Shown here: positions 1 through 64,000 of the stretch, piece after piece
How the letters are laid out: each line of letters starts with the position of its first letter
How positions within the stretch are numbered: the stretch's first letter is position 1
From: an uncultured Rickettsiales bacterium
GTDB lineage: Bacteria; Pseudomonadota; Alphaproteobacteria; Rs-D84
Assembly (NCBI GenBank): GCA_947176385.1
Contig: CAMWQN010000002.1
Location: 8,245 to 72,244 of the forward strand
Direction: 5' to 3'
DNA length: 64,000 nucleotides
The notes under the pieces: model-generated
What the model was told of the DNA's origin: nothing
The model's database searches: none
What the model saw: only the letters and a program-made list of their open reading frames with translations
Program-made: the position numbers and the translations under genes

Positions 1-135
1 GAAATGGCTGCAATCAAAAAAGCCATTGAAAAGAAACAGGGTAAACCTGCTGCACCAGCGAAAAAGCCTGCACACAAGCCAAACCGCAGCGCACGCTTGG
101 TTAAAAAGGTCGAAGCAAAATCAGCCGCAAAATAA
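1..135 (+). CDS. 3' end of a CDS with a Lys/Ala-rich C-terminal tail; partial, function unknown
   Basis: Frame 1 is open from the window edge to TAA at 133-135. It translates to ..AAIKKAIEKKQGKPAAPAKKPAHKPNRSARLVKKVEAKSAAK. Confidence 0.4.
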   Translation, partial: EMAAIKKAIEKKQGKPAAPAKKPAHKPNRSARLVKKVEAKSAAK

Positions 136-152
136 TTGATGCGGACGGTTTT

Positions 153-237
153 GGCCCCGTGGCGGAATTGGTAGACGCGCTTGACTCAAAATCAAGTTCT
201 GCGAGGAGTGTCGGTTCGAGTCCGACCAGGGCCACCA
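153..237 (+). tRNA. tRNA-Leu (anticodon CAA)
   Basis: 85-nt cloverleaf with a long variable arm. Anticodon loop is CUCAAAA with CAA at 187-189, T-arm is GGTTCGAGTCC, and the CCA end is encoded. There is one C-A mismatch in the acceptor stem. Confidence 0.85.
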
Positions 238-243
238 GAAATG

Positions 244-271
244 AAAAAAATCGGGTTTATCTCGATTTTTT
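244..271 (+). terminator. Intrinsic terminator after tRNA-Leu
   Basis: AAAAAAATCG-ggtttatct-CGATTTTTTTT hairpin followed by a T-run. Confidence 0.6.
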
Positions 272-286
272 TTATTTCTGGTGTTT

Positions 287-327
287 TTTGTTTCAGATTC
301 TCGAACCGACACGGTTCAGTCCGACCA
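287..327. repeat. 41-bp perfect direct repeat, copy 1, containing a degenerate tRNA-Leu T-arm/acceptor 3' segment
   Basis: TTTGTTTCAGATTCTCGAACCGACACGGTTCAGTCCGACCA is identical at 587-627. GGTTCAGTCCGACCAG resembles the tRNA segment GGTTCGAGTCCGACCAG. Confidence 0.9.
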
Positions 328-586
328 GTAATCGGGTCCCACAAAATTGTTAAATTTTGTGGGTGATTTGCCACCAGAATAAACAAGAAAATGTTCCCTT
401 GTGGAACGTTTTTTTGTTTACATTTTGATTGCCTGTGTCGAACGAAGAACCGACACTATCGGTTCGGGACGATAGTTGGCAAGAACAAGCAATGCGCAGT
501 TCGCGCCTTACGTGTCGTGAGCAAGCACCGCCAGGCGCGTTTGCACAGCGTGCAATGCGAACAATCCGACCAGGACATTTTATCAA

Positions 587-627
587 TTTGTTTCAGATTC
601 TCGAACCGACACGGTTCAGTCCGACCA
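587..627. repeat. 41-bp perfect direct repeat, copy 2
   Basis: Identical to 287-327, exactly 300 bp downstream. Confidence 0.9.
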
Positions 628-692
628 AGACATCTTTACCATAGCCCTCCTATCCTCAATCCAGAAAATATGACACTATTAAATTTTATCGG

Positions 693-721
693 TTGTTTTT
701 AATCAAAACATAAATTATACT
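693..721 (+). promoter_or_regulatory. Sigma70-like promoter TTGTTT-N17-TATACT
   Basis: TTGTTT at 693-698, a 17-nt spacer, and TATACT at 716-721. The same TTGTWT-N17-TATAAT design precedes the paralogous leaders at 22819-22847 and 41138-41166. Confidence 0.55.
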
Positions 722-739
722 TTCCATTGAACCAAGCAT

Positions 740-971
740 GGATGACTGGGTTCGGGACCTGAAAAATCCCATATAGAGACGATGCGGGTAATTACCATCA
801 TCGTAATCCGACACTACGTCGGTGCATTATTGCGCCGTTGTTTTATGAACCCGACTGTATTCCGGTCGGGGGTCTGTGATTATAAAACAGGACACGTCCA
901 AAGGTCACAGGGGTCATTTCTCTATATGATTTTTTCAATCCCCGACCGCCGGTTTTCATGGCGGTTTTTTT
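740..971 (+). promoter_or_regulatory. Structured 5' leader L1 with terminator/antiterminator architecture
   Basis: P1 is TGAAAAA (760-766) paired with TTTTTCA (931-937). Hairpin X1:X' is CCCGAC (850-855) with GGTCGGGGG (864-872). X2 CCCCGACC (940-947) overlaps the terminator ACCGCC-N9-GGCGGT plus T-run (945-971). Confidence 0.6.
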
Positions 972-1003
972 AGTAATCAATTTACAAACGGGGGAATAAT
1001 AAA

Positions 1004-1699
1004 ATGAAGAAAACTCAATTGATTATCGTATTGGCGGCTATATTCATAACCGTGTCACACACCAAATTATACGCAGACGCCTGTACAAACCTGGGGGCAA
1101 CAACCGGTGCCACATGTTACACTGGCAATCTGGCATCAACAAACATACGGACAGCTACGAACTGTACCAGCGCATCATCAGGATGCACATACAAGGCATG
1201 CAGTAACACTTGTCGTTGTATCAGCACCGCATGTCCATCAAATACAACTAATTGCTCTAGCACCACATGCAACCCAATATGGGGCGACATAGACAGTTCT
1301 ACACATATTCAAACCGGCACCAACCGCGAGCCAGACACATCCAACAACTGTAAATGCGAAAATCAAACAGACATCAATGGAAAGGTAATAAATGTATATC
1401 GTTGTGCGTCTGGATATTATGACACCAAAACAGGCATACAGCTTATTGGCGGCAAGCCATCATGCGAACAATGCCCATCACTGGGAAACAATAATGTCCC
1501 AGGACAATCTAATACAGGTGTAACAAGCAATCCAGCCAACAAAGGCATTACATCATGCTATATCCCATATAATACGGAAATAACAGATAATACCGGCACA
1601 TACATATTCTATAAAACCGGTATTCTTGCTACCAGTGGTGGATGCAGCTATTCAAATATTGGTGGGACTATAGATATGCCACAACTGCCAATGCCATAA
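1004..1699 (+). CDS. Small secreted cysteine-rich protein, paralogue of 21885-22580 and 40216-40890
   Basis: N-terminal signal peptide and many Cys residues. It carries the shared C-terminal module CxxGYY..C.QCP...SCYIP..DNTGTY..C.YS. Confidence 0.8.
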   Translation: MKKTQLIIVLAAIFITVSHTKLYADACTNLGATTGATCYTGNLASTNIRTATNCTSASSGCTYKACSNTCRCISTACPSNTTNCSSTTCNPIWGDIDSSTHIQTGTNREPDTSNNCKCENQTDINGKVINVYRCASGYYDTKTGIQLIGGKPSCEQCPSLGNNNVPGQSNTGVTSNPANKGITSCYIPYNTEITDNTGTYIFYKTGILATSGGCSYSNIGGTIDMPQLPMP

Positions 1700-1815
1700 C
1701 CATTATCCCGCAATTGCGGGATTTTTTACGACTTCTATCCTGTTAATTTGCGGTTGACATTATTTGCGCAATTTTACTATGATTTAACATATATCACAGC
1801 GGGGGAACCATAATT

Positions 1816-2547
1816 ATGACAAACCAATTTCACAGAAACTTGAACCGAATGGCGCTGTTTACGGCATTATTGGCAATTGGTCTGATACTGTTTCGGGCAC
1901 AGTTTCTGCAAATTGCGATATCAAACCTGTATCTGAATGGCGTAATCATTGGCGTTACATTATTTGGAATTGGGCTGTGCTTTGTCGAAATGTTTAAATT
2001 ATTGCCAGAATACAAATGGTTACGCGCATACGCGCGCGGTCGCCGTCGCATTGAATTGCCGCCCCAGTTATTGCGTCCAATTGCAATCATGTTGGCATCG
2101 CGTCCACGTCAGATTTCTGCATCTGGCTTAAACAACATGATGGATATGGTTTTATTAAGAATGGAAGATTCACGTGAATCAATCCGATACATAACAAACA
2201 CCCTGATATTCCTGGGATTATTGGGTACATTCTGGGGATTGATTTTAACCGTTGGCGGATTTGCAGATTTGATGGCAAATCTGAACTTTAATGATGAATC
2301 TGTTATGCTGGCAATGCAACAGGGATTGTCCAAACCATTGGCAGGCATGGGTACCGCATTTACCAGTTCGCTGATGGGACTGGGCGGCAGTTTGACCATC
2401 GGCTTCCTGGGATTACAGGTACAACTGGCACAAAATTCAATATTTAATGAATTAGAAGAATACTTTGCTGCGCACACACGCGTCGCCGCGCCAACTGAAT
2501 CTGTGGATATATTCACAGATGTGAATGTGGAATCTGCACAGCAATAA
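1816..2547 (+). CDS. MotA/TolQ/ExbB-family proton-channel protein
   Basis: Four predicted TM segments. Motifs LGLLGTFWGL and GMGTAFTSSLMGLGGS are typical of the MotA_ExbB family. Confidence 0.75.
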   Translation: MTNQFHRNLNRMALFTALLAIGLILFRAQFLQIAISNLYLNGVIIGVTLFGIGLCFVEMFKLLPEYKWLRAYARGRRRIELPPQLLRPIAIMLASRPRQISASGLNNMMDMVLLRMEDSRESIRYITNTLIFLGLLGTFWGLILTVGGFADLMANLNFNDESVMLAMQQGLSKPLAGMGTAFTSSLMGLGGSLTIGFLGLQVQLAQNSIFNELEEYFAAHTRVAAPTESVDIFTDVNVESAQQ

Positions 2548-2577
2548 GTATAAAAACTGAGAGAGAGGAAACACACA

Positions 2578-3690
2578 ATGCTAAATATACGTTTTCGCAA
2601 CCAGACAAACACATGGCCGGGCTTTGTTGACCTGTTTTCAAATTTGGTTATCATTTTGATATTCTTGTTAATTGTGTTTGTATTTCTGTGGACAACAACC
2701 AGCGTATTTAACAAAAGCACCGGTGCAAAAACCGTTGCGGAATTAAAGCAAACAAATGCTGCCCAGGCTGAAAAAATCGAACAAATGGTCGCAGACGAAG
2801 AAGAAGCAAAACGTCTGTTAATCCTGGCACGCAAAGAACTGGAAAATCTGGAAACAAACAACGCAGCACTGAACACAGAAATCCAAGAAATGGATTTAAG
2901 TATCGAAGATTTGATTTCTGCATATGAAACCAAGGTTGTCGAACTGCAAACCCAGGGCACCAATATGCAGCAAACAATCACGGCATTAACCGAACAATTA
3001 AACCAGGCAAAATTGGATAAACAGCGTGCATCCGAATTGGAACAGGAACGCAAGCAATTACAGGATGAAATGAACACCCAGCGAATGGCACTGTCTGACC
3101 AACTGGCAAAATTGCAAGCGGCATTGGATGCAGCCGAAGAAAAATCCCGCAACCAAGAAGTTGAATATGTCGAAATGTCAACACGCCTGAACAAGGCATT
3201 GGCGGACAAGGTTGCAGAATTAAACAACATGTCAAAATATCAGTCGGCATTCTACAAGGCTATCAAAGAAGCATTGGGCGACAACAGCGCCATTAAACAA
3301 GAAGGCGACCGCTTCGTATTGCCCAGTGATATTTTGTTCAGCAGTGGTTCATACACCATTTCACCCGAGGGTAAAAATCAACTGCGCATGATTGCGAATG
3401 TTATCAAGAATCTGGAAAGCGAAATTCCATCTGACGTCAAATGGATTATCCGTGTTGATGGGCACACAGATTCCAAGGCGGTAATCCCAGGCACACGTGG
3501 ATACAGAAACAATTTGCAATTATCATTATTGCGTGCAACCGCAGTTGTTGATGAATTGGCACGTGCGGGCGTCAATCGCAACCGTATGTTACCCAGTGGA
3601 TTTGGCGACCTGCATCCATATGCACCAGGCAACACGCCAGCAGATTTGCAAAAGAATCGACGCATAGAATTACAATTAACCAATCTGTAA
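2578..3690 (+). CDS. MotB/OmpA-like protein with a long coiled-coil linker
   Basis: N-terminal plug/TM region is WPGFVDLFSNLVIILIFLLIVF, with Asp preceding the TM as in MotB. A Q/E/L-rich coiled coil of about 200 aa follows. The C-terminal OmpA-like peptidoglycan-binding motif is RVDGHTD..NLQLSLLRA..NRRIELQ. Confidence 0.75.
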   Translation: MLNIRFRNQTNTWPGFVDLFSNLVIILIFLLIVFVFLWTTTSVFNKSTGAKTVAELKQTNAAQAEKIEQMVADEEEAKRLLILARKELENLETNNAALNTEIQEMDLSIEDLISAYETKVVELQTQGTNMQQTITALTEQLNQAKLDKQRASELEQERKQLQDEMNTQRMALSDQLAKLQAALDAAEEKSRNQEVEYVEMSTRLNKALADKVAELNNMSKYQSAFYKAIKEALGDNSAIKQEGDRFVLPSDILFSSGSYTISPEGKNQLRMIANVIKNLESEIPSDVKWIIRVDGHTDSKAVIPGTRGYRNNLQLSLLRATAVVDELARAGVNRNRMLPSGFGDLHPYAPGNTPADLQKNRRIELQLTNL

Positions 3691-3724
3691 AATCCACCGC
3701 CCCATAACAGGGGCGGTAAATTAT

Positions 3725-3752
3725 TTGCAAGCCCTGTTTTTTATGTTATAAT
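3725..3752 (+). promoter_or_regulatory. Promoter TTGCAA-N16-TGtTATAAT (extended -10)
   Basis: TTGCAA at 3725-3730 and TGTTATAAT at 3744-3752. The same TTATGTTATAAT string recurs at 15818-15829. Confidence 0.55.
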
Positions 3753-3784
3753 TCATATTGCAACGGGAAACCGGCGCATGGGTG

Positions 3785-3912
3785 TAAGAACCCACAAACG
3801 AAAATATTTACTCCACTTTATCGGTTGGAGGGCTGTGATATATCTAAATAAGCAGCACTATACGTTTGTAGTTCTTAACCTCCAGCCGTTTGGTTTTTAC
3901 CAGACGGTTTTT
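3785..3912 (+). promoter_or_regulatory. Structured 5' leader C1 upstream of an HTH gene
   Basis: P1 is TAAGAAC (3785-3791) paired with GTTCTTA (3871-3877). X' is GGTTGGAGG (3823-3831). X2 CCTCCAGCC (3879-3887) overlaps the terminator CCGTTTGG-N6-CCAGACGG plus T-run (3886-3912). Confidence 0.55.
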
Positions 3913-3943
3913 GTTTAATCAAAAAAAAGATGGAGATAAAGAA

Positions 3944-4270
3944 ATGACACTAACAATCAATGCACGAACAATCGGATTCGCCCTGCAACGTGCACGACAC
4001 AGTACATCAATATTGTCAGACGATGTGGCACAATTGCTGAAAATATCACGCGCTGAATTAACCCTCTTTGAAAATGGCGAGGTTGAAATTCCCCCACACA
4101 TCCTTGAATCACTGTTTGCATTGGGCTTAATAACAATGCACACACGTTCCAGAATACGGGACTATAACCGCATGGCACGACAATGGCGACATATGCATAA
4201 CCGCGCAATTGATTTGCATAATAAACTGCAAAAAATTACCGACGCCACCAGCCCAATATTAAAACAATAA
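3944..4270 (+). CDS. Small XRE-like helix-turn-helix protein
   Basis: Start chosen at the ATG with GGAG RBS; the ORF track begins at 3890. HTH-like segment is ILSDDVAQLLKISRAELTLFENGEVEIP. Confidence 0.6.
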   Translation: MTLTINARTIGFALQRARHSTSILSDDVAQLLKISRAELTLFENGEVEIPPHILESLFALGLITMHTRSRIRDYNRMARQWRHMHNRAIDLHNKLQKITDATSPILKQ

Positions 4271-4276
4271 CACCAA

Positions 4277-4298
4277 AAATCCCGCAATCGCGGGATTT
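4277..4298. terminator. Bidirectional intrinsic terminator between convergent genes
   Basis: AAATCCCGC-aatc-GCGGGATTT. Confidence 0.65.
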
Positions 4299-4323
4299 CA
4301 TAAACGAAAGAAATTACAATCCC

Positions 4324-4707
4324 CTACTCTGTTATTTTTTCTATGTAATTAACATCAACTTCGGTCGTCCACAACCCACGGTCAACATCACCATACAATT
4401 TGACAGTATCCTGTGGTGTGATTGTGATTCCACGCCAATTGTCATCATCAATTTCAACAGTAATTGAATCCGCAGAATCTTTGAACAGATACTTTTCATC
4501 GCCAACACGTTGAACAATATACCCCTGTAATACAACAGGCGTGTCATCCCGCATTTCTTTGACCTGGGTTACAGTAACAACTTCATTATTGCCACCCAAA
4601 AATCCGCCCGGTCCTGTGGCAACGGTTGTAATTGTTTCTTGGAATTCAGCATGGGCTGCGCCAACAGATAAAATCGCCCCCAGTACAAACATTGAACATT
4701 TTTTCAT
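4324..4707 (-). CDS. YgiW/BOF-family periplasmic OB-fold protein
   Basis: Signal peptide present. Motif VVLQGYIVQRVGDEKYLFKDSADSITVEIDDD is typical of the bacterial OB-fold (YgiW) family. Confidence 0.7.
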   Translation of the reverse strand: MKKCSMFVLGAILSVGAAHAEFQETITTVATGPGGFLGGNNEVVTVTQVKEMRDDTPVVLQGYIVQRVGDEKYLFKDSADSITVEIDDDNWRGITITPQDTVKLYGDVDRGLWTTEVDVNYIEKITE

Positions 4708-4829
4708 GTATTTTCCCCTTGGTTATCTTGTCTTTATCCGTGCAGAAATATTATAGCACAGGTCAAATTCAAAAGACCTAGGAATGAAATTTTCATAAAA
4801 AAAAATCCCCGGACGCACCGGGGAAATAT

Positions 4830-5678
4830 TTATTTGATAACATGAACATCCATTTGCGGGAATGGGAAATTCAACTTCTTCTTTGGCAGTGTTGCATAAA
4901 TCTGTTCACGAACCGATGCCGCTGTTGAATACATATCAGCATACGACGTCCAGAAACGTACCGTCAAAACAACCGCACTGTCTGCCAAATCAGACACAAA
5001 TATTGATGGCGCCGCTGGCTTGTCCAACACGCGCGGGTCTGCCGATAATATATCCATAATAATGCTACGAGCCCGGTCAACATTATCACCATATGAAATG
5101 CCAATTGTTAAATCTGTACGACGATTGCCACCACGTGACATATTTACAATCACACCACCCGACAATGTCGCATTCGGAACAATCACAACCTGATTATCAA
5201 ATGTCTGGATTTCTGTTGTGAAAATCAGAATTTTTTTGACCACACCAGTCTGTCCACCCGGGGCAATAATTGTATCGCCAACCTTGAACGGTTTAAAGAA
5301 CAGTATTACCAATCCCCCAGCAACATTTTGCATTGTGCCCGACAATGCCATACCAATTGCCAATGCACCAGCGCCCAACGCTGCCGTAATCGCGGTCATT
5401 TGAACACCGACAGTCGTCAGAACAACAACGAATACAAATATCTTGGATATTATGCTGACAAATGACGACAGGAACGATTGTAATGATGGTTCCAATTTCC
5501 GACGTTCCATGCCATTTTTTACAACCTTGGTCAATCGTGCTGACAGCCACAATCCAACCGACAAAATCAGTAACGCCAATGCGATTTTAAAACTGAACCG
5601 CAATGCGCCTTCTATCATCTGGTGCATCAAGTCATGAAAGTTTAATGAAACCAATGGTGATGATGTATCTGGTGTCAT
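4830..5678 (-). CDS. mscS: Small-conductance mechanosensitive channel (MscS family)
   Basis: TM helices are followed by the MscS beta-domain motif FKPFKVGDTI..GVVKKI.IFTTEIQTFDNQVVIVPN. Confidence 0.8.
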   Translation of the reverse strand: MTPDTSSPLVSLNFHDLMHQMIEGALRFSFKIALALLILSVGLWLSARLTKVVKNGMERRKLEPSLQSFLSSFVSIISKIFVFVVVLTTVGVQMTAITAALGAGALAIGMALSGTMQNVAGGLVILFFKPFKVGDTIIAPGGQTGVVKKILIFTTEIQTFDNQVVIVPNATLSGGVIVNMSRGGNRRTDLTIGISYGDNVDRARSIIMDILSADPRVLDKPAAPSIFVSDLADSAVVLTVRFWTSYADMYSTAASVREQIYATLPKKKLNFPFPQMDVHVIK

Positions 5679-5745
5679 AATTTATACCTTTTTTTGTTTT
5701 ACATTACTTGCCCGGCATTTCGCCGGGCTATTTATTATTTCAGGA

Positions 5746-8208
5746 TTACATTACGATATCTTCGCAATCTGGTCCCTGGGTTTGAACATCACAACTTTGT
5801 TTTTTGCCAATGCCCAAGAATCCGCCTTTCTTGGTACAACTCTGTGTAGAAATCGTTGTACACACATGGCATGTACGGTTTTCGCGATTGAATAATGCAG
5901 ATACAGTTTTGGTAACACCACTGCCTGCAGTTGTTGTATATTGCGATTCCATATTTGCAGCCTGGCTCATCAAATCAGACTTCGCCATACCAGCACTGAC
6001 ATCATAACTGATTGCATATGGTGCCGTCAATGGGGTATCAACCGCCGCGGTGCCAACACCGGCACTGCCACCATTTTGTGCAATCTTTTGACACATATAT
6101 TGCGCCTGGTCAGCCGATGCATCCTTGGTCGCATCTGCGATTGCCTGATTCAGTTTCGCATTATAGTTATTTTGCGCCTGACGCAACGCGGACACTGCAA
6201 TCTGCATTTTAACCTGGGTCAACAGGTTCGGGAAACGCCCTGTGGTTTTATCATTTGCCTTGCCCGTGATTTGTGACAGGTTACGTCCATTCACACAGAA
6301 TTGAATTTCTGGATCTTGTTCAATCATTTCAATCGTACGATTGATTGTACCGGCGATATTATTCAATTCTTCTTCGATTGATGACATAATGCCATCAGCA
6401 TTGGCAACATCTGCATTGCGATTGCGTACCTGGGTCAGGTATTCCTGAACACCGATTTCGCCCGGTCCCAATTTAGTTGTATTATCTTCGCCAACATCTT
6501 TTGTGCGACCAGTTGCATCACCCATTTTGATACTGCCGAATGAAATCATACCGGTTACGCGATATATATCACCATCCTTTTGTGAACGCAAAGAACCAGT
6601 TCCCATCGTATCGTCAGTCGCAAAACGGTTGCAATCGGTGGTACTGCCACAAACTTCTTCCATTTTTGCATCAACAATATTTTGACACTGTTCCAATGCA
6701 GCATTATCAATATTCAGATACAGCCCCATCAACATAGAATCCAAATCATCCATTGAAAATGCCGGATTATTCTGTTTGCAAACAACCAGTTTATCCAATG
6801 GGCAAATATCGTGGATATAGTCATAATCCATACCCAAACAATTTTCGAAATTCGGACCGCAACGATTTTCATCGGTAAAGCAATCTTTGACCTCTTGCGT
6901 ACAGGCATCGACACGCATTGCAGCCAATTTATCTTTGACATATCCCCAGATTAACGGTTCCATACGTTCACAAGGATCAATTTCGACCTTGCAAAAACTG
7001 CGCACCATATCCGGACGGGACAAGCATGCGTCCATAGTATCTACACCCTTGCCTACTATATCATCTCTACATGCGGTCTGAATACATTGTGAAATTGTAC
7101 TTAAACATGACTGACGGAATTTAGATTCAGCCTGATTTTCTGCCAGGCGGATTGTTGGCGCAGCCTCGCGCAGGAAAGCCGGCCATACTTCATCACGCAC
7201 GACCAAGCATTGGTCCAAAACATGTTCGCAAATAAAACGCTTTGATTCCAGCATTTCCAACGTTGATGCTGTGATATCATATTTATTAACAGTTGCAACG
7301 GTTGTATTCGCGGTGGACTTTGCCTTTTGATTCTGCATATTTTCCGACGCGATTGTCGAAACACAATTTTCCCAACCATTACCACAGGCATCATCAGTCT
7401 GCATGCACTTTTTAAATTCAACCATGCATTGACCCAGGTTATATTTGTTCGCAGAATCAAAACTTTCTTTTAATGCAGTGCGAACCTCGCCCTGGGCGGC
7501 GGCTAATTCAATTTCTGCCGCAGACTTCTTTTCAGCCAGGCTGTTTTTAAATCCTTCGCAGTCGGACACAATCTGACGTGCATATAATTGATGCAAGAAA
7601 TTTGTATCTTTTTCACAGTTGGCTGGAATTTGTGCCAGGCAAACCTCTTCTGCCGCTGCAAATAATGCAGTACCTGTTTTGGTTGAAATATCGTTTATGG
7701 TTTCTTCATCATCATCGTCGTCATACAGATTGCTGTTAAACAGCGCCATTAAATCTGCACGCTTTTTTGATTTTGTTTCAGCTGCCGATAACTGGTCAAC
7801 CTTTACTAAATTACCATTTTCATCATAACGACGTTCACCAGTAAATATAATATCCGCCTGGGCACCAGCTTTGACCTTTTCCACCTCTATCGTGCGGATG
7901 CGTTCTGCTTCGACCAATATATCCTGGATTTCAGAAAATTCTTTTTCATACTTTGCACTGTCATTACTGCATGCGCAACTGCCACCATTTGTGTTATCGG
8001 CAATACAGAATTGATCCAGACATCCGAAATACGCGTCATAACATTCCTGCTGATAAAGTCCTGTTGCCGTAACCTTGTTACGAACAAAAGTCCCCTTTTG
8101 AATTGCAGATTGTTTTCCGGTATTTTTGGTGGTTGCAGCATAACATGCGGGCATCATAACAATACCCGCAATTATCATAGCAATACCAACAAATGTATTT
8201 CGCTTCAT
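5746..8208 (-). CDS. Large secreted cysteine-rich coiled-coil protein, core family member (820 aa)
   Basis: Signal peptide present. N-terminal motif is CYDAYFGCLDQFC, with conserved Cys pairs (GQCMVEFKKC, CEHVLDQC, RQSCLSTISQC, DACTQEVKDC) and a C-terminal CHVC..C..C tail. Confidence 0.85.
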   Translation of the reverse strand: MKRNTFVGIAMIIAGIVMMPACYAATTKNTGKQSAIQKGTFVRNKVTATGLYQQECYDAYFGCLDQFCIADNTNGGSCACSNDSAKYEKEFSEIQDILVEAERIRTIEVEKVKAGAQADIIFTGERRYDENGNLVKVDQLSAAETKSKKRADLMALFNSNLYDDDDDEETINDISTKTGTALFAAAEEVCLAQIPANCEKDTNFLHQLYARQIVSDCEGFKNSLAEKKSAAEIELAAAQGEVRTALKESFDSANKYNLGQCMVEFKKCMQTDDACGNGWENCVSTIASENMQNQKAKSTANTTVATVNKYDITASTLEMLESKRFICEHVLDQCLVVRDEVWPAFLREAAPTIRLAENQAESKFRQSCLSTISQCIQTACRDDIVGKGVDTMDACLSRPDMVRSFCKVEIDPCERMEPLIWGYVKDKLAAMRVDACTQEVKDCFTDENRCGPNFENCLGMDYDYIHDICPLDKLVVCKQNNPAFSMDDLDSMLMGLYLNIDNAALEQCQNIVDAKMEEVCGSTTDCNRFATDDTMGTGSLRSQKDGDIYRVTGMISFGSIKMGDATGRTKDVGEDNTTKLGPGEIGVQEYLTQVRNRNADVANADGIMSSIEEELNNIAGTINRTIEMIEQDPEIQFCVNGRNLSQITGKANDKTTGRFPNLLTQVKMQIAVSALRQAQNNYNAKLNQAIADATKDASADQAQYMCQKIAQNGGSAGVGTAAVDTPLTAPYAISYDVSAGMAKSDLMSQAANMESQYTTTAGSGVTKTVSALFNRENRTCHVCTTISTQSCTKKGGFLGIGKKQSCDVQTQGPDCEDIVM

Positions 8209-8242
8209 ATTAAGTATTCCTGATATAAATCCGTTGGTTTTA

Positions 8243-18368: not shown

Positions 18369-19469
18369 TTATGCGGCTTTCTTCATATCGGACTTTATCG
18401 AACGGATGTATTTGCGCAAATCATCAATTGGAACAAGCGCCCCGTCCTGCTTTTGCGCAGACCAATAATCCCAACCATTAAAACTGACACTGTGTTGCAT
18501 CTTGGCAGCCATAACATGAATTGATGCCTTGCCATGCAAACTATGCGCCAGTTGCCCGTCACGCGTAATCATAACACGTTCGCCACGCGGACTGACCAAT
18601 GTCTGACCAACATACAGCAACCCTGCATCGATAAGTTCACGGAATGCAACGCGAACCTCTGACCGTTTGGGGGTTGTAACCTCTATATCCGACAAATCAA
18701 TTGGCTGCACTGCATCAACACGACGGCGGGCAGCGGCAACATATGATTCTTCGCGTTCAATACCGATAAATTTACGACCCAATTCCTTGGCGGCGGCGGC
18801 GGTTGTGCCACTGCCGACAAATGGGTCCAGGATTATATCACCAGGCTTGGTTGATGCCAGAATCACACGACGCAATAAATCCAATGGCTTTTGGGTGTTA
18901 TGCAAGCTTTTGCCATCGTCGCCCTTGACGCGTTCTTCGCCCAGACAAATATTTATACCCCAGTCAGACCGCATCTGTTTACCACCATTTAATTTCTTCA
19001 TTGTTTCGTAATTAAATGTGTACTTGCCTGTCTTGCGTGGGGTGGCCCAAATCAACGTTTCATGTGCATTGGTAAAACGCGTACCACGGAAATTCGGCAT
19101 CGGATTTGTTTTTACCCATACAATATCATTTAAAATCCAGAATCCCAGATCTTGCAAAATTGAACCAACACGGAAAATATTATGATACGAACCAATAACC
19201 CACATTGCACCATCTGGTTTCAATATGCGTTTGCATTCCGCCATCCATGCACGTGTAAAATCATCGTATTCTGCCATACTGCCGAACGCATCCCATGCGT
19301 CACGCACCGCACGTGCAGCGGTCTGGTCTTCGGGACGATACAAAGTCTTTGCCCCCAGTTGCAGATTATATGGACTGTCCGCAAAAATCGCATCAACAGA
19401 TGCATCGGGAATTTGTCGCATAACCTCTATGCAGTCACCAGATAAAATTTGGTTTAAATACTTTTCCAT
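18369..19469 (-). CDS. ccrM: CcrM-like N6-adenine DNA methyltransferase (beta class)
   Basis: Close resemblance to CcrM: GDCIEVM..P..SVD.IFAD(S)PYNLQL, NIFRVG..LQDLGFWILNDI.W.K.NPMPNF.G.RF.NAHETLIWA, and FVGSGTT. Motif IV reads DSPY rather than DPPY. Confidence 0.85.
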   Translation of the reverse strand: MEKYLNQILSGDCIEVMRQIPDASVDAIFADSPYNLQLGAKTLYRPEDQTAARAVRDAWDAFGSMAEYDDFTRAWMAECKRILKPDGAMWVIGSYHNIFRVGSILQDLGFWILNDIVWVKTNPMPNFRGTRFTNAHETLIWATPRKTGKYTFNYETMKKLNGGKQMRSDWGINICLGEERVKGDDGKSLHNTQKPLDLLRRVILASTKPGDIILDPFVGSGTTAAAAKELGRKFIGIEREESYVAAARRRVDAVQPIDLSDIEVTTPKRSEVRVAFRELIDAGLLYVGQTLVSPRGERVMITRDGQLAHSLHGKASIHVMAAKMQHSVSFNGWDYWSAQKQDGALVPIDDLRKYIRSIKSDMKKAA

Positions 19470-19630
19470 CTCTCTCTTATCTCGATGGATATTTTATCAT
19501 ATTTTCGACCTAAAAAAGCCGCAGCCCCCACCACGAAAATAAAATAAAAGACTTGATTTTTATAAAAATGTAATTTTTCGATTTTAAATTCTGCTTTACA
19601 GTCCGATTTAAGATTGCTACGATACGCCTT

Positions 19631-20131
19631 ATGAGATGTCCATATTGCAATTCAACCGACAGCCGGGTTACGGATTCCCGCCCTGATATCGAAGACGCGA
19701 TAATTCGCCGCCGCCGTGTATGTAATCAGTGTGGCGCAAAGTTCACAACAGTTGAACGCGTACAAATGCGTGATTTAATGGTACGCAAAAACAGCGGAAA
19801 ATTGGAACAATTTGACCGTGAAAAACTGCGTCGCAGTATCAAGCTTGCATGCCGAAACCGCGAGGTTGGCGACGAACAAATTGAAAAATTGGTAACATCA
19901 ATTCACCGCCGCTTGGAAACAGAAACCGCAGATGATACAGTAACCAGCGCAATGGTTGGTCAAATGGTATCTGATTCTTTGTTGAATCTGGACCCGATTG
20001 CATTTATACGTTTTGTATCTGTGTATCGTAAATTCTCGCGCATATCAGATTTCAAAAAGATTATCGAAAAAATACCAGAGGCAGAAGATGAAAAAACAGT
20101 CTGCAAACTGCCCAAGACATCTTTGTTTTAA
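19631..20131 (+). CDS. nrdR: Transcriptional repressor NrdR
   Basis: MRCPYC....RV.DSR......IRRRR.C..C..RFTT.E zinc ribbon followed by an ATP-cone region. Confidence 0.95.
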   Translation: MRCPYCNSTDSRVTDSRPDIEDAIIRRRRVCNQCGAKFTTVERVQMRDLMVRKNSGKLEQFDREKLRRSIKLACRNREVGDEQIEKLVTSIHRRLETETADDTVTSAMVGQMVSDSLLNLDPIAFIRFVSVYRKFSRISDFKKIIEKIPEAEDEKTVCKLPKTSLF

Positions 20132-20134
20132 ACT

Positions 20135-21859
20135 ATGAAAAAAATTCTGGGAATTTTAGTCGCTATGATTCTGCCTGTGTCTGCATGGGCAACTGAATAC
20201 ATTGATGTTTTGACTGATGCTGATGCCAGCCTGTATGAACAGATATTTAAATTGCAATCCAATGAAAAAATCGACAGCGCAATAAAGCTCGAAAAGCAAC
20301 TATCAGACCCACTCTTGATGAACGAGGTTTTATTACAACGCTACATTTCCAAAACATACCATACCAAGAGCAAGGAAGTCGCCGATTGGATGACAAAATA
20401 CTATGACACCCCCGGCGCAGTACGTATGGAAAAACTGGCCAAGATTAAAAAGGTAAAAGTAAAATCAGCAAAACTACCATTATCAATCAGCGGTGGCGCA
20501 TCAATTGAAACTGCACAATCAGAAACATGGACAGCCAAGAAATACCCAGCCGCAACAGAAAAAAAAATCACAGAATTTAAACGCGCAATCCGCAGTGGTT
20601 CAACCAAAACTGCACGCAAGATATTAGAAGATTATTCATTCAAACGCAAATTATCTGAATCAGACTATGGACGTCTGGCAGGACGCTTGTCATATATATA
20701 TTATACGAACGGTGAATTTGAATTGGCAAAAAAATGGGGATTTGTATCATCAGACCAAAATTCTGAATATGGTCTGTGGACAATGGGACTGCTGTATTTC
20801 AAGGAAGAAAAATACAAGGAATCCGAACGTTATTTCAGTAAAATATTGCAGTTAAAACAAATAAATAACGCCCGCAAGACCGAGGCTGCATTCTGGGCAG
20901 GTCGCGCCGCAGACATGGCGGGCGATGATGACGCTGCATATGAATACTGGCGGGTTGCTGCCGCACACCCAATGGCATTTTATGGTGCATTGTCTGCAAC
21001 AATGCTGGGTGATACACCACATTATGAATTCTTTGAACAAGATTGCACAGCCGAAGATATTGATGAACTGCGCAGTTCTAAATATGGAAAAATGGCACTG
21101 GCATTATTACAGGCGGGACAAAAGGAACGCGCAGAACAATACCTGAAACTGCTAATCACATCGCGTGCATCTGACCGCACATTACACGCTGTGAACTCAA
21201 TCGCGACCGCATTTGAATTGCCGCGCGTATCAATCCAGGCATCCAGCGTTGTCCGCGACCGTGGAATCTTGGAAATTGATGACGACATTATATATTCTGC
21301 GCAATATCCCCTGCCCGACTGGGAACCAATGGGCGGTTGGTCAATTGACCGTGCACTGCTGTTGGCAATAACAAAACAGGAAAGCGGATTTAAAACCAAC
21401 GCAAAATCCAGTGCCGGCGCAAATGGATTGATGCAGTTGATGCCGGGTACAGCAAAACTGGTTGCCCGCCGAAACAAAGTATCTATGTCAGACATTGATA
21501 TTTCAAAACCTGAACACAACATGTTCTTGGGTCAGCAATATATCGTTGACCTGTTGGCGCATCCAAATATCCAAAATAATATTATAAAAATGCTGGCTGC
21601 GTATAATGCCGGAATGGGTACAGTTGTAAAATTTGAAAAGTCATTTGATACATATGACCCGTTGTTGTATATCGAAAGTTTCCCTGCATATGAAACACGT
21701 GGATATATTAAACGCGTAATGTCAAATCTGTGGTTGTATCGTGCACGCTTAAACCAGCCACTGACCACCATGAAAGATTTAGCGGACGGTCAATGGCCAA
21801 TGTACAACAGCGAAGACGAATACGTCCAGAAACAAATCGCTGACCGCATGTCGATATAA
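20135..21859 (+). CDS. slt: Soluble lytic murein transglycosylase (Slt family)
   Basis: Signal peptide and a superhelical N-terminal region. The SLT catalytic motif is QESGFKTNAKSSAGANGLMQLMPGTA. Confidence 0.85.
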   Translation: MKKILGILVAMILPVSAWATEYIDVLTDADASLYEQIFKLQSNEKIDSAIKLEKQLSDPLLMNEVLLQRYISKTYHTKSKEVADWMTKYYDTPGAVRMEKLAKIKKVKVKSAKLPLSISGGASIETAQSETWTAKKYPAATEKKITEFKRAIRSGSTKTARKILEDYSFKRKLSESDYGRLAGRLSYIYYTNGEFELAKKWGFVSSDQNSEYGLWTMGLLYFKEEKYKESERYFSKILQLKQINNARKTEAAFWAGRAADMAGDDDAAYEYWRVAAAHPMAFYGALSATMLGDTPHYEFFEQDCTAEDIDELRSSKYGKMALALLQAGQKERAEQYLKLLITSRASDRTLHAVNSIATAFELPRVSIQASSVVRDRGILEIDDDIIYSAQYPLPDWEPMGGWSIDRALLLAITKQESGFKTNAKSSAGANGLMQLMPGTAKLVARRNKVSMSDIDISKPEHNMFLGQQYIVDLLAHPNIQNNIIKMLAAYNAGMGTVVKFEKSFDTYDPLLYIESFPAYETRGYIKRVMSNLWLYRARLNQPLTTMKDLADGQWPMYNSEDEYVQKQIADRMSI

Positions 21860-21884
21860 AAAAAGCGCCCCACACGGGGCGTTT

Positions 21885-22580
21885 TTATTCATAATAGCAA
21901 CGGCTGCCTGCCGGAACAATCTGATATACACCTGTAACATCATAACCTTGACTTTCGGTTAAATAGCAGCCTTGGATTGTTTCATTTGCCCCAGGGTCTG
22001 ATTCCCCTGCTTTTGTGGTGGCACTCATTGGACACTGCGTACATCCCGTCATTCCCATTGCACCAAAACCCTCAATATAATTTTCCTTAATCGCGGAACT
22101 GGAACCATAAAAACCTGCAGCGCAACGATGTTTTGAACGTTTTTCCCACGTACAGGTACTGGTATTACATTCGGTCCACGTATTTGTCTGATATCCATTC
22201 CAAGAATCTTTCCAGGCATCCTCGTCATACTCAATTTCTGAATTTGGGTCACATGTCTTTGCCACACTGCACGGTTGGCATACATATACACCACCATTTC
22301 TATTGCTGCACCCCATTGCCACAAAATCTGGGTCCAACGTCAGGATATAGCCATCTTCGCACATATGACATATCTGAAATTTTCCGGCTTTACCAGTTGA
22401 TTTATTTATATAGCACAACGAATACGGAAACATATACTGTTTACAATGTGCAATATTCTGTGCGGGTTCTGCAATTGATGCACACGTTTCGTTATCAGAT
22501 GGCGCCATTCCGCATTGTGCATATGCTAATTCGGTCGTTAAAAATGTTGACATTGTAACGATTAAGAGTTTTTTATTCAT
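21885..22580 (-). CDS. Small secreted cysteine-rich protein, paralogue of 1004-1699 and 40216-40890
   Basis: Signal peptide present. The shared C-terminal module is RCAAGFYG..GCTQCP..GCYL..D.TG.Y..C.YE. Confidence 0.8.
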   Translation of the reverse strand: MNKKLLIVTMSTFLTTELAYAQCGMAPSDNETCASIAEPAQNIAHCKQYMFPYSLCYINKSTGKAGKFQICHMCEDGYILTLDPDFVAMGCSNRNGGVYVCQPCSVAKTCDPNSEIEYDEDAWKDSWNGYQTNTWTECNTSTCTWEKRSKHRCAAGFYGSSSAIKENYIEGFGAMGMTGCTQCPMSATTKAGESDPGANETIQGCYLTESQGYDVTGVYQIVPAGSRCYYE

Positions 22581-22812
22581 TATTCAATCTCCTGCTGTTG
22601 TAAAAACAAAACCACCATTTTTGGTGGTCAGGAGGTTGATGACAATTACAGGAATTGTGTTGCGTATTGGATATTTCGCAAACCCTCCTGACCCTGGGTC
22701 AGGAGTTTGTTTTTCGTCTGAACATCAAAACAGGCGCAATACGCGCCACAAGAATCCATTCTGACGCCTGTATAGAGGTCATCACACCCCATCAACGGAA
22801 TCCCCGTTGACA
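22581..22812 (-). promoter_or_regulatory. Structured 5' leader L2, homologous to 40891-41131
   Basis: See findings for detail. Elements are P1 TGATGAC/GTCATCA, the X1:X' hairpin, and X2 overlapping the terminator ACCACC-N6-GGTGGT plus U-tract. Confidence 0.65.
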
Positions 22813-22818
22813 TTATTT

Positions 22819-22847
22819 ATTATATAATGCCGGGCATATAAATACAA
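22819..22847 (-). promoter_or_regulatory. Sigma70-like promoter TTGTAT-N17-TATAAT
   Basis: On the minus strand, TTGTAT runs 22847->22842 and TATAAT runs 22824->22819, with a 17-nt spacer. Confidence 0.6.
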
Positions 22848-23095
22848 GAAATAATATGATAATTATATGGCTACTCGACTCGTGATAAAAATCAGCGAAA
22901 TTTGGCATTATTTAACCTGATGCACAGCATAATTTAATATAATATATTAAATATACTTATTAAAAATATTGTTATTTAATAAATACACCCTATCTAAAAA
23001 TATAGACAGGGTGTAAATGGCAAATTTTATGCGAACAATTTTTTTATTAAAGTTTATCAGCGAACTTTCAAATTGTCCAAACATTAAACGAATTT

Positions 23096-25858
23096 TTAGA
23101 ATTTGTAATTTACCCCTATATTTAATTCCATATTTGAATAGTCTGATGCTGTTCCATATTTTGCAGATAAATAACCATCAAAAGCCCTACCCAAAGTGAC
23201 TGATAGCCCGCATTCCAATTGAGCGACATTGAAGTCTTCGACTGATTTTATATCGCCAATATCACTTATGTTCACATTATTCCCTTTGGTTGATGTAATC
23301 AAATATGAAGGTCTGATGAATAAATCTATTGCTCCTAATGATTGTGAAAAAGTAATACCAAAATCTGCCAGAATCTGATTTATATTATCATACTCAACCG
23401 TTCGTCCATAGACATCGGTCAAACTATCCAAGGAGAGATTTATATATGTTATGCCAGCCACAGGAGCAAATTTAAAGCCAGTCCCAACATCAATTAAATA
23501 TTGTGTTTTAAGCATTATGCCTGTTTGCGTCCCGGAAAAATCTGTCATGAATCCATCATCTGTTTTGACCTCAGACTGTAATAATCCACCATAAACCCCA
23601 GCAAAAACATTAAAGTTTTTAGGATTATAACGCATATAGCCACCAAATATTTGGCTGTGACCGTCTATCCAACTTTCTAAATCGGCATGAATTTCTTTGG
23701 CTTTACCAGAGAAAGAATGTTTAGCCTCTCGTATTGAACCCATTACTCCCATAGTCCAATTGTTGCCCAGCGATTTGTTGTATCCGAAATCACCCCCGAA
23801 TACCTTTGAATCCATTTCTGCAATCGTATCATTCTTTATTTGGGCAAAAACAGGTGTTATCCATATATTGCTGTTTTTCGGTACATAAAATGCGCGATTC
23901 ATTGAATTATGCGTTTGATCTAACATTGCGCTTTGCATGGCGGCATATGCCACTATTTCTGGATAAGAACGTACAATGTGCGGTAAATCTGGCTCAATAT
24001 CATTATTATCGTCATTATTATCATTATTGTCATTAAAGTCGCCATCATAATCAGGATTTTTGATATTATTCATTTCCAATGCCCAGGTTTTGGCGCTTCC
24101 ATCATAGAAATTCACATCATACATATATGGGCTGCCGAATACGCGAAATACGCTGAAAGAATTGTCATTTCCCTGACCAGTAGCCGTCGCAAACACAATA
24201 TCCTGTTTGCCACGAATATCCGTATCATCTAATGCATGGACCACAAGCTTTGTTTGCCCCGTAACATCCCCATCTATATTTAGAATATCAGCCGTCATAT
24301 CGGCTGGATTTACATTCAGATGAATATAGGAATTGCTTTGCGTAATCAATGCACCCAGACGAACACTTTCAATATACGTGTTTGCCATATCAAATGTGGC
24401 GTTATTCAATGTCATAATTGGGTATTTATCGTTTGACAGGAATTGTCCTTTGCCATATATGCCATTATCAAATTTCATGACGGCATTATTTATATTTATG
24501 TTACCCGCGTTAATAACAAAATTGTTGATATATAACGCCCCTGTTCCATCACCACTGATATTAATATCATATGGGTTCGCGCCATCTATGTTGTCATTAA
24601 AAGTATACGAACCCATATTTTGCAAATCAAAGTTTAATGCCTTACCATTCGTACCGCCCATATATATGGCATTATAATTAACACCATTTTTATCAATTAT
24701 ATGATTTCCACTGAACTTGTAATTATTATTATCGACACGAAATGATATGTTATTTTCCGAATAAATCGCACCACCACATGCATCGCCATTTGCGGAATTC
24801 GCGTAATTGTTAATGAAATTGCCGGATATTCTGTCTATTTGTCCCAATGTATAAATTGCACCACCCATTGCCTGGGATTCTCCGACCGCATAGTTATTGA
24901 TAAAATCCGCCTGGATATTGCTTAGTACCGTTGATGTGCCGGGCAGGATGCTATAAAACATCGCACCACCGCTGGCATGTGATTTAGAAACAGCATGATT
25001 GTCGATAAAATTTCCTGTAATATCAGATAATTTATATTGTTCATCATTTGCATCTTGAACTATATAAATTGCGCCACCGGTAGCCGCTTGGTCTGCATTA
25101 ACCGAATTGCTGATAAAATCTGCATTTATTTTTCCTGGAACCCCATTAACATATAATGCACCACCACGCGCGTCCCATGTCGCATTGATATAATTTGCAA
25201 TAAAGTTTGCATTTATGCTGGTTTGTATTTCATAAGTCTTATCATTTGTTCCGTTATAAATCGCACCACCATATCCGGATTTTGAGCCTGATATATAATT
25301 CCCTATGAAATTTCCAGAAATATGCTCTATTTCACCTCGGTCACCATTGCTTCCACGGGCACTGTAAATTGCCCCACCCATTGCATAATTACTTGCAGTC
25401 ATAATTCCATTATTAATAAAATCCCCATATAATTCCCGAATAAGGCTGGTATTATGTAACGCACCACCGTCAACCGAGCTATTTATTTCATGGGACGTAA
25501 TTTTGTTTGATATAAAATCCATGTATATTTTGTTTTCCCATGTGGAAACCTGTGTGGTCTTATCTGTGGTATTACGAACATATCCAATCATTTTTCCCAT
25601 TATCGGTGTAATGTTCGCGCCAACCGACGAAACCGAATAGTTCCAGTTTTGGTCAACAATGCCATCATTGGTTTCCATATATGTGGTTATGTTACCAGGT
25701 GATGATGTTTGTTGAAAATTCATTTCATATCCACTGGGGATTGATGATTGTCCGTTCGCATATAAATAGTCCAATGTAGGCGTATAATTTTCAAAATCAA
25801 ATGCCCCAAAAGCACTGTTAACAGATAAAATAAGCGGTAATATAAATATTTTTTGCAT
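23096..25858 (-). CDS. Autotransporter with polymorphic-membrane-protein (Pmp)-type repeats
   Basis: Signal peptide present. Seven alternating FxxN / GGA[ILM] repeats (for example GNFIGNY..YGGAIYNG). C-terminal beta-barrel region ends in ..GVNYKF. Confidence 0.85.
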   Translation of the reverse strand: MQKIFILPLILSVNSAFGAFDFENYTPTLDYLYANGQSSIPSGYEMNFQQTSSPGNITTYMETNDGIVDQNWNYSVSSVGANITPIMGKMIGYVRNTTDKTTQVSTWENKIYMDFISNKITSHEINSSVDGGALHNTSLIRELYGDFINNGIMTASNYAMGGAIYSARGSNGDRGEIEHISGNFIGNYISGSKSGYGGAIYNGTNDKTYEIQTSINANFIANYINATWDARGGALYVNGVPGKINADFISNSVNADQAATGGAIYIVQDANDEQYKLSDITGNFIDNHAVSKSHASGGAMFYSILPGTSTVLSNIQADFINNYAVGESQAMGGAIYTLGQIDRISGNFINNYANSANGDACGGAIYSENNISFRVDNNNYKFSGNHIIDKNGVNYNAIYMGGTNGKALNFDLQNMGSYTFNDNIDGANPYDINISGDGTGALYINNFVINAGNININNAVMKFDNGIYGKGQFLSNDKYPIMTLNNATFDMANTYIESVRLGALITQSNSYIHLNVNPADMTADILNIDGDVTGQTKLVVHALDDTDIRGKQDIVFATATGQGNDNSFSVFRVFGSPYMYDVNFYDGSAKTWALEMNNIKNPDYDGDFNDNNDNNDDNNDIEPDLPHIVRSYPEIVAYAAMQSAMLDQTHNSMNRAFYVPKNSNIWITPVFAQIKNDTIAEMDSKVFGGDFGYNKSLGNNWTMGVMGSIREAKHSFSGKAKEIHADLESWIDGHSQIFGGYMRYNPKNFNVFAGVYGGLLQSEVKTDDGFMTDFSGTQTGIMLKTQYLIDVGTGFKFAPVAGITYINLSLDSLTDVYGRTVEYDNINQILADFGITFSQSLGAIDLFIRPSYLITSTKGNNVNISDIGDIKSVEDFNVAQLECGLSVTLGRAFDGYLSAKYGTASDYSNMELNIGVNYKF

Positions 25859-26118
25859 TGCGATACCCCCATGTATAAAAAAAGACCGTCATTGGATGAC
25901 GGTCGGGGAGTTCACAAATCATTCTGTTATTGATTCCATTGGTCTTTCGGCGAACCGTATTATATAACCAACAGCCCCCCGACCAGTATATTTGGTCAGG
26001 GATAAATAACGATGCAAAAACAACAGAATGTCGGATTAACGACGCTTCTAAGATTTGCACCGAACAGAATAGACCTGTGAAAGTCCCGAACACGTTTCCC
26101 AACGAGTTCACAAAAAAT
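25859..26118 (-). promoter_or_regulatory. Structured 5' leader L3, homologous to 36753-37020
   Basis: P1 is TTCACA/TGTGAA. X1:X' is CCCTGACCA with TGGTCGGGGGG. X2 CTCCCCGACC overlaps the terminator GACCGTCAT-N3-ATGACGGTC plus U-tract. Confidence 0.65.
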
Positions 26119-26162
26119 CCTAGTAAAACAGGTAATGAAAATCAAGCATTTTATCATTCGGA

Positions 26163-26192
26163 CAAAAAACAAATCCGCCAATTGGCGGACTT
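26163..26192 (-). terminator. Additional intrinsic terminator inside the long upstream region of the Pmp-like gene
   Basis: The minus strand reads AAGTCCGCC-aatt-GGCGGATTTGTTTTTTG. Confidence 0.55.
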
Positions 26193-26533
26193 TAAATCAA
26201 TGGTTAGTTAAGTGGTTTGAGATATGGACTATCCATAAAATGCGGTCTTGTCGCACGTGCGCCAGCCAAATAATCCATACAGTCCAATTCATACAGTTTG
26301 ATATTCACTTCTACGAATTTTAAATTTGATATATATAGCATATTTTTTGAATCAAACAAGTACGACCATTGTTTTTTTATTTGGCTGATAGATACGATGC
26401 TTGAATTTTATTCTGTCCAATCCATTTCATTATCCACATGTTCTGGGAATAGTGGGATTGGCGCAGTTTCTGGTTTGTCGTCAATAATATAGCACCATGA
26501 AAAAAGTAATTTAATTATAATCCATAACGTGAT

Positions 26534-27163
26534 ATGCTGGAACACATGAAAACAAATCCCGACTTTTCAATTGAATGTGAATCTGGCGCAATTCCCGTCG
26601 CCGGTTGTGACGAAGCCGGTCGCGGTCCCCTGTGTGGTCCTGTTGTTGCCGCTGCCGTTATATTCCCCAACCGCGAAATTGATATCCCAGTTGTAATTCG
26701 CGATTCCAAACAAATGACCACTGCCCAACGCAATGCCGCATATGATTGGATTACACAAAACACAATCTGGGCAGTTGCTGAATGTAACCCAGCTGAGATT
26801 GATGAATTAAACATCCTGTGGGCATCAATGTTGGCGATGGAACGCGCTGTTGCAAAATTACCGACCCAACCTGCCCTGTGCCTGATTGATGGCAACCGCG
26901 TGCCCCGGAACTTAACAGGTCACCCGGTTATAAAAGGCGATGCAAAATCATTATCCATCGCCGCCGCATCCATTATTGCCAAGGTTACGCGCGACAACCT
27001 GATGCATGAATTATCAGAACAATATCCACAATACGATTGGGACAAAAATGCAGGATACCCAACACAATCACATTTGCGCGCCATTGATAAATATGGTATA
27101 AATGAACATTATCGAAAAAGTTTTGGTCCAATAAAAAAACTGATGGGAAAGGATAACAAATGA
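26534..27163 (+). CDS. rnhB: Ribonuclease HII
   Basis: GCDEAGRGPLCGPVVAAAV motif and DSK..T..QR. The stop overlaps the pgk start. Confidence 0.93.
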   Translation: MLEHMKTNPDFSIECESGAIPVAGCDEAGRGPLCGPVVAAAVIFPNREIDIPVVIRDSKQMTTAQRNAAYDWITQNTIWAVAECNPAEIDELNILWASMLAMERAVAKLPTQPALCLIDGNRVPRNLTGHPVIKGDAKSLSIAAASIIAKVTRDNLMHELSEQYPQYDWDKNAGYPTQSHLRAIDKYGINEHYRKSFGPIKKLMGKDNK

Positions 27164-28329
27164 AATTGCGTACAATTGAAAACTTAGACCTGCGTGGCAA
27201 ATATATATTGCTGCGCGATGACTTTAATGTACAAATCGTTGATGGCGTCATCACCGACGCATTCCGAATTGAACAGAGCATGCCAACCATTCGTGCCCTG
27301 AAAGACGCAGGCGCACGCATTGCAATATGCGCACACCTGGGGCGTCCAAAGGGCGAACGCAATATGGAATTTTCGCTGTCACCAGTTGCAAAATATATGA
27401 ACGTGCCGTTAATCCCGGACTGCCTGGACAAAGATTTCATGGCAAACATGCATGACGGGGACGTGGTATTGCTGGAAAACGTCCGGTTCTATGGCGGCGA
27501 AGAAAAAAATGACCCAGCATTTGCAAAGCGCCTGGCAGACGGGTTTGACATATTTATTAACGACGCATTTGCAGTATCGCACCGCGCACACGCCAGCACT
27601 GTTGGTGTTGCAGAAATCTTGCCGTCGTATGCAGGCAAATTATTGGCATCAGAAATTGAAAACCTGTCTGCGGTTATGGAAAACCCGACGCGTCCGTTAC
27701 TGTCAATCGTTGCCGGCAGCAAGGTTTCATCCAAAATCGGTGTCTTGAAAGCCCTGGCAAAATTATCAGACACATTGATAATCGGTGGTGCACTGGGGAC
27801 AACATTCAATTTCGCCCAGGGACACGAAGTCGGCAAATCTTTATATGAAGCAGATCAGAAAGACACTGCATTGGAAATATTGGCATACGCAGCCGAAAAC
27901 AATTGTCAGGTTTTATTACCATTGGACAAAGGTGTTGCCAAAGAATTTGCCCGTGATGCGAAACGTGAAAATCGTACGGTTGAAGAAATGAAATCTGATG
28001 ATGTTATAATTGATGCCGGAATCGAGACAACCGCCCGCAATATTGCAGAAATCAAAAAAGCCAAGACCGTAATCTGGAACGGCACAGTTGGTATGGCAGA
28101 ATGGGCACCTACATGGTCATATGGTTCATTTGCAATTGCACAAACCATTGCAGATGAAACACGCAAAGGCAATATCACCAGTGTCATCGGTGGTGGCGAC
28201 ACAGTTGCAGCATTGGAAGCATGTGGCGTAAAATCCGACATCACATACGTATCAACCGGCGGTGGCGCATTCTTGGAATTTATCGAAGGACGCACATTGC
28301 CTGGCATCGCAATATTGGAAGATAAATAA
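27160..28329 (+). CDS. pgk: Phosphoglycerate kinase
   Basis: RDDFNV.....I.D..RI....PTI......GA......HLGRPKG and the C-terminal STGGGA.LE..EG..LPG. Confidence 0.95.
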   Translation: MKLRTIENLDLRGKYILLRDDFNVQIVDGVITDAFRIEQSMPTIRALKDAGARIAICAHLGRPKGERNMEFSLSPVAKYMNVPLIPDCLDKDFMANMHDGDVVLLENVRFYGGEEKNDPAFAKRLADGFDIFINDAFAVSHRAHASTVGVAEILPSYAGKLLASEIENLSAVMENPTRPLLSIVAGSKVSSKIGVLKALAKLSDTLIIGGALGTTFNFAQGHEVGKSLYEADQKDTALEILAYAAENNCQVLLPLDKGVAKEFARDAKRENRTVEEMKSDDVIIDAGIETTARNIAEIKKAKTVIWNGTVGMAEWAPTWSYGSFAIAQTIADETRKGNITSVIGGGDTVAALEACGVKSDITYVSTGGGAFLEFIEGRTLPGIAILEDK

Positions 28330-28347
28330 AAACATAACTAAAACAAA

Positions 28348-28370
28348 AAATCCCGGCATCACCGGGATTT
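28348..28370. terminator. Bidirectional intrinsic terminator
   Basis: AAATCCCGG-catca-CCGGGATTT lies between the convergent pgk and autotransporter genes. Confidence 0.65.
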
Positions 28371-28385
28371 TATATTTGCCACATA

Positions 28386-30977
28386 TTAAAAATTATACCG
28401 CAGTTTCAGCATTCCTGTCTGGGACGTATAGTTTTGGTGTAAATCAATATCATAATTTACAGAAACCGTCAGCCCACGGTACAACACCGACAGCCCCATT
28501 CCAAATTCACCACCCAGACGTGATAATCTGTCTGCATTTACGATATATCCTGCGGCACCTGGTATCAGAACTGTTGCTGTCACGGCATCCGACACAAAAT
28601 CATATGTTGCGGCTGCACGCAATTCGGGGTGCAACATCAATGAACGCGTCGCCATAATATCAAACGTGTACTTTAACCCTGCAACCCCGGTCAAGAAATT
28701 GTTATCCGCAGGTTCAACATGGGCAATGCCATTATTATATCCATCCTGGGTTATATACAGATAACGCACCCCGACCGATGGCGTAACCCCAGACGCGAAA
28801 TCATAGCCTAATGCCAGTTGTCCACCGTATGAATCCACATCATAATCAGACGACATATGAACACCGAACAAATCTGTATGTTCCGTATAGTCTGCAAATG
28901 TATAATTAAGTGCACCATTTATAAACCACTGGTTCGGTTTATACTGGGCATATGCAAACAAAGTATCCGTTTTTATATCTGTTTTATGACCCCCGGCATG
29001 AACATCGGTATCACCATGCGCATACCCCAGTCCAAACATGTATTTACGATTAAATGTTGCATCAACACCGAATGCAGCCCCACGTGTATCCCCATGGAAT
29101 GCACCATTCATTTTGGACCGGTTGATTAAACCGTGTGCCCAGACACCGCTGCCGATTGTGACAAAGTCACCACCACTGCGCCCGGTCGCGCCACCCGCAA
29201 TACGTGATGCGACCAGTGACAAAACCTGATTCTGGACTGTTGTTGACACAGAATGTATTACAGGTTTATTAACAGGCGCAACCTTAGCCGTTTCGGCTTC
29301 GACATATTCAATGTCACCAGATGCCAGCGCATTCTGTGCCGCAATTGATACATCCGCCAGCGGTCCACCAACATTTACCAATCCCACCAATGCAGATGCC
29401 GCCGGCACAGACAATCCGATTTCAGACACCACCTGTTCCGATTTTTTGGCAGTAATAACAACGCCATCTGCGCCATTATTTGTAACATCAAACAACAAAC
29501 CTGCATTTATACGGTCAAAGTTATTATCAGATGTAAATATTTGATACGTGCCGGCGCATGCCACATTCAGATTCAATTCTGCATTGTCACCAAAGACAAC
29601 ATCACCAAACAACCGACCAAATTCACGCGCACTGATTACATCCGCATTCACGACGCCATTGATATTGATTTCAGACTGTTGAACAACACCGGTCCCCAGA
29701 TTCAAGACAGCACCATCAGACACTTCAAACGTGCCTTCGCCCAGCACACCGCCACCCAGTGTTGTTTCACCCCCAGATATTAAAATCGTACCATTATTAT
29801 AAATATCGTTAGCATTGTTGCCAACACGATTGCCAGAAAACACATTACGCCCAGCAAGTGTGATTGTTGCATTCTGTGCGTTATAAATTGCCCCGCCCTG
29901 CGCCGCGCTATAGTGATTTGCAAACACAGAATCTGTAATTGAAGCACTATTCTCTATTCCTACATGCCCACCGGTAAATTTTCCATTTTTTATATCTGCA
30001 TTATCCAATGTGATACCACGCGCGTCATCGGCAATATTAACATTACCGCCATTGACATTCAGATTATTCAAGCCCGTATAAAATGCCCCACCGTCGGCAC
30101 CATCAAAGTCTGTAATCCGTGTTGCATTCCACGTTGCGCCATCTGTCAATGTAACTGTCGCCTGATTAACATTTAATTTATTTATATCCGCAGGCTTTTT
30201 ATCATACCCCACAACTGTATTCCCAGTCCAATAAGAATCCGCCCCAGACAATACAACGTCAACCGTCGCATCAACCGATGTTCCAGATGTGGCCTGGTCA
30301 TAATTAAATTCTATATCGCCATTAATTTTTGTACTGTGCACGCCGGATTTATTAACAATCACCTGGGCACCGCCACGTGTTATAATCGCACGTTCTGCAC
30401 CATTGATAGAAACATCACCATCTAATTCAACGATACCTTCGCTGAATGCAAGAATAGCGTTCGGCGCATCAATATTAATTTTGTCACCTGTGATTTTAAG
30501 GCTGGCTCTGTCGTCCATACTGACGTTACCACCCAAAGTCTTATTCTGAACCCAAATTCCACCATAACCCGAATTTTTTATATTAATTTCACCCCCCGTA
30601 ATATTTATATGCCCATTCTGGTCAATCCAAACAGCCCCCATCGGGTCTTTATTACCACCCACCATACTGATTGTATCGCCAGTTATATTGACAGTCCCAC
30701 CACTGGCATAAATAACATCATATCGCCCACCCAATAAATCAATCTTATTCCCAATCAAATCCAGATTTCCATTTACCACATAAACAGCATCCGATACAGA
30801 CGAAAGCCCTAATTTTATATCATCAACATCCAATACAGAATGATTGCCATTTAATACAGTAACTATTTTCAATTGACCATTATTATATTTATCATTCAGA
30901 TTTATAACATCCGCCATTGCCGGCATAACCAACAATGCCAGTAACACAGATACGGCATACAAAATATTGTGGGACAT
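28386..30977 (-). CDS. Autotransporter adhesin-like protein
   Basis: Start placed at MSHNILYAVSVLLALLVMPAMA with AAAGGAG RBS; the ORF track begins at 31040. The passenger is Gly/Asn/Thr-rich and beta-helix-like with one GGAIYN motif. The C-terminal barrel ends in ..LKLRYNF. Confidence 0.8.
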   Translation of the reverse strand: MSHNILYAVSVLLALLVMPAMADVINLNDKYNNGQLKIVTVLNGNHSVLDVDDIKLGLSSVSDAVYVVNGNLDLIGNKIDLLGGRYDVIYASGGTVNITGDTISMVGGNKDPMGAVWIDQNGHINITGGEINIKNSGYGGIWVQNKTLGGNVSMDDRASLKITGDKINIDAPNAILAFSEGIVELDGDVSINGAERAIITRGGAQVIVNKSGVHSTKINGDIEFNYDQATSGTSVDATVDVVLSGADSYWTGNTVVGYDKKPADINKLNVNQATVTLTDGATWNATRITDFDGADGGAFYTGLNNLNVNGGNVNIADDARGITLDNADIKNGKFTGGHVGIENSASITDSVFANHYSAAQGGAIYNAQNATITLAGRNVFSGNRVGNNANDIYNNGTILISGGETTLGGGVLGEGTFEVSDGAVLNLGTGVVQQSEININGVVNADVISAREFGRLFGDVVFGDNAELNLNVACAGTYQIFTSDNNFDRINAGLLFDVTNNGADGVVITAKKSEQVVSEIGLSVPAASALVGLVNVGGPLADVSIAAQNALASGDIEYVEAETAKVAPVNKPVIHSVSTTVQNQVLSLVASRIAGGATGRSGGDFVTIGSGVWAHGLINRSKMNGAFHGDTRGAAFGVDATFNRKYMFGLGYAHGDTDVHAGGHKTDIKTDTLFAYAQYKPNQWFINGALNYTFADYTEHTDLFGVHMSSDYDVDSYGGQLALGYDFASGVTPSVGVRYLYITQDGYNNGIAHVEPADNNFLTGVAGLKYTFDIMATRSLMLHPELRAAATYDFVSDAVTATVLIPGAAGYIVNADRLSRLGGEFGMGLSVLYRGLTVSVNYDIDLHQNYTSQTGMLKLRYNF

Positions 30978-31169
30978 CTCTTCTCCTTTCTTGGCAATAT
31001 CAGCGTATTTCAGTGCACCCACAAACACAATAAGAACCAAATACTAAAAAACGCCCCACCTGGGGCGTTTAAATTTTGGTTGCGCACGGCGTGCAAATTT
31101 CGAACTGATTTATTGGAAATAAGACAAAAGATTGATGTGTTAAAAAATCTGCCACTTGTTCAAGTGATT

Positions 31170-31847
31170 TCATTCATATTTTTTAAGCAAATCTTTCCAC
31201 GCTTGCGGTGCATTAACTTCATCAAAGTAGGCATTCAAAAAACTAATGATTGTTTGATGTTTCTTTTCTGCATACTTGCGCCCTGGTTCGGTTAAACACA
31301 TATCGCGCAAATGAAATATTTTAACAAAGAAGTGATTTACACACGGATCAACCTTTGATTTTCTATACATCTCGGCATCCATTTCTTGCGGGAAACAATC
31401 CGGATCAAAGAATGTTTGACCGGTTCCAGCGCGATATTCAATACACCGCAAAATACCTGTGCACCCAGATGCATCGCACATATCCGCATCAGATACAATG
31501 GCACCTTCGATACCGTATGCCGCGATACCTTTTAACCGCTTGCTGAATCCAATAGTTTTTACAATATTGATACATTTTTCACAGAATTCAGCATCAAATC
31601 CAGAACCTGATAATATACGTTTGGTATTTGTCATCAAACGTTCTGATTCTTCGCCAAACAGCTTATAATCATCGCAATCATGCAATAAGGCAGCTGCTGC
31701 AACCAAATCACGATTAGCAGATGGAATTTCTTCACAGAATTTCATTGCCGTGTTATAAACGCGAAATACATGCTTGTCATCATGTCCATTAGAATTGGTT
31801 TTAAACAATTCAAATACTGCGTTTTTTATATATTCAATACCTGTCAT
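31170..31847 (-). CDS. HD-domain phosphohydrolase
   Basis: H..RV......, the ...LLHD.DD HD motif, and the overall pattern of HD superfamily metal-dependent hydrolases. Confidence 0.65.
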   Translation of the reverse strand: MTGIEYIKNAVFELFKTNSNGHDDKHVFRVYNTAMKFCEEIPSANRDLVAAAALLHDCDDYKLFGEESERLMTNTKRILSGSGFDAEFCEKCINIVKTIGFSKRLKGIAAYGIEGAIVSDADMCDASGCTGILRCIEYRAGTGQTFFDPDCFPQEMDAEMYRKSKVDPCVNHFFVKIFHLRDMCLTEPGRKYAEKKHQTIISFLNAYFDEVNAPQAWKDLLKKYE

Positions 31848-31916
31848 GTGGAACCTTTTCTTGTTGTATGGTATGCTGGCATAAAAATTTTACAATTCAT
31901 AGTTATTTTTAATAAG

Positions 31917-31951
31917 GTTCGAAAAACGGCAAAAAATGGAAATTTTCGAAC
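31917..31951. repeat. Palindromic element GTTCGAAAA..TTTTCGAAC, upstream flank of the GNAT gene
   Basis: A 9-bp inverted repeat with a 17-nt loop. A related element lies at 32557-32605. Confidence 0.6.
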
Positions 31952-32018
31952 TCTATGAAAATATTGCAAATGTAAGCACTGGGTATATAATACTTCATAT
32001 CAATAATAGGAATTTCTT

Positions 32019-32549
32019 ATGGATTTTGAAAAACATATTTATTGTGAAGATTTTGCACTGGTAAAGCTGGCGCCAACGGACGAAAATGCCGATGCTTTGT
32101 TGCGCGAAATCGATGAAAATCGTGAATTTTTGGGACGCTTTTTAGACTGGGTGGATGCATACACAAACATTGAAAAGACCAAGGCAAATATAGCAAAGTC
32201 TTATCCCATAGACATTTGTTCATACTTTATCATTGTTGACGAGAAAATCGCCGGCAAAATAGGCTTTGTTGATGTCGATGACAATATGGGGGAAATCAGT
32301 TATTGGTTGACACGCGAATACACAGGTCGTGGAATAATGACACGTGCGTTGAATTTGATGACCGATATCGGGTTTAATAAAATGGGTCTTAATCGCATTC
32401 AATTGACATTGGATGTTGACAATACGGGTTCAGACGCGGTTGCCCGTCGATGTGGTTTTAAATTAGATGGCGTTTTGCGTCAGTATTTTCTGTTACGCGG
32501 GGCGCCACGTGATATGAAAATGTATTCAAAACTCAAGACTGATGAATAA
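32019..32549 (+). CDS. GNAT-family N-acetyltransferase (RimJ/RimL-like)
   Basis: GEISYWL...YTGRG.MT.A...M.D.GF....L.RI.L..D..N..S..VA.R.GF..DG.LR. Confidence 0.8.
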   Translation: MDFEKHIYCEDFALVKLAPTDENADALLREIDENREFLGRFLDWVDAYTNIEKTKANIAKSYPIDICSYFIIVDEKIAGKIGFVDVDDNMGEISYWLTREYTGRGIMTRALNLMTDIGFNKMGLNRIQLTLDVDNTGSDAVARRCGFKLDGVLRQYFLLRGAPRDMKMYSKLKTDE

Positions 32550-32556
32550 CGCCTTG

Positions 32557-32605
32557 GTTCGAAAGTTAGTGAAATTTAGCAATGTTCAAAATCCTACTTT
32601 CGAAC
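32557..32605. repeat. Palindromic element GTTCGAAAGT..ACTTTCGAAC, downstream flank of the GNAT gene
   Basis: A 10-bp inverted repeat. It has the same GGTTCGAAA...TTTCGAACTC ends as 31916-31953 and is in direct orientation. Confidence 0.6.
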
Positions 32606-32746
32606 TCGACACAAAGCGTCTATGGTGAAACTGTAACAAGCCGACAGCATTACATTTGTCCCACCAGTGTCCCACGGCACACAAAAATAAAATCCGCCGA
32701 AGCGGATTTTTATCATACAACCAGTTGATTTTACTGATTAAATTCT

Positions 32747-32865
32747 TGGTTGGGACAGCTGATTCCCTCGGACTAACATCCTGCGGGGCAACCGTGACGG
32801 CTCGATTGTGCTTTGCTTATCTCGCCTACTTGTTGTCGAACCTTGGTTCTCACCTCATTACCCCA
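32747..32865 (-). other. 119-nt tRNA-Gln-related tRNA-like element of uncertain status (pseudo-tRNA or ncRNA)
   Basis: The 5' end TGGGGTA can pair with the 3' end TGTCCCA (including G-U pairs) and is followed by ACCA. It contains a GGTTCGAC motif. The 3' 20 nt match the tRNA-Gln 3' end. No valid T-arm or anticodon arm is present. It is followed by its own terminator at 32683-32712. Confidence 0.3.
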
Positions 32866-32904
32866 TAACCAAAATTAAAACGCCCACAAGGGGCGTTTGA
32901 ATTT

Positions 32905-32978
32905 TGGTTGGGGCAGCTGGATTCGAACCAACACTGACGGAGTCAGAGTCCGGAGTTCTACCGTTAAACTATGCCCCA
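32905..32978 (-). tRNA. tRNA-Gln (anticodon CUG)
   Basis: 74 nt. Acceptor is TGGGGCA/TGCCCCA, D-arm GTTT/GAAC, anticodon loop CUCUGAC, T-loop TTCGAAT, and the CCA is encoded. Confidence 0.85.
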
Positions 32979-33035
32979 AGTGCGCCTATTATATGAACAT
33001 TCTTTTTATATTTCAAGTCTTAATTTATAAATTTT

Positions 33036-33398
33036 CTACCGTTCAATACCTAATTCTTTTATCGCGGCACTTAACTGTGCAATCTTTTGACGCAATACCT
33101 TCTTTTGAAATGGCTTGAATGGATTAAATCCGCCCTGTTCCCAAAATGCGGTGCCATCGGTTACCCATTCGCCACCTTCGACAGCATGCAAGATATCCCC
33201 TGCACGCTTTTTAAATTCTGCCGATTTGGATTTAGCCGACGCATTTGCAATTACCTGAATTGCTGCATAATATTGTCCAATTAAACTTTCTTGACCGCTG
33301 TATTTATTTATAAGGTCACGCATCCCCAGCTTGAATTTTTTGACTGTTGGATTTTCAAATTTTGTTTTTGGTGTTGGAACCTTGCGCATTGCTGACAT
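33036..33398 (-). CDS. Hypothetical protein (120 aa)
   Basis: The ORF has a plausible start and no overlapping alternative. I recognise no motif. Confidence 0.5.
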   Translation of the reverse strand: MSAMRKVPTPKTKFENPTVKKFKLGMRDLINKYSGQESLIGQYYAAIQVIANASAKSKSAEFKKRAGDILHAVEGGEWVTDGTAFWEQGGFNPFKPFQKKVLRQKIAQLSAAIKELGIER

Positions 33399-33539
33399 AA
33401 TATCCCCTTGGTTATATTTCGTATATATTATAGCACATAACCGTGAAAAAACAAGCAGATGCCCACACAGGAAAACATACCGGGCAGTCTGAAACCACTC
33501 CTATAACTTTGTGCATATGACAAGTGATACAATCACAAT

Positions 33540-34694
33540 ATGCAAACAAAAAAAATTATTTCTGCGCTGGCATTGGTTGTTGGTTTGCTGGCTGCAAACA
33601 GGGCTGACGCCTGTACAGGTATCACCCTGAAATCCCAAGACGGTGGCACAGTCGTTGCCCGAACAATTGACTGGTCTGGCGCCGAAATGGATAACATGTA
33701 TGTAATTATGCCACGTGCAACAACACAAACATCACTATTGCCGAACGGTGTATCCGGCGGGATGCAATTCATCAGCAAATATGGATTTGTTGGACTGGCA
33801 GTTGAAATTCCGCAATTCGTTGTAGATGGCACAAACGAAGCAGGTTTGTCCGCCGCCCTGTTCTATTTCCCGGGCTTTGGCGAATACCCGGAATACAATC
33901 CAGCCGACAAAGACAAAAGTATTGCAGACTTTCAATTAGTATCATGGATACTGTCGAACTTTTCAACAATTGACGAAGTCAAGGCAGCAATCCAAGACAT
34001 CAGTGTCATAAATATTGACCGGCGTGCTGCAACAACACACTGGCGTATAACCGAACAATCCGGACGCCAGGCAATTTTGGAAATCGTCGATGGGGTACCC
34101 CACTTCTATGACAGCAAGGTTGGCGTATTAACAAACGCCCCAGGATATCCGTGGCACCTGACAAATCTGAACAACTATATAAATCTGACGTCTGGGACAA
34201 TGAATCCACATAAATTGGGATTTGGTTCAACAACCCTGAAATCACTCAGTAATGGTACAGGATTCCTGGGGATGCCGGGCGACATGACGTCCCCATCACG
34301 CTTTGTACGTGCTGCATTCTTTTCACAATATTCACGCCCGCAAAAATCAACATATAAAAGCGTAATGCAGGCATTCCATTTATTAAATAACTTTGATGTG
34401 CCAATCGGTGCCCAGTACGCAATTGATGACACCCCACCAAACATGCCATCAGCGACCCAGTGGACAATTGCGACAGACCTGAAGAATCACATCATATATT
34501 ACCATACAATGTATGATCGCACGATACGCAGAATTGATTTTAATGATATTGATTTTGCACGTGTTCCATACCAGGCACATCCATTGGATGAACACAACAC
34601 CCAAACAATAATTGACGTACCAATCAGCACAACCAGTAATATCCCGTCAATGAAAGAACTGGAAAAAATCGCCGAAAAAGTATTCAAGCGATAA
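33540..34694 (+). CDS. Secreted linear amide C-N hydrolase (choloylglycine hydrolase / penicillin V acylase family)
   Basis: The signal peptide ends ..NRADA, followed by the Ntn nucleophile CTGITLKS.DG..V.ART.DW. Length and motifs fit the CBAH family. Confidence 0.8.
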   Translation: MQTKKIISALALVVGLLAANRADACTGITLKSQDGGTVVARTIDWSGAEMDNMYVIMPRATTQTSLLPNGVSGGMQFISKYGFVGLAVEIPQFVVDGTNEAGLSAALFYFPGFGEYPEYNPADKDKSIADFQLVSWILSNFSTIDEVKAAIQDISVINIDRRAATTHWRITEQSGRQAILEIVDGVPHFYDSKVGVLTNAPGYPWHLTNLNNYINLTSGTMNPHKLGFGSTTLKSLSNGTGFLGMPGDMTSPSRFVRAAFFSQYSRPQKSTYKSVMQAFHLLNNFDVPIGAQYAIDDTPPNMPSATQWTIATDLKNHIIYYHTMYDRTIRRIDFNDIDFARVPYQAHPLDEHNTQTIIDVPISTTSNIPSMKELEKIAEKVFKR

Positions 34695-34787
34695 AAGACA
34701 TAACAAAACACCGCCCAAACGGGCGGTGGGTTTATTATTCCTATACACATACGGTCGTCCATCACATTTGGGTGCCGACATAGCATA

Positions 34788-36752
34788 TCAATCAATATCC
34801 ATATTATACACAGAATACACACTTCCATTATATTCAACATTCAACGCCTTTTTTCTGGATTCTGGTATCATATCACCATATAACACATGATTTCCATATT
34901 GTACTGACAAACTGGGGTGCGTGCGCCAGTCATTATGCAACCATACGGAATATTGTCCAAATCGCATAACCCGACCACAATCAGTCAAACTGTCGGCGCC
35001 ACGCCCATACCCGATTGTCATTAAATTATCCGGACACTTGTTACGTTTACCACTGTTACCATAATTTGTATAATTTATATCATTCCAATACCCAGGTCCA
35101 ACATTCGCGCACTGCGTCGCACGTGCCGTTGCCAAATACGTACCCGCATCACACTTTATCTGACATTCATTAATCGACTGCGGTGCTGTATTATCAGGTG
35201 CACGGTCAGCATAATAATCCGGACAATCTTGACAAGAATTCCCAGACGCATACTGTCCCATCGGACATACGATTTTGCCATCAATACACACAAAATCAGC
35301 TGGACAAACCGTACACACATCACCATCACGAAAATATCCGTCATTACACCGCCAGGGGCAATCGTTACCATCAGGACTGCCTGCACCAATATAAATTGCA
35401 TTTTCCGGTGCATTTGTACATGCTTTATTATACTTAAACCGCATATACTCCCCTAAATGTACAGCATTCGCCAGATATCGACCGACGGTATCTGTCTGAA
35501 CCCAGTAAATATCAGAGCTCCAATATCTATCTCCTTGCCATGGCAAATCTTTAGTATATACGCCATCAGGTGTTTCAAACAACGCCCCCCCTATCCTACA
35601 ATTGGCAGCGTTTGTAATAAGCCCACTAACAGAATATGTAGTCACCCTTAAATTGTCAGCATTAATCAGCCTGTCCTCAGATGGCAATACAGATTCCAGT
35701 ACACCAGCATCAAATTCAGGACACCGAAACATTGTATTATTATTGCAATAATTGGCACCAGTGCACACAGAACACATATTGCCATTCAACCAATATCCAT
35801 CAAAACAATTAATTTGTGTGCTGCCGGCGGGACAAGTTGAATTCTGCGGACAGACATCACACCGATTGACATTCTTATAAAATCCTGAAACACAATCAAA
35901 ATCCGTCACAGATCTGCACGTTGAATTTTCCACAGGACACATTTCGCATACGGCACCATTATCAAAAAAGCCCGGATTACAATTTGGTGGCATACCAGAA
36001 TCGCCCGACGCATACGATAGACATTGACCATCTGAATGCCAGAACAACCCATCCGGACATTTTTGTTCCTTGTGTCCGGGACATACAACACCATCGGGAC
36101 ATGGAACACATTCTGCACCCATTTTATAAAATCCGGGGGCGCAATATTGCATATAATTGCTAATTGTCGCGATACCATCTGGACAATAATATTCACCCGG
36201 ACACTGAAAACAATGGTATGAACTTTTATAATAACCTTCGATACACGTAACAGATGAAATCGTTGAACCAGCGGGACAATGCAATTCAGCCCCACAGTCC
36301 ATACAATACGTACCATTCCAATTATAATACAAATACCCAGCACCACAACTGATTAATTTTTCACCATCACAAACATGCCCAGCACAAGACCGACACATAA
36401 ACCCATCACGAAACCAGCCGTCATCACAATGAAATGTATCGGTCCCACCCACGCATGTTGCATTATTAACACATTGTGAACAAACACCGTTATATAAATA
36501 TGTTCCAGGCATGCACGAAAATTCTGTGGGTCCTGTACATGTGCTGTTTGGTGGGCATGCCAGACATTGGTTATTACCATCTGCATAAAATCCGTCATTA
36601 CAAGAATATGTTTCACCATCACATGTTGCGTTATACATACAGTTGACACAATTACCACCAGATAAATACTGATTCACATCACATGTTGCAGCATTGGCAA
36701 CACCACCTGCGCCCACCAACAACAGTACAACAGAAACCAACAGTCGTATCAT
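34788..36752 (-). CDS. Secreted protein made of furin/VSP-like cysteine-rich repeats
   Basis: Start placed at MIRLLVSVVLLLVGAGGVANA with AAGGGGA RBS. The ORF-track start at 36782 falls inside the leader terminator. Repeats have the form C..G.Y...G.C..CP.NSTC throughout. Confidence 0.8.
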   Translation of the reverse strand: MIRLLVSVVLLLVGAGGVANAATCDVNQYLSGGNCVNCMYNATCDGETYSCNDGFYADGNNQCLACPPNSTCTGPTEFSCMPGTYLYNGVCSQCVNNATCVGGTDTFHCDDGWFRDGFMCRSCAGHVCDGEKLISCGAGYLYYNWNGTYCMDCGAELHCPAGSTISSVTCIEGYYKSSYHCFQCPGEYYCPDGIATISNYMQYCAPGFYKMGAECVPCPDGVVCPGHKEQKCPDGLFWHSDGQCLSYASGDSGMPPNCNPGFFDNGAVCEMCPVENSTCRSVTDFDCVSGFYKNVNRCDVCPQNSTCPAGSTQINCFDGYWLNGNMCSVCTGANYCNNNTMFRCPEFDAGVLESVLPSEDRLINADNLRVTTYSVSGLITNAANCRIGGALFETPDGVYTKDLPWQGDRYWSSDIYWVQTDTVGRYLANAVHLGEYMRFKYNKACTNAPENAIYIGAGSPDGNDCPWRCNDGYFRDGDVCTVCPADFVCIDGKIVCPMGQYASGNSCQDCPDYYADRAPDNTAPQSINECQIKCDAGTYLATARATQCANVGPGYWNDINYTNYGNSGKRNKCPDNLMTIGYGRGADSLTDCGRVMRFGQYSVWLHNDWRTHPSLSVQYGNHVLYGDMIPESRKKALNVEYNGSVYSVYNMDID

Positions 36753-37020
36753 CAAAATCCCCTTGTAAAAAAAGACCGTCATCAGAACACGACGGTCGGG
36801 GTGGTTCGAAAATCATCTTATCATTGATTCTGTCAGTCTTTCGGCGGAACCGTGTTTTATAACCGACAGCCCCCCGACTGAGATAGTCAGGGATAAATAA
36901 CGATACAAAGTCACAGGAAATTATTGGAATAACGATGACCTATGCTTTTGCACCGGATAAGAATAGCCTTCGACAGCCCCGAACCTGTGTCCCCACAAGT
37001 TCGTTTAAATAATAACATAA
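36753..37020 (-). promoter_or_regulatory. Structured 5' leader L4, homologous to 25859-26118
   Basis: P1 is TCGAA/TTCGA. X1:X' is CCCTGACT with AGTCGGGGGG. X2 CCACCCCGACC overlaps the terminator GACCGTC-N10-GACGGTC plus U-tract. Confidence 0.65.
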
Positions 37021-37104
37021 ATCATGATGGTCGTCCACCACATTTGTGTGGAGATAGATTTTTTAACGACAATGCGTTTTTCATGCGATGGACAACCATA
37101 AGAA

Positions 37105-37260
37105 CAAAAAAATGCCACCTAAAAAAACACAGGCGGCTGGAGGTTGAGACCAATAATCAAGTAGTATTGTCGGTTTATTCAATATATTCACCGAACTCCA
37201 ACCAGTGTTGGATTACAATATCCGCAATGCGGATACGACTTGATATGGGGTCTCAATCCC
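37105..37260 (-). promoter_or_regulatory. Structured leader module C3, stacked upstream of L4
   Basis: P1 is TTGAGACC (37256->37249) paired with GGTCTCAA (37151->37144). The hairpin is CCAAC-ACTG-GTTGG. X2 CCTCCAGCC (37143->37135) overlaps the terminator GCCGCCT-N10-AGGTGGC plus U-tract. Confidence 0.55.
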
Positions 37261-37374
37261 AGCGCAACAAATCGTTGCACCGGCTGCATTATACTACAAC
37301 TTTTTTATTTCGCTACAATTTTATTAAAAAAAGTTCCGATAAATATCGGAACTTTTTTTACGCATTTGTAATTT

Positions 37375-38787
37375 TTATTTTGCAAAGAATCTGTTATATA
37401 CACGTTCATTTACCTTGACCGGATATTCGCGCTTTAAAAACGCATTATAGTCATCGGTTATCTGACGTGCAGATGTATTTTGCATTTCGGTTTGGATATT
37501 CGCCATTTTTACTGTATCCATTGCGGGCATTTTTTCCGCATCAATATGCAATACATAAAATGCGCCATTGTCCTCGACAATTGAATTTGTTCCGACCGAC
37601 CCATTAAATGCCGCAGTCAAAACCGCAACAGGCGCACCAGATGCACGTGATGCTGTAACTGATTTTTTCCCCTGCAATTCATTGCCTTTGTTTAAATCAA
37701 CCAGCAATTCATTTGCACGAACATATGCCTGCTTTTTCTGTTCCGCTGCACGCCACGCGTTGGTTAAACCGGACTTTACAGCATCAAAATCAGCATTATG
37801 TTCTGGGATAACTTTGTCAACACGGGCAATTACAAAACCAGATTTTGTTTCAATCAATTCGCTTTCTGTTCCTTCATCAATATGGAACATGCGTGAAACC
37901 ATCGCTGGATTCATAATTTCATCTTTTGATACAGTGTCTGCATGTAAATCATCAATCGATACAAACTTTACATTATGACGTTTTGCTGCCGCGTCCATTG
38001 CATCACCTGAAATAATATCATCTTCGACCTTCTGCGCGATAGTAAATGCCGCATCATAACTGTCCGGCTGGTCCATTTTTGCAGGTATCAATACATATGA
38101 TACATTACGTGATTCCGGTACAGTATGTAGATTCTGATTATAGAACGTACGCAATTGTTCATCTGTTGGTGTGCCAACATTAAATGTATTGAAATCAACA
38201 GTTGAATATTCAATTTCACGTGTTCCATAGCGTGCATTATATGCCGCAGTTTTCGCAAACTGTGGCACTGCCATTGGAACAGACATCGAACCCAACACCA
38301 TAGAACGCAATACCTGACCACGCAGATAATTTGCGAATTCAGATTCACTTAACCCGGAATTTGACAATACAGTATCAAACAAATATGTAGAAAATTTCCC
38401 ATCTTCTTGAAATTCTGGGAACTGACGAATTTCTGTTGCGATGCGTTTATCACTGACAACAAAGCCCAAATCATTTGCACGATTTTCAGCCATCTGTTGT
38501 GAAGCCAACTTTTCCAAGATACCATCTGTAAACTTCTGCATTGCGGCAGGATCGGTATATGTTTCACGTTGCTGTTCACGTGTCATTTCCGCCAGCCCAC
38601 GCGATTTTTCATTATTAAATTGCTGGGCGCTGATTTTTTCGCCACCGACTGTCACCAATGTATTATCACTGACCGCGCCACCAAATATCCATTCTGCGAC
38701 GCCCCAACCGACGAACGAAAACATTAAGATACCAATTAAAACCTTGGCAATTGGTTTTTCTGATGCATTACGTAAATATTCTAGCAT
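37375..38787 (-). CDS. ppiD: Periplasmic chaperone PpiD-like (SurA N-terminal domain / PPIase-like)
   Basis: N-terminal anchor is MLEYLRNASEKPIAKVLIGILMFSFVGWG. The length and overall pattern match PpiD. Confidence 0.7.
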   Translation of the reverse strand: MLEYLRNASEKPIAKVLIGILMFSFVGWGVAEWIFGGAVSDNTLVTVGGEKISAQQFNNEKSRGLAEMTREQQRETYTDPAAMQKFTDGILEKLASQQMAENRANDLGFVVSDKRIATEIRQFPEFQEDGKFSTYLFDTVLSNSGLSESEFANYLRGQVLRSMVLGSMSVPMAVPQFAKTAAYNARYGTREIEYSTVDFNTFNVGTPTDEQLRTFYNQNLHTVPESRNVSYVLIPAKMDQPDSYDAAFTIAQKVEDDIISGDAMDAAAKRHNVKFVSIDDLHADTVSKDEIMNPAMVSRMFHIDEGTESELIETKSGFVIARVDKVIPEHNADFDAVKSGLTNAWRAAEQKKQAYVRANELLVDLNKGNELQGKKSVTASRASGAPVAVLTAAFNGSVGTNSIVEDNGAFYVLHIDAEKMPAMDTVKMANIQTEMQNTSARQITDDYNAFLKREYPVKVNERVYNRFFAK

Positions 38788-38854
38788 TTAATCCCCTTTT
38801 GCGATACCATAGCAAAACGATATCAAAAAAATCAACGAAAAAAAGGGGAAAATT

Positions 38855-39559
38855 ATGAAAATAATTGCCGGAAATTGGAAAATGAACGGTTCACGCGATG
38901 CTTTACAGAAAATGGCAGACGCACTGCGTGATGTCAAAACACAAAATCGTGTTATTTTATGCGTGCCTTTTACTATGCTGGGCGCGCAGTATGACAGCGT
39001 TGCCCTGGGTGCCCAAGATGTCAGCACACATGACCACGGCGCATTCACAGGCGAAGTTTCTGCATCTATGTTGAAAGACGCCGGTGCCAAATATGTAATC
39101 GTCGGTCACAGCGAATGTCGCCAATACCATTGCGACAACAACAACACAGTACGCAAAAAAGCAGCCAACGCATTGGCAAATGGATTGACACCGATTATCT
39201 GTGTTGGCGAAACAATGGAAGAAAAACAAGACGGCAAAACAATGTCTGTCATTGAATCGGGTGTACGTGAATCAATCCCATCAGATGTAGATGGCGACAT
39301 TATTGTTGCATACGAACCACGTTGGGCAATCGGCGCAGGTCTGACACCAACAGATGAAGAAATCGCCACCGCACACAAATTGATTGCAGATACATTGACA
39401 TCTATGGGGCTGTCCGGCACACCTGTTCTGTATGGCGCCAGTGTCAAAGGTAGTAACGCAGCACAAATTATGTCTATCCCGAATGTTGATGGTGTATTAG
39501 TTGGTGGTGCATCCTTGAAACCGGATGATTTCATACCTATAATAACCAGTGTAAAATAA
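38855..39559 (+). CDS. tpiA: Triosephosphate isomerase
   Basis: AGNWKMNG, VGHSE(C)R, AYEP.WAIG.G and GGASL motifs. Confidence 0.95.
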   Translation: MKIIAGNWKMNGSRDALQKMADALRDVKTQNRVILCVPFTMLGAQYDSVALGAQDVSTHDHGAFTGEVSASMLKDAGAKYVIVGHSECRQYHCDNNNTVRKKAANALANGLTPIICVGETMEEKQDGKTMSVIESGVRESIPSDVDGDIIVAYEPRWAIGAGLTPTDEEIATAHKLIADTLTSMGLSGTPVLYGASVKGSNAAQIMSIPNVDGVLVGGASLKPDDFIPIITSVK

Positions 39560-39622
39560 ATATATAGTAACGATGTGGGGGCAATCCGTCGCCCCCACAT
39601 TACAACAGTCGCAGGTGTAAAT

Positions 39623-40150
39623 ATGGAAGACAAAGACGTAACAATAGACCAGGTTTCAATTACTGATTCTGACGCAACCCCAGAAAAGGATAATAAAACA
39701 GAAACAGTTGCAGAATCTGATTCCAAATCCCAAACAGATGAATTGATCGCCCAAATTAACGAATTAAATGACAAATACCTGCGCACGGCAGCAGAACTGG
39801 AAAACACACGGCGCCGTGCAGCCCTGGATGCCGAATCGCGTGCAACGCGGCGTGCAATGGGTGTGGCTGAAAAAATATTGCCAGTTATGGATGCAATAGA
39901 TGCTGCATTAAAACATAATCCTGATGACGCAGGTATTCAATCAATGGCACGTGCGATGGAATCTGCATTTGCGCAAATCGGAATTACAAAAATTGAATCT
40001 GTGGGTCAAATCTTGAATCCACAGTTCCACAATGCAATCCAAGTCATAGAATCTGATAAACCAACAAACACAATTATCGAAGATATGCAACCCGGATACA
40101 TGTTCGGTGACACAGTTCTGCGAACAGCAATGGTTATTGTTGCGAAATAA
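39623..40150 (+). CDS. grpE: Nucleotide exchange factor GrpE
   Basis: Start placed at MEDKDV; the ORF track begins at 39575. YLRTAAELENTRRR and the C-terminal GY.....V.R.A.V.V motif are present. Confidence 0.9.
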   Translation: MEDKDVTIDQVSITDSDATPEKDNKTETVAESDSKSQTDELIAQINELNDKYLRTAAELENTRRRAALDAESRATRRAMGVAEKILPVMDAIDAALKHNPDDAGIQSMARAMESAFAQIGITKIESVGQILNPQFHNAIQVIESDKPTNTIIEDMQPGYMFGDTVLRTAMVIVAK

Positions 40151-40215
40151 AAAATAACGCCCATTTGGGCGTTAAATATTAACTGGTGTTTCTCCGAAAA
40201 TGTTTTTTAGTAAAA

Positions 40216-40890
40216 TTATGGTTTAATAGGTTCCAATTCAACAATTTCACCGCCGGTTAACCCATTGGAATATTCACAATTTTCTGTATATGTACCACTG
40301 CCAGTTGTATCTGAGAAAGATGTTCCTGCAGGCAAATAGCAACTTGTGACATATTTGCTGCCGGCTGCACTGGTACCGTATGTGCCACTGCCAGATTGTG
40401 GACATCTGGTACAACCTGATGTTCCATTGGTACTGGAACCATAATATCCTGCGGCGCAACGATATGTAGTTGATATTACAGCACAACCACCTGTACATGT
40501 GCATGAACGTCTTGCCTGTTGTTCGTATCCAGCGGTTCCAGTTGCAGTGAAACCGATATCACTGGCGCATGTACCGCATGATATGCAACATTGATACACC
40601 AGTTCATATGTAGTGTTACACGAATTGCTGAGTTCTGATATTGATACTTGTTTTCTTTCTGTGCCACTTGGGCATGATGTACAACTTTGAAAACGTATTA
40701 CATTTCCCGAACCACTTTTATAACATACATTTGTATGGTTGCCTTCCCGACATGTTGTTATTGCCTCCATTGGGGCAGCAGTACATGTTGTTGACGTACA
40801 CACGCCATTATCGAGTGAAAGTACAGCATTGGCTGGTTTTTCTATTGGCATGATTGTTATCATTGCCAATATAATTAGTTTATGTTTCAT
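40216..40890 (-). CDS. Small secreted cysteine-rich protein, paralogue of 1004-1699 and 21885-22580
   Basis: The shared C-terminal module is YRCAAGYYGSS..GCTRCP...SCYLPAGTSFSDTTGSGTYTENCEYS. Confidence 0.8.
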   Translation of the reverse strand: MKHKLIILAMITIMPIEKPANAVLSLDNGVCTSTTCTAAPMEAITTCREGNHTNVCYKSGSGNVIRFQSCTSCPSGTERKQVSISELSNSCNTTYELVYQCCISCGTCASDIGFTATGTAGYEQQARRSCTCTGGCAVISTTYRCAAGYYGSSTNGTSGCTRCPQSGSGTYGTSAAGSKYVTSCYLPAGTSFSDTTGSGTYTENCEYSNGLTGGEIVELEPIKP

Positions 40891-41131
40891 TATTCAATCT
40901 CCTGTTTTTTCGTAATGAAAAACCACCCAAAATTCAGGTGGTCAGGAGGTTGATGACAATCCATAGAATTGTGTGCTTATTCGTTATATTCGCAACCCTC
41001 CTGCCCACAAATTGGTCAGGAGTTGTTTTTCCGTCGTAACAGTAAAATTGGCGCAAAATGCGCGCCCCTATAAACATATTCCGACGCTATGGCAGAGGTC
41101 ATCACACCTCATCATTGGAATTCCCAATGAC
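40891..41131 (-). promoter_or_regulatory. Structured 5' leader L5, homologous to 22581-22812
   Basis: Same helices as L2 with compensatory changes. The terminator is ACCACC-N9-GGTGGT plus U-tract (40922-40942). Confidence 0.65.
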
Positions 41132-41137
41132 AAAATT

Positions 41138-41166
41138 ATTATATACGCTATATATGATTAAAACAA
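41138..41166 (-). promoter_or_regulatory. Sigma70-like promoter TTGTTT-N17-TATAAT
   Basis: On the minus strand, TTGTTT runs 41166->41161 and TATAAT runs 41143->41138. Confidence 0.6.
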
Positions 41167-41207
41167 GTAATAAAAAAAATCTGGCGATGCCAGATTTTTG
41201 AAATCCA

Positions 41208-44200
41208 CTATATTCCCAAGCGATGTGTTAATTTCATCATGAATATAGATTCGTTTCCATAATCATCACAGTTGTTTGGATTTACACGATAAATAAATCC
41301 CAACGCCCCATCTGTAAACGCGCCAAAATTATGTCGGACGGACCCAGCAAAACGCAATTCGCGCACATCCGGACGCAGGTCAACATCTGCGACATGACTG
41401 TCACGGATAACCAGATCATAATTACCATCGTCACTGCCAACCACATCATACTGGGCAGATGCATATTTCATTGCGCCATGCGATACCGCCAATGGGCGCG
41501 CAACAGATAAACTGATATTTCCCCAATCCAGACCAATACCAAACGCATTTGAATCAACATCTGACATACCCAATATAAAGTCCCCACTTGCGTCCGCACG
41601 CGTTCTGGCAAATGTAGCGCGCGCCGTCAATGCGAATTTATCCCACGGTGCATAACGCATAACTGTATCAATATATGTTGTATCACCCCCGCCCAAATTC
41701 AGCAATCCGCCCGTCTGCGCCCCCAGAATTGTATTTGATTCTGTGGCATGACCAACAGCGGTTGTAAACCCAAACTTATCGCCATGCCACGCCAGGTGCG
41801 ATTGCCCGCCCTGGAACAATCCCAGACGTGCTGGATTAAATTGTGACGTTACGGTCGGGTCATTTTCCAATAAACCTTCGTCTGTTATTTCACCGGAAAA
41901 TACGCGTCCACCAAATGACCAGCGACCATGATTATATATCGCATCAGACACAATTGAATTTGACGCCATTGATAATATTGGATTCGCCATTCCATCAAAG
42001 CGTGACGCGCCATCTGTCAAATAATGCTGATATCCCGCATTCAAATTCCAATTACCACGTGAATAATCAAAACGCAATGCATCCAGTCCTGACAAATTGT
42101 CATTGTATGCACGCGGCGAACGCATCAATGAAAAACCAAAGTTTCCAATCTGAGCACGCTGAACATTATCGTCGCGTGTTTTCAATTCACCCAATACATC
42201 CCCCATATACAAAGCCCGACGTCCCGCGTCACCAGATACCGCAAATTCATTTTGCCACACACGTGGCATGCGCAAACTGCCATCCGAACTTTCCAACACA
42301 TCAAAGAATGGTGCACTGATTTTATCAACAGATGGTCTGAAGGCACTGGACCCGCGGAACATTGTATTTGATGCCGCGCGCCAATATGCATCGCCATTGC
42401 TGGACACAATATCCGTACCATTATAATAATAAACCTTGGTTCCAGGTTTGGTCGCGCGTTCCAAATTTATCAGACCATATCCAAAGACTTCTTTGAACAC
42501 ATCCAAATAATCTTCACCATCTTGCATCCAGCGCACATTATATTCATTTGGTAACACATACATTGATTGTAAATAACTGCGCAAAGAATCCTGGGTTGTA
42601 GCCACACCATTGGTAAATGTTCCCAAATATGGTCCATCCGCCGTCAATGCCAACAATGCAAATACTTGCTTGTTATCCAAATAATCAAATGCAGACTTTA
42701 CCACACCCGCAGCACCTGCGGCACTGGCGACCGCCATTTCTGCATTTACACCCGCTGATGCAAAACACCATGGGTCGATACTGCTGCTGCCACGACCGGC
42801 TGCGCCACAAACGCGTGCGCGATAATATGTATCATCTTCTGTCGTAGTGGTTCCATTGGTATCCGACCACTGTGATAATGCATATTTACCAGATGGTGAA
42901 AATCCAGCAATTGAATCTGTCCCGGATGTACCAGCTGTACCGGTTATACCAACAGCAACCACTGACATAAACAAATGTTCCAAATTCTTAAAAACTAATG
43001 GTGCTGCGTTTTCAAATGTTGCCTCTCTTGTTCTGCCGGTAAAATTACTGTCTGTTTCATATCCACCTGTTGAAAATACCAACAATGGTGTCGTACTGTT
43101 TCCGACCGCAGTAAACAACGTCGCCGCATATGCACTGGGCAAATCATTTGAACCACTGATACCATCACCCTTATCGCGGTCATAATATAAATCAACAAAT
43201 TTTGCAAATTCAGTACGGTAATCACTGGTTTCCGCAGCCAATATATCATCAATTACTTTTGTATCAATTGAATACAACGGCGCAATAACAGATGCATTTG
43301 CCAACACATCCGCTCTGGATCGCCCATTACCGTCTTTATTTAAAGTGGCAGCCAGTGATAAAGCCTGATAGTTATGATAATCAACATTCCCCAATTCGCG
43401 ATTTAATACCAACTGTTTGGTGTCACCAGCAACAACCTGCAAATATGCCACATCCACGGCACCATCTGCATTACTGTCAAAATACAGAAAATTATTTTTT
43501 ATACCGATATATCCAGTATATGTCGGACTGTTGTCACCAGCAGCCTTGGCAGTAAACTTATTACCATCCATTGTCAACGTTAATGTTCCCAGTCCCGGCA
43601 ATGTTATCGTATCACCGGTGGCAAAAGTGTCACTTGCCCTTTCAAATGTACCATTGCGCGCATCATCTGATACTTCTTTGAAGCCCCGTCCACCACCGGT
43701 GCGGAAAATAGTCATTTGACCATTTGGCATAAACCCAACATAGTCAGCATTTGGATATCCCGAAAGACTGCCCCCCAGAACCTTGGCCAGGCGATTATCA
43801 TCATTGCTGGCACTGGCATTTTGAACTGCGGTATTTGATCCGGATAAATCGAACAAATCCACCATATTTGGATCTTCGTACGTTGAATCATCCAACAATG
43901 AATTATTATCCGTACCACGTTTAATCAAATTATTGTAATACTTGCTGGACAGCAGATCATTACTGGCACCATTCAGACTGGTTGAATCATTTAATGTCGT
44001 CCAAACCAACAAAACATCATCCAATGAATCTTTCCCAGCAGAATAATCCCCAGCAGGCTTCATCGCAGCATTTACACCGTTTGCAGTAACCAACGCAACA
44101 TTTGTTGGACGTCCGCCCTGAATATCATATTCGCCCAATGCGCCACTTAATGGAATCGGCGCATTTGAAAATTGATTACGCAATGTACGCATCCCCAGAT

Positions 44201-44906
44201 ACCCACGTGCAAATGGCGAATACCCATGCATCATCAACAGATAGTTTTGTTTGAATGCATTCGACATAAGTTCAAAATTCTGTTTGTAAATCGCTGTAGA
44301 ACTGCTGGGACCATATACTTCCAAGTTTGCAGAATACGATTGCGCTTCGTCTGCCGCGGTTGGCAATGCCGGTCCATAATTCAATGCAAACGCTTCTTTG
44401 CCAAGACCACTTTCACCACCACCGGAATTATCACCACCGATTGGGCGATTTCCTGCCGTCCCGGAATTATCGTTTCCATTGCCAGGGTCAAATACATCCG
44501 TTAATAAAAACAGTCCACCTATAACAACGGCGGCACCCGCCGCCGCCAATGTCAAACTCTGGGCGGATGATAGCCCACCAAACAAACCACCGCTGCCCTT
44601 GGGCTTATTACGACTGTTATAATTCTTTATTTGTCGGTCACAACGCGATGCATCTGCGCCATACATCTGTAAAATCTGGGCAGCACGCATATCATTATTC
44701 ATCAGTGCAGTACAAACCAGTGACAATCCTGTTGAATCGGTATAGTTAACATCTGCCCCGCTGTTTATCAGAATCTGAACCTGTTGAATATCAGCATTTT
44801 TTGCCGCAGACAACAATTGTGCTGCCACCATAAAATCATTAGATGCCGCATGCACCGACAGTGGCGCAAAAAATATCATAAACAACAATAATCTGATGTA
44901 TTTCAT
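41208..44906 (-). CDS. Large envelope protein: signal peptide, ankyrin repeat, glycine-zipper segment, large passenger-like region, C-terminal beta-rich domain
   Basis: The ANK-like segment is NADIQQVQILINSGADVNYTDSTGLSLVCTALMNNDMRAAQILQMYGAD. The glycine-zipper is GGLFGGLSSAQSLTLAAAGAAVVIGGLF. The last ~300 aa show an alternating beta-strand pattern. Confidence 0.7.
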   Translation of the reverse strand: MKYIRLLLFMIFFAPLSVHAASNDFMVAAQLLSAAKNADIQQVQILINSGADVNYTDSTGLSLVCTALMNNDMRAAQILQMYGADASRCDRQIKNYNSRNKPKGSGGLFGGLSSAQSLTLAAAGAAVVIGGLFLLTDVFDPGNGNDNSGTAGNRPIGGDNSGGGESGLGKEAFALNYGPALPTAADEAQSYSANLEVYGPSSSTAIYKQNFELMSNAFKQNYLLMMHGYSPFARGYLGMRTLRNQFSNAPIPLSGALGEYDIQGGRPTNVALVTANGVNAAMKPAGDYSAGKDSLDDVLLVWTTLNDSTSLNGASNDLLSSKYYNNLIKRGTDNNSLLDDSTYEDPNMVDLFDLSGSNTAVQNASASNDDNRLAKVLGGSLSGYPNADYVGFMPNGQMTIFRTGGGRGFKEVSDDARNGTFERASDTFATGDTITLPGLGTLTLTMDGNKFTAKAAGDNSPTYTGYIGIKNNFLYFDSNADGAVDVAYLQVVAGDTKQLVLNRELGNVDYHNYQALSLAATLNKDGNGRSRADVLANASVIAPLYSIDTKVIDDILAAETSDYRTEFAKFVDLYYDRDKGDGISGSNDLPSAYAATLFTAVGNSTTPLLVFSTGGYETDSNFTGRTREATFENAAPLVFKNLEHLFMSVVAVGITGTAGTSGTDSIAGFSPSGKYALSQWSDTNGTTTTEDDTYYRARVCGAAGRGSSSIDPWCFASAGVNAEMAVASAAGAAGVVKSAFDYLDNKQVFALLALTADGPYLGTFTNGVATTQDSLRSYLQSMYVLPNEYNVRWMQDGEDYLDVFKEVFGYGLINLERATKPGTKVYYYNGTDIVSSNGDAYWRAASNTMFRGSSAFRPSVDKISAPFFDVLESSDGSLRMPRVWQNEFAVSGDAGRRALYMGDVLGELKTRDDNVQRAQIGNFGFSLMRSPRAYNDNLSGLDALRFDYSRGNWNLNAGYQHYLTDGASRFDGMANPILSMASNSIVSDAIYNHGRWSFGGRVFSGEITDEGLLENDPTVTSQFNPARLGLFQGGQSHLAWHGDKFGFTTAVGHATESNTILGAQTGGLLNLGGGDTTYIDTVMRYAPWDKFALTARATFARTRADASGDFILGMSDVDSNAFGIGLDWGNISLSVARPLAVSHGAMKYASAQYDVVGSDDGNYDLVIRDSHVADVDLRPDVRELRFAGSVRHNFGAFTDGALGFIYRVNPNNCDDYGNESIFMMKLTHRLGI

Positions 44907-45033
44907 ATTATAAATTCTCTCTTACAGGGATAGTTTAACATACATACAATTTGTATGTCTAGCAAAAAAACAACTATGTGAATACAGCCCGCCAATTGGC
45001 GGGCTGCACTTCTAACAAACAAAGGGGAAAAGA

Positions 45034-45738
45034 TTATTTACAATAACTTTGACGTGTAACGTATGTATTTACAGTCAATTTTGTTTCCGCTGTTGCGACA
45101 ACGCGACGTGTAACAGTCTTGGTTGTATCAGCAGAGTTTGCATTACCATTGTTGCTGATGGTAACTGTGTTATTATTACCATTGATAACAACATTTGCAT
45201 TCTGATCATCACCACAACCGTTTGCGTTTTGTACCGCTGGTGCAACTACTGGTACTTCTTTAACAACAATAACTGTATCAGGTTTTACCGGCGCCGGTAC
45301 ATTATTTGGACGTGTTGGACGTTGTGCAGGCTTTTTTGCTGGCTTTGGGTTAATGCATGGGCATTTTTCCTGACGTTGTGCGATTGTATCAACACGAGCA
45401 GTCAAACTGTCTGTACGCATTTCAACTGTATCAACACGCAATTTCAGACTGTCAATATCTGCACGATGTGCTTCAATGCTGTCCTCTGCCGCACTCATAC
45501 GAGTTTTCAAGTTGTTGATTTCACGCAAATTGCTTGAGATTCTACTTTCATGATTCTCAATCGATTCAATAATTTGATGTTGAACCATACCTAATGTATC
45601 AACTGTTGCTTCGACGCCGTCAACGCGTGCGCTAACCGCTTCGTTACCATTGCAACTTTTGACACTGGCAGCCAACGCAACAACTGCGATAACACCAGCT
45701 GTCAAACCAACATAATGTTTCTTTAACCAATCTTTCAT
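45034..45738 (-). CDS. Membrane-anchored coiled-coil protein with a Pro/Lys-rich linker
   Basis: Start placed at MKDWLKK with AAGGAA RBS; the ORF track begins at 45768. An N-terminal TM segment is followed by heptad-like repeats (RVDTVEMRTDSLTARVDTI). Confidence 0.65.
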   Translation of the reverse strand: MKDWLKKHYVGLTAGVIAVVALAASVKSCNGNEAVSARVDGVEATVDTLGMVQHQIIESIENHESRISSNLREINNLKTRMSAAEDSIEAHRADIDSLKLRVDTVEMRTDSLTARVDTIAQRQEKCPCINPKPAKKPAQRPTRPNNVPAPVKPDTVIVVKEVPVVAPAVQNANGCGDDQNANVVINGNNNTVTISNNGNANSADTTKTVTRRVVATAETKLTVNTYVTRQSYCK

Positions 45739-45892
45739 CTTTATTCCTTTTGTTTGATGACAAGACAAATATAGACAAACAAATGTGTTTTGTCAAGATA
45801 CAAATAATAAAAAATCTAATTTTTTGCCCCGCCCCCTTTTTTTCACTTTTCACGCCATGCGTTTTTTGATATAGTTCTTAGCAAGAGAGAAC

Positions 45893-46759
45893 ATGAAAAA
45901 ACATAACATACTTTTTATAGTCTGCAGTTTCTTGGCAATGTCAACCGCACATGGTGCCCAATCATGCTCGCGTGCGAACCTGACACGATGCCTGGATTCT
46001 GCCTGTGCAATTAACGTCAGTTCAAATCCTGCAGCACGTTGTCAGTATTGTGGTACGGACTCTGCCGGCACACCACCCACCAGTGGGATGCGTAATGTAT
46101 CTGCGGGCGCGTCTGCGAAATACAACCTGACGGACAAGGAATTAAAGAACGCGCCATCTGACCCCGGCAGTCGTTATGCTTGGGCAACTGCGCAATGTAT
46201 TAACAAGGTCACAGGCTGTACCACAGATGATGTATCTGAAGCATACGATTCATTGATTGAACAATCCTGCAAGGCAGCCGGCATCAGTGCACAAATGGCA
46301 ATATTACAAGCCGAAGCACGTAAAAAACCAACTAAAACAGCATGTACGACCAGCATCCGTTCATGCATTGTTGATGCAAAACGCTGTGGCGCAGATTGGC
46401 GCGCATGCCAGACAGATGCAGATTTTGATAAATTCTTTTCCACATGCGGTGTCGAAGCCACTGGTTGCGACACATATATGTCTGCGATACGTACAGAATT
46501 GTCTGGCGCACGTAACAGCGCAATCGCCAGTGCCGCAGCAGCCGTCCAAGGTATCGTAAAGAGTTATCAAAACGCACGTGAAACAAAATTGACCGCGGCA
46601 CGCACATCATGCCACGACAACGCCAGTCGCGATACATGTATTGAAAGTGTATGCGCCAATAATATGCGCAACAATTGCAGCCCAGATTTTCCGGGCGAAC
46701 GCGTAATGGCAACACAATTGTGCAAGTTCTATGAACTGGCATGCAACGTATTAAAATAG
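45893..46759 (+). CDS. Secreted cysteine-rich protein, small divergent member of the large Cys-rich family
   Basis: Signal peptide present. Cys-pair pattern is CSRANLTRCLDSAC.., SIRSCIVDAKRCGADWRAC and DTCIESVC. Confidence 0.75.
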   Translation: MKKHNILFIVCSFLAMSTAHGAQSCSRANLTRCLDSACAINVSSNPAARCQYCGTDSAGTPPTSGMRNVSAGASAKYNLTDKELKNAPSDPGSRYAWATAQCINKVTGCTTDDVSEAYDSLIEQSCKAAGISAQMAILQAEARKKPTKTACTTSIRSCIVDAKRCGADWRACQTDADFDKFFSTCGVEATGCDTYMSAIRTELSGARNSAIASAAAAVQGIVKSYQNARETKLTAARTSCHDNASRDTCIESVCANNMRNNCSPDFPGERVMATQLCKFYELACNVLK

Positions 46760-46785
46760 TACAACCGATAAAAAGCATACTTACA

Positions 46786-48255
46786 ATGACAAACAAAACA
46801 CATTTTAATTTTTACAACAAAATTGCCCATACAGCATTATGTGGCACAATGTTTGTTTTCATTGCATACGGCATTATGCCAGCATCGGCCGCGATTATTG
46901 ACCGAACAACACCTGCAGCGACAACCGCAACAACACCACGCCCGGCATCACAACGCATGCCGACAATGAGTGCAAAATTACCAACGGTCAGCCAGTCCAA
47001 CACCAGCACAAGCAACACAAATACCCAGACCAATAATAATACAAATAACGGAACAAACAATAATACCAGCAATAACAGCACCAATAATTCCGCTGCCACG
47101 ACGAACACAAATGATGCAGCAAACACAATTGCCAACGAAATAATAGAAGACAAAACATCCCAGTTTGATGCGATACTGGAATCGGCAACCACAGGCAGTA
47201 TCGACGCATCGACACAAAGTCTGGCAGATTTAATCCGTGCACAACGTGCGGCACTGGATGCGGCAGCTGCCGAAGAATTCTCTTCTAAAAACACAAAATC
47301 CGCAACCGCAGGACTCAGCACATGCGACAGCGGTCTGCGTGCATGCATGCAGGAAAAATGCGGTCCTAATTTTACGAAATGCAGCGGTGATGGCGACACG
47401 ATTTGGGGTGACAAAATGGACGCATGCCGTCGCGGTGTAACGTGCAGCGGTGAAGAATACAAATTATTTTCTATCGAAATCAAGGCTGACCGTGATCTGA
47501 ATGCTAAATTGGATTCATATCAGAAGATATTAGACTGCGGTAATTCATATAATTCATGTATTGAACAACAATGCGGCGCAACATTTAACAAATGCTTGGG
47601 CAAATCAGCGGGGGACGCCGCAATTGCAAAATGCGCATCAATTGCACGCGATTGCACACAGCAAGACAGTGGTTTAGCCGCCCGCGCAATGGAGGTTTTT
47701 GCGACCCTGCGCCAAGACGCAGAAAAACAAATCAAGAAAGACGAAGCACGCCTGTATGAACTGCGTGATACAATGCGTAGCCGCTGCCAATCATTGGGCG
47801 CATTATTTGACGAACGCAGCCTGGATTGCGTATTTACTGTTGAATTCTGGGCGGGTCAGCCAACAACATCGCTGTATGCATCTAAAAAAGCATACGCTGG
47901 TTCAACATTTGATTGCACGCAAACCTGGTTCGGTGTCGACATAACCACATTCAAAGAAAACGCATATCGTCTGACACGCGAACAAACATCTGCAACATCT
48001 GCATTATTGGGTTCTGGTGTCGGTATGGCGGTTGGCTCAATTACATCTGGCGCAATTGATCGCGCAATCGACAGACACAAGGCTGAACAAGCGGTCAAGA
48101 AAGCAGAAAAAGAAGACAAAGAAGCAGCCAAGGCACGCCAGGCTTCGAATTCAGCTGATAGCGACACATCCAGCCAACAGGAATGCACCACCGACAGTGA
48201 TTGTGGCGATGGCGAAACATGCAACAATCGCGTGTGTAAAAAAAAAATTAACTGA
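46786..48255 (+). CDS. Secreted cysteine-rich protein with Asn/Thr-rich linker and glycine-zipper; ends in an A10 tract
   Basis: Alternative start at 46741. Motifs are CDSGLRACMQEKCGPNFTKC, a glycine-zipper GSGVGMAVGSITSGA, and a C-terminal knot-like ECTTDSDCGDGETCNNRVCKKK. Confidence 0.75.
   Translation: MTNKTHFNFYNKIAHTALCGTMFVFIAYGIMPASAAIIDRTTPAATTATTPRPASQRMPTMSAKLPTVSQSNTSTSNTNTQTNNNTNNGTNNNTSNNSTNNSAATTNTNDAANTIANEIIEDKTSQFDAILESATTGSIDASTQSLADLIRAQRAALDAAAAEEFSSKNTKSATAGLSTCDSGLRACMQEKCGPNFTKCSGDGDTIWGDKMDACRRGVTCSGEEYKLFSIEIKADRDLNAKLDSYQKILDCGNSYNSCIEQQCGATFNKCLGKSAGDAAIAKCASIARDCTQQDSGLAARAMEVFATLRQDAEKQIKKDEARLYELRDTMRSRCQSLGALFDERSLDCVFTVEFWAGQPTTSLYASKKAYAGSTFDCTQTWFGVDITTFKENAYRLTREQTSATSALLGSGVGMAVGSITSGAIDRAIDRHKAEQAVKKAEKEDKEAAKARQASNSADSDTSSQQECTTDSDCGDGETCNNRVCKKKIN
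48238..48247 (+). repeat. Homopolymeric A10 tract at the junction of two ORFs
   Basis: Ten consecutive A residues. Loss of 1 A (or gain of 2) fuses ORF 46786-48255 to the frame of 48239-49045. Confidence 0.95.
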
Positions 48256-49045
48256 CACACATGGCGACACTAATCCCGCAAATGATACCGCTGTAATTCC
48301 ATCATTTAATTCATCCACGCCACAGACGCCGCAATGTACAACAAATTCAGATTGTGGTTCAGAACAAATTTGTGACAATGGTGTATGTAAAAATAAACCT
48401 GCTACAAATCCGCCAGCAACACAAAATGCGGGCAACACATGTTTCACCAAAAACACATCTGGCGCCAAACGCTACATTCCACCCGTCAATACAACAGGAC
48501 GCCGATATTTCTGGATTGGCGACTCACGCATGCAGGGAATGGCCAGGGATGAAATCGTCGGCAACAAACCAAACGAAGGTGTAATTGCCCAAGGCAGCAT
48601 GGGACATTCCTGGTTTCAAGACACTGCAATACCAATGCTCAATAACTGCCTTCATGATGGTGACGTCGTTATTTTAGCAATGGGCGCAAATGATATCGGA
48701 TCTACAAATGAATCTGCCACACGTGGTGCAAATAATTATATCGCAACATATGGCGATTTAATACGGAATCACCCCAACATAACGTTCCGCATTTTATCTG
48801 TTAATCCAGTACAAGAGCAACTTGCTAAACAAAGTGGCTATAAATTAACTAATACACTAATAACAAAATTTAATAACACATTACAAAGTGCTTTAAATCA
48901 ATACTGGATTGACACATACACACCAACCCTGCCAATGATAACAGCATTGACAGCAGGCGACGGTTTGCATTATGCAGGTGGAAAAAAAAGCAATAAAATC
49001 GAAAACAAAATCTATGATACAGTTATGTCATCAATAGGTGGATAA
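48239..49045 (+). CDS. SGNH/GDSL-type hydrolase domain ORF with no start of its own; continuation of the upstream ORF in the +1 frame
   Basis: It repeats the knot motif QCTTNSDCGSEQICDNGVCKNK. It then carries GDS (FWIGDSRMQG), GANDIG and DGLHY (DxxH) blocks. There is no in-frame ATG before the GDS block downstream of the upstream stop. Confidence 0.6.
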   Translation, partial: KKKLTDTHGDTNPANDTAVIPSFNSSTPQTPQCTTNSDCGSEQICDNGVCKNKPATNPPATQNAGNTCFTKNTSGAKRYIPPVNTTGRRYFWIGDSRMQGMARDEIVGNKPNEGVIAQGSMGHSWFQDTAIPMLNNCLHDGDVVILAMGANDIGSTNESATRGANNYIATYGDLIRNHPNITFRILSVNPVQEQLAKQSGYKLTNTLITKFNNTLQSALNQYWIDTYTPTLPMITALTAGDGLHYAGGKKSNKIENKIYDTVMSSIGG

Positions 49046-49143
49046 AATTTATCAATTTTGGTAAACAATCACCCCATTTTACATTGCCACGCCATGGACT
49101 TTTATGATATACTGATACATACAAATAGAAGGGACATTTTCGT

Positions 49144-52100
49144 ATGAAAAAATTATTATCAGTACTATTCGCAATAATTATCACCCTGCCCGCGTTGGCA
49201 ATGGATGTCAGTATCACTATTATTGATGAAAACAATGAACCATTGATTGGTGCCTCTGTCATCGTGGCAAACACACAAAATGGTGTAGTCACCGATACAG
49301 CGGGTCACGCAACTTTACGAAATATCCCAGACGACTCATCTATACGTATCAGCTATGTTGGATACCAAGAACAAACATTGCCAGCACAATCAACAATGTC
49401 TGTCAAAATGGAACCAACCACTCTGAATTTAGAAAGTGTAGTAGTAGTCGCATGTTCCCGTGCCAACGGTATAAAAACAACTAAGTGCGAAAACTGTGCC
49501 GATCCTGACAAATGTACCATCGACAGCTGCTCGGGTACATGTGTTGTACAGGAATGCCATGAACCATGCTACAAGAAAAAAGGTAACAAATGCGAAATGC
49601 AAAGTGTTACTGGTGGTACATTTACATTCATAAACAATCAATGCGGATTAACCTGTTTATCAATTGCAGGTTATGCCCAAGATCCAAAGAATCAATGGAA
49701 ATGTACACAAGATTGCACATCATCCATTACCGACCCAAATGTAAAGAAGGCACAATACAAAGGAAGCATAACACCAAACAACCTAAAATGCGAAATTATT
49801 GATTGCAAGGGTAAATATCATCCATCTGATGACAAACAAAGTTGCATCCCAGACCAAGGCGATTGCACCCCTGAACAATTGCAAGCCGTGCATGCCACCA
49901 CCGGATATTTAATCACCAGGACCAATAAATGTGTTCCAAAGGAATGTATCCAACCACAATACAGACCAGATGGCAAAGGCGATGACCGCGTATGCGTTGA
50001 CATGGTTGGCACAGCATGCAATGTAAAAAATGCGACCAGTGCAAAATTCGCAGTCCGTGATAATAAATTGATATGTGTTGTTGATACATGCGACACTGCC
50101 AATGGTTATGTAAAATCTGCTGATAGCTTATCATGCATCAAAGACTGCCTGAGTACTATCAAGGAAAAAGTTCCACTGGCAAGCGCTGCCGAATACGACA
50201 GCACTGGTAAGTGTGTAATTAAAAAATGCGATAAAAAGAATGGTAAAAAATACATCCCCAGTGATGATGGTCAAGATTGTGAAGAAACCGAACGTGATTG
50301 CAATAAACAAACCGACAGCCAAATCTGGCCGGAACATGCAACCGCCGCATTATACAAGAAATCAAAAACAGGTGGCACTGCAAAATGCGTTGCAACAGAT
50401 TGTGAACCAGGATACAAACCAGTCAAAGGACAATGTGTCAATCAGGTCGGACAACCATGTAAAGTATCACATGCCAAAGAAGCCAAATTTGAACTGCGTG
50501 ACAATAAATTGGTATGCGTAGTCGTATCATGCGACACCGCCAAGGGTTACACAAAAACCGCGGACGGTTTGGAATGTATCAAAGACTGTCTGTCAACAGC
50601 GAAAAACAAAGAACCCCTGGCAACCAAGGCTGAGTTCGACAGCAACGGTAAATGCATAATCAAAAAGTGTGATAAAAAGGATGGTAAAAAATACATCCCC
50701 AGTGATGACGGTCAAAAATGTGAAGAAACCGAACGTGACTGCAATAAACAAACCGACAGCAACATATGGCCGGAACACGCAACCGCCGCAGCATACAAAA
50801 AATCAAAAACGGGTGGTGCTGCAAAATGTGTCGCAACAGAATGTGAAGACGGCTATGACGTTGAGGGTGGTAAATGCACATCTGTAAATGATTCAGACTG
50901 TGATAAAAAACCTGAAAATTCAAAAAAATCACATCGTTACTATGACGTCAGCCAGCAACAAACATTGTGCATCATCGACGAATGCAAGGATGGATATAAA
51001 ATCAGCAACGACATGCTGTCATGCATACTGGAATCTGCATTAAGCGAAGAAGATGCAAAAAAACGTATGGATGAATTAAAAGAAAACGCCCTGAAAATGA
51101 AAGAAAAAGAACAGTCTATTGAAAATAAACTGTTGGGCGCCGCTGGTATGGCAACGGTTGGTATTGGCGGAATGAATATCGCATCTGCCCTGTCTGAACA
51201 AAGCGCTGACCGCAAAGCAGAAGATGATATGAAAGCATATCTGGCAACATTCCGCTGTGACTATGGTCAGGGTCGCAATATCCTGGGTGGTGAAACAAAT
51301 ATTCAATTACCAGGTGCCAGCGAATTGATGCAATACACAACCGAATATAAACAATTGGCATTAAACCTGAAATCTGACAAAGCCGCATTGGGAATGATGC
51401 CGGGCATTGAATCAGAAACCGTATTTGATTCTGCAACAACTGGTCTTTATGATGATGTTGGTATCGGCACACAGAAAGGTGCATTTACATCATTGTCACG
51501 TGCCCTCTTGGATGAAAATGGCGCTGACGCCGCCGAATGGCAGGCAATGAAAGACGCCACCGCAAAAAAATTAAAGACCGGTGTAATTGTTGCTGGTGCG
51601 GGCGCATTGGGAACATTGGCGGGCAACCTGGCTATCAATCATGGCAATGGTGACCAATCCGCTAATATAATGAACCAATACGAAGGCTTACAGGAAGATA
51701 TTCCAGACATCACACTGCCACGCATACCATGTTCTAATTTCCCAGATACAACTGGTGTTGGTTATGTACCAAACTGTGAATGCAAAACCCCAAATTCATA
51801 CTTTGATGAACAGACTCGCAAATGTGAACAATGCGGTACAAATGAACACGTCGAAAACAAACAATGCGTATGCAACGACGGCTTCCACCGTGATGCAAAC
51901 AGTGGCAACTGCATTGCAAATCAACCGGAACAAACCTGTCAGAATTTGCCAGCCGGCAGTGGCGCAACAGGTTCAGGCAATTTCCCAAATTGTGATTGCA
52001 AAGATCAAAATGCAACATTTGATAAACAATCATTGAAATGCAAATGCAAGGACGGATTTTCAAATCCAAATGGGGGTCAATGCCTGCAAATATGCGCAGG

Positions 52101-52854
52101 GTTACCTGGGGTCGATAACAGTCGGGCATCCAATTATAACGTGCCGCAGTGCCCATGTGAATACGATGGCGCAAAATTTGACCCGTCACAAAAAGCCTGC
52201 CTTTGCCCACAAGGTCAAACACCAGCCATTGAAAACGGTCAGAAAAAATGTATCACACCGTTAACAGGTACACAATGTGATACAATCCCTGGTGCAACAG
52301 GCACAATTGTTCCGAACTGCACATGCACTGACCCCAACAAACAATTTATCAAGAAACAAGGAAAATATGGCTGTCACTGCAAATCTGGTATGCGTGAAGA
52401 TGAATCTGGCAACTGCGTCAGTGGCAGTGATCCTGTATTCTCAGGTAACTTTAGCGCGAATGAAACATTTGACCTAGGCAAATCCGAAATCAGTGACAAC
52501 AGATGCACACAAATCATAAATAAAATTAAGACAGATTCTAGATATGATGCAAACATATCTGGCACATTATGTATCAGTGCAATCGGTCATACTGACACAA
52601 AATACTTCAAAAACACCCCTAAAAAAGAAGCAATCAATAAACAAAAGAATCAAGAACTGTCAAAAGACCGCGCTCAGGCAATGCATGATTGCATCAACAG
52701 AAATATCCGCAGTTTGTTCCCAAGAGCGACAGTCACCAGTCCAAATGTCGTCGGCAAGGGTTGGCAAGAATGCGTGGTACAAGACTTAGATAAAGATACC
52801 CCATCATGTCGCAGGGTAGAAGTAAAAATCCAACTGAACAGTTGCCATAACTAA
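49144..52854 (+). CDS. 1236-aa mosaic envelope protein: CarboxypepD_reg-like N-domain, Cys-rich repeats, coiled coil, glycine zippers, EGF/furin-like repeats, OmpA-like C-domain
   Basis: The N-terminal region is IIDENNEPLIGASVIVANTQNGVVTDTAGHATLRNIP..IRISYVGYQEQTL. The C-terminal region is AIGHTD..N.ELSKDRAQAM...CRRVEVKI. Confidence 0.8.
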   Translation: MKKLLSVLFAIIITLPALAMDVSITIIDENNEPLIGASVIVANTQNGVVTDTAGHATLRNIPDDSSIRISYVGYQEQTLPAQSTMSVKMEPTTLNLESVVVVACSRANGIKTTKCENCADPDKCTIDSCSGTCVVQECHEPCYKKKGNKCEMQSVTGGTFTFINNQCGLTCLSIAGYAQDPKNQWKCTQDCTSSITDPNVKKAQYKGSITPNNLKCEIIDCKGKYHPSDDKQSCIPDQGDCTPEQLQAVHATTGYLITRTNKCVPKECIQPQYRPDGKGDDRVCVDMVGTACNVKNATSAKFAVRDNKLICVVDTCDTANGYVKSADSLSCIKDCLSTIKEKVPLASAAEYDSTGKCVIKKCDKKNGKKYIPSDDGQDCEETERDCNKQTDSQIWPEHATAALYKKSKTGGTAKCVATDCEPGYKPVKGQCVNQVGQPCKVSHAKEAKFELRDNKLVCVVVSCDTAKGYTKTADGLECIKDCLSTAKNKEPLATKAEFDSNGKCIIKKCDKKDGKKYIPSDDGQKCEETERDCNKQTDSNIWPEHATAAAYKKSKTGGAAKCVATECEDGYDVEGGKCTSVNDSDCDKKPENSKKSHRYYDVSQQQTLCIIDECKDGYKISNDMLSCILESALSEEDAKKRMDELKENALKMKEKEQSIENKLLGAAGMATVGIGGMNIASALSEQSADRKAEDDMKAYLATFRCDYGQGRNILGGETNIQLPGASELMQYTTEYKQLALNLKSDKAALGMMPGIESETVFDSATTGLYDDVGIGTQKGAFTSLSRALLDENGADAAEWQAMKDATAKKLKTGVIVAGAGALGTLAGNLAINHGNGDQSANIMNQYEGLQEDIPDITLPRIPCSNFPDTTGVGYVPNCECKTPNSYFDEQTRKCEQCGTNEHVENKQCVCNDGFHRDANSGNCIANQPEQTCQNLPAGSGATGSGNFPNCDCKDQNATFDKQSLKCKCKDGFSNPNGGQCLQICAGLPGVDNSRASNYNVPQCPCEYDGAKFDPSQKACLCPQGQTPAIENGQKKCITPLTGTQCDTIPGATGTIVPNCTCTDPNKQFIKKQGKYGCHCKSGMREDESGNCVSGSDPVFSGNFSANETFDLGKSEISDNRCTQIINKIKTDSRYDANISGTLCISAIGHTDTKYFKNTPKKEAINKQKNQELSKDRAQAMHDCINRNIRSLFPRATVTSPNVVGKGWQECVVQDLDKDTPSCRRVEVKIQLNSCHN
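49993..50874 (+). repeat. Two tandem 441-bp (147-aa) intragenic repeats
   Basis: Unit 1 starts at CVDMVGTACNV (49993) and unit 2 at CVNQVGQPCKV (50434). Long stretches are near-identical at DNA level, for example around KKYIPSDDGQ.CEETERDCNKQTDS. Confidence 0.9.
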
Positions 52855-52860
52855 AGTAAA

Positions 52861-52890
52861 AAACCAAACGCCCACATGGGCGTTTGGTTT
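52861..52890 (+). terminator. Intrinsic terminator
   Basis: AAACCAAACGCCCA-catg-GGGCGTTTGGTTTT. Confidence 0.7.
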
Positions 52891-52914
52891 TATCCCCCTG
52901 GTCCGCCCCCCTTT

Positions 52915-52943
52915 GTCATTGCGAGTGCAGCGCAACAATCCAG
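52915..52943. repeat. Fragment of a 'cattgcgag...caatcc' palindromic-element type repeat
   Basis: GTCATTGCGAGTGCAGCGCAACAATCCAG. A related copy lies at 63087-63125. Confidence 0.4.
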
Positions 52944-53215
52944 TTAATAATAATGTACAGCACATATTTAAGTTCCGCCCCTAGGACGGGCTGATCTTTT
53001 ATCATATTGCGTTTTTTTACCCCCCAGCCACCCACAAGCATATTTACAAATCGACATATTGCTTTTATTAACATGGATCCGGGTGTCAGGCACCGAGATG
53101 AATACGAGTATACGAGAATTTATTTAAACAACTAGGAGGATACGCACAGACCGCAGTACCGAGCAATAAAAAAGCAATGTTCACAGATTAGTTATTTTTC
53201 GATTTACTTCTCTCT

Positions 53216-53248
53216 GGTGTCACCCAGTGGCTTGACCACGTGGTCCAG
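53216..53248. repeat. Hairpin repeat fragment (GGTGTCACCCAGTGGCTTGACCACGTGGTCCAG)
   Basis: Imperfect hairpin CCAGTGG-cttga-CCACGTGG. It resembles hairpin repeats I recall from Rickettsiales-type genomes. Confidence 0.35.
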
Positions 53249-53413
53249 ATTAATCAATCCCATGCAGTACTGAACCCTAGTTCACTGTACTGCGGATATT
53301 ATTATTCGCACAACAGATATATTATATATCTGCTACCCTGCCGAATACTTAACGACAAAAAAATTCAGGTCGCAGGACGACCTGAATTGGACACATTTTA
53401 TTAAATATTTTTA

Positions 53414-55639
53414 TTACTGTGCGGTTGTATCAGAATTATCCTTGTTAGAATCATCGGATGCGTCTTGTGGTACACACGCCCCATATGATTTTGCAACTGG
53501 ATAGTTTTCAATACATACGCTGCCCGATGGGATACATGCCGCATGAATCAATGTTATTGCTGGCGCACCCGCTGGTTTGTAATTTATCTGGGCAGATTTG
53601 CACTGTTCCAAATCTGTTATTTCAGCGCATGCACGACGCCATGAATTACAATCAACAACCATCGCCGTTGGTGCGACATTTTCCGGCAGACGCAGGTTCC
53701 ATTTTACATAGAAATCACGCAGACTGCCAATTGACATCGATTTGCCATATCCAATCTGATCCAAACCATCACCCAGGCGGCAATTGATATTATTCTTTTC
53801 AACAAATGCCGTTATCGCTGTTGCCAAACCACCGGTACCCGCACCAATCGCAGCACCGGTCAATGTTGTCTTTACACGATTGTTTTTATCACCCTTGGAA
53901 ATAACATCGCCAACACCTGATAACGCCTGTTTTAAGCGATTAACATCAGAATCAATACGGTCAACAGACCAACAATCCGGACCACATTCCTGCTTGGTGC
54001 ATCCATTCAGACAGTAAATATCATCACCAAAGACAAATGCCTGATTTATCGGTTTAAAGAAACAACGCAAATCTGTACCATCTGCTGTCAGACCAAGTTT
54101 GTTCAGTTGATTGGTCGCGATTTGCTTTCCTTTTTCTAACAGTGCATTGTTCAATTCATTCATACATTCTTCTGCATTGCCAGTATTTTCACAAATAGCC
54201 ACAGCATCAATATCTGTTACAGCAACACCACGACTATCAACCAGTTTCAGATTTTCTCTGCACGTCGCCCAATCTGCTGCTTCAGTTATATCGATATTAT
54301 TATCAGAAACTTCGCATTTCACAGTGACAGATAAACTAACATCTGATATTGCGCCACCTGTACCCTTACATCTGTTCAATGCAGTCTGCAACTGATTATA
54401 TTTGTCATACAAATTGACAATTTCACGACACTGGGATTCTGTCATATTATTCGCAGATGCTTCCATTGTTGCATCACGATTGACCAAAAATTCATTCATC
54501 ACACCGACATTACGTTTTTCTTTTAATAATTTCATCAAACGTTCACGATGATCAGAATTACCGCAATCAAAATCACGGTCGCCATGTCCTGCCAATGCAC
54601 CAATACCGGCACCGACCAATGTTCCACCGCCAATACCAACCACTGCAACAGTGTTTGTATTTTTATACAGTGAAAATCCAAACAGGTCTTTGTTACATGT
54701 AAATGTACTGCCTGCGCGTTCCCATGCCTCTGCCAATCTGTCGTCACCGACAGCACCAAACAACCAACTGTTTTTAATTGGTGTATCTTTGTTATACGCC
54801 GCAACACGGATATGACATTCGGCGGTTGTTGCATCCCAACGTGCATAGTGCCCACGTCCACCATCAACGCCATCATTGCCATTGTTTAATGTTGCGCCCT
54901 GTGGATTCTTCTTGATAATATTGGCACCACCCTGCCCGTTATATGCACCAACACGGTTGTTATATTCGTATGTTGTAACACCGGAATTTGCAACCGCATC
55001 AAATGATTTGCCATAGGTATTCTTGTCCAACAACCAGCATGTATTTTCTGCCTGACGTGGTGTTAATCCTGTCTTGCGCAGGACAAAACTGTAATATTCT
55101 GGTTGCACCTTGCGTGCGTTAAAGTCAATCCATACATCAGCGGATGAATGATATATATTTTCGCAATCGCGGCGAACTTCGGCAATGCAGCGTTCAACCT
55201 GGGCAGAACACAATCCCATACCATTTATAATGGAATTACGCAGTTCTTCATTGAACATATCGTTTATGCCATTTGGTAATGCGCCATTATTAACACATGC
55301 AAATACGTCACGCATACAGTTATCAACCGTATATTCAGAATTCTTGACACCACCATCCGGGCATTCTGGGGTCGGTTCATCCGGTGTATCTGGGGTATCC
55401 GGTGTATTCGGCACAGTTGGGGTCGGCTGTGTTGGCAAATCAACCGTCATATTACCTGTCGTATTGATTGGCAATGTCGGCATTGACGGCATACGTTGCG
55501 TACCCGACAACCCTGCACGGTTCATACGATTAACATTATATGCAGCGCGTCCAGATTCTGCGGCACCTGCCACCCCAAATACACACATAGCCGCAATACT
55601 CGCCACGGGTAAACCAAACATTTTCAGCCGATTTTGCAT
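53414..55639 (-). CDS. Large secreted cysteine-rich protein, divergent family member (741 aa)
   Basis: Signal peptide and a Pro/Thr linker. Cys pairs are NCMRDVFAC and LCSAQVERCIAEVRRDC. There are two glycine-zipper segments and a Cys-rich C-terminus. Confidence 0.8.
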   Translation of the reverse strand: MQNRLKMFGLPVASIAAMCVFGVAGAAESGRAAYNVNRMNRAGLSGTQRMPSMPTLPINTTGNMTVDLPTQPTPTVPNTPDTPDTPDEPTPECPDGGVKNSEYTVDNCMRDVFACVNNGALPNGINDMFNEELRNSIINGMGLCSAQVERCIAEVRRDCENIYHSSADVWIDFNARKVQPEYYSFVLRKTGLTPRQAENTCWLLDKNTYGKSFDAVANSGVTTYEYNNRVGAYNGQGGANIIKKNPQGATLNNGNDGVDGGRGHYARWDATTAECHIRVAAYNKDTPIKNSWLFGAVGDDRLAEAWERAGSTFTCNKDLFGFSLYKNTNTVAVVGIGGGTLVGAGIGALAGHGDRDFDCGNSDHRERLMKLLKEKRNVGVMNEFLVNRDATMEASANNMTESQCREIVNLYDKYNQLQTALNRCKGTGGAISDVSLSVTVKCEVSDNNIDITEAADWATCRENLKLVDSRGVAVTDIDAVAICENTGNAEECMNELNNALLEKGKQIATNQLNKLGLTADGTDLRCFFKPINQAFVFGDDIYCLNGCTKQECGPDCWSVDRIDSDVNRLKQALSGVGDVISKGDKNNRVKTTLTGAAIGAGTGGLATAITAFVEKNNINCRLGDGLDQIGYGKSMSIGSLRDFYVKWNLRLPENVAPTAMVVDCNSWRRACAEITDLEQCKSAQINYKPAGAPAITLIHAACIPSGSVCIENYPVAKSYGACVPQDASDDSNKDNSDTTAQ

Positions 55640-55752
55640 AAAAAATACTCCCTTTCTATCTGTTTAATTATACTATAAACAGACACTAAAAAAAAGTACT
55701 TTTTTGCCCAATAAAATATTGACAAATATTATAAATAGTCTATATTTGTAAC

Positions 55753-56829
55753 ATGAATAAAATCATAGAAATTTTGAAAAGCAATAAATATGTCATTATG
55801 TGGACCGTCGCATATATCGCGATTGCATGGGCAATATTGCTGTTTATGTTTAATTTTAATATATTTGTCGGACACCAGTGGCAATTATTAATGCACGCTG
55901 AAATCAAGGGCTTTGCAGGATTTGTCTTTGGAATATTGATGCTGGCAGCATTGCCAATGTACATTGCAACAACCGCGGTTATTATACGAACCAAGCAACC
56001 ATTGATAACTGTAAATATCAAACCTGTTATTAAAATATTCACAGCAATTATTCCGCAACCCGTCCCGGCAGCAATCGCTGAAAAAATCACAAATACAGAT
56101 TATGCGCCACAAATTACAACCGAAACAGAAAATGGCACACCTGTGCAATCTGATGTCGAATTTCCAAACGCCATGCCCGAAGAACTGCGTGGTGCATTTA
56201 TTCGCGCCCGCCAACACATTGACCAATTCGCAACATCAGCATTTAATGCCACACCGAACGCTGAACCCATCTCAAACATTCCAGTATCAGATGCAACACC
56301 GGCATCAGACGTTGCCGAATTACCATTACCAACCGATTTTAATTTTGATTCGCCCGTCGATTCTGATTTTGCGCCCAGCATTGCAATGCCAACATTTACA
56401 GATATAAGTTTTGACGATGACGATAACGTTAACGACAACAAATCAGATGCCCCAACCAACGACACAACCGCTGTCCCAACAAGCACAAACAAAGACAATA
56501 ATGACAATGTTGTAAACTATCTGACAGAACACGGCTACGCCCCACGTCGTGACGGTGACATGATTATTGCAAATAATATTATTATCGCGACGCACGATGA
56601 CCCAGCCTTTTGGATCGCAGACCCTGAAACCTGGTTCGCCGCTGGCAAACAAAAACCATCCCCAATAAATCAATTGATTAAAGAATCTGCCAAGAATGGA
56701 TTGCGCCCTGTTTTATATTTGGCACAAACAAACATTCTGGAACTGGACACATGTCGTGCAGCCTGGGACACGATGGGTGTCACCAGCATCACAGATTTAA
56801 GCGAACTGCCACTGGCATCTGACAAATAA
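55753..56829 (+). CDS. Membrane protein of unknown function with an acidic low-complexity linker
   Basis: There are 2-3 N-terminal TM segments. The TTGACA-N16-TATATT promoter ends 6 nt before the ATG, so the mRNA may be leaderless. Confidence 0.6.
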   Translation: MNKIIEILKSNKYVIMWTVAYIAIAWAILLFMFNFNIFVGHQWQLLMHAEIKGFAGFVFGILMLAALPMYIATTAVIIRTKQPLITVNIKPVIKIFTAIIPQPVPAAIAEKITNTDYAPQITTETENGTPVQSDVEFPNAMPEELRGAFIRARQHIDQFATSAFNATPNAEPISNIPVSDATPASDVAELPLPTDFNFDSPVDSDFAPSIAMPTFTDISFDDDDNVNDNKSDAPTNDTTAVPTSTNKDNNDNVVNYLTEHGYAPRRDGDMIIANNIIIATHDDPAFWIADPETWFAAGKQKPSPINQLIKESAKNGLRPVLYLAQTNILELDTCRAAWDTMGVTSITDLSELPLASDK

Positions 56830-56859
56830 AAAATCCCGCCGTTTTGGCGGGATTGTTAC

Positions 56860-59847
56860 TTAGAACTGAGTATCCGAACATGTTTCCACAGGATCAGCCC
56901 ATGATTTGCAATACTTTTTACCAAACAAAGGATTTCCTTTCTTGGTGCATTGCTGGCTGCGAACACATTTATGACAATTCAATGTTTCCCATTCAAATGT
57001 CGATGTGATTACTTCCTTGTAATTCCATTGATTCAACTGTTTAGAACCAGTCAATTCACGCTGTTCAGATGCATCTGCACCATTTGATTTTCCATCTTTT
57101 GATGAACTGACCATACCGGCAATTCCTGCCCCAACCAAGGCCGCACCACCTGCTGTTAATCCCAAACTTAACCCACCGGTAAATGGAACAGCAACAACAC
57201 CAACAGCCGCAGCAACACCACCAACTACAGTCGAAAGAGCCCCACCGACTGCACCAAAGAACTGACTGCCGAATCCTTTTGGTGGGTTTGGTGACTTAGG
57301 CAAAGAAGATATTTCCGCGAAAGACACACATGCAACACGGGCAAATTCACGGCGTGCATCCATTGCGTTTTCACCCTGGATTTTTGCCATACGTTCACCC
57401 ATTGTGGCATAATCCTGTAACATCTTTTGATTCAATTCATCAAACTTCTTATAATAATTTTCCTTGGCAACCTTTAACGCCTGGGTTGCGATAAGCATAC
57501 GCATCTGTTTGGTCAGCCCCGGGAATCGTGCCGCATCCGCAGATTTTTCGCCAATTCTGCTGCGGGTGTCATTACCACTGCGTTTCATACCCTGAACTTC
57601 GCGTCCTGTCATACAGAATTGAACCGTTGTATCTGATTCTATAATATTGATAGCGGTATCAATATTTTTCTGTAACAAAGCCAGTTCCGCACGTACGCGT
57701 TCTTTTTGCGCATCGGTTGCATCCTTTTGATTTGCACGATCCAGATATTCATCAACAGAAACCAGACGACCGTCATCATCAAAGTCAACACTTTCCCAAT
57801 ATATTGTACCATCCAAGACCCCAGCAAATGGTGTAATTGGTCCCAATCCCGCCGATGTAGAACCTTCGACACGTCCTAATTCAGAATCTTGGATTTGTGC
57901 TATATCAGTACGGCAACCTGAATACGATATATCCATTGTATTATTATCTGACTTATATTCACAAATCTTATATTCCAGGGAACGTGCGCCAATATTTTCA
58001 TCAACGGCAAGCCCATTACAAGATTCAGTATCGCCACAAACTTTAATCATAGCCTCGTTTGCGGCATTTTGGCATTGAGTCAAGAAAGTATTATCGATAT
58101 TCAACATAATACCCTGAACCATATCAGCCAGTTTGTCATATACTTCATTACTTTTGACTTGTGTATTACCATACAGTTCGACACAGCCTGTTAACTTTTC
58201 ATATGGGCACATACGAATAATAGAGTCTGTATCCAAACCGACGCACTGCGAGAAGTCGGATCCGCATCGATCATCGGATGTCAAGCAAGCTTTAACTTCT
58301 TTGGTACAAGAATCGACACGCATAGAAGCAAGACGTGCGACAACAAACTGCCAGATTTGAGAACTTTCAGCATCTTTTTTAGAATTTGTGCTGATACCGC
58401 ATGCATTCAATGGAATCTTACAAACATTTAACATTGTCAACGGACGTGACAAGCACATGTCATAAGAACCATCTGGGTCATTTGGATCCATGGTATCTTT
58501 ACAAGCCTTTTGGAAGCAGGCAGAGATATTACCAACGCATTCTTGTCTTGCTTTGTCTTCTGCAATCAATTCAGCGGATTTAATTTGCGGTGCGATTTCT
58601 CTCAGGAAAGTATCCCAAACTTTATCTTTTACTGCAACACAGGATTCAGTAATACCCATACACAGTGGCTTTTTACCTTCCAATGTGTCATAAGTTGATG
58701 CAAAAATTTCTATCGTTGTAGCACTGCCCTTAATCGCATACATCTTTGTTGCGTTCTTGGTGCTTTTGGTTGTGTTTGTGCTATCCATTGCAGATACAGA
58801 TGCACAGTTTGAAAAATCTTCACCACAACCACCGGTAGTAATCATACATTTTTTAAATTCTGTTGTACACTGACCCAAGTCATACTTGTTTGCAATATGT
58901 AATTGTTCCAATGCAGCCTCTCTTAACGCCTGTTCTGCTGCATATAATTTTTGTGCACTGGCATTCTTTTGCTGTTTCAGACTGTTTTCATATGCCGTAC
59001 AATCTGAACGGATTTTTTGTGAATACATCATCTGCAACATTGACAGATCGCTGCCACATTCAGGCATTTGTTGTGTGCAAAGTTGTGCGGCTGCACGATG
59101 TAATGCATCACCTTCTTTGCCATCAACCATGCTTTGCATGCTGTTTGTTTCACCAAATATATCGTCTGTATCAAAATCAACCACAGTATTCCAGGCAGAC
59201 AAATCCAATGCTTTACGTGCACTTTTCTTCTTTACCTGTTCTTCTTTCTTTATTACAGACTGCGCGGCAGCATTTGCATTGGCAATTGCCTGGTCAGCAT
59301 CGCTGCCCATTTCAATTTTTTCAACCCCAAATGTTGCCATTTGATAACTTTGTTGATCCAATTTTTCAATTTCTGCCAATATATCGTCTAATTCTGCGCT
59401 TCTATCACTGCAAATACAGCGTCCACCACTTGTATTGTCCAGCATACAGAAAGAATCCATGCAACCTTCATATTTCTGGCGACACTCTTCGCTGACAACA
59501 GTATTTTGTGTTGCTGCTGCAACCTTGGTACCAGAATTAATAACCTTCTGAGTGGTTGCTGCACGTGCGCCAACTGCTGCCGGCTGTGCTGCTGGGGCTG
59601 CACCACGTGTTGCCACTGCGCGTCCTGTGGTCGCTGCCCGCGCTGCTGCCGCTGGTGCGGCTGCATTTGTTGCGGGGGCACTATTTCGTACTGCCGCACG
59701 GGCAGACGTTGCACTTCGTGCCGCTGATGTCCCAGCTGATGACGAGGCTGTCGTTGCCGTGCCACCGCGACGTTGTCCCGCCGTTGCAGCATTTGCGTTT
59801 GTACCCAAAGCCGCTAAAACCATAATAAAAAAGGCAAATAATCTCAT
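56860..59847 (-). CDS. Large secreted cysteine-rich coiled-coil protein, core family member (995 aa)
   Basis: Signal peptide and an Ala/Arg/Thr-rich linker. Motifs are CRQKYEGCMDSFC, conserved Cys pairs collinear with 5746-8208, a long glycine zipper, and a C-terminal NCHKC..C..C tail. Confidence 0.85.
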   Translation of the reverse strand: MRLFAFFIMVLAALGTNANAATAGQRRGGTATTASSSAGTSAARSATSARAAVRNSAPATNAAAPAAAARAATTGRAVATRGAAPAAQPAAVGARAATTQKVINSGTKVAAATQNTVVSEECRQKYEGCMDSFCMLDNTSGGRCICSDRSAELDDILAEIEKLDQQSYQMATFGVEKIEMGSDADQAIANANAAAQSVIKKEEQVKKKSARKALDLSAWNTVVDFDTDDIFGETNSMQSMVDGKEGDALHRAAAQLCTQQMPECGSDLSMLQMMYSQKIRSDCTAYENSLKQQKNASAQKLYAAEQALREAALEQLHIANKYDLGQCTTEFKKCMITTGGCGEDFSNCASVSAMDSTNTTKSTKNATKMYAIKGSATTIEIFASTYDTLEGKKPLCMGITESCVAVKDKVWDTFLREIAPQIKSAELIAEDKARQECVGNISACFQKACKDTMDPNDPDGSYDMCLSRPLTMLNVCKIPLNACGISTNSKKDAESSQIWQFVVARLASMRVDSCTKEVKACLTSDDRCGSDFSQCVGLDTDSIIRMCPYEKLTGCVELYGNTQVKSNEVYDKLADMVQGIMLNIDNTFLTQCQNAANEAMIKVCGDTESCNGLAVDENIGARSLEYKICEYKSDNNTMDISYSGCRTDIAQIQDSELGRVEGSTSAGLGPITPFAGVLDGTIYWESVDFDDDGRLVSVDEYLDRANQKDATDAQKERVRAELALLQKNIDTAINIIESDTTVQFCMTGREVQGMKRSGNDTRSRIGEKSADAARFPGLTKQMRMLIATQALKVAKENYYKKFDELNQKMLQDYATMGERMAKIQGENAMDARREFARVACVSFAEISSLPKSPNPPKGFGSQFFGAVGGALSTVVGGVAAAVGVVAVPFTGGLSLGLTAGGAALVGAGIAGMVSSSKDGKSNGADASEQRELTGSKQLNQWNYKEVITSTFEWETLNCHKCVRSQQCTKKGNPLFGKKYCKSWADPVETCSDTQF

Positions 59848-59989
59848 ATCCTATCCCTTTACATTCTTGTTTATAATATCATATTCATGGGAATAAAAAA
59901 AGACAAAATATGTAACTACACCCAAAATTATCTTGATTAAATCGTTTAAAACAATGTTTTTTACAGACACGTATTTTATAAATAAAAAA

Positions 59990-60009
59990 ATCCCGCCGAA
60001 TGGCGGGAT
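59990..60009 (-). terminator. Intrinsic terminator after rplQ
   Basis: The minus strand reads ATCCCGCC-attc-GGCGGGAT followed by TTTTTTT. Confidence 0.7.
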
Positions 60010-60026
60010 GTATTCAGCAGCCAACA

Positions 60027-60524
60027 TTATTCTTTATCTGCTGCTTTCTTTGTCTTTTTTGCCTTTGGTGCCGCTTTTTCTTCGACAACTTCTTCGGCTG
60101 CTGCTTCTGCAACTGGTGCAGCGGCGTCTGATGCAACTGTTTTTGCTTTTTTCGCATTTACATCGCGATCAACCAATTCAATAATCGCCATAGGTGCTGC
60201 ATCACCATAACGGAAACCAGCCTTTAATACGCGTGTATAACCACCTGGGCGCTGTGCATAACGTGGTCCCAAAACTGTGAACAATTTTTTAACTGCGTCA
60301 CCTGAATTGTTGCCCAATTCAGACGCTGTCAAACGACGGTTTGCAACAGTGTCAACCTTGGCACGGGTAATCAATTTTTCAACAACACTGCGCAAATCTT
60401 TCGCTTTTGGCAATGTAGTTTTAATTTGTTCTTTTTCAATCAAGTTCTTTGCCAATCCAATAAACAAAGCCTTGCGTGCATTTGTATCACGATTAAATGT
60501 GCGACCTGCGCTTTTATGTCTCAT
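60027..60524 (-). CDS. rplQ: 50S ribosomal protein L17 with an Ala/Lys/Glu-rich C-terminal extension
   Basis: MRHK..GR.F.R....R.A........L...E.I.TT..KAK.LR..VE.LIT.AK. Confidence 0.95.
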
Positions 60525-60681
60525 CGATTACTCCTATTTTTATCTTGTTTCTGCCCCAGAATACTGGGGATTAAATTAACACCAGTGCCTGAAATAGTCT
60601 GTTCAGTAACACCAGCGCCACAAATTCTAATATATTTCAAGAAAAAAGCAAGGGATTTTTACCCTTGCTTTTAATCTCTTA

Positions 60682-61710
60682 TTATTTATAAGGATCTTCG
60701 TATTTTTTTGCCAATTCAGCAATATTTTCTGGTGGCCAACCAGGGACTTCCATACCCAAACCTAAGCCCATTGCTTCCAACTGAACTTTGATTTCGTTCA
60801 AAGACTTGCGACCAAAGTTTGGTGTTTTCAGCATATCTGCTTCTGTTTTCTGGACCAATTCGCCCAACCAGTTAATCTTGTCGTTCTTCAAGCAATTGTT
60901 TGCACGAACTGACAATTCCAGTTCATCAACATGCTTTAACAATTTTGGATCAAATGGCAACGCGTCTTTTGCTTTTTCTTCTTCGCTTGGTGCGTTGATT
61001 TGTGCTGGGTCTTCAAAGTTAATAAAGACAACCAACTGATCTGTCAAAATACGTGCTGCATATGCGATTGCATCTTCTGGGGAAACAGAACCGTTTGTTT
61101 TAACAGTCATTTCCAGTTTATCATAATCTGTTGACTGACCGACACGTGTTGCAGAAACTTCGCTGGCAACATTCAAAATCGGTGAAAAGATAGAATCAAC
61201 AGGAATCACACCCAGTGGCAAACCATCTGCATGCTGCGACGCTGGAACATATCCACGACCTGTTGACAATGTGATTTCCATATCCAGGCTGGCACCTTTG
61301 TCCAATGTGCACAGTTCAACATCTTTGTTCATAACTTCGACGTTACCGGTTGTTTCAATCATGCCTGCGGTAACAACAGCTGGACCTTTTACTTTCAGGT
61401 ATGCTTTGTGCTGACCTTCGGTCAAAGCCTTGAAATATACGCCCTTTAAGTTCAAGATAATATCTGTTACATCTTCGCGGACACCCGAAATGCTAGAAAA
61501 TTCATGCTGAACGCCATCAATTTTGATATAAATTGGCGCGCAACCCTGTAATGATGACAACAGCACACGACGCAATGCGGTACCCAATGTCAAACCAAAA
61601 CCTTTTTCCAGTGGTTCTGCAACTAATTTTGCGATATTTGAATTATGTTCATCAACTTTGATTGTCAATTTTTTTGGCTTAATCAAAGTCATCCAGTTTT
61701 TTTCAATCAT
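60682..61710 (-). CDS. rpoA: DNA-directed RNA polymerase alpha subunit
   Basis: [33 protein letters not shown], and the C-terminal domain [12 protein letters not shown]. Confidence 0.97.
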
Positions 61711-61946
61711 GAATTTACTCCATTCGGCTTAGTTTATTATTTTCGCCAATCGGCACGTCATAAAACCTTTTATGCGCGTGGGAATTTTATATCACAAATT
61801 AGCAAAAGTCAAATCTTTTATCATCCGCCCTGCCCCAATATCCGAACAAAATTTAACATAATAATTAGTATATATTATTTTACACAAAAATATTGACATC
61901 TTGATTTTTTTGTACTATCGTCACATTAACCATAAAAGGGAATAAA

Positions 61947-62291
61947 ATGAAAAAAGCAATTTTAGCATCTTTGTTCGCAGCAACTGTTTGCGGCACAGCG
62001 ATCGCATCAGACGGTGGCGTTTATTATGAAACAGAAACTGTTACCCAAAACGTTTCTGTAAAAATGGATACCACAACATATGATGCTGACACATACGTTG
62101 CACCAAGTCGCACGATTGTTGCAGTACGTCCATGTGCACGTGTTGCAGCAAAACCTGTTCGCGTAAAAACATATACCGAAGTTGTTGACCATTACCAGGT
62201 ATATCAGCCTGTAACGGTTTATCAGCCAGTTGGTGCATATGCACAGCGTCGCATAATTGAATCTGCCCGTCCATGCGGATGCGGTAAATAA
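61947..62291 (+). CDS. Small secreted hypothetical protein
   Basis: Signal peptide is MKKAILASLFAATVCGTAIA. A TTGACA / TGTACTAT promoter lies upstream and a strong terminator lies downstream. Confidence 0.65.
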   Translation: MKKAILASLFAATVCGTAIASDGGVYYETETVTQNVSVKMDTTTYDADTYVAPSRTIVAVRPCARVAAKPVRVKTYTEVVDHYQVYQPVTVYQPVGAYAQRRIIESARPCGCGK

Positions 62292-62310
62292 TCATTAACG
62301 CATAAAATAA

Positions 62311-62338
62311 AAAATCCGCCAATTGGCGGATTTTTTTT
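62311..62338. terminator. Bidirectional intrinsic terminator
   Basis: AAAATCCGCC-aatt-GGCGGATTTTTTTT. Confidence 0.75.
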
Positions 62339-62381
62339 ATATTCCCAAAACGGTGCAAGTTACCATCTATGGTGGGATTTT

Positions 62382-63011
62382 TTACCGCACATGTGCCGCA
62401 AACAATGCTGCGCGGAAAGTAGAAAAATAAGCACCACTGCGCACAAACCAGTCCGCCACACTGGATACAGCGCATTCTGGATAGCTATAATTGCCGTCAC
62501 CAACCCAGGATTTGCAATACAATTCGTATTTACCTGTTAATTTGTTTTTAACGATTATGTTGCCAACAACTGCTCTGCCCTTTTGGTTATATTTTGGATT
62601 GCTTATCGGATTACCATAGCCTTTGAATGATACACTATCTATTGTCATTGTTATGGATGCCGCAAATTCATACTGCTGACTGAATTTTGGTTCTCTTTCC
62701 ATCGCAGTCTTAAATTCTTTTACGTGCTCAGCATTTTCAACCTGACCGTCTATCGTGTAACCGTTATATTTATTTGTGTTCCACATGTTAGTTTCACAGT
62801 TGTAATATACAACGTTTGTATGACCAACTAAACGCTGTACAACAGCATCATTCAATTTTTCTGATGTCCCAGCTGATTTGACCTGTGGCGCTTTATCATC
62901 ATGTACCACAGTGGCACGCGATAAAATTTGCTGTTGCAATTCCCAATCCGCGGGGGACAACTTATAGCGAACACCATCAATGACTATATCTTTATTCTTT
63001 TTGTCTGCCAT
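62382..63011 (-). CDS. Hypothetical protein, tandem paralogue A
   Basis: Start placed at MADKKNKDIVIDGVRYKL; the ORF track begins at 63101. It is highly similar to 63202-63849 and has its own promoter and terminator. Confidence 0.65.
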   Translation of the reverse strand: MADKKNKDIVIDGVRYKLSPADWELQQQILSRATVVHDDKAPQVKSAGTSEKLNDAVVQRLVGHTNVVYYNCETNMWNTNKYNGYTIDGQVENAEHVKEFKTAMEREPKFSQQYEFAASITMTIDSVSFKGYGNPISNPKYNQKGRAVVGNIIVKNKLTGKYELYCKSWVGDGNYSYPECAVSSVADWFVRSGAYFSTFRAALFAAHVR

Positions 63012-63201
63012 GATATTTCTCTTGTTTTTTATTGACATACAAGATAGCAATATTTCATATTTTGTCAAATGATTTATAAAAACACAGGATTGCCACGTCA
63101 TGGCTTACACCATTCCTCGCAATGATAATGGGGATACACTCTGGACACTGAACTCTATAAAAAAATCCCCCAACTGGGGGATTTTTTATTGCACGCATAG
63201 A

Positions 63202-63849
63202 TTACCGCGTATGCGCCGCCAACAATGCGGCACGGAAAACGGAATACCTGGCACCGTAGTCCGCAAACCCGAACGCCCCGCTGCGGACAGCGCCGCGCGG
63301 ACTGAAGAAATCGTAAACGCCAACCCAGGATTTACAATACAATTCATATTTACCTGTTGCCTTGTTTTTAACAATTATGTTTCCAACAACCGCTTCACCA
63401 TTTTGGCTGTATTGTGGGTTGCTTATCATCTTAGCCCAGCCTGGGTAAAATGCCTTACCTATTGTCATTGTTACAGATGCTGCAAATTCATACTGTTGAT
63501 TGAATGCTGGAATGTTTTCCATCACAGACTTAAATTCTTTTACACGCTTGGTATCTGTGTCCTGACCGTTTATCGTATAGCCATTATACTTACTTGTGTT
63601 CCACACATTTGTTTCACAATTATAATACACAACGTTTATATGACCAACCAGGCAATTTACTACGATATCTGTCAGTTTCTCAGATATTACTATTACTTTT
63701 TCTGTCGCGACTGGTTTGATATCTGATTTAACAGGTGATGCTTTATCATTATTTACCACAATGGCACGCGATAAAATTTGCTGTTGCAATTCCCAATCCG
63801 CGGGGGACAACTTATAGCGAACACCATCAATAACTATATTTTTATCCAT
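63202..63849 (-). CDS. Hypothetical protein, tandem paralogue B
   Basis: MDKNIVIDGVRYKLSPADWELQQQILSRA... About 60 nt of its 5' coding sequence are identical to paralogue A. Confidence 0.65.
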   Translation of the reverse strand: MDKNIVIDGVRYKLSPADWELQQQILSRAIVVNNDKASPVKSDIKPVATEKVIVISEKLTDIVVNCLVGHINVVYYNCETNVWNTSKYNGYTINGQDTDTKRVKEFKSVMENIPAFNQQYEFAASVTMTIGKAFYPGWAKMISNPQYSQNGEAVVGNIIVKNKATGKYELYCKSWVGVYDFFSPRGAVRSGAFGFADYGARYSVFRAALLAAHTR

Positions 63850-64000
63850 ATAAAATCCACCTTATTATATTTGACAAATATAATAAAACACAGACTATAT
63901 TTTGTCAAATATTTTCATAAAAACATGTGGGGATTTAGGTCATTAATTATTATTTGTACTCTGTTATTTGTTCTTTGAAAAAAATCCCCCAACCGGGGGA

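Follow-up and report, generated by a model that had tools for sequence, protein, structure and literature searches.

The 64-kb window considered here, that is, the whole 64,000-nucleotide stretch of DNA that was analysed, encodes on its minus strand a 920-aa Pmp-like autotransporter with a signal peptide (23096..25858). Pfam identifies an Autotransporter beta-domain in this protein (E = 2e-18), and its translation contains repeated GGAIY/FxxN motifs, which are typical of Pmp-like passengers. An exact lookup of the protein gave no record, and the organism was identified by a DNA pattern scan. The gene is preceded by a structured RNA of ~235 bases, designated the L3 leader (26112→25877, minus strand), which has a terminator at its end. 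The ribosome-binding site GGGGG (25870-25866) and the ATG (25858-25856) were located by string check at 25856..25870 on the same strand, and within the window a GGGGG Shine-Dalgarno sequence occurs only on genes with this leader. The L3 stretch is a genuine, highly structured RNA leader with a terminator at its 3' end. Its MFE z-score is -5.7, that of a sister leader in the window is -5.0, and 0 of 200 shuffles were equally good. A sigma-70 promoter, inferred and unmapped, was read from the sequence at 26117..26145 (minus strand), with a TTGATT box (26145-26140) and a TAGGAT box (26122-26117) separated by a 17-nt spacer. Transcription is predicted to start near 26111; no transcript data are available for this start, and the promoter, the termination point and any processing of the L3 RNA are likewise predictions. 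At the equivalent position, other copies of the leader have better extended -10 boxes, e.g., TGTTATAAT or TATTAT.

All the elements listed by an earlier, sequence-only reading of this locus are present on the minus strand at the coordinates it gave, as a direct check of the strings showed. The RNA begins with a 5'-terminal hairpin, P0 (GAACTCGTT-GGGA-AACGTGTTC, 26088..26109, MFE fold), whose GNRA-type loop reads GGGA, GAGA or GAAA in most class-I copies and in which 6 of 7 pairs show compensatory changes among 14 sequences. It is followed by a 5' G-run, G1 (GGGA, 26084..26087), which pairs with the CCC(C) of the downstream strand X2 to form helix P1; in the RNAalifold consensus this helix (columns 32-34 with 235-237) is 100% paired, with a single double change, from G-C to A-U, in L038. 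The 5' strands of P2 (TTCACA, 26081-26076) and P2b together span 26063..26081 and pair with 25911-25928. The 3' strands of P2b and P2 (25911..25935, with TGTGAA at 25916-25911; fold and covariation) can instead fold locally into a weak hairpin 2, AAUCA...UGAUU. The TTCACA/TGTGAA helix proposed earlier, renamed P2/P2b here, is upheld by compensatory changes at 10 of 11 pairs (5 of 6 in P2 and 5 of 5 in P2b). The P3 arm, CGGTGCAAA...TTTGCATCG, with its inner hairpins (26010..26062, MFE fold) is 98.7% paired, and its changes are mainly from G-C to G-U.

Downstream of P3 lies the stretch CCCTGACCAAATATACTGGTCGGGGGG (26001-25975), which leads from X1 to X'. X1 (TCCCTGACCA, 25993..26002; string check and fold) forms the 5' arm of the X1:X' hairpin, with a proposed role as anti-antiterminator strand. 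X' (TGGTCGGGGGG, 25975..25985; covariation) is G-rich and Shine-Dalgarno-like, and can pair with either X1 or X2. Its use as a true translation start was rejected, as there is no conserved start codon at proper spacing and a GGT/GGTG indel breaks the frame. CsrA-type GGA sites were rejected by inspection, class-I X' being devoid of GGA. The P5 hairpin (25936..25974, fold) contains a conserved internal loop, UAUAUAAUA / AAA, and an inner CGG-UUCG-CCG hairpin, with compensatory changes at 4 of 7 outer pairs; it corresponds to the conserved block (25980-25942) that had been pointed out. X2 (CTCCCCGACC, 25901..25910) is complementary to X' along its whole length, in addition to pairing with G1 through CCC(C), and its final four bases, GACC, are the beginning of the terminator stem, so that the proposed sharing of GACC between X2 and the 5' arm of the terminator holds. 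The intrinsic terminator itself (GACCGTCAT-CCA-ATGACGGTC plus T7, 25877..25904; terminator scan and stem covariation) has a 9-bp stem, and the ATG lies 18 nt further on, leaving no space for a downstream promoter. The sequence-only reading had included neither the hairpin at the 5' end nor the G1:X2 pairing, nor kinship with sRNA-Xcc1 and phage immunity RNAs.

The sister leader (37005→36767, within 36751..37005, minus strand) belongs to the same class, has the same fold, and scores 212.9 bits with a covariance model; it precedes the gene for a 654-aa Cys-rich secreted protein (34788-36752, minus strand). The terminator scan detects terminators in both leaders. Leader-only global alignment of L3 with the sister gave 73.9% identity, in line with the ~70 percent by which L3 had been said to resemble 36753-37020, whereas shuffled leaders align at only 47.1 +/- 1.8%. 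The proteins downstream of the two leaders are unrelated, without significant BLASTP similarity. The diagnostic motif GTCGGGGGGCTGTYGGTTATA is confined to the L3 and sister sites, with 0 occurrences expected by chance.

The covariance model detects 8 leader copies within the window. A third class-I copy (726..989, plus strand; 113.3 bits, E = 3e-36) precedes a gene for a 231-aa secreted protein (1004-1699). Two class-II copies lie on the minus strand, one at 22587..22814 (44.4 bits, full-length alignment), with X1 CTCCTGACC, X' GGTCAGGAG and X2 CTCCTGACC, in front of a gene for a 231-aa secreted protein (21885-22580), and the other at 40898..41135 (33.1 bits) in front of one for a 224-aa secreted protein (40216-40890). 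A class-IV copy with the strands CTCCAACC / GGTTGGAGG / CTCCAACC (15832..16038, plus strand; 24.3 bits, E = 1.5e-6) is followed by a 78-aa ORF (16045-16281), and a class-V copy (3755..3930, plus strand; 20.7 bits, E = 2.4e-5) by a gene for a 108-aa HTH-like protein with a weak Pfam HTH_31 match (3944-4270). A further class-V copy (37091..37283, minus strand; 17.4 bits, E = 3e-4) consists of promoter, RNA and terminator and lies directly upstream of the promoter of the 36751 leader. It contains P2 (TTGAGACC/GGTCTCAA), X1/X'/X2 and the terminator; an ORF search behind it found none, making it an orphan.

Beyond the window, ~28 further copies (36 in total) were found by the covariance model in Candidatus Enterousia and related gut Alphaproteobacteria. 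Of the 36, about 34 lie within ~60 nt upstream of a co-oriented ORF, and 2 are orphans with no gene behind them. The element is thus placed directly upstream of ORF starts and not at random intergenic sites, the distribution that would have refuted the earlier proposal. Unrelated genes carry the leader in the window and in at least 12 other species, confirming that the shared unit is the leader and not the coding sequence. That the cargo consists of surface proteins holds for most of the ORFs, which encode secreted, lipoprotein or outer-membrane proteins; other cargo types are also present, among them small HTH-like proteins, a T5orf172-like protein, and a probable DNA methyltransferase, the last being judged by eye from its N-terminus (VAKITFIDLFAGIG) without a Pfam run. 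That the genes carrying the leader are co-regulated, as had also been proposed, is an inference without direct demonstration. Unusual, X'-like ribosome-binding sites (GGGG, GGGAG) precede these genes. The terminator is conserved in nearly all copies; none was obvious in copy L049. BLASTN of the leader against plasmids gave no match.

An element present in many copies per genome, with sRNA-Xcc1 relatives that travel on phages, integrons and plasmids, could be an inert dispersed repeat or a miniature mobile element with a terminator-like palindrome. Such an origin is hardly credible here. The copies are at most 74% identical, and pairing has been kept through compensatory changes; each copy bears a promoter-like box, is co-oriented with the downstream start codon and lies at a fixed distance from it; the same position is conserved across at least 12 species; and neither terminal inverted repeats nor target duplications were seen. 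Covariation and positional data effectively refute the inert-repeat explanation.

The covariation was evaluated on 14 sequences from 13 genomes, in which 93.4% of cells are paired and double changes occur at 24 of 50 pairs (81 cells). None of 500 shuffles matched any of five measures of the consensus fold, and slid controls were at most 50% paired. A multi-helix fold with a 5' hairpin, long-range helices, an X1:X' hairpin and an intrinsic terminator is therefore strongly supported by covariation. The registers of alignment A5 were hand-curated, and the X', ATAYAAYAC and GAAAG columns of the 14-sequence set are invariant because the search pattern required them. The proposed X1:X' and X':X2 pairings are each maintained through coordinated changes in at least five sequence classes. 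Among 20 members, X1:X' is 90% paired and X':X2 94.4% paired, each with 15 double-change cells and each unmatched by any of 500 shuffles; slid controls for both were at most 59% paired. Members recovered without a constraint on X1 or X', such as L076 with CCCCAAC/GGUUGGGG, behave alike. As X1 and X2 are nearly identical, part of the three-way covariation could reflect duplication and not two pairings. The three-way covariation of X1, X' and X2 fits a terminator/antiterminator switch, and the competing strands of an attenuator are present: X':X2 uses the GACC of the terminator 5' arm, and X1 competes for X'.

The same substitution pattern bears on whether the leader is translated. A 97-codon ORF (25818..26111, minus strand) is open across the entire L3 leader, and an AUG occurs at the hairpin-2 position in 8 of 16 copies, as might be expected of leader-peptide attenuation or a small protein-coding gene. 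In the sister leader, however, indels interrupt the frame; the copies agree on neither a start codon nor a reading frame, and substitutions follow the pattern of a paired RNA. A leader peptide or small ORF was rejected for want of a conserved upstream ORF across copies, and this explanation retains next to no plausibility.

The two alternative folds of L3 differ considerably in stability. The natural fold was calculated at -91.6 kcal/mol, compared with -72.4 kcal/mol when X':X2 is forced; for the RNA still lacking the terminator 3' arm, the corresponding figures are -78.0 and -65.6 kcal/mol. The terminator-permitting fold is 12-19 kcal/mol more stable, and the default state is therefore OFF. 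Hairpin 2 of L3 (0 to -3 kcal/mol) does not outperform shuffles, and its formation is in competition with that of the strongly supported P2/P2b; it was rejected as a stable part of the alternative fold. Because the antiterminator fold is 12-19 kcal/mol less stable and hairpin 2 is marginal, switching may be rare or factor-dependent.

Taken as a whole, L3 probably, though by no means securely, serves the autotransporter mRNA as a ~235-nt 5' leader and attenuates its transcription, with OFF as the default state. Transcription would begin ~8 nt upstream of P0, and the local helices P3, X1:X' and P5 would fold as the RNA emerges. The late 3' strands would then zip onto the early 5' strands, forming P2b, P2 and, between the 5' G-run and the CCCC of X2, P1. 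With its GACC end left free in this way, X2 would nucleate the terminator, and RNA polymerase would halt at a point 18 nt short of the start codon. A separate promoter does not fit into this interval; therefore, the autotransporter gene would be expressed only via read-through. Read-through would need X':X2 to form, a competing helix that occupies the four initial bases of the terminator stem; for this, X1 would have to be displaced and P1/P2 held open. The occurrence of switching and the nature of its trigger are inferred. An RNA is the preferred trigger, by analogy with P1 c4, P4 CI and IsrK. A terminated or processed leader RNA of the same class may act in trans by pairing with the X or P2b strands of leaders still being transcribed, in which case the signal would be RNA dosage and not a metabolite, and genes of one X class would be tied together. 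The two orphan copies fit a trans-acting role as well as a cis-acting one.

A metabolite or second messenger could be sensed instead. The P0-P5 fold would then be the aptamer of a riboswitch, whose ligand stabilises P1/P2 and favours the terminator, with X':X2 as the unliganded state. The large fold with a multi-way junction, the highly conserved unpaired segments CGUUAUUUAUCCC, UAUACAAUAC/GAAAG and GAAUCAAU, the GNRA loop of P0, which suggests a tertiary contact, and an expression platform with the classic three-strand layout are all in keeping with this possibility, as is the cargo, since surface-protein genes are typical of c-di-GMP-type switches. It is nevertheless distinctly unlikely. When the whole window was searched with Rfam at the gathering threshold, only two tRNAs passed, and no riboswitch or aptamer family was found; no Rfam riboswitch family matches the leader even at E <= 10. 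The cargo is non-metabolic and includes HTH, methyltransferase and phage-like genes. A riboswitch does not readily account for 8 copies in 64 kb or for two orphans. The X strands vary by class yet stay complementary, which is a pattern typical of RNA-RNA specificity and not of a ligand pocket, the relatives of the leader are phage immunity RNAs, and no ligand is needed to give the OFF fold its advantage of ~12-19 kcal/mol.

Those relatives emerge below the Rfam thresholds. All leaders match sRNA-Xcc1 (RF02221) at 24.5-48.8 bits against a gathering score of 53, with 36.0 bits for L3, 24.5 bits for the sister and 28.6-48.8 bits for orthologous leaders, whereas genuine phage Xcc1 loci, which lie upstream of ant or KilA-N genes, score 56-79.7 bits. 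The 3' half of the leader, from X' to X2, aligns end-to-end with the 87-nt model. Leaders and model have in common the closing stem GGUCGGGG.../...CCCCGACC, hairpin 1 with its AUACAAUAC/GAA internal loop, and the position of the second hairpin; P5 of L3 aligns to hairpin 1 of the Rfam family (AUACAAUAC...GAA). With regard to this two-hairpin feature in L3, the closing stem X':X2 covaries, hairpin 1 (P5) is present and hairpin 2 is marginal. The likeness to genuine phage loci also extends to X1, P2, P2b, P3, the terminator and a position immediately upstream of a gene. Two such loci (L051 and L052), when folded, have the same P1/P2/P2b/P3/X1:X'/P5/terminator architecture, and a third (L019) aligns over its full length to covariance model R1. 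With default filters R1 does not detect phage loci L050-L052, and the shared architecture rests on the L051 and L052 folds together with sequence inspection. A general pattern for the X1/X'/X2 topology returned 37 loci in viral contigs, nearly all of them GC-rich chance matches; only L019 is real.

The chromosomal leaders differ from sRNA-Xcc1 in their longer hairpin 1, weak hairpin 2 and a terminator overlapping X2, and in their cargo of chromosomal surface-protein genes in place of ant, symE or ORF6N. They are multicopy per genome, and their host lineage is Rs-D84 Alphaproteobacteria. Rfam sRNA-Xcc1 covers only the 3' 87 nt and is labelled a trans-acting sRNA. Membership of the family would call for a discrete RNA of ~88 nt with its 5' end at X'; the predicted promoter of L3 lies ~125 nt upstream of that strand. 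In Xanthomonas cassettes Xcc1 is located upstream of symE according to the literature; the full leader there has not been inspected. The leader is a new, expanded chromosomal variant of a known, poorly understood RNA class of the sRNA-Xcc1 type.

This kinship raises the question of whether L3 is itself a trans-acting small RNA gene, an sRNA-Xcc1 homologue with a constitutive terminator and leaky read-through whose key product is the terminated or processed RNA, directed at other targets. sRNA-Xcc1 is classed as an sRNA gene in Rfam and appears as an 88-nt species by Northern blot in Xanthomonas; two orphan copies have a promoter and a terminator without an ORF, the OFF fold is strongly favoured, and IsrK provides a precedent for one locus that gives both an sRNA and an mRNA. 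Even so, this account of the locus is doubtful. Of the 36 copies, about 34 are followed within a few nucleotides by an ORF without space for its own promoter, the downstream ribosome-binding sites share the unusual X'-like character noted above, and the overlap of X2 with the terminator and the covariation of X2 with X' are hard to explain by termination alone. It is also compatible with the attenuator explanation, as both outputs may exist.

The leader adds a large RNA supported by covariation (~210 nt plus terminator) to the known bacterial cis-regulators, and its host is an uncultured, genome-reduced gut lineage. As it precedes many genes for outer-membrane, lipoprotein and secreted proteins, it is likely a major determinant of the bacterial surface. 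For 15 years sRNA-Xcc1 has been regarded as a virulence sRNA that acts in trans by an unknown mechanism; here it appears as part of a longer leader with a c4/CI-like three-strand logic, situated before antirepressor genes, as shown in phages. Covariance model R1 can be used to define the regulon in any MAG. It is conceivable, although unlikely on present evidence, that in Enterousia-type bacteria (genomes <1 Mb) a phage-immunity leader RNA of the Xcc1/c4/CI kind has been domesticated into a genome-wide RNA-only control layer, with leader RNAs acting in trans by class. If so, tens of surface-protein genes would each lie behind a default-OFF terminator switch, and the variable strands (the X class and the gene-specific P2b) would let leader RNAs act on nascent leaders of the same class. 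Class-wide co-regulation would follow, possibly with bistable, phase-variation-like ON/OFF surface expression without protein regulators. As a corollary, Rfam sRNA-Xcc1 in general would be the 3' half of a ~200-nt cis-acting leader and not a free-standing trans sRNA.

Among known systems, leader-derived RNAs that act on their own transcript have been described for IsrK, P4 CI and P1 c4, and L3 has the property common to this group: X' is complementary to both the upstream X1 and the downstream X2. In the c4 antisense RNA of P1/P7 (immI region), the regulatory RNA is likewise embedded in the leader of the controlled gene, short segments are complementary to upstream and downstream sequences of the same transcript, and specificity classes co-vary, for which P1/P7 heteroimmunity is a parallel. 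The bona fide Xcc1 phage leaders have exactly the c4 design, with a downstream target on the ant ribosome-binding site: both that site and the P2b strand upstream have a complement in the hairpin-2 loop of genuine Xcc1 loci. In contrast, the downstream complementary strand of L3, X2, precedes the terminator and is not on the ribosome-binding site. Pairing of the L3 hairpin-2 region with the translation-initiation region was calculated at -8.2 kcal/mol, compared with -7.3 +/- 2.7 kcal/mol for non-cognate pairs; the loop is not complementary to the initiation region, and thus the c4-type arm that blocks the ribosome-binding site is absent. Such loop pairing is lacking in L3 and most copies, being found only in L038:530 (-19.8 kcal/mol) and weakly in two others. 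A tRNA-like RCCA tail after X2, which would make an RNase P substrate as in c4, was unsupported by inspection: only about half of the copies have RCCA or GUCA after X2, and these bases double as terminator stem. Rfam C4 (RF01695) and isrK (RF01394) gave no match at E <= 10 on the leader regions.

In P4 CI, as summarised in PMC4825925, seqB is complementary to an upstream seqA and a downstream seqC, and these pairings decide premature termination in an untranslated leader. X1, X' and X2 are the equivalents of seqA, seqB and seqC, respectively, and no sequence or covariance-model similarity between P4 CI and the leader was detected. The CI of phage immunity is a processed factor working in trans, whereas a single large cis fold, complete with an intrinsic terminator, encloses the L3 pairings. 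IsrK of the Gifsy-1 prophage, which is located upstream of an antirepressor module, resembles L3 as a leader sRNA with a terminal terminator, an mRNA produced via read-through, and two alternative conformations that set expression; it differs in controlling orf45-anrP translation by trans pairing, for which there is no evidence in L3. With trp-type attenuators (1:2 / 2:3 / 3:4) and riboswitch platforms, the leader shares three successive strands that form mutually exclusive helices, the last of which overlaps an intrinsic terminator that lies shortly before the regulated gene. Unlike these systems, it has no leader peptide and no known ligand, protein or tRNA sensor, and its OFF state is locked by an extra long-range closing helix, P1/P2/P2b.

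The leader RNA L3 (26112→25877, minus strand) lies upstream of the gene for a Pmp-like autotransporter (23096-25858), whose ORF encodes a 920-aa protein with a signal peptide, GGAIY/FxxN repeats, and a Pfam autotransporter beta-domain. The elements that the sequence-only reading had named for this leader, namely TTCACA, a hairpin composed of X1, a loop and X′, a 39-nt conserved block, TGTGAA, and CTCCCCGACC, are located as claimed on the minus strand, as are the 9-bp terminator with seven T residues, the GGGGG motif, and the ATG at 25858. Terminators at 25904-25884 and 36797-36774 were also listed independently by a terminator scan. Regarding the proposed sharing of this leader between unrelated genes, L3 is 73.9% identical to the leader at 37005-36767 (minus strand), which precedes a gene for a Cys-rich secreted protein, compared with 47 ± 1.8% for shuffled sequence, and the two downstream proteins have no significant similarity. 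The observation is confirmed as real and far beyond chance. Between rnhB and the L3 promoter, a 29-codon ORF (MNWTVWIIWLAHVRQDRILWIVHISNHLT) is followed by a strong terminator (26171-26290, minus strand); it might represent a small membrane peptide or an sRNA, or have no significance at all. Near-identical palindromic terminators (AAATCCGCCAATTGGCGGATTT, family D4) are found at 15723, 26164, 59982, 62305, and 63156.

A conserved-core pattern scanned over one genome per species matched 12 contigs, all of which are metagenome-assembled genomes of Candidatus Enterousia or unnamed gut Alphaproteobacteria, and every match was an approximately 250-nt leader directly 5′ of an ORF. Genomes of the Enterousia lineage (order Rs-D84) are approximately 0.75-1.0 Mb according to the literature. 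A covariance model (R1), built from 14 leader sequences of this set, found two further full-length copies in the fetched loci. In the window, R1 matched a third class-I copy (named for its X sequence class) at 726-989 on the plus strand and, with lower scores, divergent full-length copies at 22587-22814, 40898-41135, 15832-16038, 3755-3930, and 37091-37283, giving a density of eight copies in 64 kb; another divergent full-length member (34.5 bits) lies at 3387-3576 of locus L046, outside the window. The copies at 22587-22814 and 40898-41135 are evidently the earlier leaders described as having "a different conserved core". A metagenome scan, whose pattern left X1 and X′ unconstrained, brought the family a further 16 full-length members, which come from human-gut and other samples. 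Only two copies, the window copy at 37091-37283 and L046:3018-3272 (both minus strand), have no ORF behind them, so that approximately 34 of 36 copies are literally leaders. Both orphans keep the promoter, full fold, and terminator, and the one in the window immediately precedes the promoter of the 36751-37005 leader; the two may represent remnants or regulatory RNAs that stand alone.

The genes behind the leaders encode surface-type proteins (autotransporters, an outer-membrane beta-barrel protein, lipobox lipoproteins, and Cys-rich and other signal-peptide proteins) as well as small HTH-like proteins, a T5orf172-like protein, and a BppL_N-like protein. One further gene product is a probable DNA methyltransferase, judged by eye from its N-terminus without a Pfam run. 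Several repeats are also present in the window. A perfect 41-nt direct repeat (287-327 and 587-627, 300 nt apart), which includes the tRNA-3′-end-like GGTTCAGTCCGACCA, is situated just 3′ of the tRNA at 153-234, with the 726-989 leader copy coming directly after it; an integrative element may have left this repeat as an att-type duplication. Tandem paralogous genes (62382-63101 and 63202-63849) share 78% DNA identity over 300 nt, and a 1236-aa ORF (49144-52854) contains an internal 441-nt repeat (50004-50744).

RNAalifold on a MAFFT alignment of 14 sequences gave a single consensus fold comprising P0, P1, P2, P2b, P3, the X1:X′ hairpin, P5, and the terminator. P0 is a 5′-terminal hairpin, with a GGGA, GAGA or GAAA loop in most class-I copies; P1 pairs a 5′ G-run with CCC of X2; P2 is the TTCACA/TGTGAA helix named in the sequence-only reading; and P5 consists of an inner CGG/CCG hairpin and a conserved internal loop. 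In this alignment, 93.4% of the cells are paired, compared with at most 50% for slid partners, and both-sided changes occur at 24 of 50 pairs (81 cells), mostly in P0, P2, P2b, and P5; none of 500 shuffles equaled the alignment on any of five measures. Because the search pattern demanded X′, ATAYAAYAC, and GAAAG, these columns do not vary in this set. The metagenome set is free of this bias for X1 and X′, and its members mostly carry GUCGGGGAG as X′, with matching X1 and X2.

X′ can pair with either X1 or X2, and X2 overlaps the terminator stem. At least five sequence classes can be distinguished among the X strands of 20 members; as X1/X′/X2, they read CCCUGAC/GUCGGGGGG/CCCCGAC, GCCUGACC/GGUCGGGCG/CGCCCGACC, CUCCUGACC/GGUCAGGAG/CUCCUGACC, CCCAAC/GUUGGGG/CCCCAAC, and CUCCAACC/GGUUGGAG/CUCCAACC or CCUCCAGCC. 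Across the classes, X′ stays complementary to both partners. With registers set by hand, 90% of the X1:X′ cells and 94.4% of the X′:X2 cells are paired, each helix having 15 double-change cells, no shuffle of 500 reaching these values, and slid controls at or below 59%. As X1 and X2 are near-identical, the covariation evidence for the two helices is good, but not independent. The GACC at the end of X2 starts the terminator stem, and the terminator 3′ arm (GGUC or GGUU) varies in step with it, as would be expected if X′ and the terminator compete for X2. In class I, G-U is usual in X1:X′ where X′:X2 has G-C; X2 could therefore displace X1 in principle. The full L3 leader folds at -91.6 kcal/mol, compared with -72.4 kcal/mol with X′:X2 forced, and before the terminator 3′ arm is made the values are -78.0 and -65.6 kcal/mol. 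Hairpin 2, a local alternative hairpin between P5 and X2 and the expected companion of X′:X2, is energetically marginal. These calculations suggest that the default state would be OFF and that read-through would need help. With only 18 nt between the U-tract and the ATG, the gene has no room for a promoter of its own, so that expression depends on read-through, which would require X′:X2 formation at the cost of X1:X′, P1, and P2. The attenuator previously proposed is supported, in the absence of transcript data, and a cis-acting, default-OFF transcription attenuator is the best-supported reading. A mainly trans-acting sRNA role remains possible and is compatible with it.

The Shine-Dalgarno sequences behind class-I leaders, GGGG(G) or GGGAG, are X′-like and complementary to X1 and X2. 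In the window, GGGGG or GGGG is found only on class-I-leader genes (e.g., 25866-25870 and 990-1003); the remaining genes have AGGA, GGAG or AAGG. Of the four non-class-I copies that precede a gene, three have a ribosome-binding site in keeping with their X class (CAGGAG with X′ CAGGAG, GUUGGGG with GUUGGGG, and UGGAG with UUGGAG), the exception being the class-IV copy at 15832 (ACGGGGGAU versus X′ GGUUGGAGG). This likeness may represent a second, translational control layer; cross-pairing energies of cognate pairs are only modestly better.

The sensor of the attenuator is unknown. The size of the junction, the conserved loops, and the GNRA loop mean that a small-molecule riboswitch is still a possibility. 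The leaders share no conserved upstream ORF. An RNA input is favored for three reasons: covariation sorts the variable parts into specificity classes, orphan copies could supply such an RNA, and, by analogy, the most closely related RNAs are antisense RNAs derived from leaders. These leaders would be relevant to specialists in RNA regulation and to students of genome-reduced symbionts.

In Rfam, no family was matched by the leaders at its gathering score. A weak rsmX-like match with a terminator (32687-32796, minus strand; 24.9 bits versus a gathering score of 56), adjoining the tRNA at 32908-32978, probably reflects chance or a small RNA of another kind. The 3′ half of every leader gave an end-to-end, sub-threshold match to sRNA-Xcc1 (24.5-48.8 bits versus a gathering score of 53), which is known in the literature as an 88-nt sRNA of unknown mechanism. 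Its published locations are 5′ of symE in integron cassettes of Xanthomonas and, in APSE phages, 5′ of an ORF6N gene. L019, which came up by chance in a scan of viral contigs, proved to be a genuine Xcc1 that scores 56 bits and precedes a Bro-N/P22-type antirepressor gene. BLAST revealed more, scoring 62.8-79.7 bits, in Aggregatibacter phage S1249, Mannheimia phage 1152AP2, and Acinetobacter phage 4316; all of these lie just 5′ of an ant or KilA-N gene. Phage S1249 carries two Xcc1 units in tandem (2010-2096 and 2244-2327 of locus L050). Folded from the promoter, the Mannheimia and Acinetobacter phage leaders form P1/P2, P2b, P3, X1:X′, P5, and the terminator (z approximately -5), the same architecture as the Enterousia leaders, and the alignment of L019 to R1 is full-length. 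What Rfam models thus appears to be no more than the 3′-terminal 87 nt of an approximately 200-nt leader. In the phage loci, the hairpin-2 loop is complementary to both the upstream P2b strand and the ant ribosome-binding site (e.g., ACUCUAAGG/CCUUAGAGU/ACUCUAAGGA), with sequences that differ from phage to phage. In contrast, Enterousia leaders generally lack such an arm blocking the ribosome-binding site; the duplex of L3 hairpin 2 with the translation-initiation region has -8.2 kcal/mol, compared with -7.3 ± 2.7 kcal/mol for non-cognate pairs. In the Enterousia copy L038:530-768 (minus strand), the hairpin-2 region is complementary to the Shine-Dalgarno sequence, start codon, and first codons of the T5orf172-like gene (-19.8 versus -8.8 ± 1.8 kcal/mol), and on this complementarity the copy is inferred to retain the phage-type translational arm. 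The design of the phage Xcc1 leaders, a loop antisense to the ant ribosome-binding site as well as to the upstream P2b strand, is that described for P1 c4, and it resembles those of P4 CI, with seqA/seqC, and IsrK. Within the sRNA-Xcc1/c4-type leader family, the Enterousia leader element is a new variant that is larger and has expanded on the chromosome.

Follow-up and report, generated by a model that had tools for sequence, protein, structure and literature searches.

Two structured leader RNAs, probably separate transcription units, lie between ppiD and a Cys-rich protein gene in an uncultured Rs-D84 alphaproteobacterium

Introduction

Between the terminator of ppiD and a gene for a Cys-rich secreted protein, the minus strand of the DNA studied here (the window, a stretch of 64,000 nucleotides) carries 540 bp with two attenuator-like modules, C3 and L4. 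Do these form one long leader in which two attenuators act in tandem on the same gene, as a sequence-only reading had proposed, or are they separate units that happen to be neighbors? We put the probability at roughly 60% that the locus consists of two independent promoter-to-terminator units in series, both with one two-fold switch architecture. The host lineage is uncultured and has genomes of <1 Mb (PMC12306168), and searches of the literature turned up no publication about RNA elements of Enterousia or Rs-D84.

The locus and the survey set

The survey set was the window plus 52 fetched loci, 450 kb together, in which copies of the elements were called by nhmmer; the loci of four related genomes (L049–L052) and the window give the five species compared below. 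The ppiD terminator (about 37358->37329, minus strand) was seen by reading and was not listed by the consensus terminator scan, which found five terminator-like sites in 2 kb where shuffles led us to expect 1.7. In the window no leader terminators were found beyond those of eight family members. At the gathering threshold, Rfam reported tRNAs only in the whole window and 16 loci; low-scoring matches to snoR143, MicC, PyrR and others are located on the ppiD terminator and were set aside as chance. The exact PpiD protein is absent from the sequence collection searched, and a scan of metagenomes for PpiD yielded a single distant locus, which carries none of the elements.

The features of the two units, numbered as in the window, are as follows.

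37288..37320, minus: predicted C3 promoter block, -10 TATAAT at 37293->37288
37106..37281, minus: predicted C3 RNA, C-type module, about 175 nt
37281->37261, minus: C3 H0
37261->37246, minus: C3 H1 hairpin, loop TTGAGACC (37256->37249) pairing with GGTCTCAA (37151->37144)
37236->37218, minus: C3 H2
37212->37207, minus: C3 segment 1, TCCAAC
37203->37196, minus: C3 segment 2, GGTTGGAG
37194->37170, minus: C3 H4
37169->37151, minus: C3 H5
37142->37134, minus: C3 segment 3, CTCCAGCCG
37137->37114, minus: C3 intrinsic terminator with T7 at 37112->37106 (consensus scan)
37027..37099, minus: hairpin X, between the C3 terminator and the L4 promoter
37009..37037, minus: predicted L4 promoter of its own, -35 TGGACG at 37037->37032, 17-nt spacer, TG-extended -10 TATTAT at 37014->37009
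36767..37003, minus: predicted L4 RNA, L-type module, about 237 nt
37002->36981, minus: L4 H0
36980->36965, minus: L4 H1, loop TCGAA (36973->36969) pairing with TTCGA (36810->36806)
36955->36933, minus: L4 H2
36892->36886, minus: L4 segment 1, CCCTGAC
36878->36870, minus: L4 segment 2, GTCGGGGGG
36869->36830, minus: L4 H4
36829->36811, minus: L4 H5
36801->36795, minus: L4 segment 3, CCCCGAC
36797->36774, minus: L4 intrinsic terminator with T7 at 36773->36767 (consensus scan)
36750..36764, minus: RBS AAGGGGA (36764->36758) and start ATG (36752->36750)
34788-36752, minus: gene for the secreted Cys-rich protein, 654 aa

Direct reading bore out every motif coordinate that had been listed for the two modules: in C3 the hairpin CCAAC-ACTG-GTTGG and an X2 element, CCTCCAGCC at 37143->37135, and in L4 the pair X1:X' (CCCTGACT-ATCTC-AGTCGGGGGG, 36892->36870) and its X2, CCACCCCGACC at 36804->36794, all on the minus strand and with each X2 overlapping a terminator. 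The change of the P1 helix from TTCACA/TGTGAA to TCGAA/TTCGA, relative to the copy at 26 kb, is likewise real. Folding z-scores are -7.45 for C3 and -6.91 for L4, with 0/200 shuffles folding as well in either case. The core of C3 is matched by the L-core covariance model (37203->37131, 20.3 bits, E = 2e-4), and the L-core model R1, built from L-type cores only, scores L4 at 78.8 bits. Counting against the switch proposed below, the terminator overlap of L4 is only 3 nt and its H1 stem has a mismatch. Upstream of C3, the promoter block ATTGTAGCGAAATAAAAAAG is invariant in the alignment columns of all five species; a simple scan did not flag this promoter because the spacer to TTGTAG is 19 nt.

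The start and product of the Cys-rich gene

The annotated ATG at 36782 sits inside the L4 terminator, and the same spurious in-terminator ATG recurs in two other loci of the set (L010 and L024). An RBS, AAGGGGA, lies 6 nt before the ATG at 36752, already preferred in the sequence-only reading, and a signal peptide follows it, which supports this ATG as the probable true start. The 654-aa protein matched nothing above threshold in Pfam or NCBIfam and gave weak TNFR-like and Giardia VSP Cys-rich matches; because the Pfam Cys-rich matches are all sub-threshold, the label "furin-like" given to it earlier is unconfirmed.

A family of structured leaders of two types

C3 and L4 do belong, as had been suggested, to two related types of attenuator-like structured leader. 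Both have paralogues within the window (nhmmer E-values 1e-37 to 1e-84), and the survey set holds 15 C-type and 53 L-type copies, eight of them in the 64-kb window and 60 across the 52 fetched loci. All are in reduced-genome gut Alphaproteobacteria (order Rs-D84, "Ca. Enterousia"), the sources being nearly all gut and rumen MAGs. In the common plan, each copy has a TATAAT promoter of its own and then a 5' hairpin; the loop of this hairpin forms a long-range helix beside segment 3, with covariation specific to the copy. Segment 2 is complementary to either segment 1 or segment 3, and segment 3 overlaps an intrinsic terminator, after which come the RBS and the gene. TATAAT is carried by every C-type copy, and a hexamer that matches it in at least five of six positions stands at the -10 position of L4 in 38/52 L-type copies.

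The L-type helices covary (40 copies): 93.1% of cells are paired, as against 35–52% with slid partners, and 25 pairs show compensatory changes, values that 0/500 shuffles reach. The long-range pairing of the H1 loop is present in 39/39 L-type copies (mean 6.4 bp cognate vs 3.8 bp non-cognate) with 22 different 3' strands, and in 15/15 C-type copies (7.5 bp vs 3.8 bp) with 12 different 5' strands. Segments 1, 2 and 3 of the C-type covary jointly (TTGG/CCAA, CAGG/CCTG, GGGG/CCCC), and the helix of segments 2 and 3 is there 9–11 bp long and extends 4–5 nt into the terminator arm. In the L-type the three segments are almost invariant, so the same helix has no covariation support in that type; RNAalifold allows it to coexist with the terminator if it stops before GACC. 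No positionally conserved SD+ATG ORF was found inside the 53 L-type or 15 C-type leaders.

Directly behind the leader there is an RBS and ORF in 10/15 C-type copies. The genes behind leaders mostly encode secreted proteins, lipoproteins and autotransporters, together with some small HTH-like proteins, and tblastn of the window proteins on the loci shows a mixed cargo and not one family. The proposed split into an "HTH-gene type" and a "surface-gene type" does not hold, since secreted Cys-rich proteins and lipoproteins are also encoded behind C-type copies, and an HTH-like ORF lies behind one L-type copy. The ORFs of 224 and 231 aa after the two other C-type copies are Cys-rich secreted proteins and not HTH proteins.

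A proposed two-fold switch

The earlier view of C3 and L4 as genuine attenuator-like leaders that combine a long-range helix with an X1:X'/X2/terminator logic stands, and the complementarity and covariation found for both sets of helices predict two mutually exclusive folds. In fold A, the predicted minimum-energy and OFF state, the H1 loop region would pair long-range with the strand immediately 5' of segment 3 while a local hairpin with segment 1 locks segment 2; segment 3 would then be free, and the terminator would therefore form. In fold B, which we take to be the ON state, H1 would close on itself and segments 2 and 3 would close a three-way junction (H4, H5), a helix that uses the bottom 3–4 pairs of the terminator stem, so that polymerase would read into the gene. 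The computed minimum-energy folds of C3 and L4 are fold A plus the terminator. Forcing segments 2 and 3 to pair costs +10.4 kcal/mol (C3) or +11.4 kcal/mol (L4) in a pseudoknot-free model, before the 3' arm of the terminator has been made, and fold B should therefore need outside help. This help might come from a junction-stabilizing factor or ligand, or from a trans-acting RNA, as for the related IsrK leader of Gifsy-1.

Separate histories of C3 and L4

The orthologues of C3 that follow ppiD in L049–L052 are 93/77/73/71% identical to it, the same as the ppiD coding DNA (89/79/74/73%), and both their long-range helix and their terminator contain compensatory changes. From these comparisons C3 appears to be an ancient orphan C-type RNA, kept after ppiD in all four related genomes. 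Hairpin X has been kept as well: its stem of at least 14 bp (17 bp in the window's own fold, 37099->37083 with 37043->37027) is present in 5/5 orthologous loci with compensatory changes at four stem pairs, its loop contains the invariant ATCTATCTCCACA (37059->37047), and it folds with z = -3.8 (0/200 shuffles as well). The L4 promoter overlaps its 3' arm. A 20-aa ORF inside the hairpin, MKNALSLKNLSPHKCGGRPS (37083->37021), was considered as a leader peptide and rejected, as it is not conserved: its ATG is ATA in L049 and L050, and L049 also has a 13-nt deletion.

L4 has followed a different course. No L-type element is found in L050–L052, and in L049 nothing remains of an L-type leader beyond its initial ~30 nt, which are fused to the 3' end of the gene at a TCGGG microhomology; homology between the window and this closest relative stops at 37013. 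The two units are thus evolutionarily independent, C3 being kept in four related genomes, three of which lack L4 while the fourth has lost it by deletion. L4 and the Cys-rich gene seem to be a lineage-specific cassette, and insertion of the gene would have brought the two units together.

We picture unit 1, C3, as made from its own promoter directly after the ppiD terminator and normally stopping at its own intrinsic terminator to give an RNA of about 175 nt, with read-through entering only the conserved non-coding hairpin X. Unit 2, L4, would be the 5' leader of the Cys-rich gene and would start at its own promoter near 37003.

Relatives in Rfam and in phages

Comparison with Rfam indicates that the three-way-junction core, from segment 2 to segment 3, is a sub-threshold relative of sRNA-Xcc1 (RF02221), originally reported as a Xanthomonas campestris sRNA of 88 nt. 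RF02221 matches L4 at 36879->36786 (24.5 bits, E = 0.063 in 542 nt) and gives full-length core matches in L016 (41.2 bits), in L047 (30.3) and in a C-type copy of L020 (30.3), the alignments spanning model positions 1–87 and with them the three-way junction. Its gathering score of 53 bits is reached nowhere in the window or the 16 loci, and for the C3 core no match to it was reported at E <= 10. A BLAST search with the family consensus recovered similar elements in phages (Aaphi23, Stx phages), and model R1 scores the Aaphi23 element at 37.5 bits and that of Stx phage P13374 at 31.0 bits. To the 5' part of C3 the isrK model (RF01394) aligns across H0, H1 and H2 with 16.9 bits (E = 0.29–0.54), which is not significant alone and does not reach the gathering score of 50 bits. 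BLAST of a phage collection with the Stx-phage leader gave no Salmonella or Gifsy-1 hit.

Alternative readings of the locus

The sequence-only reading was of a single leader of about 530 nt that starts at the 37293 promoter and holds two serial attenuators, both of which must open, implying two-input or sharper control of the Cys-rich gene. It is true that the modules share a strand, that the 97 nt between them contain no gene and no conserved ORF, that a polymerase passing the C3 terminator necessarily enters L4, and that the ancestor of the window and L049 already carried C3 followed by an L-type leader. Nevertheless, L4 has a promoter-like site of its own, TGGACG-17-TGtTATTAT (37037->37009), with the -35 and TG-extended -10 at the place typical of the family, and the L-type remnant in L049 carries its own canonical TGTGTTATAAT. 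Nor does the arrangement look designed: a C-type copy is upstream in just 1/51 evaluable L-type copies, this pair is the only same-strand tandem among 68 elements, and in L050–L052 C3 occurs without an L-type element or a same-strand gene. With the C3 terminator strong and the default fold OFF, we regard the single leader as quite unlikely. The evidence leans towards a transcription start for L4 downstream of 37105, and thus against the single leader; some coupling by C3 read-through into L4 may still occur.

Two further readings concern what the modules do. C3 could be a free-standing small RNA gene and not a leader, its terminated product of ~175 nt acting in trans, the role claimed for sRNA-Xcc1 and demonstrated for short IsrK. 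Its conserved promoter and terminator without a downstream ORF in five species, conservation as strong as that of the neighboring coding gene, and the observation of relatives as stable ~88-nt and ~80-nt small RNAs (PMC2996969, PMC4825925) fit this; we nonetheless consider it unlikely, because those ten C-type copies with an RBS and ORF sit like ordinary leaders, all switch segments and hairpin X are retained, which suggests that read-through matters, and the H1 loop UUGAGACC has no match to the TTCGA of L4. Somewhat doubtful, too, is the idea that both modules are small-molecule riboswitches with the junction as aptamer, in which a ligand stabilizes the helix of segments 2 and 3 and switches transcription on. 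The aligned sequences describe a large multi-helix RNA with GNRA-capped hairpins (GAAA, GAGA, GCAA, GTAA), the junction and loop nucleotides UUAUAnAAnA, AAAG, GGGUCAUU and AUGAUUU show no variation across dozens of species, the phage relatives have the same internal loop AUACAAUA/GAA, and the terminator/antiterminator platform is the usual one. What speaks against it is the cargo of surface proteins, lipoproteins, autotransporters and small HTH-like proteins, which has no metabolic theme and offers no candidate ligand; the genes of the relatives are antirepressors, symE and ORF6N (bioRxiv 10.1101/2025.06.18.660453, 10.1101/2020.03.17.996009), and the relative studied experimentally is switched by RNA and not by a metabolite (PMC4825925).

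Implications

On our preferred reading of two units in series, the supposed 530-nt leader is split in two, the gene start is corrected to 36752, and the region after ppiD would be a site of repeated gain and loss of "leader plus gene" cassettes. Two well-supported subtypes of an abundant structured leader RNA are defined, tied by weak matches to two separate Rfam families, RF02221 through the junction cores and RF01394 through the 5' part of C3. As they stand mostly before genes for secreted proteins, lipoproteins and autotransporters, these leaders are likely to exert much of the control over the cell surface of their hosts, as a main regulator.

More speculatively, Rs-D84 may have adopted a phage or integron-cassette switch of the sRNA-Xcc1/IsrK type as standard on/off control of surface-protein genes. 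If this is so, there would be dozens of copies per genome, each with a private long-range "address" (the H1 loop and its partner), and each surface gene could be switched independently, possibly bistably, at the RNA level, giving surface variation without DNA rearrangement. The whole sRNA-Xcc1 family would then be a cis-acting leader element and not a trans-acting sRNA; the link to both sRNA-Xcc1 and the Gifsy-1 isrK leader suggests that RNAs of the sRNA-Xcc1 type are generally 5' leader switches.

Comparison with known systems

Like riboswitches, the modules combine a conserved structured domain, with covariation, and an expression platform. Two complete riboswitches in one 5' UTR, a tandem architecture, were reportedly described by Sudarsan et al. 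in 2006, and the present locus likewise has two complete sensor-plus-terminator modules on one strand before one gene; here, however, the modules have a promoter-like site between them, only this one of 51 family members shows the arrangement, and the pair would have arisen through insertion of a leader-plus-gene cassette. With trp-type attenuators the leaders share the alternative helices 1:2, 2:3 and 3:4 that end in an intrinsic terminator, but not a conserved translated ORF overlapping segment 1. The c4 antisense RNA immunity system of phages P1 and P7 has elements a1b1, a'b' and a2b2, and c4 RNA is processed and acts on an RBS. Here too, upstream and downstream copies of a short sequence are both complementary to a middle element of the same transcript, and specificity differs between copies; this is a resemblance only, and Rfam C4 gave no match at E <= 10 in the region or at E <= 5 in three other family members.

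The cores have the same three-way junction as sRNA-Xcc1. It consists of the closing helix GgCcGGggG/CccCCgGcC, a long arm that carries the internal loop AUAcAAuA...GAA and has a GNRA cap at its tip, and a second, short arm, with a single-stranded stretch ahead of the 3' strand; the whole model is matched in four elements, with reciprocal hits. Copies of sRNA-Xcc1 are found in integron cassettes, Xylella islands and APSE, and phage and cassette members also lie immediately upstream of ant, ORF6N and symE (bioRxiv 10.1101/2025.06.18.660453, 10.1101/2020.03.17.996009). Unlike them, the elements described here are hosted by Rs-D84 Alphaproteobacteria, with eight copies in 64 kb and a cargo of surface proteins, and their matches score 24.5–41.2 bits, below the gathering score; and whereas sRNA-Xcc1 is annotated as a trans-acting sRNA, the core here is one part of a longer leader, which also has a 5' domain, and finishes at an intrinsic terminator that immediately precedes the RBS.

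The isrK-orf45-anrP leader of Salmonella Gifsy-1 has two alternative folds, shown by mutation and compensation (Hershko-Shalev et al. 2016, PMC4825925). Its output is translational, through the RBS of an upstream ORF, and a terminator after its 5' domain yields a short trans-activating RNA (PMC4825925). In our elements, by contrast, the terminator sits after the junction: neither C3 nor L4 has an isrK-type terminator directly after the 5' hairpins, only those at the module 3' ends, because AUUGU follows H2 of C3 and UUAUUCC that of L4 and neither is a U-tract, and no orf45-like coupled ORF was found, that is, no positionally conserved one with SD and ATG, among the leaders of either type (53 and 15 copies). 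The phage relatives resemble isrK in their order of promoter, hairpin, isrK-like terminator, Xcc1-like junction and ant gene. In the inactive Gifsy-1 fold the 5' hairpin region pairs with sequence ~130 nt downstream, and in the active fold the hairpin closes on itself and a helix spanning ~60 nt (G114:C175) forms (PMC4825925). This is the geometry of H1:PK3' with segments 1:2 as against the H1 hairpin with segments 2:3, and, equating the folds from the positions quoted in that paper, we infer that the whole layout of our leaders parallels the Gifsy-1 leader.

Two structured leader RNAs and their relatives

On direct reading of the minus strand, all the motifs that the sequence-only reading had listed between ppiD and the gene for a 654-aa Cys-rich protein are present at their positions. 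They make up two structured RNA modules, C3 and L4, which represent two subtypes (C-type and L-type) of terminator-ending leader RNA. The C3 RNA (37281->37107) and the L4 RNA (37003->36766) have folding z-scores of -7.45 and -6.91, respectively, and in each case 0 of 200 shuffles folded as well. A terminator scan, which listed 5 candidate sites over 2 kb (1.7 expected), places an intrinsic terminator followed by T7 in each module. By nhmmer the window has five copies of the C-type and three of the L-type.

Leader copies and terminators in the window
37299-37102, minus: C-type copy, C3
37137->37114, minus: C3 intrinsic terminator
3741-3944, plus: C-type copy, then HTH-like ORF, 108 aa
15818-16045, plus: C-type copy, then HTH-like ORF, 78 aa
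22825-22579, minus: C-type copy, then Cys-rich secreted protein, 231 aa
41144-40889, minus: C-type copy, then Cys-rich secreted protein, 224 aa
37005-36762, minus: L-type copy, L4, then the Cys-rich 654-aa gene
36797->36774, minus: L4 intrinsic terminator
26111-25872, minus: L-type copy, then autotransporter
727-979, plus: L-type copy, then Cys-rich secreted protein, 231 aa

We also note a plus-strand ORF of 158 aa (36942-37418) that runs opposite to C3, the region of hairpin X (see below) and the last part of ppiD. It shares this stretch with conserved RNA structure and is most probably not a genuine gene.

A pattern scan with the L-type core, limited to one genome per species, yielded 47 loci, almost all of them from gut or rumen MAGs with an Alphaproteobacterial label ("Candidatus Enterousia", "Rickettsiales bacterium" or uncultured Alphaproteobacteria); three come from a MAG labelled Muribaculaceae. 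The host lineage is the order Rs-D84, with genomes below about 1 Mb (PMC12306168). The "uncultured Muribaculaceae" MAG CAZJGX01 (loci L017, L018, L044 and L052) carries these Alphaproteobacterial leaders and also encodes a PpiD 71% identical to that of the window, and its contigs look mis-binned. Overall, the window and 52 loci (450 kb) contain 53 L-type and 15 C-type copies. An ORF follows 47 of the 48 L-type copies that have enough 3′ sequence, and 38 of those ORFs begin with a hydrophobic, signal-like stretch.

Shared anatomy and structural support

Both types follow a common plan. Each has its own -10 box followed by hairpins H0, H1 and H2 (the L-type adds a variable hairpin), then a hairpin formed by pairing segments seg1 and seg2, arm H4 with a conserved A-rich internal or terminal loop, arm H5, a partner strand complementary to the H1 loop and, immediately 3′ of it, seg3. 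Segment seg3 is a copy of seg1 and overlaps the 5′ arm of the intrinsic terminator, beyond which lie a U-tract, an RBS (GGGG or GGAG) and, 9-25 nt on, a start codon. A conserved leader ORF was looked for in the leaders and none was found.

In the L-type structure 93.1% of cells are paired, against 35-52% with slid partners, and compensatory changes occur at 25 pairs; the observed values were reached by 0 of 500 shuffles. The long-range H1-loop pairing is present in 39/39 L-type copies with 22 different 3′ strands (mean of 6.4 contiguous Watson-Crick pairs with the cognate strand and 3.8 with non-cognate strands) and in 15/15 C-type copies with 12 different 5′ strands (7.5 and 3.8 pairs). Among C-type copies seg1/seg2/seg3 co-vary, as in CTCCAACC/GGTTGGAG/CCTCCAACC, CTCCTGACC/GGTCAGGAG/CCTCCTGACC and CCCAAC/GGTTGGGG/CCCCAACC, and seg2:seg3 reaches 9-11 bp, extending 4-5 nt into the terminator arm.

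Two C-type leaders with the starts of their Cys-rich genes (22545-22817 and 40855-41137) are 75% identical and share a CAGG/CCTG variant of the three segments. Each lies just 3′ of a large surface-protein gene, an autotransporter gene (23096-25858) and an Ank-repeat gene (41208-44906), respectively.

A proposed switch

These features suggest two alternative folds. Fold A would combine the long-range H1 pairing, seg1:seg2 and the terminator, and for C3 as well as L4 it is the structure of lowest predicted energy. Fold B would combine the H1 hairpin with a seg2:seg3 three-way junction and would strip 3-4 pairs from the base of the terminator stem (GCCG in C3, GAC in L4); because these pairs must form next to the U-tract, fold B should permit read-through. 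A pseudoknot-free model puts the cost of fold B at +10.4 and +11.4 kcal/mol, even with the terminator 3′ arm not yet made, and therefore an outside effector or a kinetic route would be needed. The downstream genes share no metabolic theme, making a metabolite-specific riboswitch less likely. The proposal that the modules are attenuators is supported in outline. Its further suggestion of one module type for HTH genes and another for surface genes is not, since two C-type copies in the window precede Cys-rich secreted proteins.

One leader or two

C3 and L4 had been taken as a single tandem leader of about 530 nt with sharper or two-input control. They are separated by 97 nt, and polymerases passing the C3 terminator would still enter L4, so that some incidental coupling may occur. 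However, this is the only same-strand pair within 600 nt among the 68 elements (51 L-type copies evaluable), and L4 has a promoter-like site of its own. A TATAAT-like hexamer (5 or 6 of 6 positions) occurs at a fixed place a few bases 5′ of the conserved 5′ end in 38 of 52 L-type copies; there L4 has TATTAT with a TG extension, and TGGACG at a spacing of 17 nt. Its homology to the 26-kb copy starts at about 37002-37010. TATAAT is present in all C-type copies.

Orthologous loci, reached through PpiD homologues of 93, 80, 73 and 71% identity (L049-L052), also bear on this. Each of the four carries a C-type element immediately 3′ of ppiD, in the same orientation, and conserved to the same degree as the ppiD coding sequence (93/77/73/71% against 89/79/74/73%). 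Its promoter block is invariant, and compensatory changes are seen both in the long-range helix (TTGAGAC/GTCTCAA to TTAAGAC/GTCTTAA) and within the terminator (GCCGCC/GGTGGC to GCCACC/GGTGGT). No L-type element follows it in L050-L052, and the genes that come next there are convergent. In the closest locus, L049, homology to the window ends at 37013; beyond that point come a separate TATAAT and ~30 nt from the 5′ end of an L-type leader, joined at TCGGG microhomology to the final 130 nt of the Cys-rich gene. The tandem, two-input reading is thus unsupported. C3 is probably a long-standing orphan unit associated with ppiD, and L4 with its gene a cassette found only in the immediate lineage of the window, with decay already evident in L049; insertion of that cassette would account for their juxtaposition.

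The ppiD-CBAH gap (34788-37013 in the window, 2700-2910 in L049, downstream of ppiD in L050-L052) is a hot spot for such leader-plus-gene cassettes. It holds an L-type leader and the Cys-rich gene in the window, a C-type leader and a 200-aa gene on the opposite strand in L051, a C-type leader and a 75-aa HTH gene in L052, no such cassette in L050, and in L049 a remnant left by deletion at the microhomology. The L049 L-type 5′ end is unlike L4, yet the gene remnant is 94.6% identical, which suggests leader swapping by recombination.

Directly 3′ of the C3 terminator lies a conserved hairpin, X (37099->37027, minus strand), whose stem of at least 14 bp is kept in 5/5 loci with compensatory changes at four pairs. 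Its loop contains an invariant ATCTATCTCCACA, confined to the five ppiD-linked loci. X may be an RNA payload under C3 control, because in L050-L052 read-through from C3 would add nothing else to the transcript. A 20-aa ORF between the modules (37083->37021) was rejected as not conserved; its ATG is ATA in L049 and L050, and L049 also has a 13-nt deletion.

The Cys-rich gene and other repeats

The 654-aa gene starts at ATG 36752, as had been proposed, rather than at ATG 36782, which lies inside the terminator loop; AAGGGGA stands 6 nt upstream of the former and the protein begins MIRLLVSVVLLLVGAGGVANA. The same in-terminator ATG artefact occurs in L010 and L024. The product is a secreted Cys-rich repeat protein; there is no Pfam match above threshold, so the label "furin-like" is unconfirmed.

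Elsewhere in the window, near-identical palindromes of the AAATCCGCCAATTGGCGGATTT type, flanked by A-runs and T-runs, look like bidirectional terminators (15723-15752, 26164-26193, 59982-60011, 62305-62334 and 63156-63185). A tandem duplication (62500-62995 and 63320-63845, 78-92% identity) spans adjacent minus-strand ORFs (62382-63101 and 63202-63849), and one of these palindromic terminators comes after each ORF.

Comparison with sRNA-Xcc1 and IsrK

At gathering thresholds Rfam reports only tRNAs in the window and 16 loci. A permissive search recurrently matches sRNA-Xcc1 (RF02221) over its full model to the seg2-to-seg3 core, with all scores below the gathering value of 53 bits: 41.2 in L016 (E about 2e-6), 30.3 in L047, 30.3 in the L020 C-type copy and 24.5 in L4. 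Reciprocally, a covariance model built from 33 L-type cores only matches the sRNA-Xcc1-like elements of phages Aaphi23 (37.5 bits, E = 2e-7) and P13374, an Stx phage (31.0 bits, E = 7e-6), the C3 core 37203->37131 (20.3 bits, E = 2e-4 in 701 nt) and other C-type cores (21-26 bits). The phage element lies ~40 nt 5′ of an antirepressor or ORF6N gene. As read from their sequences, the phage elements also have a promoter and an upstream hairpin, the loop of which (TCGAAA; CTCAAAA) complements a strand beside the closing helix (TTTCGA; TTTTGAG), with an isrK-like terminator after that hairpin. Copies of sRNA-Xcc1 also lie 5′ of symE in Xanthomonas integron cassettes and 5′ of an ORF6N gene in APSE (bioRxiv 10.1101/2025.06.18.660453; 10.1101/2020.03.17.996009). 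The 48-aa "antB2" CDS of P13374 (L053, 1451-1597) and E. coli prophages overlaps such an RNA and may be a mis-annotated structured leader; the same leader is present in 152 of 5426 complete E. coli genomes.

The 5′ part of C3 matches isrK weakly (16.9 bits). In the Gifsy-1 isrK-orf45-anrP leader two folds were shown by mutation and compensation: an inactive one, in which the IsrK middle (G28, G31) pairs with C162 and C159, and an active one with IsrK's own hairpin and a helix including G114:C175, the short terminated IsrK being an activator in trans (PMC4825925). Judged by the distances in that paper rather than by alignment, these pairings match H1:partner and seg2:seg3, and we infer that the folds are equivalent to those of C3 and L4. 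Unlike isrK, with its short 5′ RNA acting in trans, C3 and L4 have no terminator after H2, and therefore the exact IsrK mechanism does not carry over. The C-type and L-type leaders are abundant and probably represent a new form of RNA switch of the sRNA-Xcc1/IsrK kind.

Follow-up and report, generated by a model that had tools for sequence, protein, structure and literature searches.

The closest described counterparts of the leader studied here are the S-box (SAM-I) riboswitch and the Bacillus pyr attenuator (PyrR), both from Firmicutes. In these systems three mutually exclusive helices share strands, a pseudoknotted junction serves as the sensing domain and holds the anti-antiterminator, and the 3' strand of the switching helix adjoins the expression platform, which is followed by the terminator and its U-tract. 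T-box leaders are multi-helix 5' leaders of 200-300 nt with many copies per genome, in which a default terminator is overridden by a stabilised antiterminator. The c-di-GMP riboswitch regulons (GEMM-I and GEMM-II) precede adhesin, pilus, flagellar and other surface or secreted protein genes and act by termination control. Finally, in Mycoplasma gene families of the vsp/vlp type the upstream region is far more conserved than the coding sequence.

The leader L5, found in a 64-kb window (the whole stretch of DNA analysed), resembles each of these systems in part. With S-box and pyr it has in common the strand-sharing exclusive helices, the pseudoknotted junction as sensing domain, an anti-antiterminator inside that domain (P3) and a switching helix (P1) whose 3' strand adjoins the expression platform, followed by a terminator and a U-tract; it has no sequence or covariance-model similarity to either, and its effector is unknown. 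Unlike theirs, its switching strands mimic Shine-Dalgarno (SD) and anti-SD sequences, three of each (GAGG, X' and the SD against CCUC, X1 and X2), so that the same switch can also mask the real SD. Its ON state has a covarying helix of its own, Alt, built from both partners of one OFF strand, and the genes behind it encode exported proteins instead of metabolic enzymes. It is like T-box leaders in size, multi-helix build, copy number and the inferred overriding of a default terminator by a stabilised antiterminator, but it lacks a specifier loop and the T-box sequence or bulge, its antiterminator is a continuous X':X2 duplex, it precedes neither aminoacyl-tRNA synthetase genes nor amino-acid genes, and its lineage is alphaproteobacterial; the Rfam T-box model gave no match to it at the gathering threshold or at E <= 10. 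As with GEMM RNAs, many genes for surface or secreted proteins are preceded by copies of a single class, with control, here inferred, at transcription termination. The fold, however, is another one, no GEMM model matched, the copies are far denser (at least eight in 64 kb) and any ligand it may have is unknown. Searched with all 4227 covariance models of Rfam 15 at the gathering threshold, the whole window returned only two tRNAs despite its eight leader copies, and at E <= 10 the best scores on the L5 region were 13-20 bits against cut-offs of 40-100. No description of this leader RNA was found in the literature on riboswitches of Enterousia, Rs-D84 or RF32 or on anti-antiterminators of secreted-protein genes. 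We think it quite probable that L5 belongs to an undescribed family of ~215-nt 5' leaders that act in cis as two-conformation switches around an intrinsic terminator. The features of L5 and of its relatives in the window are listed in Table 1.

Table 1. Features of the L5 leader and related leader copies in the 64-kb window.
Feature	Position	Strand	Basis or context
L5-regulated gene, 224-aa Cys-rich protein with signal peptide, no Pfam family	40216..40890	-	
Sigma-70-type promoter of L5	41138..41166	-	sequence
H1, 5'-terminal hairpin, GTCATTGG / CCAATGAT	41111..41131	-	covariation
GAGGTGTGATGACCTC segment, local H2 hairpin GAGG/CCTC	41095..41110	-	covariation
P1, TGATGAC / GTCATCA	41104-41098 / 40957-40951	-	sequence and covariation
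P1b, CCATAG / CTATGG	41087..41092 / 40961..40966	-	5/6 pairs covary; among top mutual-information pairs
P2 arm	41032..41086	-	covariation and RNAalifold; missing from short subclass
X1 CTCCTGACC, anti-SD-like, 5' strand of P3	41014..41022	-	cross-class permutation
X' GGGCAGGAGG, SD-like, able to pair with X1 or X2	40997..41006	-	covariation and permutation
P4 hairpin TGC/GCA, conserved A/U-rich loop	40974..40994	-	3/3 pairs covary (UA 32, CG 20, others)
CACAAT segment	40968..40973	-	CAC 40973-40971, PK2 3' strand; ACAAT 40972-40968, Alt 5' strand
ATTGTCATCA segment	40951..40960	-	ATTGT 40960-40956, Alt 3' strand; GTCATCA 40957-40951, P1 3' strand
X2 CCTCCTGACC, anti-SD-like	40940..40949	-	covariation and permutation
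Intrinsic terminator, ACCACCT / GGGTGGT then TTTTT	40918..40942	-	tool scan; 4/7 pairs covary
SD region CAGGAGATTGA (40904-40894) and start codon ATG (40890-40888)	40888..40904	-	MFE fold
L2, closest paralogous leader	22581..22813	-	upstream of 231-aa Cys-rich gene 21885-22580
Leader copy, X1/X'/X2/SD all with CCCCGA/UCGGGG core	735..1003	+	upstream of Cys-rich gene 1004-1699
Short-form copy, CUCCA/UGGAG core	3740..3943	+	upstream of 108-aa HTH-like gene 3944-4270
Short-form copy, CUCCAACC/GGUUGGAG core	15820..16044	+	upstream of 78-aa gene 16045-16281
Leader copy before 920-aa autotransporter gene 23096-25858 (Pfam)	25859..26110	-	covariance model, E = 2e-6
Leader copy directly before ~655-aa Cys-rich exported protein	36783..37000	-	covariance model, E = 4e-6
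Tandem leader copy without own ORF behind it	37106..37290	-	~100 nt upstream of the 36783-37000 copy

An earlier note on this DNA had described L5 as a second copy of the structured leader L2. The copy relation held: the two leaders are 82% identical over ~300 columns, with the helices where that note had placed them, and the window contains exactly two occurrences of the 24-mer ATTGTCATCAACCTCCTGACCACC, where 0 are expected. What did not hold was the number, the family being much bigger than two copies. As in the vsp/vlp-type families, the leaders are far more conserved than the genes, the downstream Cys-rich exported proteins being only 27% identical; unlike those families, the leader conserves RNA secondary and tertiary structure through compensatory change across species, includes a terminator switch and is not a recombination or phase-variation tract. 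Both L5 and L2 fold much better than their shuffled sequences (z = -5.3 and -5.2, respectively; 0/200 shuffles). The promoter TTGTTT-N17-TATAAT read by the earlier note is present, with its -35 element at 41166-41161, its -10 element at 41143-41138, a spacer of 17 nt and a transcription start inferred near G41131. A consensus scan did not list it because the -35 element matches TTGACA in only three of six bases, while across 83 family members cTTG-N17-TATAAT is kept at a fixed distance, ~7 nt from H1. In the 70 nt upstream of the -10 box no conserved operator was found among family members; only the -35 TTG and upstream terminators were conserved there.

We compared the helices among 55 diverse orthologues and paralogues, in which 93.9% of the cells pair, against 38-51% when the partners are slid. 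The covariation score was 0.431 compared with 0.178 in shuffles (0/500), and 33 of 53 pairs show double changes, in agreement with the proposal that the helices are kept by compensatory change. The absence of a compensatory pattern in orthologues had been named as grounds for refutation; this condition clearly fails, with 420 double-change cells counted against 125 +/- 9 in shuffles. An unbiased mutual-information ranking put pairs of P1, P1b and H1 at the top, and RNAalifold independently gave H1, P1, P1b, P2b, P3, P4 and the terminator. It must be kept in mind that the relatedness of the copies inflates covariation counts. That the element is merely a recent duplication, the product of gene conversion or a repeat element without RNA function could in principle be argued from the L5/L2 figures, which upstream gene conversion alone might produce. 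Against this, copies are spread across many species with a mean identity of 63% and every helix kept by double substitutions, the orientation of the element always matches that of the downstream gene, and terminal repeats or target duplications were not seen; the covariation analysis refutes duplication without RNA function, and we regard the chance that it is the answer as close to negligible.

In H1, seven of eight pairs covary and 98.4% of the cells are paired. Between L5 and L2 two of its pairs changed in a compensatory manner (TT/AA versus AC/GT), as the earlier note had perceived, but its reading of the 3' arm was wrong: the arm is TCCAATGA, not CCCAATGA, and the eighth pair is therefore G.U. 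P1, correctly said to be retained in L5, is paired in 55/55 copies with GC, CG, AU and UA variants, and five of its six pairs covary. Single-sequence MFE folding hides this helix, a loop pseudoknot, behind the local H2 hairpin, so that P1 could be established only through comparison between copies. The loop of H2 holds the 5' strands of both PK2 (GTG, 41107-41105) and P1 (41104-41098). One H2 pair (columns 32:47) occurs as GC in 38 copies, AU in 10 and GU in 7, with no mismatch; RNAalifold nevertheless pairs the GAGG of H2 with the CCUC of X2 and not with the H2 3' arm, and the data do not separate these two candidate partners. The P2 arm consists of P2a (CGTCG/CGACG, 41086-41082 / 41036-41032) and P2b (GGCGC/GCGCC, 41066-41062 / 41054-41050), the hairpin that the earlier note had rightly listed as kept; P2b with its U-run was likewise flagged as terminator-like by the tool scan. 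That note overlooked the ACAAU/AUUGU helix, the GUG/CAC tertiary helix and the pairing of X2 with the SD. The second of these, PK2, has a middle pair that is UA in 98 and CG in 9 copies without exception (0/107), and it crosses P1 as well as P1b; its steric feasibility was not modelled. The first, Alt, covaries as AU in 27 and UA in 16 copies; its 3' strand overlaps that of P1 by 2 nt, and the 3' strand of P1b (40966-40961) sits within its loop. Three stretches held to be single-stranded, and for that reason candidate contact regions, are in fact strands of P1, PK2, H2, X1, X2 and Alt: they are under double constraint and offer no free contact surfaces.

We then examined the strands on which switching would depend. 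X2 has three possible partners, X' (the antiterminator), the SD and the GAGG of H2, and its 3' ACC doubles as the first part of the terminator stem; in the family, X2 shares 3-6 nt with the 5' arm of the terminator. In L5 this terminator is ACCACC-N9-GGTGGT followed by T5, as had been proposed, and a scan for intrinsic terminators lists 40943-40921 on the minus strand, with 10 pairs and then TTTCATT. Over 113 copies the terminator averages 8.5 bp, -10.3 kcal/mol and a U-tract of ~5 nt. Both competing pair sets are paired well above control, the OFF set (X1:X' and terminator) at 88.9% and the ON set (X':X2 and Alt) at 88.1%. When strands were permuted between sequence classes, the X1:X' duplex fell from -14.6 to -10.6 +/- 0.6 kcal/mol and X':X2 from -19.7 to -14.9 +/- 0.6 kcal/mol (0/500 in either case); complementarity is thus maintained across classes for both. 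In the window copies X1, X', X2 and the SD change together, as CUCCUG/CAGGAG, as CUCCA/UGGAG, or as CCCCGA/UCGGGG with the SD GGGGGA. Because most copies were gathered by a DNA pattern in which the X1, X' and X2 cores were fixed, the covariation evidence for these three strands is limited to ~35 divergent copies of ~6 sequence classes. The family fulfils the structural part of the definition of an attenuator, in that its mutually exclusive, strand-sharing helices are each maintained in evolution. The helices, their mutual exclusivity, their covarying conservation and their link to exported-protein genes are direct observations.

These data bear on the idea that the leader is constitutive, either stabilising the mRNA or setting a fixed low level of read-through and translation, with the alternative pairings as mere folding intermediates. 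A 5'-terminal hairpin is a known mRNA stabiliser design, as in the ompA 5' UTR, and H1 starts at the inferred start site; moreover, no effector has been identified and the antiterminator of L5 is weakened by a mismatch. Such a leader would, however, wastefully place a terminator between a consensus promoter and its gene. Furthermore, Alt and X':X2 are kept by compensatory changes although they are incompatible with the OFF helices, which indicates selection for a second functional state. We judge a leader without a switch improbable.

The reading that best fits the data remains a cis-acting attenuation switch with added translational control, whose effector and direction of switching are unknown. 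Each copy would be transcribed from its own promoter with a consensus -10 box. In the putative OFF state, the H2-loop strand GUG-UGAUGAC would pair with the distant CAC (PK2) and GUCAUCA (P1), forming a junction with P2, P3 (X1:X') and P4 that is closed by P1b. X1 would act there as the anti-antiterminator strand and, by pairing with X' within the junction, lock it up; the 3' end of X2, left free, would complete the terminator hairpin before the U-tract, and in read-through transcripts X2 would pair with the SD region. In the ON state the two distant segments would instead pair with each other as Alt while H2 closes locally, and the X':X2 antiterminator would remove the base of the terminator stem and free the SD, so that both transcription and translation could proceed. 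That the element actually terminates and antiterminates is inferred, as there are no experimental or transcriptomic data, and an effector that shifts the balance between the two states, be it a small ligand or an RNA-binding factor, is likewise an inference.

Nearest-neighbour energies suggest that OFF is the ground state. For L5 the computed values are -77.7 kcal/mol for OFF and -66.5 kcal/mol for ON. Taken as isolated duplexes, X':X2 is stronger than X1:X' in 112/113 copies, yet nested MFE folds still retain X1:X' in 109-112/113. Most copies have an X':X2 duplex of 10-12 bp, while that of L5 consists of 7 bp, an A.G mismatch and 2 bp; the note had correctly reported that X' meets the identical single mismatch against both X1 and X2. 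Since the L5 duplex is thus interrupted and the constrained fold keeps the terminator, L5 itself may switch poorly.

What could shift this balance is the point on which two versions of the switch diverge. In the first, the junction P1/PK2/P1b/P2/P3/P4 would be the aptamer of an OFF-type riboswitch for a metabolite or second messenger, the ligand locking X' in P3 and so leading to termination; this is a more specific version of the attenuation reading and does not contradict it. The architecture is suggestive, with a multi-helix, aptamer-like junction closed by the switching helix P1, whose 3' strand adjoins the expression platform, although no binding data exist. Two pseudoknots are present, the joining strands GACGAAAAAC, CACAAUUC and GAUUGU are near-invariant, and the antiterminator is locally stronger than P3 (-21.0 versus -15.8 kcal/mol), as would be expected if P3 needs help. 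The location of c-di-GMP riboswitches before many genes for surface or secreted proteins is a precedent. On the other hand, much of the invariance already follows from the use of one strand in two helices, OFF is the predicted ground state even without a ligand, and at least eight copies per 64 kb of a ~0.9 Mb genome are unusually many for one riboswitch class. Neither transporters nor biosynthetic genes were found in the gene context of the leaders, which leaves no clue to a ligand. A ligand-binding leader is a possibility that we entertain only tentatively.

We give the same restrained credence to the second version, in which a protein or RNA acting in trans, in the manner of PyrR, BglG or the T-box, would override a default OFF state by binding the ON fold (the X':X2/P4/Alt three-way junction) or by capturing 41107-41098 or X1. 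The prediction of OFF as ground state in 109-112 of 113 copies would suit it, as does the position of the most conserved nucleotides outside the OFF helices, which lie within the X':X2 enclosure (the P4 loop GAAUAUAUUGAAUAA and CACAAUUC...GAUUGU). The very high copy number and the single class of genes, those for exported proteins, resemble the regulon of a dedicated regulator, and the small HTH-like proteins encoded behind the short leader subclass suggest a regulatory cascade. These proteins are, however, of DNA-binding types with weak Pfam support (17.5 bits against a cut-off of 27), no candidate factor has been identified, no known protein-binding motif was seen and the Rfam models of known protein-dependent leaders gave no match. 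When the window was searched for a sequence that could pair with the P4 loop in trans, only the leaders themselves and chance-level matches came up.

The evidence for control of translation is more uneven. In the MFE folds of both L5 and L2 the SD region CAGGAGATTGA is paired with TCAACCTCCTG, and CA precedes GGAG in 46/94 copies with a UG-type X2 compared with 0/9 of the others (p = 0.004). The X2:SD duplex energy differs only slightly between own and permuted partners (-10.1 vs -9.8). As some copies have no SD near the terminator, translational control is not universal.

A conserved AUG after H1 raises the question of leader-peptide attenuation, mediated by a ribosome on a short ORF (M-G/R-C...). 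AUG-(G/A)GG-UGU is found in 97/107 full-length copies, its third codon is Cys and the regulated proteins are rich in Cys, and a ribosome stationed there would cover the 5' strand of P1 and PK2 and block the formation of both. But the ORF ranges from 7 to >99 codons with no conserved stop position; between L5 and L2 alone its length from the common AUG is 15 versus 48-55 codons, a disparity already pointed out in the earlier note, which inferred function at the level of the RNA. Our data uphold that inference. No SD lies upstream, the first two bases of the AUG pair within H1, some full-length copies carry ACG, GCG or GUA in its place, and divergent copies in the window carry CUG or UUC. What looks like conservation of a peptide follows from the RNA constraints on H2, PK2 and P1. 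With its variable ORF, missing SD and an AUG absent from divergent copies, the leader does not qualify as an attenuator of the trp/his type, and we consider this explanation highly improbable.

We collected >130 distinct leader copies from metagenome-assembled genomes (MAGs) of Ca. Enterousia and other reduced-genome gut Alphaproteobacteria of the order Rs-D84, one of them on a phage; 107 of the distinct copies are full-length and have the mean identity given above. A pattern scan of genomes found at least 119 loci, 108 of which were confirmed by nhmmer among the matches listed; nearly all of these, again among the matches listed, come from Ca. Enterousia or gut Alphaproteobacteria MAGs. We discarded as chance matches, from unrelated phyla or environments, 11 of the at least 119 genome hits and 72 of 120 metagenome hits. 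Within the window, the copies at 25859-26110 and 36783-37000 were recovered by a covariance model whose training set did not contain them; a further match of that model at 59924-60014 proved to be an ordinary terminator only.

In >90% of copies an ORF on the same strand follows at a short, fixed distance, its start lying 20-60 nt past the U-tract. This placement weighs against the notion that the element is a stand-alone gene for a ~215-nt sRNA acting in trans, for example by pairing an exposed anti-SD with other mRNAs, to which the downstream genes would be incidental. Such a gene would need the promoter and terminator that the element possesses, terminated leaders would expose a free CCUCC motif, a few members are without an SD close by, and no ORF directly follows the copy at 37106-37290. 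That orphan, however, is one of two leaders arranged in tandem before the same gene, and the SD flanks covary with X2; a trans-acting sRNA is therefore quite improbable. As for the genes themselves, a signal peptide is encoded at the start of ~115 of the 125 downstream ORFs, and most of the proteins are Cys-rich. No family for the Cys-rich regulated proteins was found in Pfam and no solved relative in a PDB sequence search, so nothing about the signal can be read from the gene products. Members of the protein family can do without the leader: the gene for one homologue, P0005 (50% identity), has none upstream.

The uncultured gut bacteria of Ca. Enterousia (order Rs-D84) have genomes of 0.75-1.0 Mb and lack both respiration and the TCA cycle (PMC12306168). 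How they regulate their genes or interact with hosts and neighbours is almost entirely unknown. In practical terms, the leader marks the true transcription starts and start codons of many hypothetical genes, as illustrated by a 664-aa ORF whose called start lies inside a terminator. The family also provides a large natural data set of >130 diverse copies in which both conformers of a switch are visible by covariation; with these, a double pseudoknot and an unknown effector, it is a good candidate for a new ligand or factor. Whether it constitutes a new class of effector-responsive RNA switch, either a riboswitch whose signal is unknown or the target of an antitermination factor not yet identified, is in our estimate an evenly balanced question. 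Such a switch would gate perhaps a tenth of the genes of a ~0.9 Mb gut symbiont, essentially its exported, mostly Cys-rich repertoire together with small HTH-like regulators; phages of the lineage have taken up the element. Its three SD and three anti-SD mimics would let one conformational change control both termination and ribosome binding. If an effector does shift the balance, many exported proteins would come under common control. If one RNA element precedes most exported-protein genes, it would define the main regulon of this lineage and offer an entry to the signal behind its lifestyle.

Minus-strand reading of 40100-41400 (L5) and 21800-23100 (L2) bore out almost to the base the layout of promoter, helices and terminator that the earlier note had claimed for L5. 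The single mismatch claimed for X', the Shine-Dalgarno (SD)-like strand, was also found; it is A.G and identical against both anti-SD-like strands, X1 and X2. The 3' arm of hairpin 1 had been misread as CCCAATGA; the actual arm is TCCAATGA. The L5 and L2 leaders are 82% identical, the proteins downstream only 27%. The window contains exactly two occurrences of a 24-mer, ATTGTCATCAACCTCCTGACCACC, where none is expected, and the folding of each leader far exceeds that of shuffles (z about -5.2 each). The L5 promoter lies directly behind the strong terminator (41175-41199, minus strand) of a 1232-aa protein with a weak ankyrin-repeat match (41208-44906, minus strand).

Elements of L5 read from the sequence, leader copies in the window, and short-subclass loci outside it
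Feature	Position	Strand	Sequence or downstream gene
L5 -35	41166-41161	-	TTGTTT; 17-nt spacer to -10
L5 -10	41143-41138	-	TATAAT
L5 H1 (5' hairpin)		-	GTCATTGG / CCAATGAT
L5 P2b hairpin, 3' of H1		-	GGCGC/GCGCC
L5 P1	41104-41098, 40957-40951	-	TGATGAC, complementary to GTCATCA
L5 X1		-	CTCCTGACC
L5 X'		-	GGGCAGGAGG
L5 X2		-	CCTCCTGACC
L5 terminator		-	ACCACC-N9-GGTGGT + T5, immediately 5' of CAGGAGATTGAATAATG
Leader	735-1003	+	Cys-rich exported paralogue, 1004-1699
Leader, short subclass	3740-3943	+	108-aa HTH-like protein, 3944-4270
Leader, short subclass	15820-16044	+	78-aa protein, 16045-16281
Leader L2	22581-22813	-	Cys-rich exported protein, 21885-22580
Leader	25859-26110	-	Autotransporter, 23096-25858
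Leader	36783-37000	-	Roughly 655-aa Cys-rich exported protein
Leader	37106-37290	-	No gene of its own; tandem, upstream of the 36783-37000 copy
Leader L5	40891-41133	-	Cys-rich exported protein, 40216-40890
Short-subclass locus	L126:3-267
Short-subclass locus	L050:157-415
Short-subclass locus	L084:4027-4255

In a MAFFT alignment of 55 leader sequences, 93.9% of cells were paired in the proposed structure, compared with 38-51% when partners were slid, and double-change cells numbered 420 against 125 +/- 9 in shuffles (0/500). Covariation was seen at 7/8 pairs of H1, 5/6 of P1b, 3/3 of P4 and 4/7 of the terminator; P1 is paired in all 55 copies and covaries at 5/6 pairs (GC, CG, AU, UA). The top ranks of a model-free, APC-corrected mutual-information scan were exactly the P1, P1b and H1 pairs, and RNAalifold independently returned H1, P1, P1b, P2b, P3, P4 and the terminator, with 25/45 pairs compensatory. 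H2 (GAGG/CCUC) is a small local hairpin whose loop holds the P1 5' strand; one of its pairs covaries without exception (GC 38, AU 10, GU 7). The scan also identified a long-range pair, U41106-A40972; among 107 copies it is UA 98 times, CG 9 times and never broken. Since its neighbours are near-invariant G-C pairs, we infer a 3-bp tertiary helix, PK2 (GUG/CAC), crossing P1 and P1b. Pure duplication as the explanation of L5 and L2 is excluded: mean identity among the 107 distinct full-length copies is 63%, with no pair more than 93% alike, yet the 55 aligned leaders covary.

Two further elements are conserved. A U-run follows the P2b hairpin GGCGCG...GCGCC (41050-41066, minus strand, and equivalents in other copies), which the terminator scan calls terminator-like; transcription may already terminate or pause here, within the leader. 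The P4 loop (40977-40991, minus strand) has the consensus GAAUAUAUUGAAUAA, which includes the palindrome AAUAUAUU; the L5 variant is AAUAUAACGAAUAA. The window yielded no pairing partner for this loop, whose conservation none of the helices explains.

In divergent copies X1, X' and X2 vary in concert, with X2/X' classes UGAC/GUCA, UGC/GCA, AACC/GGUU, AGCC/GGYU, CCCCGAC/GUCGGGG and ACCU/AGGU. Swapping the X elements among 23 distinct classes weakened both X1:X' (-14.6 kcal/mol native, -10.6 swapped) and X':X2 (-19.7 native, -14.9 swapped), with 0/500 in each case. Because X' cannot pair with both strands simultaneously, X1:X' and X':X2 are alternatives. The X':X2 duplex is longer and more perfect (-21.0 vs -15.8 kcal/mol; stronger in 112/113 copies) and reaches 3-6 nt into the terminator 5' arm. 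A second alignment of 47 sequences yielded Alt, the pairing of ACAAU (40972-40968) with AUUGU (40960-40956), whose central pair is AU in 27 and UA in 16 copies and which is UCAU/AUGA in the CCCCGA class. As Alt consumes the PK2 and P1 partners and encloses the P1b 3' strand, it is possible only with the OFF junction open. Both sets of helices, ON (X':X2, P4, Alt; 88.1% of cells paired) and OFF (X1:X', P4, terminator; 88.9%), lie far above slid and shuffled controls. In the proposed OFF conformer the single 5' strand 41107-41098 would splint two distant segments; in the ON conformer these segments, the PK2 and P1 partners, would join each other and X' would capture X2. In L5 the X':X2 duplex is 7 bp, a mismatch and then 2 bp; with its antiterminator so weakened, L5 may switch less readily than most copies.

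The hairpin at 40942-40918 with its U-tract was called a terminator by the scan, and this element is near-universal in the family (means 8.5 bp and -10.3 kcal/mol). In many copies an SD lies 20-40 nt beyond it and is paired with X2 in the MFE fold. The bases flanking GGAG track the type of X2: CA stands before GGAG in 46/94 copies with a UG-type X2 and in 0/9 others (p = 0.004), U precedes it with a CUCCA-type X2, and the SD is GGGGGA with a CCCC-type X2. Since some copies have no nearby SD, we take the terminator to be the common output and SD masking an addition. Nearest-neighbour folding kept X1:X' in 109/113 transcripts ending before the terminator 3' arm and in 112/113 complete leaders, and for L5 gave -77.7 kcal/mol for OFF and -66.5 for ON. 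The predicted ground state is thus OFF, in a calculation that ignores pseudoknots and folding kinetics.

These comparisons establish the helices, their mutual exclusivity, their evolutionary maintenance and the association with genes. They best support a switch that works in cis by attenuation and is coupled to control of translation, in which termination and the direction of switching are inferred. What throws the switch could about equally well be a small ligand or an antitermination factor: the aptamer-like junction and a P3 weaker than the antiterminator speak for a riboswitch, whereas a factor is favoured by the ground state being OFF, by the loop and joining strands conserved within the ON fold, and by a distribution like that of a regulon. 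Control through a leader peptide is unlikely, and the leader could serve as a stand-alone sRNA only as a side effect of termination.

Eight copies in the window were located by iterated nhmmer combined with a covariance model built on the half of the leader from X1 to the terminator. Two of them lie outside every training alignment (E = 2e-6 and 4e-6 with the covariance model), and all their elements are visible in the sequence. The window's housekeeping genes (grpE, tpiA, surA-like) have no leader copy. The tandem leaders at 37106-37290 and 36783-37000 have separate terminators with one large Cys-rich gene behind both, and could be a tandem switch or include an orphan left by gene loss. The called start of the 664-aa ORF (34788-36782), ATG at 36782, falls within the leader terminator hairpin ATGACGGTCTTTTTTT (36752-36782, minus strand); translation probably starts instead at an ATG that follows AAGGGGA about 30 nt further downstream, with a signal peptide from MIRLLVSVV...

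A Sec-type signal peptide is encoded at the start of about 115 of the roughly 125 downstream ORFs. The majority of the products are small and rich in Cys; they come from several unrelated families, and an autotransporter is among them. The genes at 40216-40890, 21885-22580, 1004-1699 and 34788-36782 form one paralogous Cys-rich exported family with the C-terminal motif CA[AS]G[YF]YG...GC..CP...CY[LI]P, for which neither a Pfam domain nor a PDB relative was found. The short subclass (n=5), without a P2 arm and with CUCCA/UGGAG cores, precedes 70-116-aa cytoplasmic, HTH-like (XRE-type) proteins that are not exported; one, at L084, meets the Pfam HTH_3 cut-off (30 bits), and those in the window give only weak HTH_31 matches. 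Each leader-gene unit has its own promoter with conserved TTG-N17-TATAAT, often just behind the upstream gene's terminator, so that many members are insulated. No conserved operator was found upstream of these promoters, which fits control through the leader.

A hypothetical protein from an 'Alphaproteobacteria bacterium' MAG of gut origin has the same sequence as the L5 gene product, for which there are 112 homologues, nearly all from gut alphaproteobacterial MAGs. An L5-type leader lies upstream of the genes of three homologues, with P1 altered on both strands (TGAGAAC/GTTCTCA, TCGAAAC/GTTTCGA, TCAGAAC/GTTCTGA). The gene of a 50% identical homologue, P0005, has no leader upstream (locus L001:2000-2520); the leader is therefore not obligatory for the protein family. 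With one genome scanned per species, the sequence pattern matched at least 119 loci; an nhmmer profile search of the 119 listed confirmed 108 and dismissed 11 as chance. Among the matches listed, nearly all sources were Candidatus Enterousia or unnamed gut Alphaproteobacteria, and the hosts were human, chicken, ruminant, horse and rabbit. Of the metagenome pattern matches, 48/120 were true members. One lies on ERZ1026780 NODE_1 (L206; 935,024 bp), probably a closed Enterousia genome suited to a full census; another locus, Ga0137307_100400 (L183), holds four copies inside 12 kb. On IMG/VR contig IMGVR_UViG_3300010163_000459 (locus L129:9872-10593), which encodes a T7-like head-tail connector (3.5e-83), a terminase and a DnaB helicase, a full-length leader (nhmmer 5.6e-39) precedes a 162-aa Cys-rich exported protein whose C-terminal motif, CASGYYG...GCNQCP...SECYLPNGTSGNDTTG, is common to the L5 gene product. 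This being a genuine phage contig, the leader-gene cassette has been phage-borne at least once.

Rfam 15 holds no model resembling the leader, and the literature searched contains no description of it. The family shares its switching logic with S-box and PyrR-type leaders, and resembles T-box leaders in size and copy number and c-di-GMP riboswitch regulons in gene class; membership tests found none of the defining features of these families. From eight copies in 64 kb and Enterousia genomes of 0.75-1.0 Mb (PMC12306168), we infer tens to about 100 leaders per genome. New in this family are the threefold mimicry of SD and anti-SD, the exchange between splint and Alt, and the double pseudoknot; new too are its lineage and its copy density within a reduced genome.

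Follow-up and report, generated by a model that had tools for sequence, protein, structure and literature searches.

The locus at positions 45034-59847 of the 64-kb window (the whole stretch of Candidatus Enterousia DNA that was analyzed) encodes what we consider, on balance, to be a lineage-specific set of proteins that together reinforce or decorate the cell envelope. Candidatus Enterousia is an uncultured gut alphaproteobacterium of the order Rs-D84 with genomes of less than 1 Mb. In published work the lineage is viewed as obligately symbiotic or parasitic and as having membrane proteins that lack an explanation, and its members are predicted to take up metabolites from other cells while standard transporters are missing (PMC12306168). 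Judging from context genes encoding autotransporters, an SLT transglycosylase, a SurA-like chaperone and a second OmpA protein, it is a diderm with an outer membrane and a peptidoglycan wall.

Locus organization

The first-pass annotation had placed eight open reading frames in the locus; all were found, with the same coordinates and strands (A to H, Table 1). GC content is uniform across the window, and the neighbors of the locus are housekeeping genes, including core ribosomal genes. Terminator-like hairpins were identified 3' of E, F, H and rplQ and promoter-like sites 5' of A, E and G, based on which the genes are predicted to form separate transcription units rather than a single one. Because one of these hairpins lies between rplQ and H, H probably has its own promoter.

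Table 1. Positions of the genes, protein segments and other features discussed in the text
Feature	Position in window	Strand	Residues	Description
Cluster 1	5746..13328			three H paralogues (820, 722, 824 aa)
DsbA-like oxidoreductase	14754..15707	+		membrane-anchored, CPYC active site
1232-aa protein	41208..44906	-		beyond the locus range, syntenic with B-C
1232-aa protein, parts			24-92; 111-142	signal peptide, ankyrin repeats (24-92), glycine-rich hydrophobic segment (111-142), ~1000 further residues
A	45034-45738/45768	-		membrane anchor and coiled coil
A, parts			about 45-135 (coiled coil)	N-terminal membrane anchor, coiled coil, Pro-rich linker, Asn-rich tail
B	45893-46759	+		288 aa
C	46741/46786-48255	+		504/489 aa, depending on ATG
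C, core			141-460	follows signal peptide and Asn/Thr-rich linker; conserved, Cys-rich
C, glycine zipper			421-439	glycine-rich hydrophobic segment
A10 tract	48238-48247	+		at the end of C
D	48209..49045	+		278 aa, SGNH
E	49144-52854	+		1236 aa, mosaic
E, CarboxypepD_reg domain			22-104	follows signal peptide
E, Cys-rich modules	50011-50475 and 50476-50940			internal duplication, 76% identical
E, glycine-rich hydrophobic segments			about 652-680, 813-832	
E, EGF-like Cys repeats				four, between the C-terminal side of the glycine-rich segments and the OmpA-like domain
E, OmpA-like domain	about 52450-52830		about 1103-1229	
Hairpin after E	52860..52891			terminator-like, 14-bp stem, just past E stop
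F	53414-55639	-		741 aa
F, conserved N-domain			81-360	follows signal peptide and Pro/Thr linker
F, variable middle	53900-54559		361-580	flanked by two glycine zippers
F, conserved C-domain			581-720	
F, glycine zippers	54587-54652 and 53804-53872		330-351, 590-612	glycine-rich hydrophobic segments
G	55753-56829	+		358 aa
G, parts				N-terminal pair of transmembrane helices (predicted N-in), then an acidic/Pro linker in which short motifs are conserved
H	56860-59847	-		995 aa
H, Cys-rich region			120-846	follows signal peptide and disordered Ala/Arg/Thr linker
H, hydrophobic hairpin	57103-57261		863-915	glycine-rich
H, 5-Cys beta domain			932-995	invariant Phe at end
Hairpin between rplQ and H	59990..60009	-		terminator-like

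Cysteine-rich proteins

Cysteine makes up 3.8-7.3% of B, C, E, F and H, compared to 0-2% of the housekeeping proteins in the window, and almost all cysteines in these five proteins are invariant. The DsbA-like CPYC protein is the likely source of their disulfides. With the exception of G, the locus products all start with an AXA-type signal peptide or are anchored N-terminally (D, if read from the ATG at 48209, has no signal peptide). The predicted cleavage motifs in B, C, E, F and H are of the AHG, ASA, ALA, AGA and ANA types, and none of these signal peptides has a clear lipobox or a Cys at +1. Their predicted signal peptides show B, C, E, F and H to be exported proteins. Taken together with the invariant cysteines and the OmpA-like domain of E, the signal peptides and anchors make an envelope location a well-supported prediction for the locus proteins.

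The collinearity of H with the 820-aa protein of cluster 1, proposed from the sequence alone, was borne out (32% identity over 916 aa, E-value: 1e-119; hhalign probability 100%), and both peptides originally cited as examples are present. Like its three paralogues, H is a long, mostly helical protein in which cysteines recur at heptad intervals; 32 cysteines are invariant in the four proteins taken together. In H, the heptad-spaced cysteines lie in the largely helical Cys-rich region. Each paralogue has its own orthologues at 55-68% identity, compared to ~30% between paralogues, and the paralogues appear from their sequences to be old. In some genomes (loci L004, L017, L019, L024, L030 and L046) cluster 1 lies directly beside H. 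A profile search with H recovered 988 representatives at 50% clustering.

The first-pass annotation treated the Cys-rich proteins as one family, and this view holds for H and its three paralogues but not for F. B and C are weakly related to H (hhalign probability 46-79%), while F forms a separate family that has only a short segment in common with C and no demonstrable homology with H. In B, 20 of 20 mature cysteines are invariant in 17 species, and no relative was found in the PDB. In C, the core contains two C-x6-C-x4-C-x6-C modules and the tail ends in a 4-Cys knot followed by KKK. F has 22 cysteines that are invariant or nearly so; it has no match in the PDB and a faint one to the YiaD family. 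The AF2 models of H (pLDDT 60.7) and F (pLDDT 53.1) are of low confidence, so their folds and disulfide pairings are candidates only. Among the other proteins, A is fast-evolving (62% identity to the nearest strain) and is detectable in few loci, the only domain matches of the 1232-aa protein are to ankyrin, and the C-terminal domain of G (~110 aa) is conserved and essentially Cys-free. G is predicted to be an inner-membrane protein and would be the only partner facing the cytoplasm.

As had been noted, glycine-zipper segments recur: glycine-rich hydrophobic stretches are found in C, E, F, H and the 1232-aa neighbor. Repeated GxxxG motifs occur in C (residues 424-432), F (335-351 and 595-603) and H (892-900), and the segments of E are glycine-rich. 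All matches to the Pfam Gly-zipper and Rick_17kDa_Anti profiles are below threshold (best score 19.6 bits versus a cut-off of 28.9). With searches of Pfam, NCBIfam, the PDB and Foldseek, the core families gave no match and no similar characterized protein, and they do not map to known, unrelated families.

Protein E

E is a mosaic. Its CarboxypepD_reg domain scores 52.5 bits in Pfam and matches PDB 8aa4 (E-value: 1e-10). As a single sequence, its C-terminus gives only weak matches (Pfam PF00691, 17.9 bits with a cut-off of 27.2; TssL-OmpA, E-value: 4e-4). In contrast, a profile of 14 orthologues matches the OmpA C-terminal domains of PDB 4rha and 4erh (E-value: 2e-19) and 80 further OmpA-family chains, which upholds the OmpA-like C-terminus described previously. 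In OmpA C-terminal domains, the Asp of GHTD and the Arg of LSxxRA contact the peptide stem; in the orthologue alignment of E, GHTD (including the Asp), N, L-S and R-A (including the LSxxRA Arg) are invariant. With the OmpA-like domain confirmed at the profile level, E is predicted to be a cell-wall tether acting via this putative peptidoglycan-binding domain.

The A10 tract and the SGNH reading frame

The A10 tract reported at the end of C is present, and no other homopolymer in the window is as long. The frame-0 stop (48253-48255) lies 5 nt past it, while the D frame remains open and encodes another 4-Cys knot and a hydrolase domain of the SGNH/GDSL type; the C frame joins the D frame if the tract loses one A or shifts +1. 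The junction has at least 9 A, a frame-0 stop just downstream and a functional domain in the shifted frame, a layout expected of programmed transcriptional slippage of the tssM1 type. The same A10 (7312-7321) and two-frame layout are found in one relative (locus L078), where DNA identity is only 82-86%. Based on this sequence arrangement, D is probably fused to C by slippage across a conserved A10 tract. D is not start-less as had been thought: NCBI begins the 278-aa product at an in-frame ATG (48209).

D is a putative hydrolase, in agreement with its initial assignment. Its Pfam scores are below the cut-offs (PF13472, 27.0 bits versus 32.9; PF00657, 20 versus 23.6). PF13472 is precomputed for all three homologues, and the GDS, GxND and DxxH motifs are intact: catalytic blocks I, III and V read FWIGDSR, AMGANDIG and GDGLHY (P0423) and are conserved in P0424 and P0425. 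The esterase domain does not belong to the conserved envelope set in which it had been included, as it was absent from all 77 species-level loci searched and is known from only three proteins among 5.8 billion.

Proposed function of the locus

According to the explanation that we favor, disulfides within, and possibly between, the exported proteins would staple helical hairpins, and the glycine-zipper helices would be embedded in a membrane, more likely the outer one, as for SlyB, YfgH and YiaD. This preference rests on the zippers being flanked on either side by conserved cysteines and exported-type modules, and on the location of the hypervariable parts of C and F past the zippers. E would tie the assembly to the cell wall, and G, facing the cytoplasm, might anchor or regulate F and H. 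Jointly, the proteins would reinforce or decorate the envelope and present their variable regions outside, with C extended by the SGNH esterase via A10 slippage in this strain and one relative. A bolder version, which we consider rather improbable, is that H, F, B, C and E with their cytoplasmic partner G make up a new proteinaceous envelope layer or attachment organelle unique to Rs-D84, which would be disulfide-stapled, inserted through glycine zippers and tethered to peptidoglycan. If so, metabolically crippled cells could use it to dock onto partner cells and draw metabolites, and it would parallel, in Alphaproteobacteria, the contact structures that have been proposed for Patescibacteria.

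It is possible, without being probable, that the function is interaction rather than reinforcement, a reading that overlaps with the favored one. The proteins would then be chiefly surface adhesins or contact organs attaching a metabolically dependent bacterium to a microbe, protist or host epithelium, and the parts that bind or are exposed to immunity would be the hypervariable stretches of C, F and E. This would suit the predicted dependence of the lineage on the metabolites of others (PMC12306168), the investment of ~36% of the window (summed) in Cys-rich secreted proteins, and the variability of C (352-790 aa among orthologues, with a hypervariable tail), of the middle of F, and of E (570-1499 aa, with a recent internal duplication). 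However, H is strongly conserved as a stable single-copy orthologue, as are the conserved domains of F and B, and a search for known adhesin domains detected none.

More doubtful is an inner-membrane-anchored periplasmic scaffold, in which the glycine-rich helices are inner-membrane spans, nothing is surface-exposed, and the Cys-rich and OmpA-like domains link the inner membrane to peptidoglycan in the manner of MotB or TssL. The C-terminus of E does match TssL and MotB/ZorB-type OmpA domains, G is an inner-membrane protein, and the region between the two hydrophobic segments of E is conserved with a single cysteine, as in a cytoplasmic loop; this last feature counts against an outer-membrane location. 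Such a topology would nevertheless place in the cytoplasm both the middle of F, which is hypervariable and contains six invariant cysteines, and the C tail with its 4-Cys knots and SGNH domain, the sole independent homologue of which has a signal peptide. In addition, the C-terminus of the 1232-aa neighbor, after its glycine zipper, looks beta-barrel-like in our own reading.

Conservation in related genomes

Gene order was compared among 77 species-level loci. F and G occur together in 51 loci, always adjacent and divergent (median gap 131 nt), and one without the other in 2. B and C are adjacent in 33/77 loci (median gap 10 nt), H is preceded by rpoA-rplQ (rplQ upstream) in 39/63, and G-F directly follows H in 36 of the 61 with enough flank. 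The gene set is thus co-conserved, with its order largely kept, in dozens of species of the same lineage, so the objection foreseen in the first-pass annotation, a lack of co-conservation in relatives, fails. Three modules (H-G-F, B-C-(A)-1232 aa, and E) are rearranged between genomes.

It is unlikely that the locus is a conserved neighborhood with no common function, in which unrelated exported proteins have stayed together only because little rearrangement takes place in small, streamlined genomes. In favor of this reading, the genes are separate transcription units, the flanking rpoA and rplQ are syntenic as well, and F, G and A are not homologous to H; but the modules shift as blocks and still adjoin each other or cluster 1 (L003, L009, L017, L037 and L042), G pairs with F, and B with C, almost without exception, and the proteins have a common design of low-complexity linker, invariant cysteines and glycine zipper. 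Very improbable is the proposal that the H family are membrane-damaging pore formers or translocators whose hairpin enters a target membrane (as in ClyA/Nhe, ApoL and SseC), as the hairpin-only matches (ApoL, 23.2 bits with a cut-off of 25.9; SseC, 16 with a cut-off of 30; NheB, E-value: 0.003) are all below cut-off and confined to the Gly/Ala-rich hydrophobic stretch that is the least conserved part of H, the Foldseek matches to SmhA and MakA are very weak (probabilities of 0.01-0.02), and no secretion system or immunity gene is nearby.

With respect to the envelope set that we favor, the earlier proposal of a dedicated envelope-structure system is therefore retained for envelope location and co-conservation, but not for a single unit, an SGNH domain in the conserved set or one joint structure. 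Separate transcription units and rearranging modules do not imply physical assembly, and we infer only that the proteins may be built into one structure.

Comparison with known systems

The N-terminus of E resembles the SusC N-terminal extension in its CarboxypepD_reg domain. E is not a SusC/RagA TonB-dependent transporter: it has no plug, 22-strand barrel or TonB_dep_Rec match, and only positions 4-89 of the 981 in the SusC/RagA model match. The Hcp proteins of Helicobacter, which contain Sel1-like repeats, are secreted proteins of a host-adapted bacterium in which helix pairs are disulfide-stapled. The locus proteins differ from these in Cys spacing and size, and no Sel1 or TPR matches were found in B, C, F and H with Pfam.

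In the chlamydial outer membrane complex (OmcA, OmcB and MOMP), disulfides give the envelope rigidity and a DsbA/DsbB-type oxidase is needed (PMC6752827). Both systems consist of exported Cys-rich envelope proteins of a host-dependent diderm with a small genome. In contrast to the chlamydial proteins, those of the locus consist mainly of helices, carry glycine zippers and cysteines at heptad spacing, and have no Chlam_OMP3 or Chlam_OMP6 Pfam homology at E-values up to 0.01; Enterousia also possesses genes for peptidoglycan, along with an OmpA-type tether, and intermolecular cross-links are putative here.

The C-D junction is similar to tssM1 of Citrobacter rodentium, in which transcriptional frameshifting at an A11 tract yields two length variants (PMC4256274). 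In both, a poly-A tract closely precedes the stop, the missing C-terminal domain lies directly downstream in the +1 frame, and a relative shares the arrangement. At the C-D junction the tract is A10, fusion takes one A fewer or two more, slippage is predicted from sequence, and what lies downstream is not an essential domain but an accessory one, the SGNH esterase.

The E. coli outer-membrane lipoproteins SlyB, YfgH, OsmB and YiaD place GxxxG-rich helices or helical hairpins in a membrane, and YiaD combines a glycine zipper with an OmpA C-terminal domain (bioRxiv 10.64898/2025.12.22.696046). The locus proteins are 10-20 times larger than these four, with large Cys-rich domains; unlike SlyB and YiaD, they have AXA-type signal peptides rather than a lipobox and sub-threshold Pfam glycine-zipper scores. 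The C-terminal half of E nevertheless has the same combination as YiaD, a zipper followed by an OmpA C-terminal domain.

Composition of the locus

The first-pass annotation had read genes A to H as a dedicated envelope-structure system. That reading is partly supported: the locus encodes exported, disulfide-rich proteins that are conserved as a set, are specific to the lineage and include a predicted peptidoglycan tether, while the assembly of its products into one structure, the membrane involved and their function are matters that we infer. Each of the eight predicted ORFs was found in its place (see table).

Table. Coordinates of the locus and of other features in the window
Feature	Position	Strand	Details
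Small Cys-rich secreted protein	1004-1699	+	224-231 aa, 7.4-8.5% Cys (range for the three small proteins)
Ordinary OmpA-family protein	2578-3690	+	54.9 bits
Cluster 1	5746-13328		three H paralogues (820, 722, 824 aa)
tRNA-Ser call (ARAGORN)	14617-14695	-	anticodon ACT; inside RecO ORF
DsbA-like oxidoreductase	14754-15707	+	membrane-anchored; Pfam DSBA, 75 bits; active site CPYC
Small Cys-rich secreted protein	21885-22580	-	as for 1004-1699
Autotransporter	23096-25858	-	Pfam Autotransporter beta-domain, 67 bits
Autotransporter	28386-31040	-	Pfam Autotransporter beta-domain, 103 bits
Choloylglycine hydrolase family protein	33540-34694	+	213 bits
Cys-rich secreted protein	34788-36782	-	664 aa, 58 Cys (8.7%)
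Small Cys-rich secreted protein	40216-40890	-	as for 1004-1699
1232-aa protein	41208-44906	-	neighbour of the locus
A	45034-45738	-	coiled-coil protein
B	45893-46759	+	Cys-rich
C	46786-48255	+	Cys-rich
A10 tract	48238-48247		near the end of C
D	48209-49045	+	SGNH domain
E	49144-52854	+	giant mosaic protein
Hairpin after E	52860-52891		terminator-like
Hairpin after F	53362-53388		terminator-like
F	53414-55639	-	Cys-rich
G	55753-56829	+	membrane protein
Hairpin after H	56832-56854		terminator-like
H	56860-59847	-	Cys-rich
Hairpin after rplQ	59990-60009		terminator-like
Secreted protein	61947-62291		114 aa
Tandem paralogue	62382-63101	-
Tandem paralogue	63202-63849	-

The Cys content of B, C, E, F and H is 3.8-7.3%, versus 0-2% in housekeeping proteins. 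As proposed, H and the 820-aa protein of cluster 1 align collinearly, with 32% identity across 916 residues (E 1e-119), and the 722-aa and 824-aa proteins are also clear homologues. The description of the Cys-rich proteins as members of one family thus stands for H and cluster 1, is loose for B and C, which have only a short module in common with H (hhalign probability 46-79%), and is not borne out for F: ~45 residues just before a glycine zipper are in common with C, and hhalign found no other demonstrable relation. F is best treated as a separate family. Glycine-rich hydrophobic segments do recur, in C, E (two), F (two), H (a 55-residue hairpin) and the 1232-aa protein.

The module common to H, B and C consists of cysteines spaced at seven-residue intervals, with the form C-x6-C-x6-C-x6-C at H 327-348, H 514-535 and B 151-172 and the form C-x6-C-x4-C-x6-C at C 195-214 and C 266-285. 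This spacing is as would be expected for two antiparallel helices stapled by two disulfides, with the pairing being our prediction. Mature B has 20 cysteines, each of them invariant across 17 species whose proteins are 45-59% identical, and H and its paralogues have 32 invariant cysteines among 77 invariant columns. The DsbA-like gene lies just after RecO, 1.4 kb beyond cluster 1, and its product is a likely partner of all of the Cys-rich proteins. That so small a genome retains DsbA next to dozens of conserved cysteines speaks for structural disulfides. The tRNA-Ser call within RecO has no Rfam support and is probably a false positive.

Four further Cys-rich secreted proteins are encoded outside the two clusters, and the three small ones are mutually related (hhalign 95-96%). 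Together with the Cys-rich proteins of cluster 1 and of the locus, they fill ~36% of the 64-kb window.

Conservation, gene order and transcription

One genome per GTDB species was scanned with an H profile, giving 274 matching stretches from which 77 loci were kept, and gene presence in these was determined by tblastn and ORF-level blastp with the window proteins. The gene set proves to be co-conserved in these loci, with D absent from them, so the outcome that the first-pass annotation had named as refuting its reading did not occur. G occurs with F in 51 loci and alone in 2; the pair is always adjacent and divergent, with a median gap of 131 nt (maximum 235). B and C occur together in 33 loci (median gap 10 nt), and C is alone in 2. 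The G-F pair follows H in 36 of the 61 loci in which 3.5 kb or more of sequence downstream of H is available, and rplQ precedes H in 39 of the 63 with enough upstream sequence. Many of these related loci from other genomes (for example L001, L002, L015, L025, L050, L056, L065 and L077) repeat the order rpoA-rplQ-H-G-F-E-C-B-(A)-1232 aa, while others permute the blocks [H-G-F], [E] and [C-B-(A)-1232 aa] yet keep them together. H orthologues are 39-69% identical, those of F and of B 43-60% and those of G 31-44%, compared with 86-99% for rpoA.

Cluster-1 genes adjoin H in six loci. Every H paralogue has orthologues of its own (55-68% identity), so the duplications are old and all copies have been kept; the paralogues look more like a set of distinct subunits than like antigens with a fast turnover. 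An apparent B+C fusion at L078 5715-5725 (protein P0009, 824 aa) is a gene-calling artefact that reads through a TAG stop present in L078, the locus of a related strain. Relatives of the tandem paralogues near the window's end (64% identical to each other) and of the adjacent 114-aa secreted protein recur upstream of rpoA in many loci. Two loci (L016 and L038) and one protein (P0158) come from contigs that carry this alphaproteobacterial locus yet are binned as Bacteroides fragilis and Muribaculaceae; these contigs are probably mis-binned.

Terminator-like hairpins directly follow E, F, H and rplQ, and strong promoter-like sites precede A, E and G; these calls are consensus matches, not measurements. 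B-C-D looks like the sole operon in the locus. The 470-nt stretch between the E and F terminators (52892-53361) contains no convincing ORF and no Rfam match, and Rfam and tandem-repeat scans of the locus as a whole gave no match.

Architecture and topology of the products

E is a genuinely variable mosaic, with orthologues of about 570 to 1499 aa. Its N-terminus is a CarboxypepD_reg domain (52.5 bits; PDB 8aa4 at E 1e-10) that resembles the periplasmic N-terminal extension of SusC, although E, unlike SusC, has neither plug nor barrel. Its Cys-rich modules comprise a ~150-residue unit that is duplicated (76% identity), followed by two glycine-rich hydrophobic segments and four EGF-like Cys repeats. 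As a single sequence, the C-terminus matches OmpA weakly. Most orthologues share this domain, however, and a profile of 14 orthologue C-termini matched OmpA C-terminal domains at E 2e-19 with invariant GHTD and LSxxRA motifs, bearing out the OmpA-like assignment. As the window also encodes an ordinary OmpA-family protein, the domain of E would be an extra tether and not the sole one.

F is highly conserved at residues 81-360 and 581-720, and glycine zippers (330-351 and 590-612) mark both boundaries of a variable, indel-rich part (361-580) in which six invariant cysteines are kept. In C, the core (141-460) is conserved and all sequence past the zipper (421-439) is hypervariable; whole orthologues range from 352 to 790 aa, many with additional Cys-rich pieces in their tails. 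Since cysteines and exported-type modules lie on both sides of the zipper helices of F and C, we favour placing these helices in the outer membrane, like those of SlyB, YfgH and YiaD, or in no membrane-crossing position at all. It is less likely that the helices are plain inner-membrane spans. Evidence to the contrary comes from E, whose inter-zipper segment is conserved and contains a single cysteine.

G has two N-terminal transmembrane helices with positive charges on both flanks, which in our reading suggest that both termini are in the cytoplasm. An acidic, proline-rich linker with short conserved motifs (P-ELR-AF-RAR, LPLPTDFD and PVF-DINFDD) leads to a conserved C-terminal domain of ~110 residues that has no conserved cysteine and, in profile and Pfam searches, no PDB or Pfam relative. 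G is likely the sole product facing the cytoplasm.

The 1232-aa protein is syntenic with B-C in about 25 loci. It has a signal peptide, ankyrin repeats and a glycine zipper, and its C-terminus resembles a degenerate subtilase with a beta-barrel after it (GYGLINLERA is one example). Ankyrin repeats are an unusual feature in an exported protein.

Expression of the SGNH ORF

D had been described as start-less, but it has an in-frame ATG at 48209, 46 nt inside C, and the NCBI product is 278 aa in length. Its SGNH match in Pfam is weak; the catalytic motifs GDS, GxND and DxxH are intact. The domain has three representatives in 5.8 billion proteins, D itself being joined by a 79%-identical homologue from a related strain and a 65%-identical homologue with its own signal peptide and Pro/Gln linker. 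Because of this last homologue, the D domain is expected to be exported. D also contains a 4-Cys knot (CTTNSDCGSEQICDNGVCK) paralogous to the C-terminal knot of C (CTTDSDCGDGETCNNRVCK).

C ends in ...VCKKKIN*, with KKK encoded by the A10 tract. With one A fewer, or a +1 shift, the frame (...VCKKKLTDTHGD...) reads straight into D, while a -1 shift leads to an immediate stop. We give roughly even chances to programmed slippage at this site, which would yield C and a minor C-SGNH fusion. The layout mirrors that of Citrobacter rodentium tssM1, in which an A11 tract before a stop gives two length variants through RNA-polymerase slippage, with about 20% frameshifting (PMC4256274; see also the review PMC5009743); here the tract is A10. 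Independent translation of D, whose 278-aa product lacks a signal peptide, seems rather unlikely. DNA-level phase variation is more doubtful still. The tract is the longest homopolymer in the window. A10, stop and overlapping frames are all as in the window in L078, where the locus has 82-86% DNA identity and D is 77% identical in protein. The same layout in this second, diverged assembly makes a sequencing error unlikely.

Slippage is ruled out as a general feature of C orthologues, as their tails differ. In L029, a C orthologue ends in an A12 run (1117-1140; …EKKKMKK*), and the ORF behind it has an ATG of its own, so poly-A ends are common in C tails without implying recoding. As D was not found by tblastn or blastp in the 77 other loci and the other C tails differ, the putative esterase is a strain-level add-on rather than a defining part of the locus.

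Organism and genomic setting

Enterousia, of the same order (Rs-D84), are rod-shaped, fermentative bacteria with genomes under 1 Mb that lack the TCA cycle, respiration and standard transporters; they are predicted to be obligate symbionts or parasites living off other cells, and Rs-D84/Enterousia are widespread in human and animal guts (PMC12306168). The related loci come from human, ruminant, horse and bird guts, and one related genome is circular, at 958,618 bp. The window shows its organism to be a diderm with a cell wall: the two canonical autotransporters indicate an outer membrane, and an SLT lytic transglycosylase, a SurA-like chaperone and MscS are also encoded. Encoded in a genome under 1 Mb, the choloylglycine (bile-salt) hydrolase family protein is a hint that the organism has adapted to the vertebrate gut.

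GC content is even (0.37-0.47), which indicates that the locus is native chromosome and not an island. A phage, defence or mobile island is ruled out by this uniformity, by the lack of relevant matches and by housekeeping neighbours (PGK, TIM, GrpE, NrdR, RNase HII, a CcrM-like methylase, ClpXP and RecO).

Comparison with known families and systems

In the public annotation (K2M34_03125-03160), the eight products are hypothetical except for E ("carboxypeptidase-like regulatory domain-containing"). Scans of nine proteins with Pfam, NCBIfam, PHROGs and PADLOC returned just CarboxypepD_reg, the weak SGNH match, ankyrin and generic coiled-coil, and PDB profile searches of H, F, G and B gave no match. 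The core families thus have no Pfam or NCBIfam model and no PDB relative, and Pfam scans across G and F orthologues gave no consistent match beyond sub-threshold glycine zippers. AF2 models are of low confidence (pLDDT 60.7 for H and 53.1 for F), and Foldseek searches of both against PDB and BFVD yielded nothing at E below 0.3; in the H model, long helices predominate, and an invariant Phe closes a small beta domain at the C-terminus. The hairpin of H also matched ApoL, SseC and NheB, in each case below threshold and on account of its composition.

An H profile search retrieved 988 representatives at 50% identity (333 at E up to 1e-30), and this entirely uncharacterised family is a large addition to those needing a structure. 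The interest of the locus lies in an unexplained dependent lifestyle combined with heavy genomic investment: Cys-rich secreted proteins without a Pfam family or structural relative are an extraordinary outlay for so small a genome, which makes them the best candidates for envelope or contact machinery that defines this lifestyle. Handles are provided by the conserved modules, the predicted peptidoglycan tether, the nearby DsbA, a candidate recoding site and the variable regions, which may be exposed.

In architecture, the C-terminal half of E comes closest to YiaD, which combines a glycine zipper with an OmpA domain (bioRxiv 10.64898/2025.12.22.696046). In contrast to the SlyB/YfgH/YiaD type, the locus proteins have no lipoboxes, and their glycine zippers score below the Pfam threshold. 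In function, the closest parallel is the chlamydial outer membrane complex, whose Cys-rich envelope proteins depend on Dsb enzymes (PMC6752827); the Pfam scan showed no homology of the locus proteins to it. We rate the locus as kin, by type, to Cys-rich, wall-tethered envelope protein sets.
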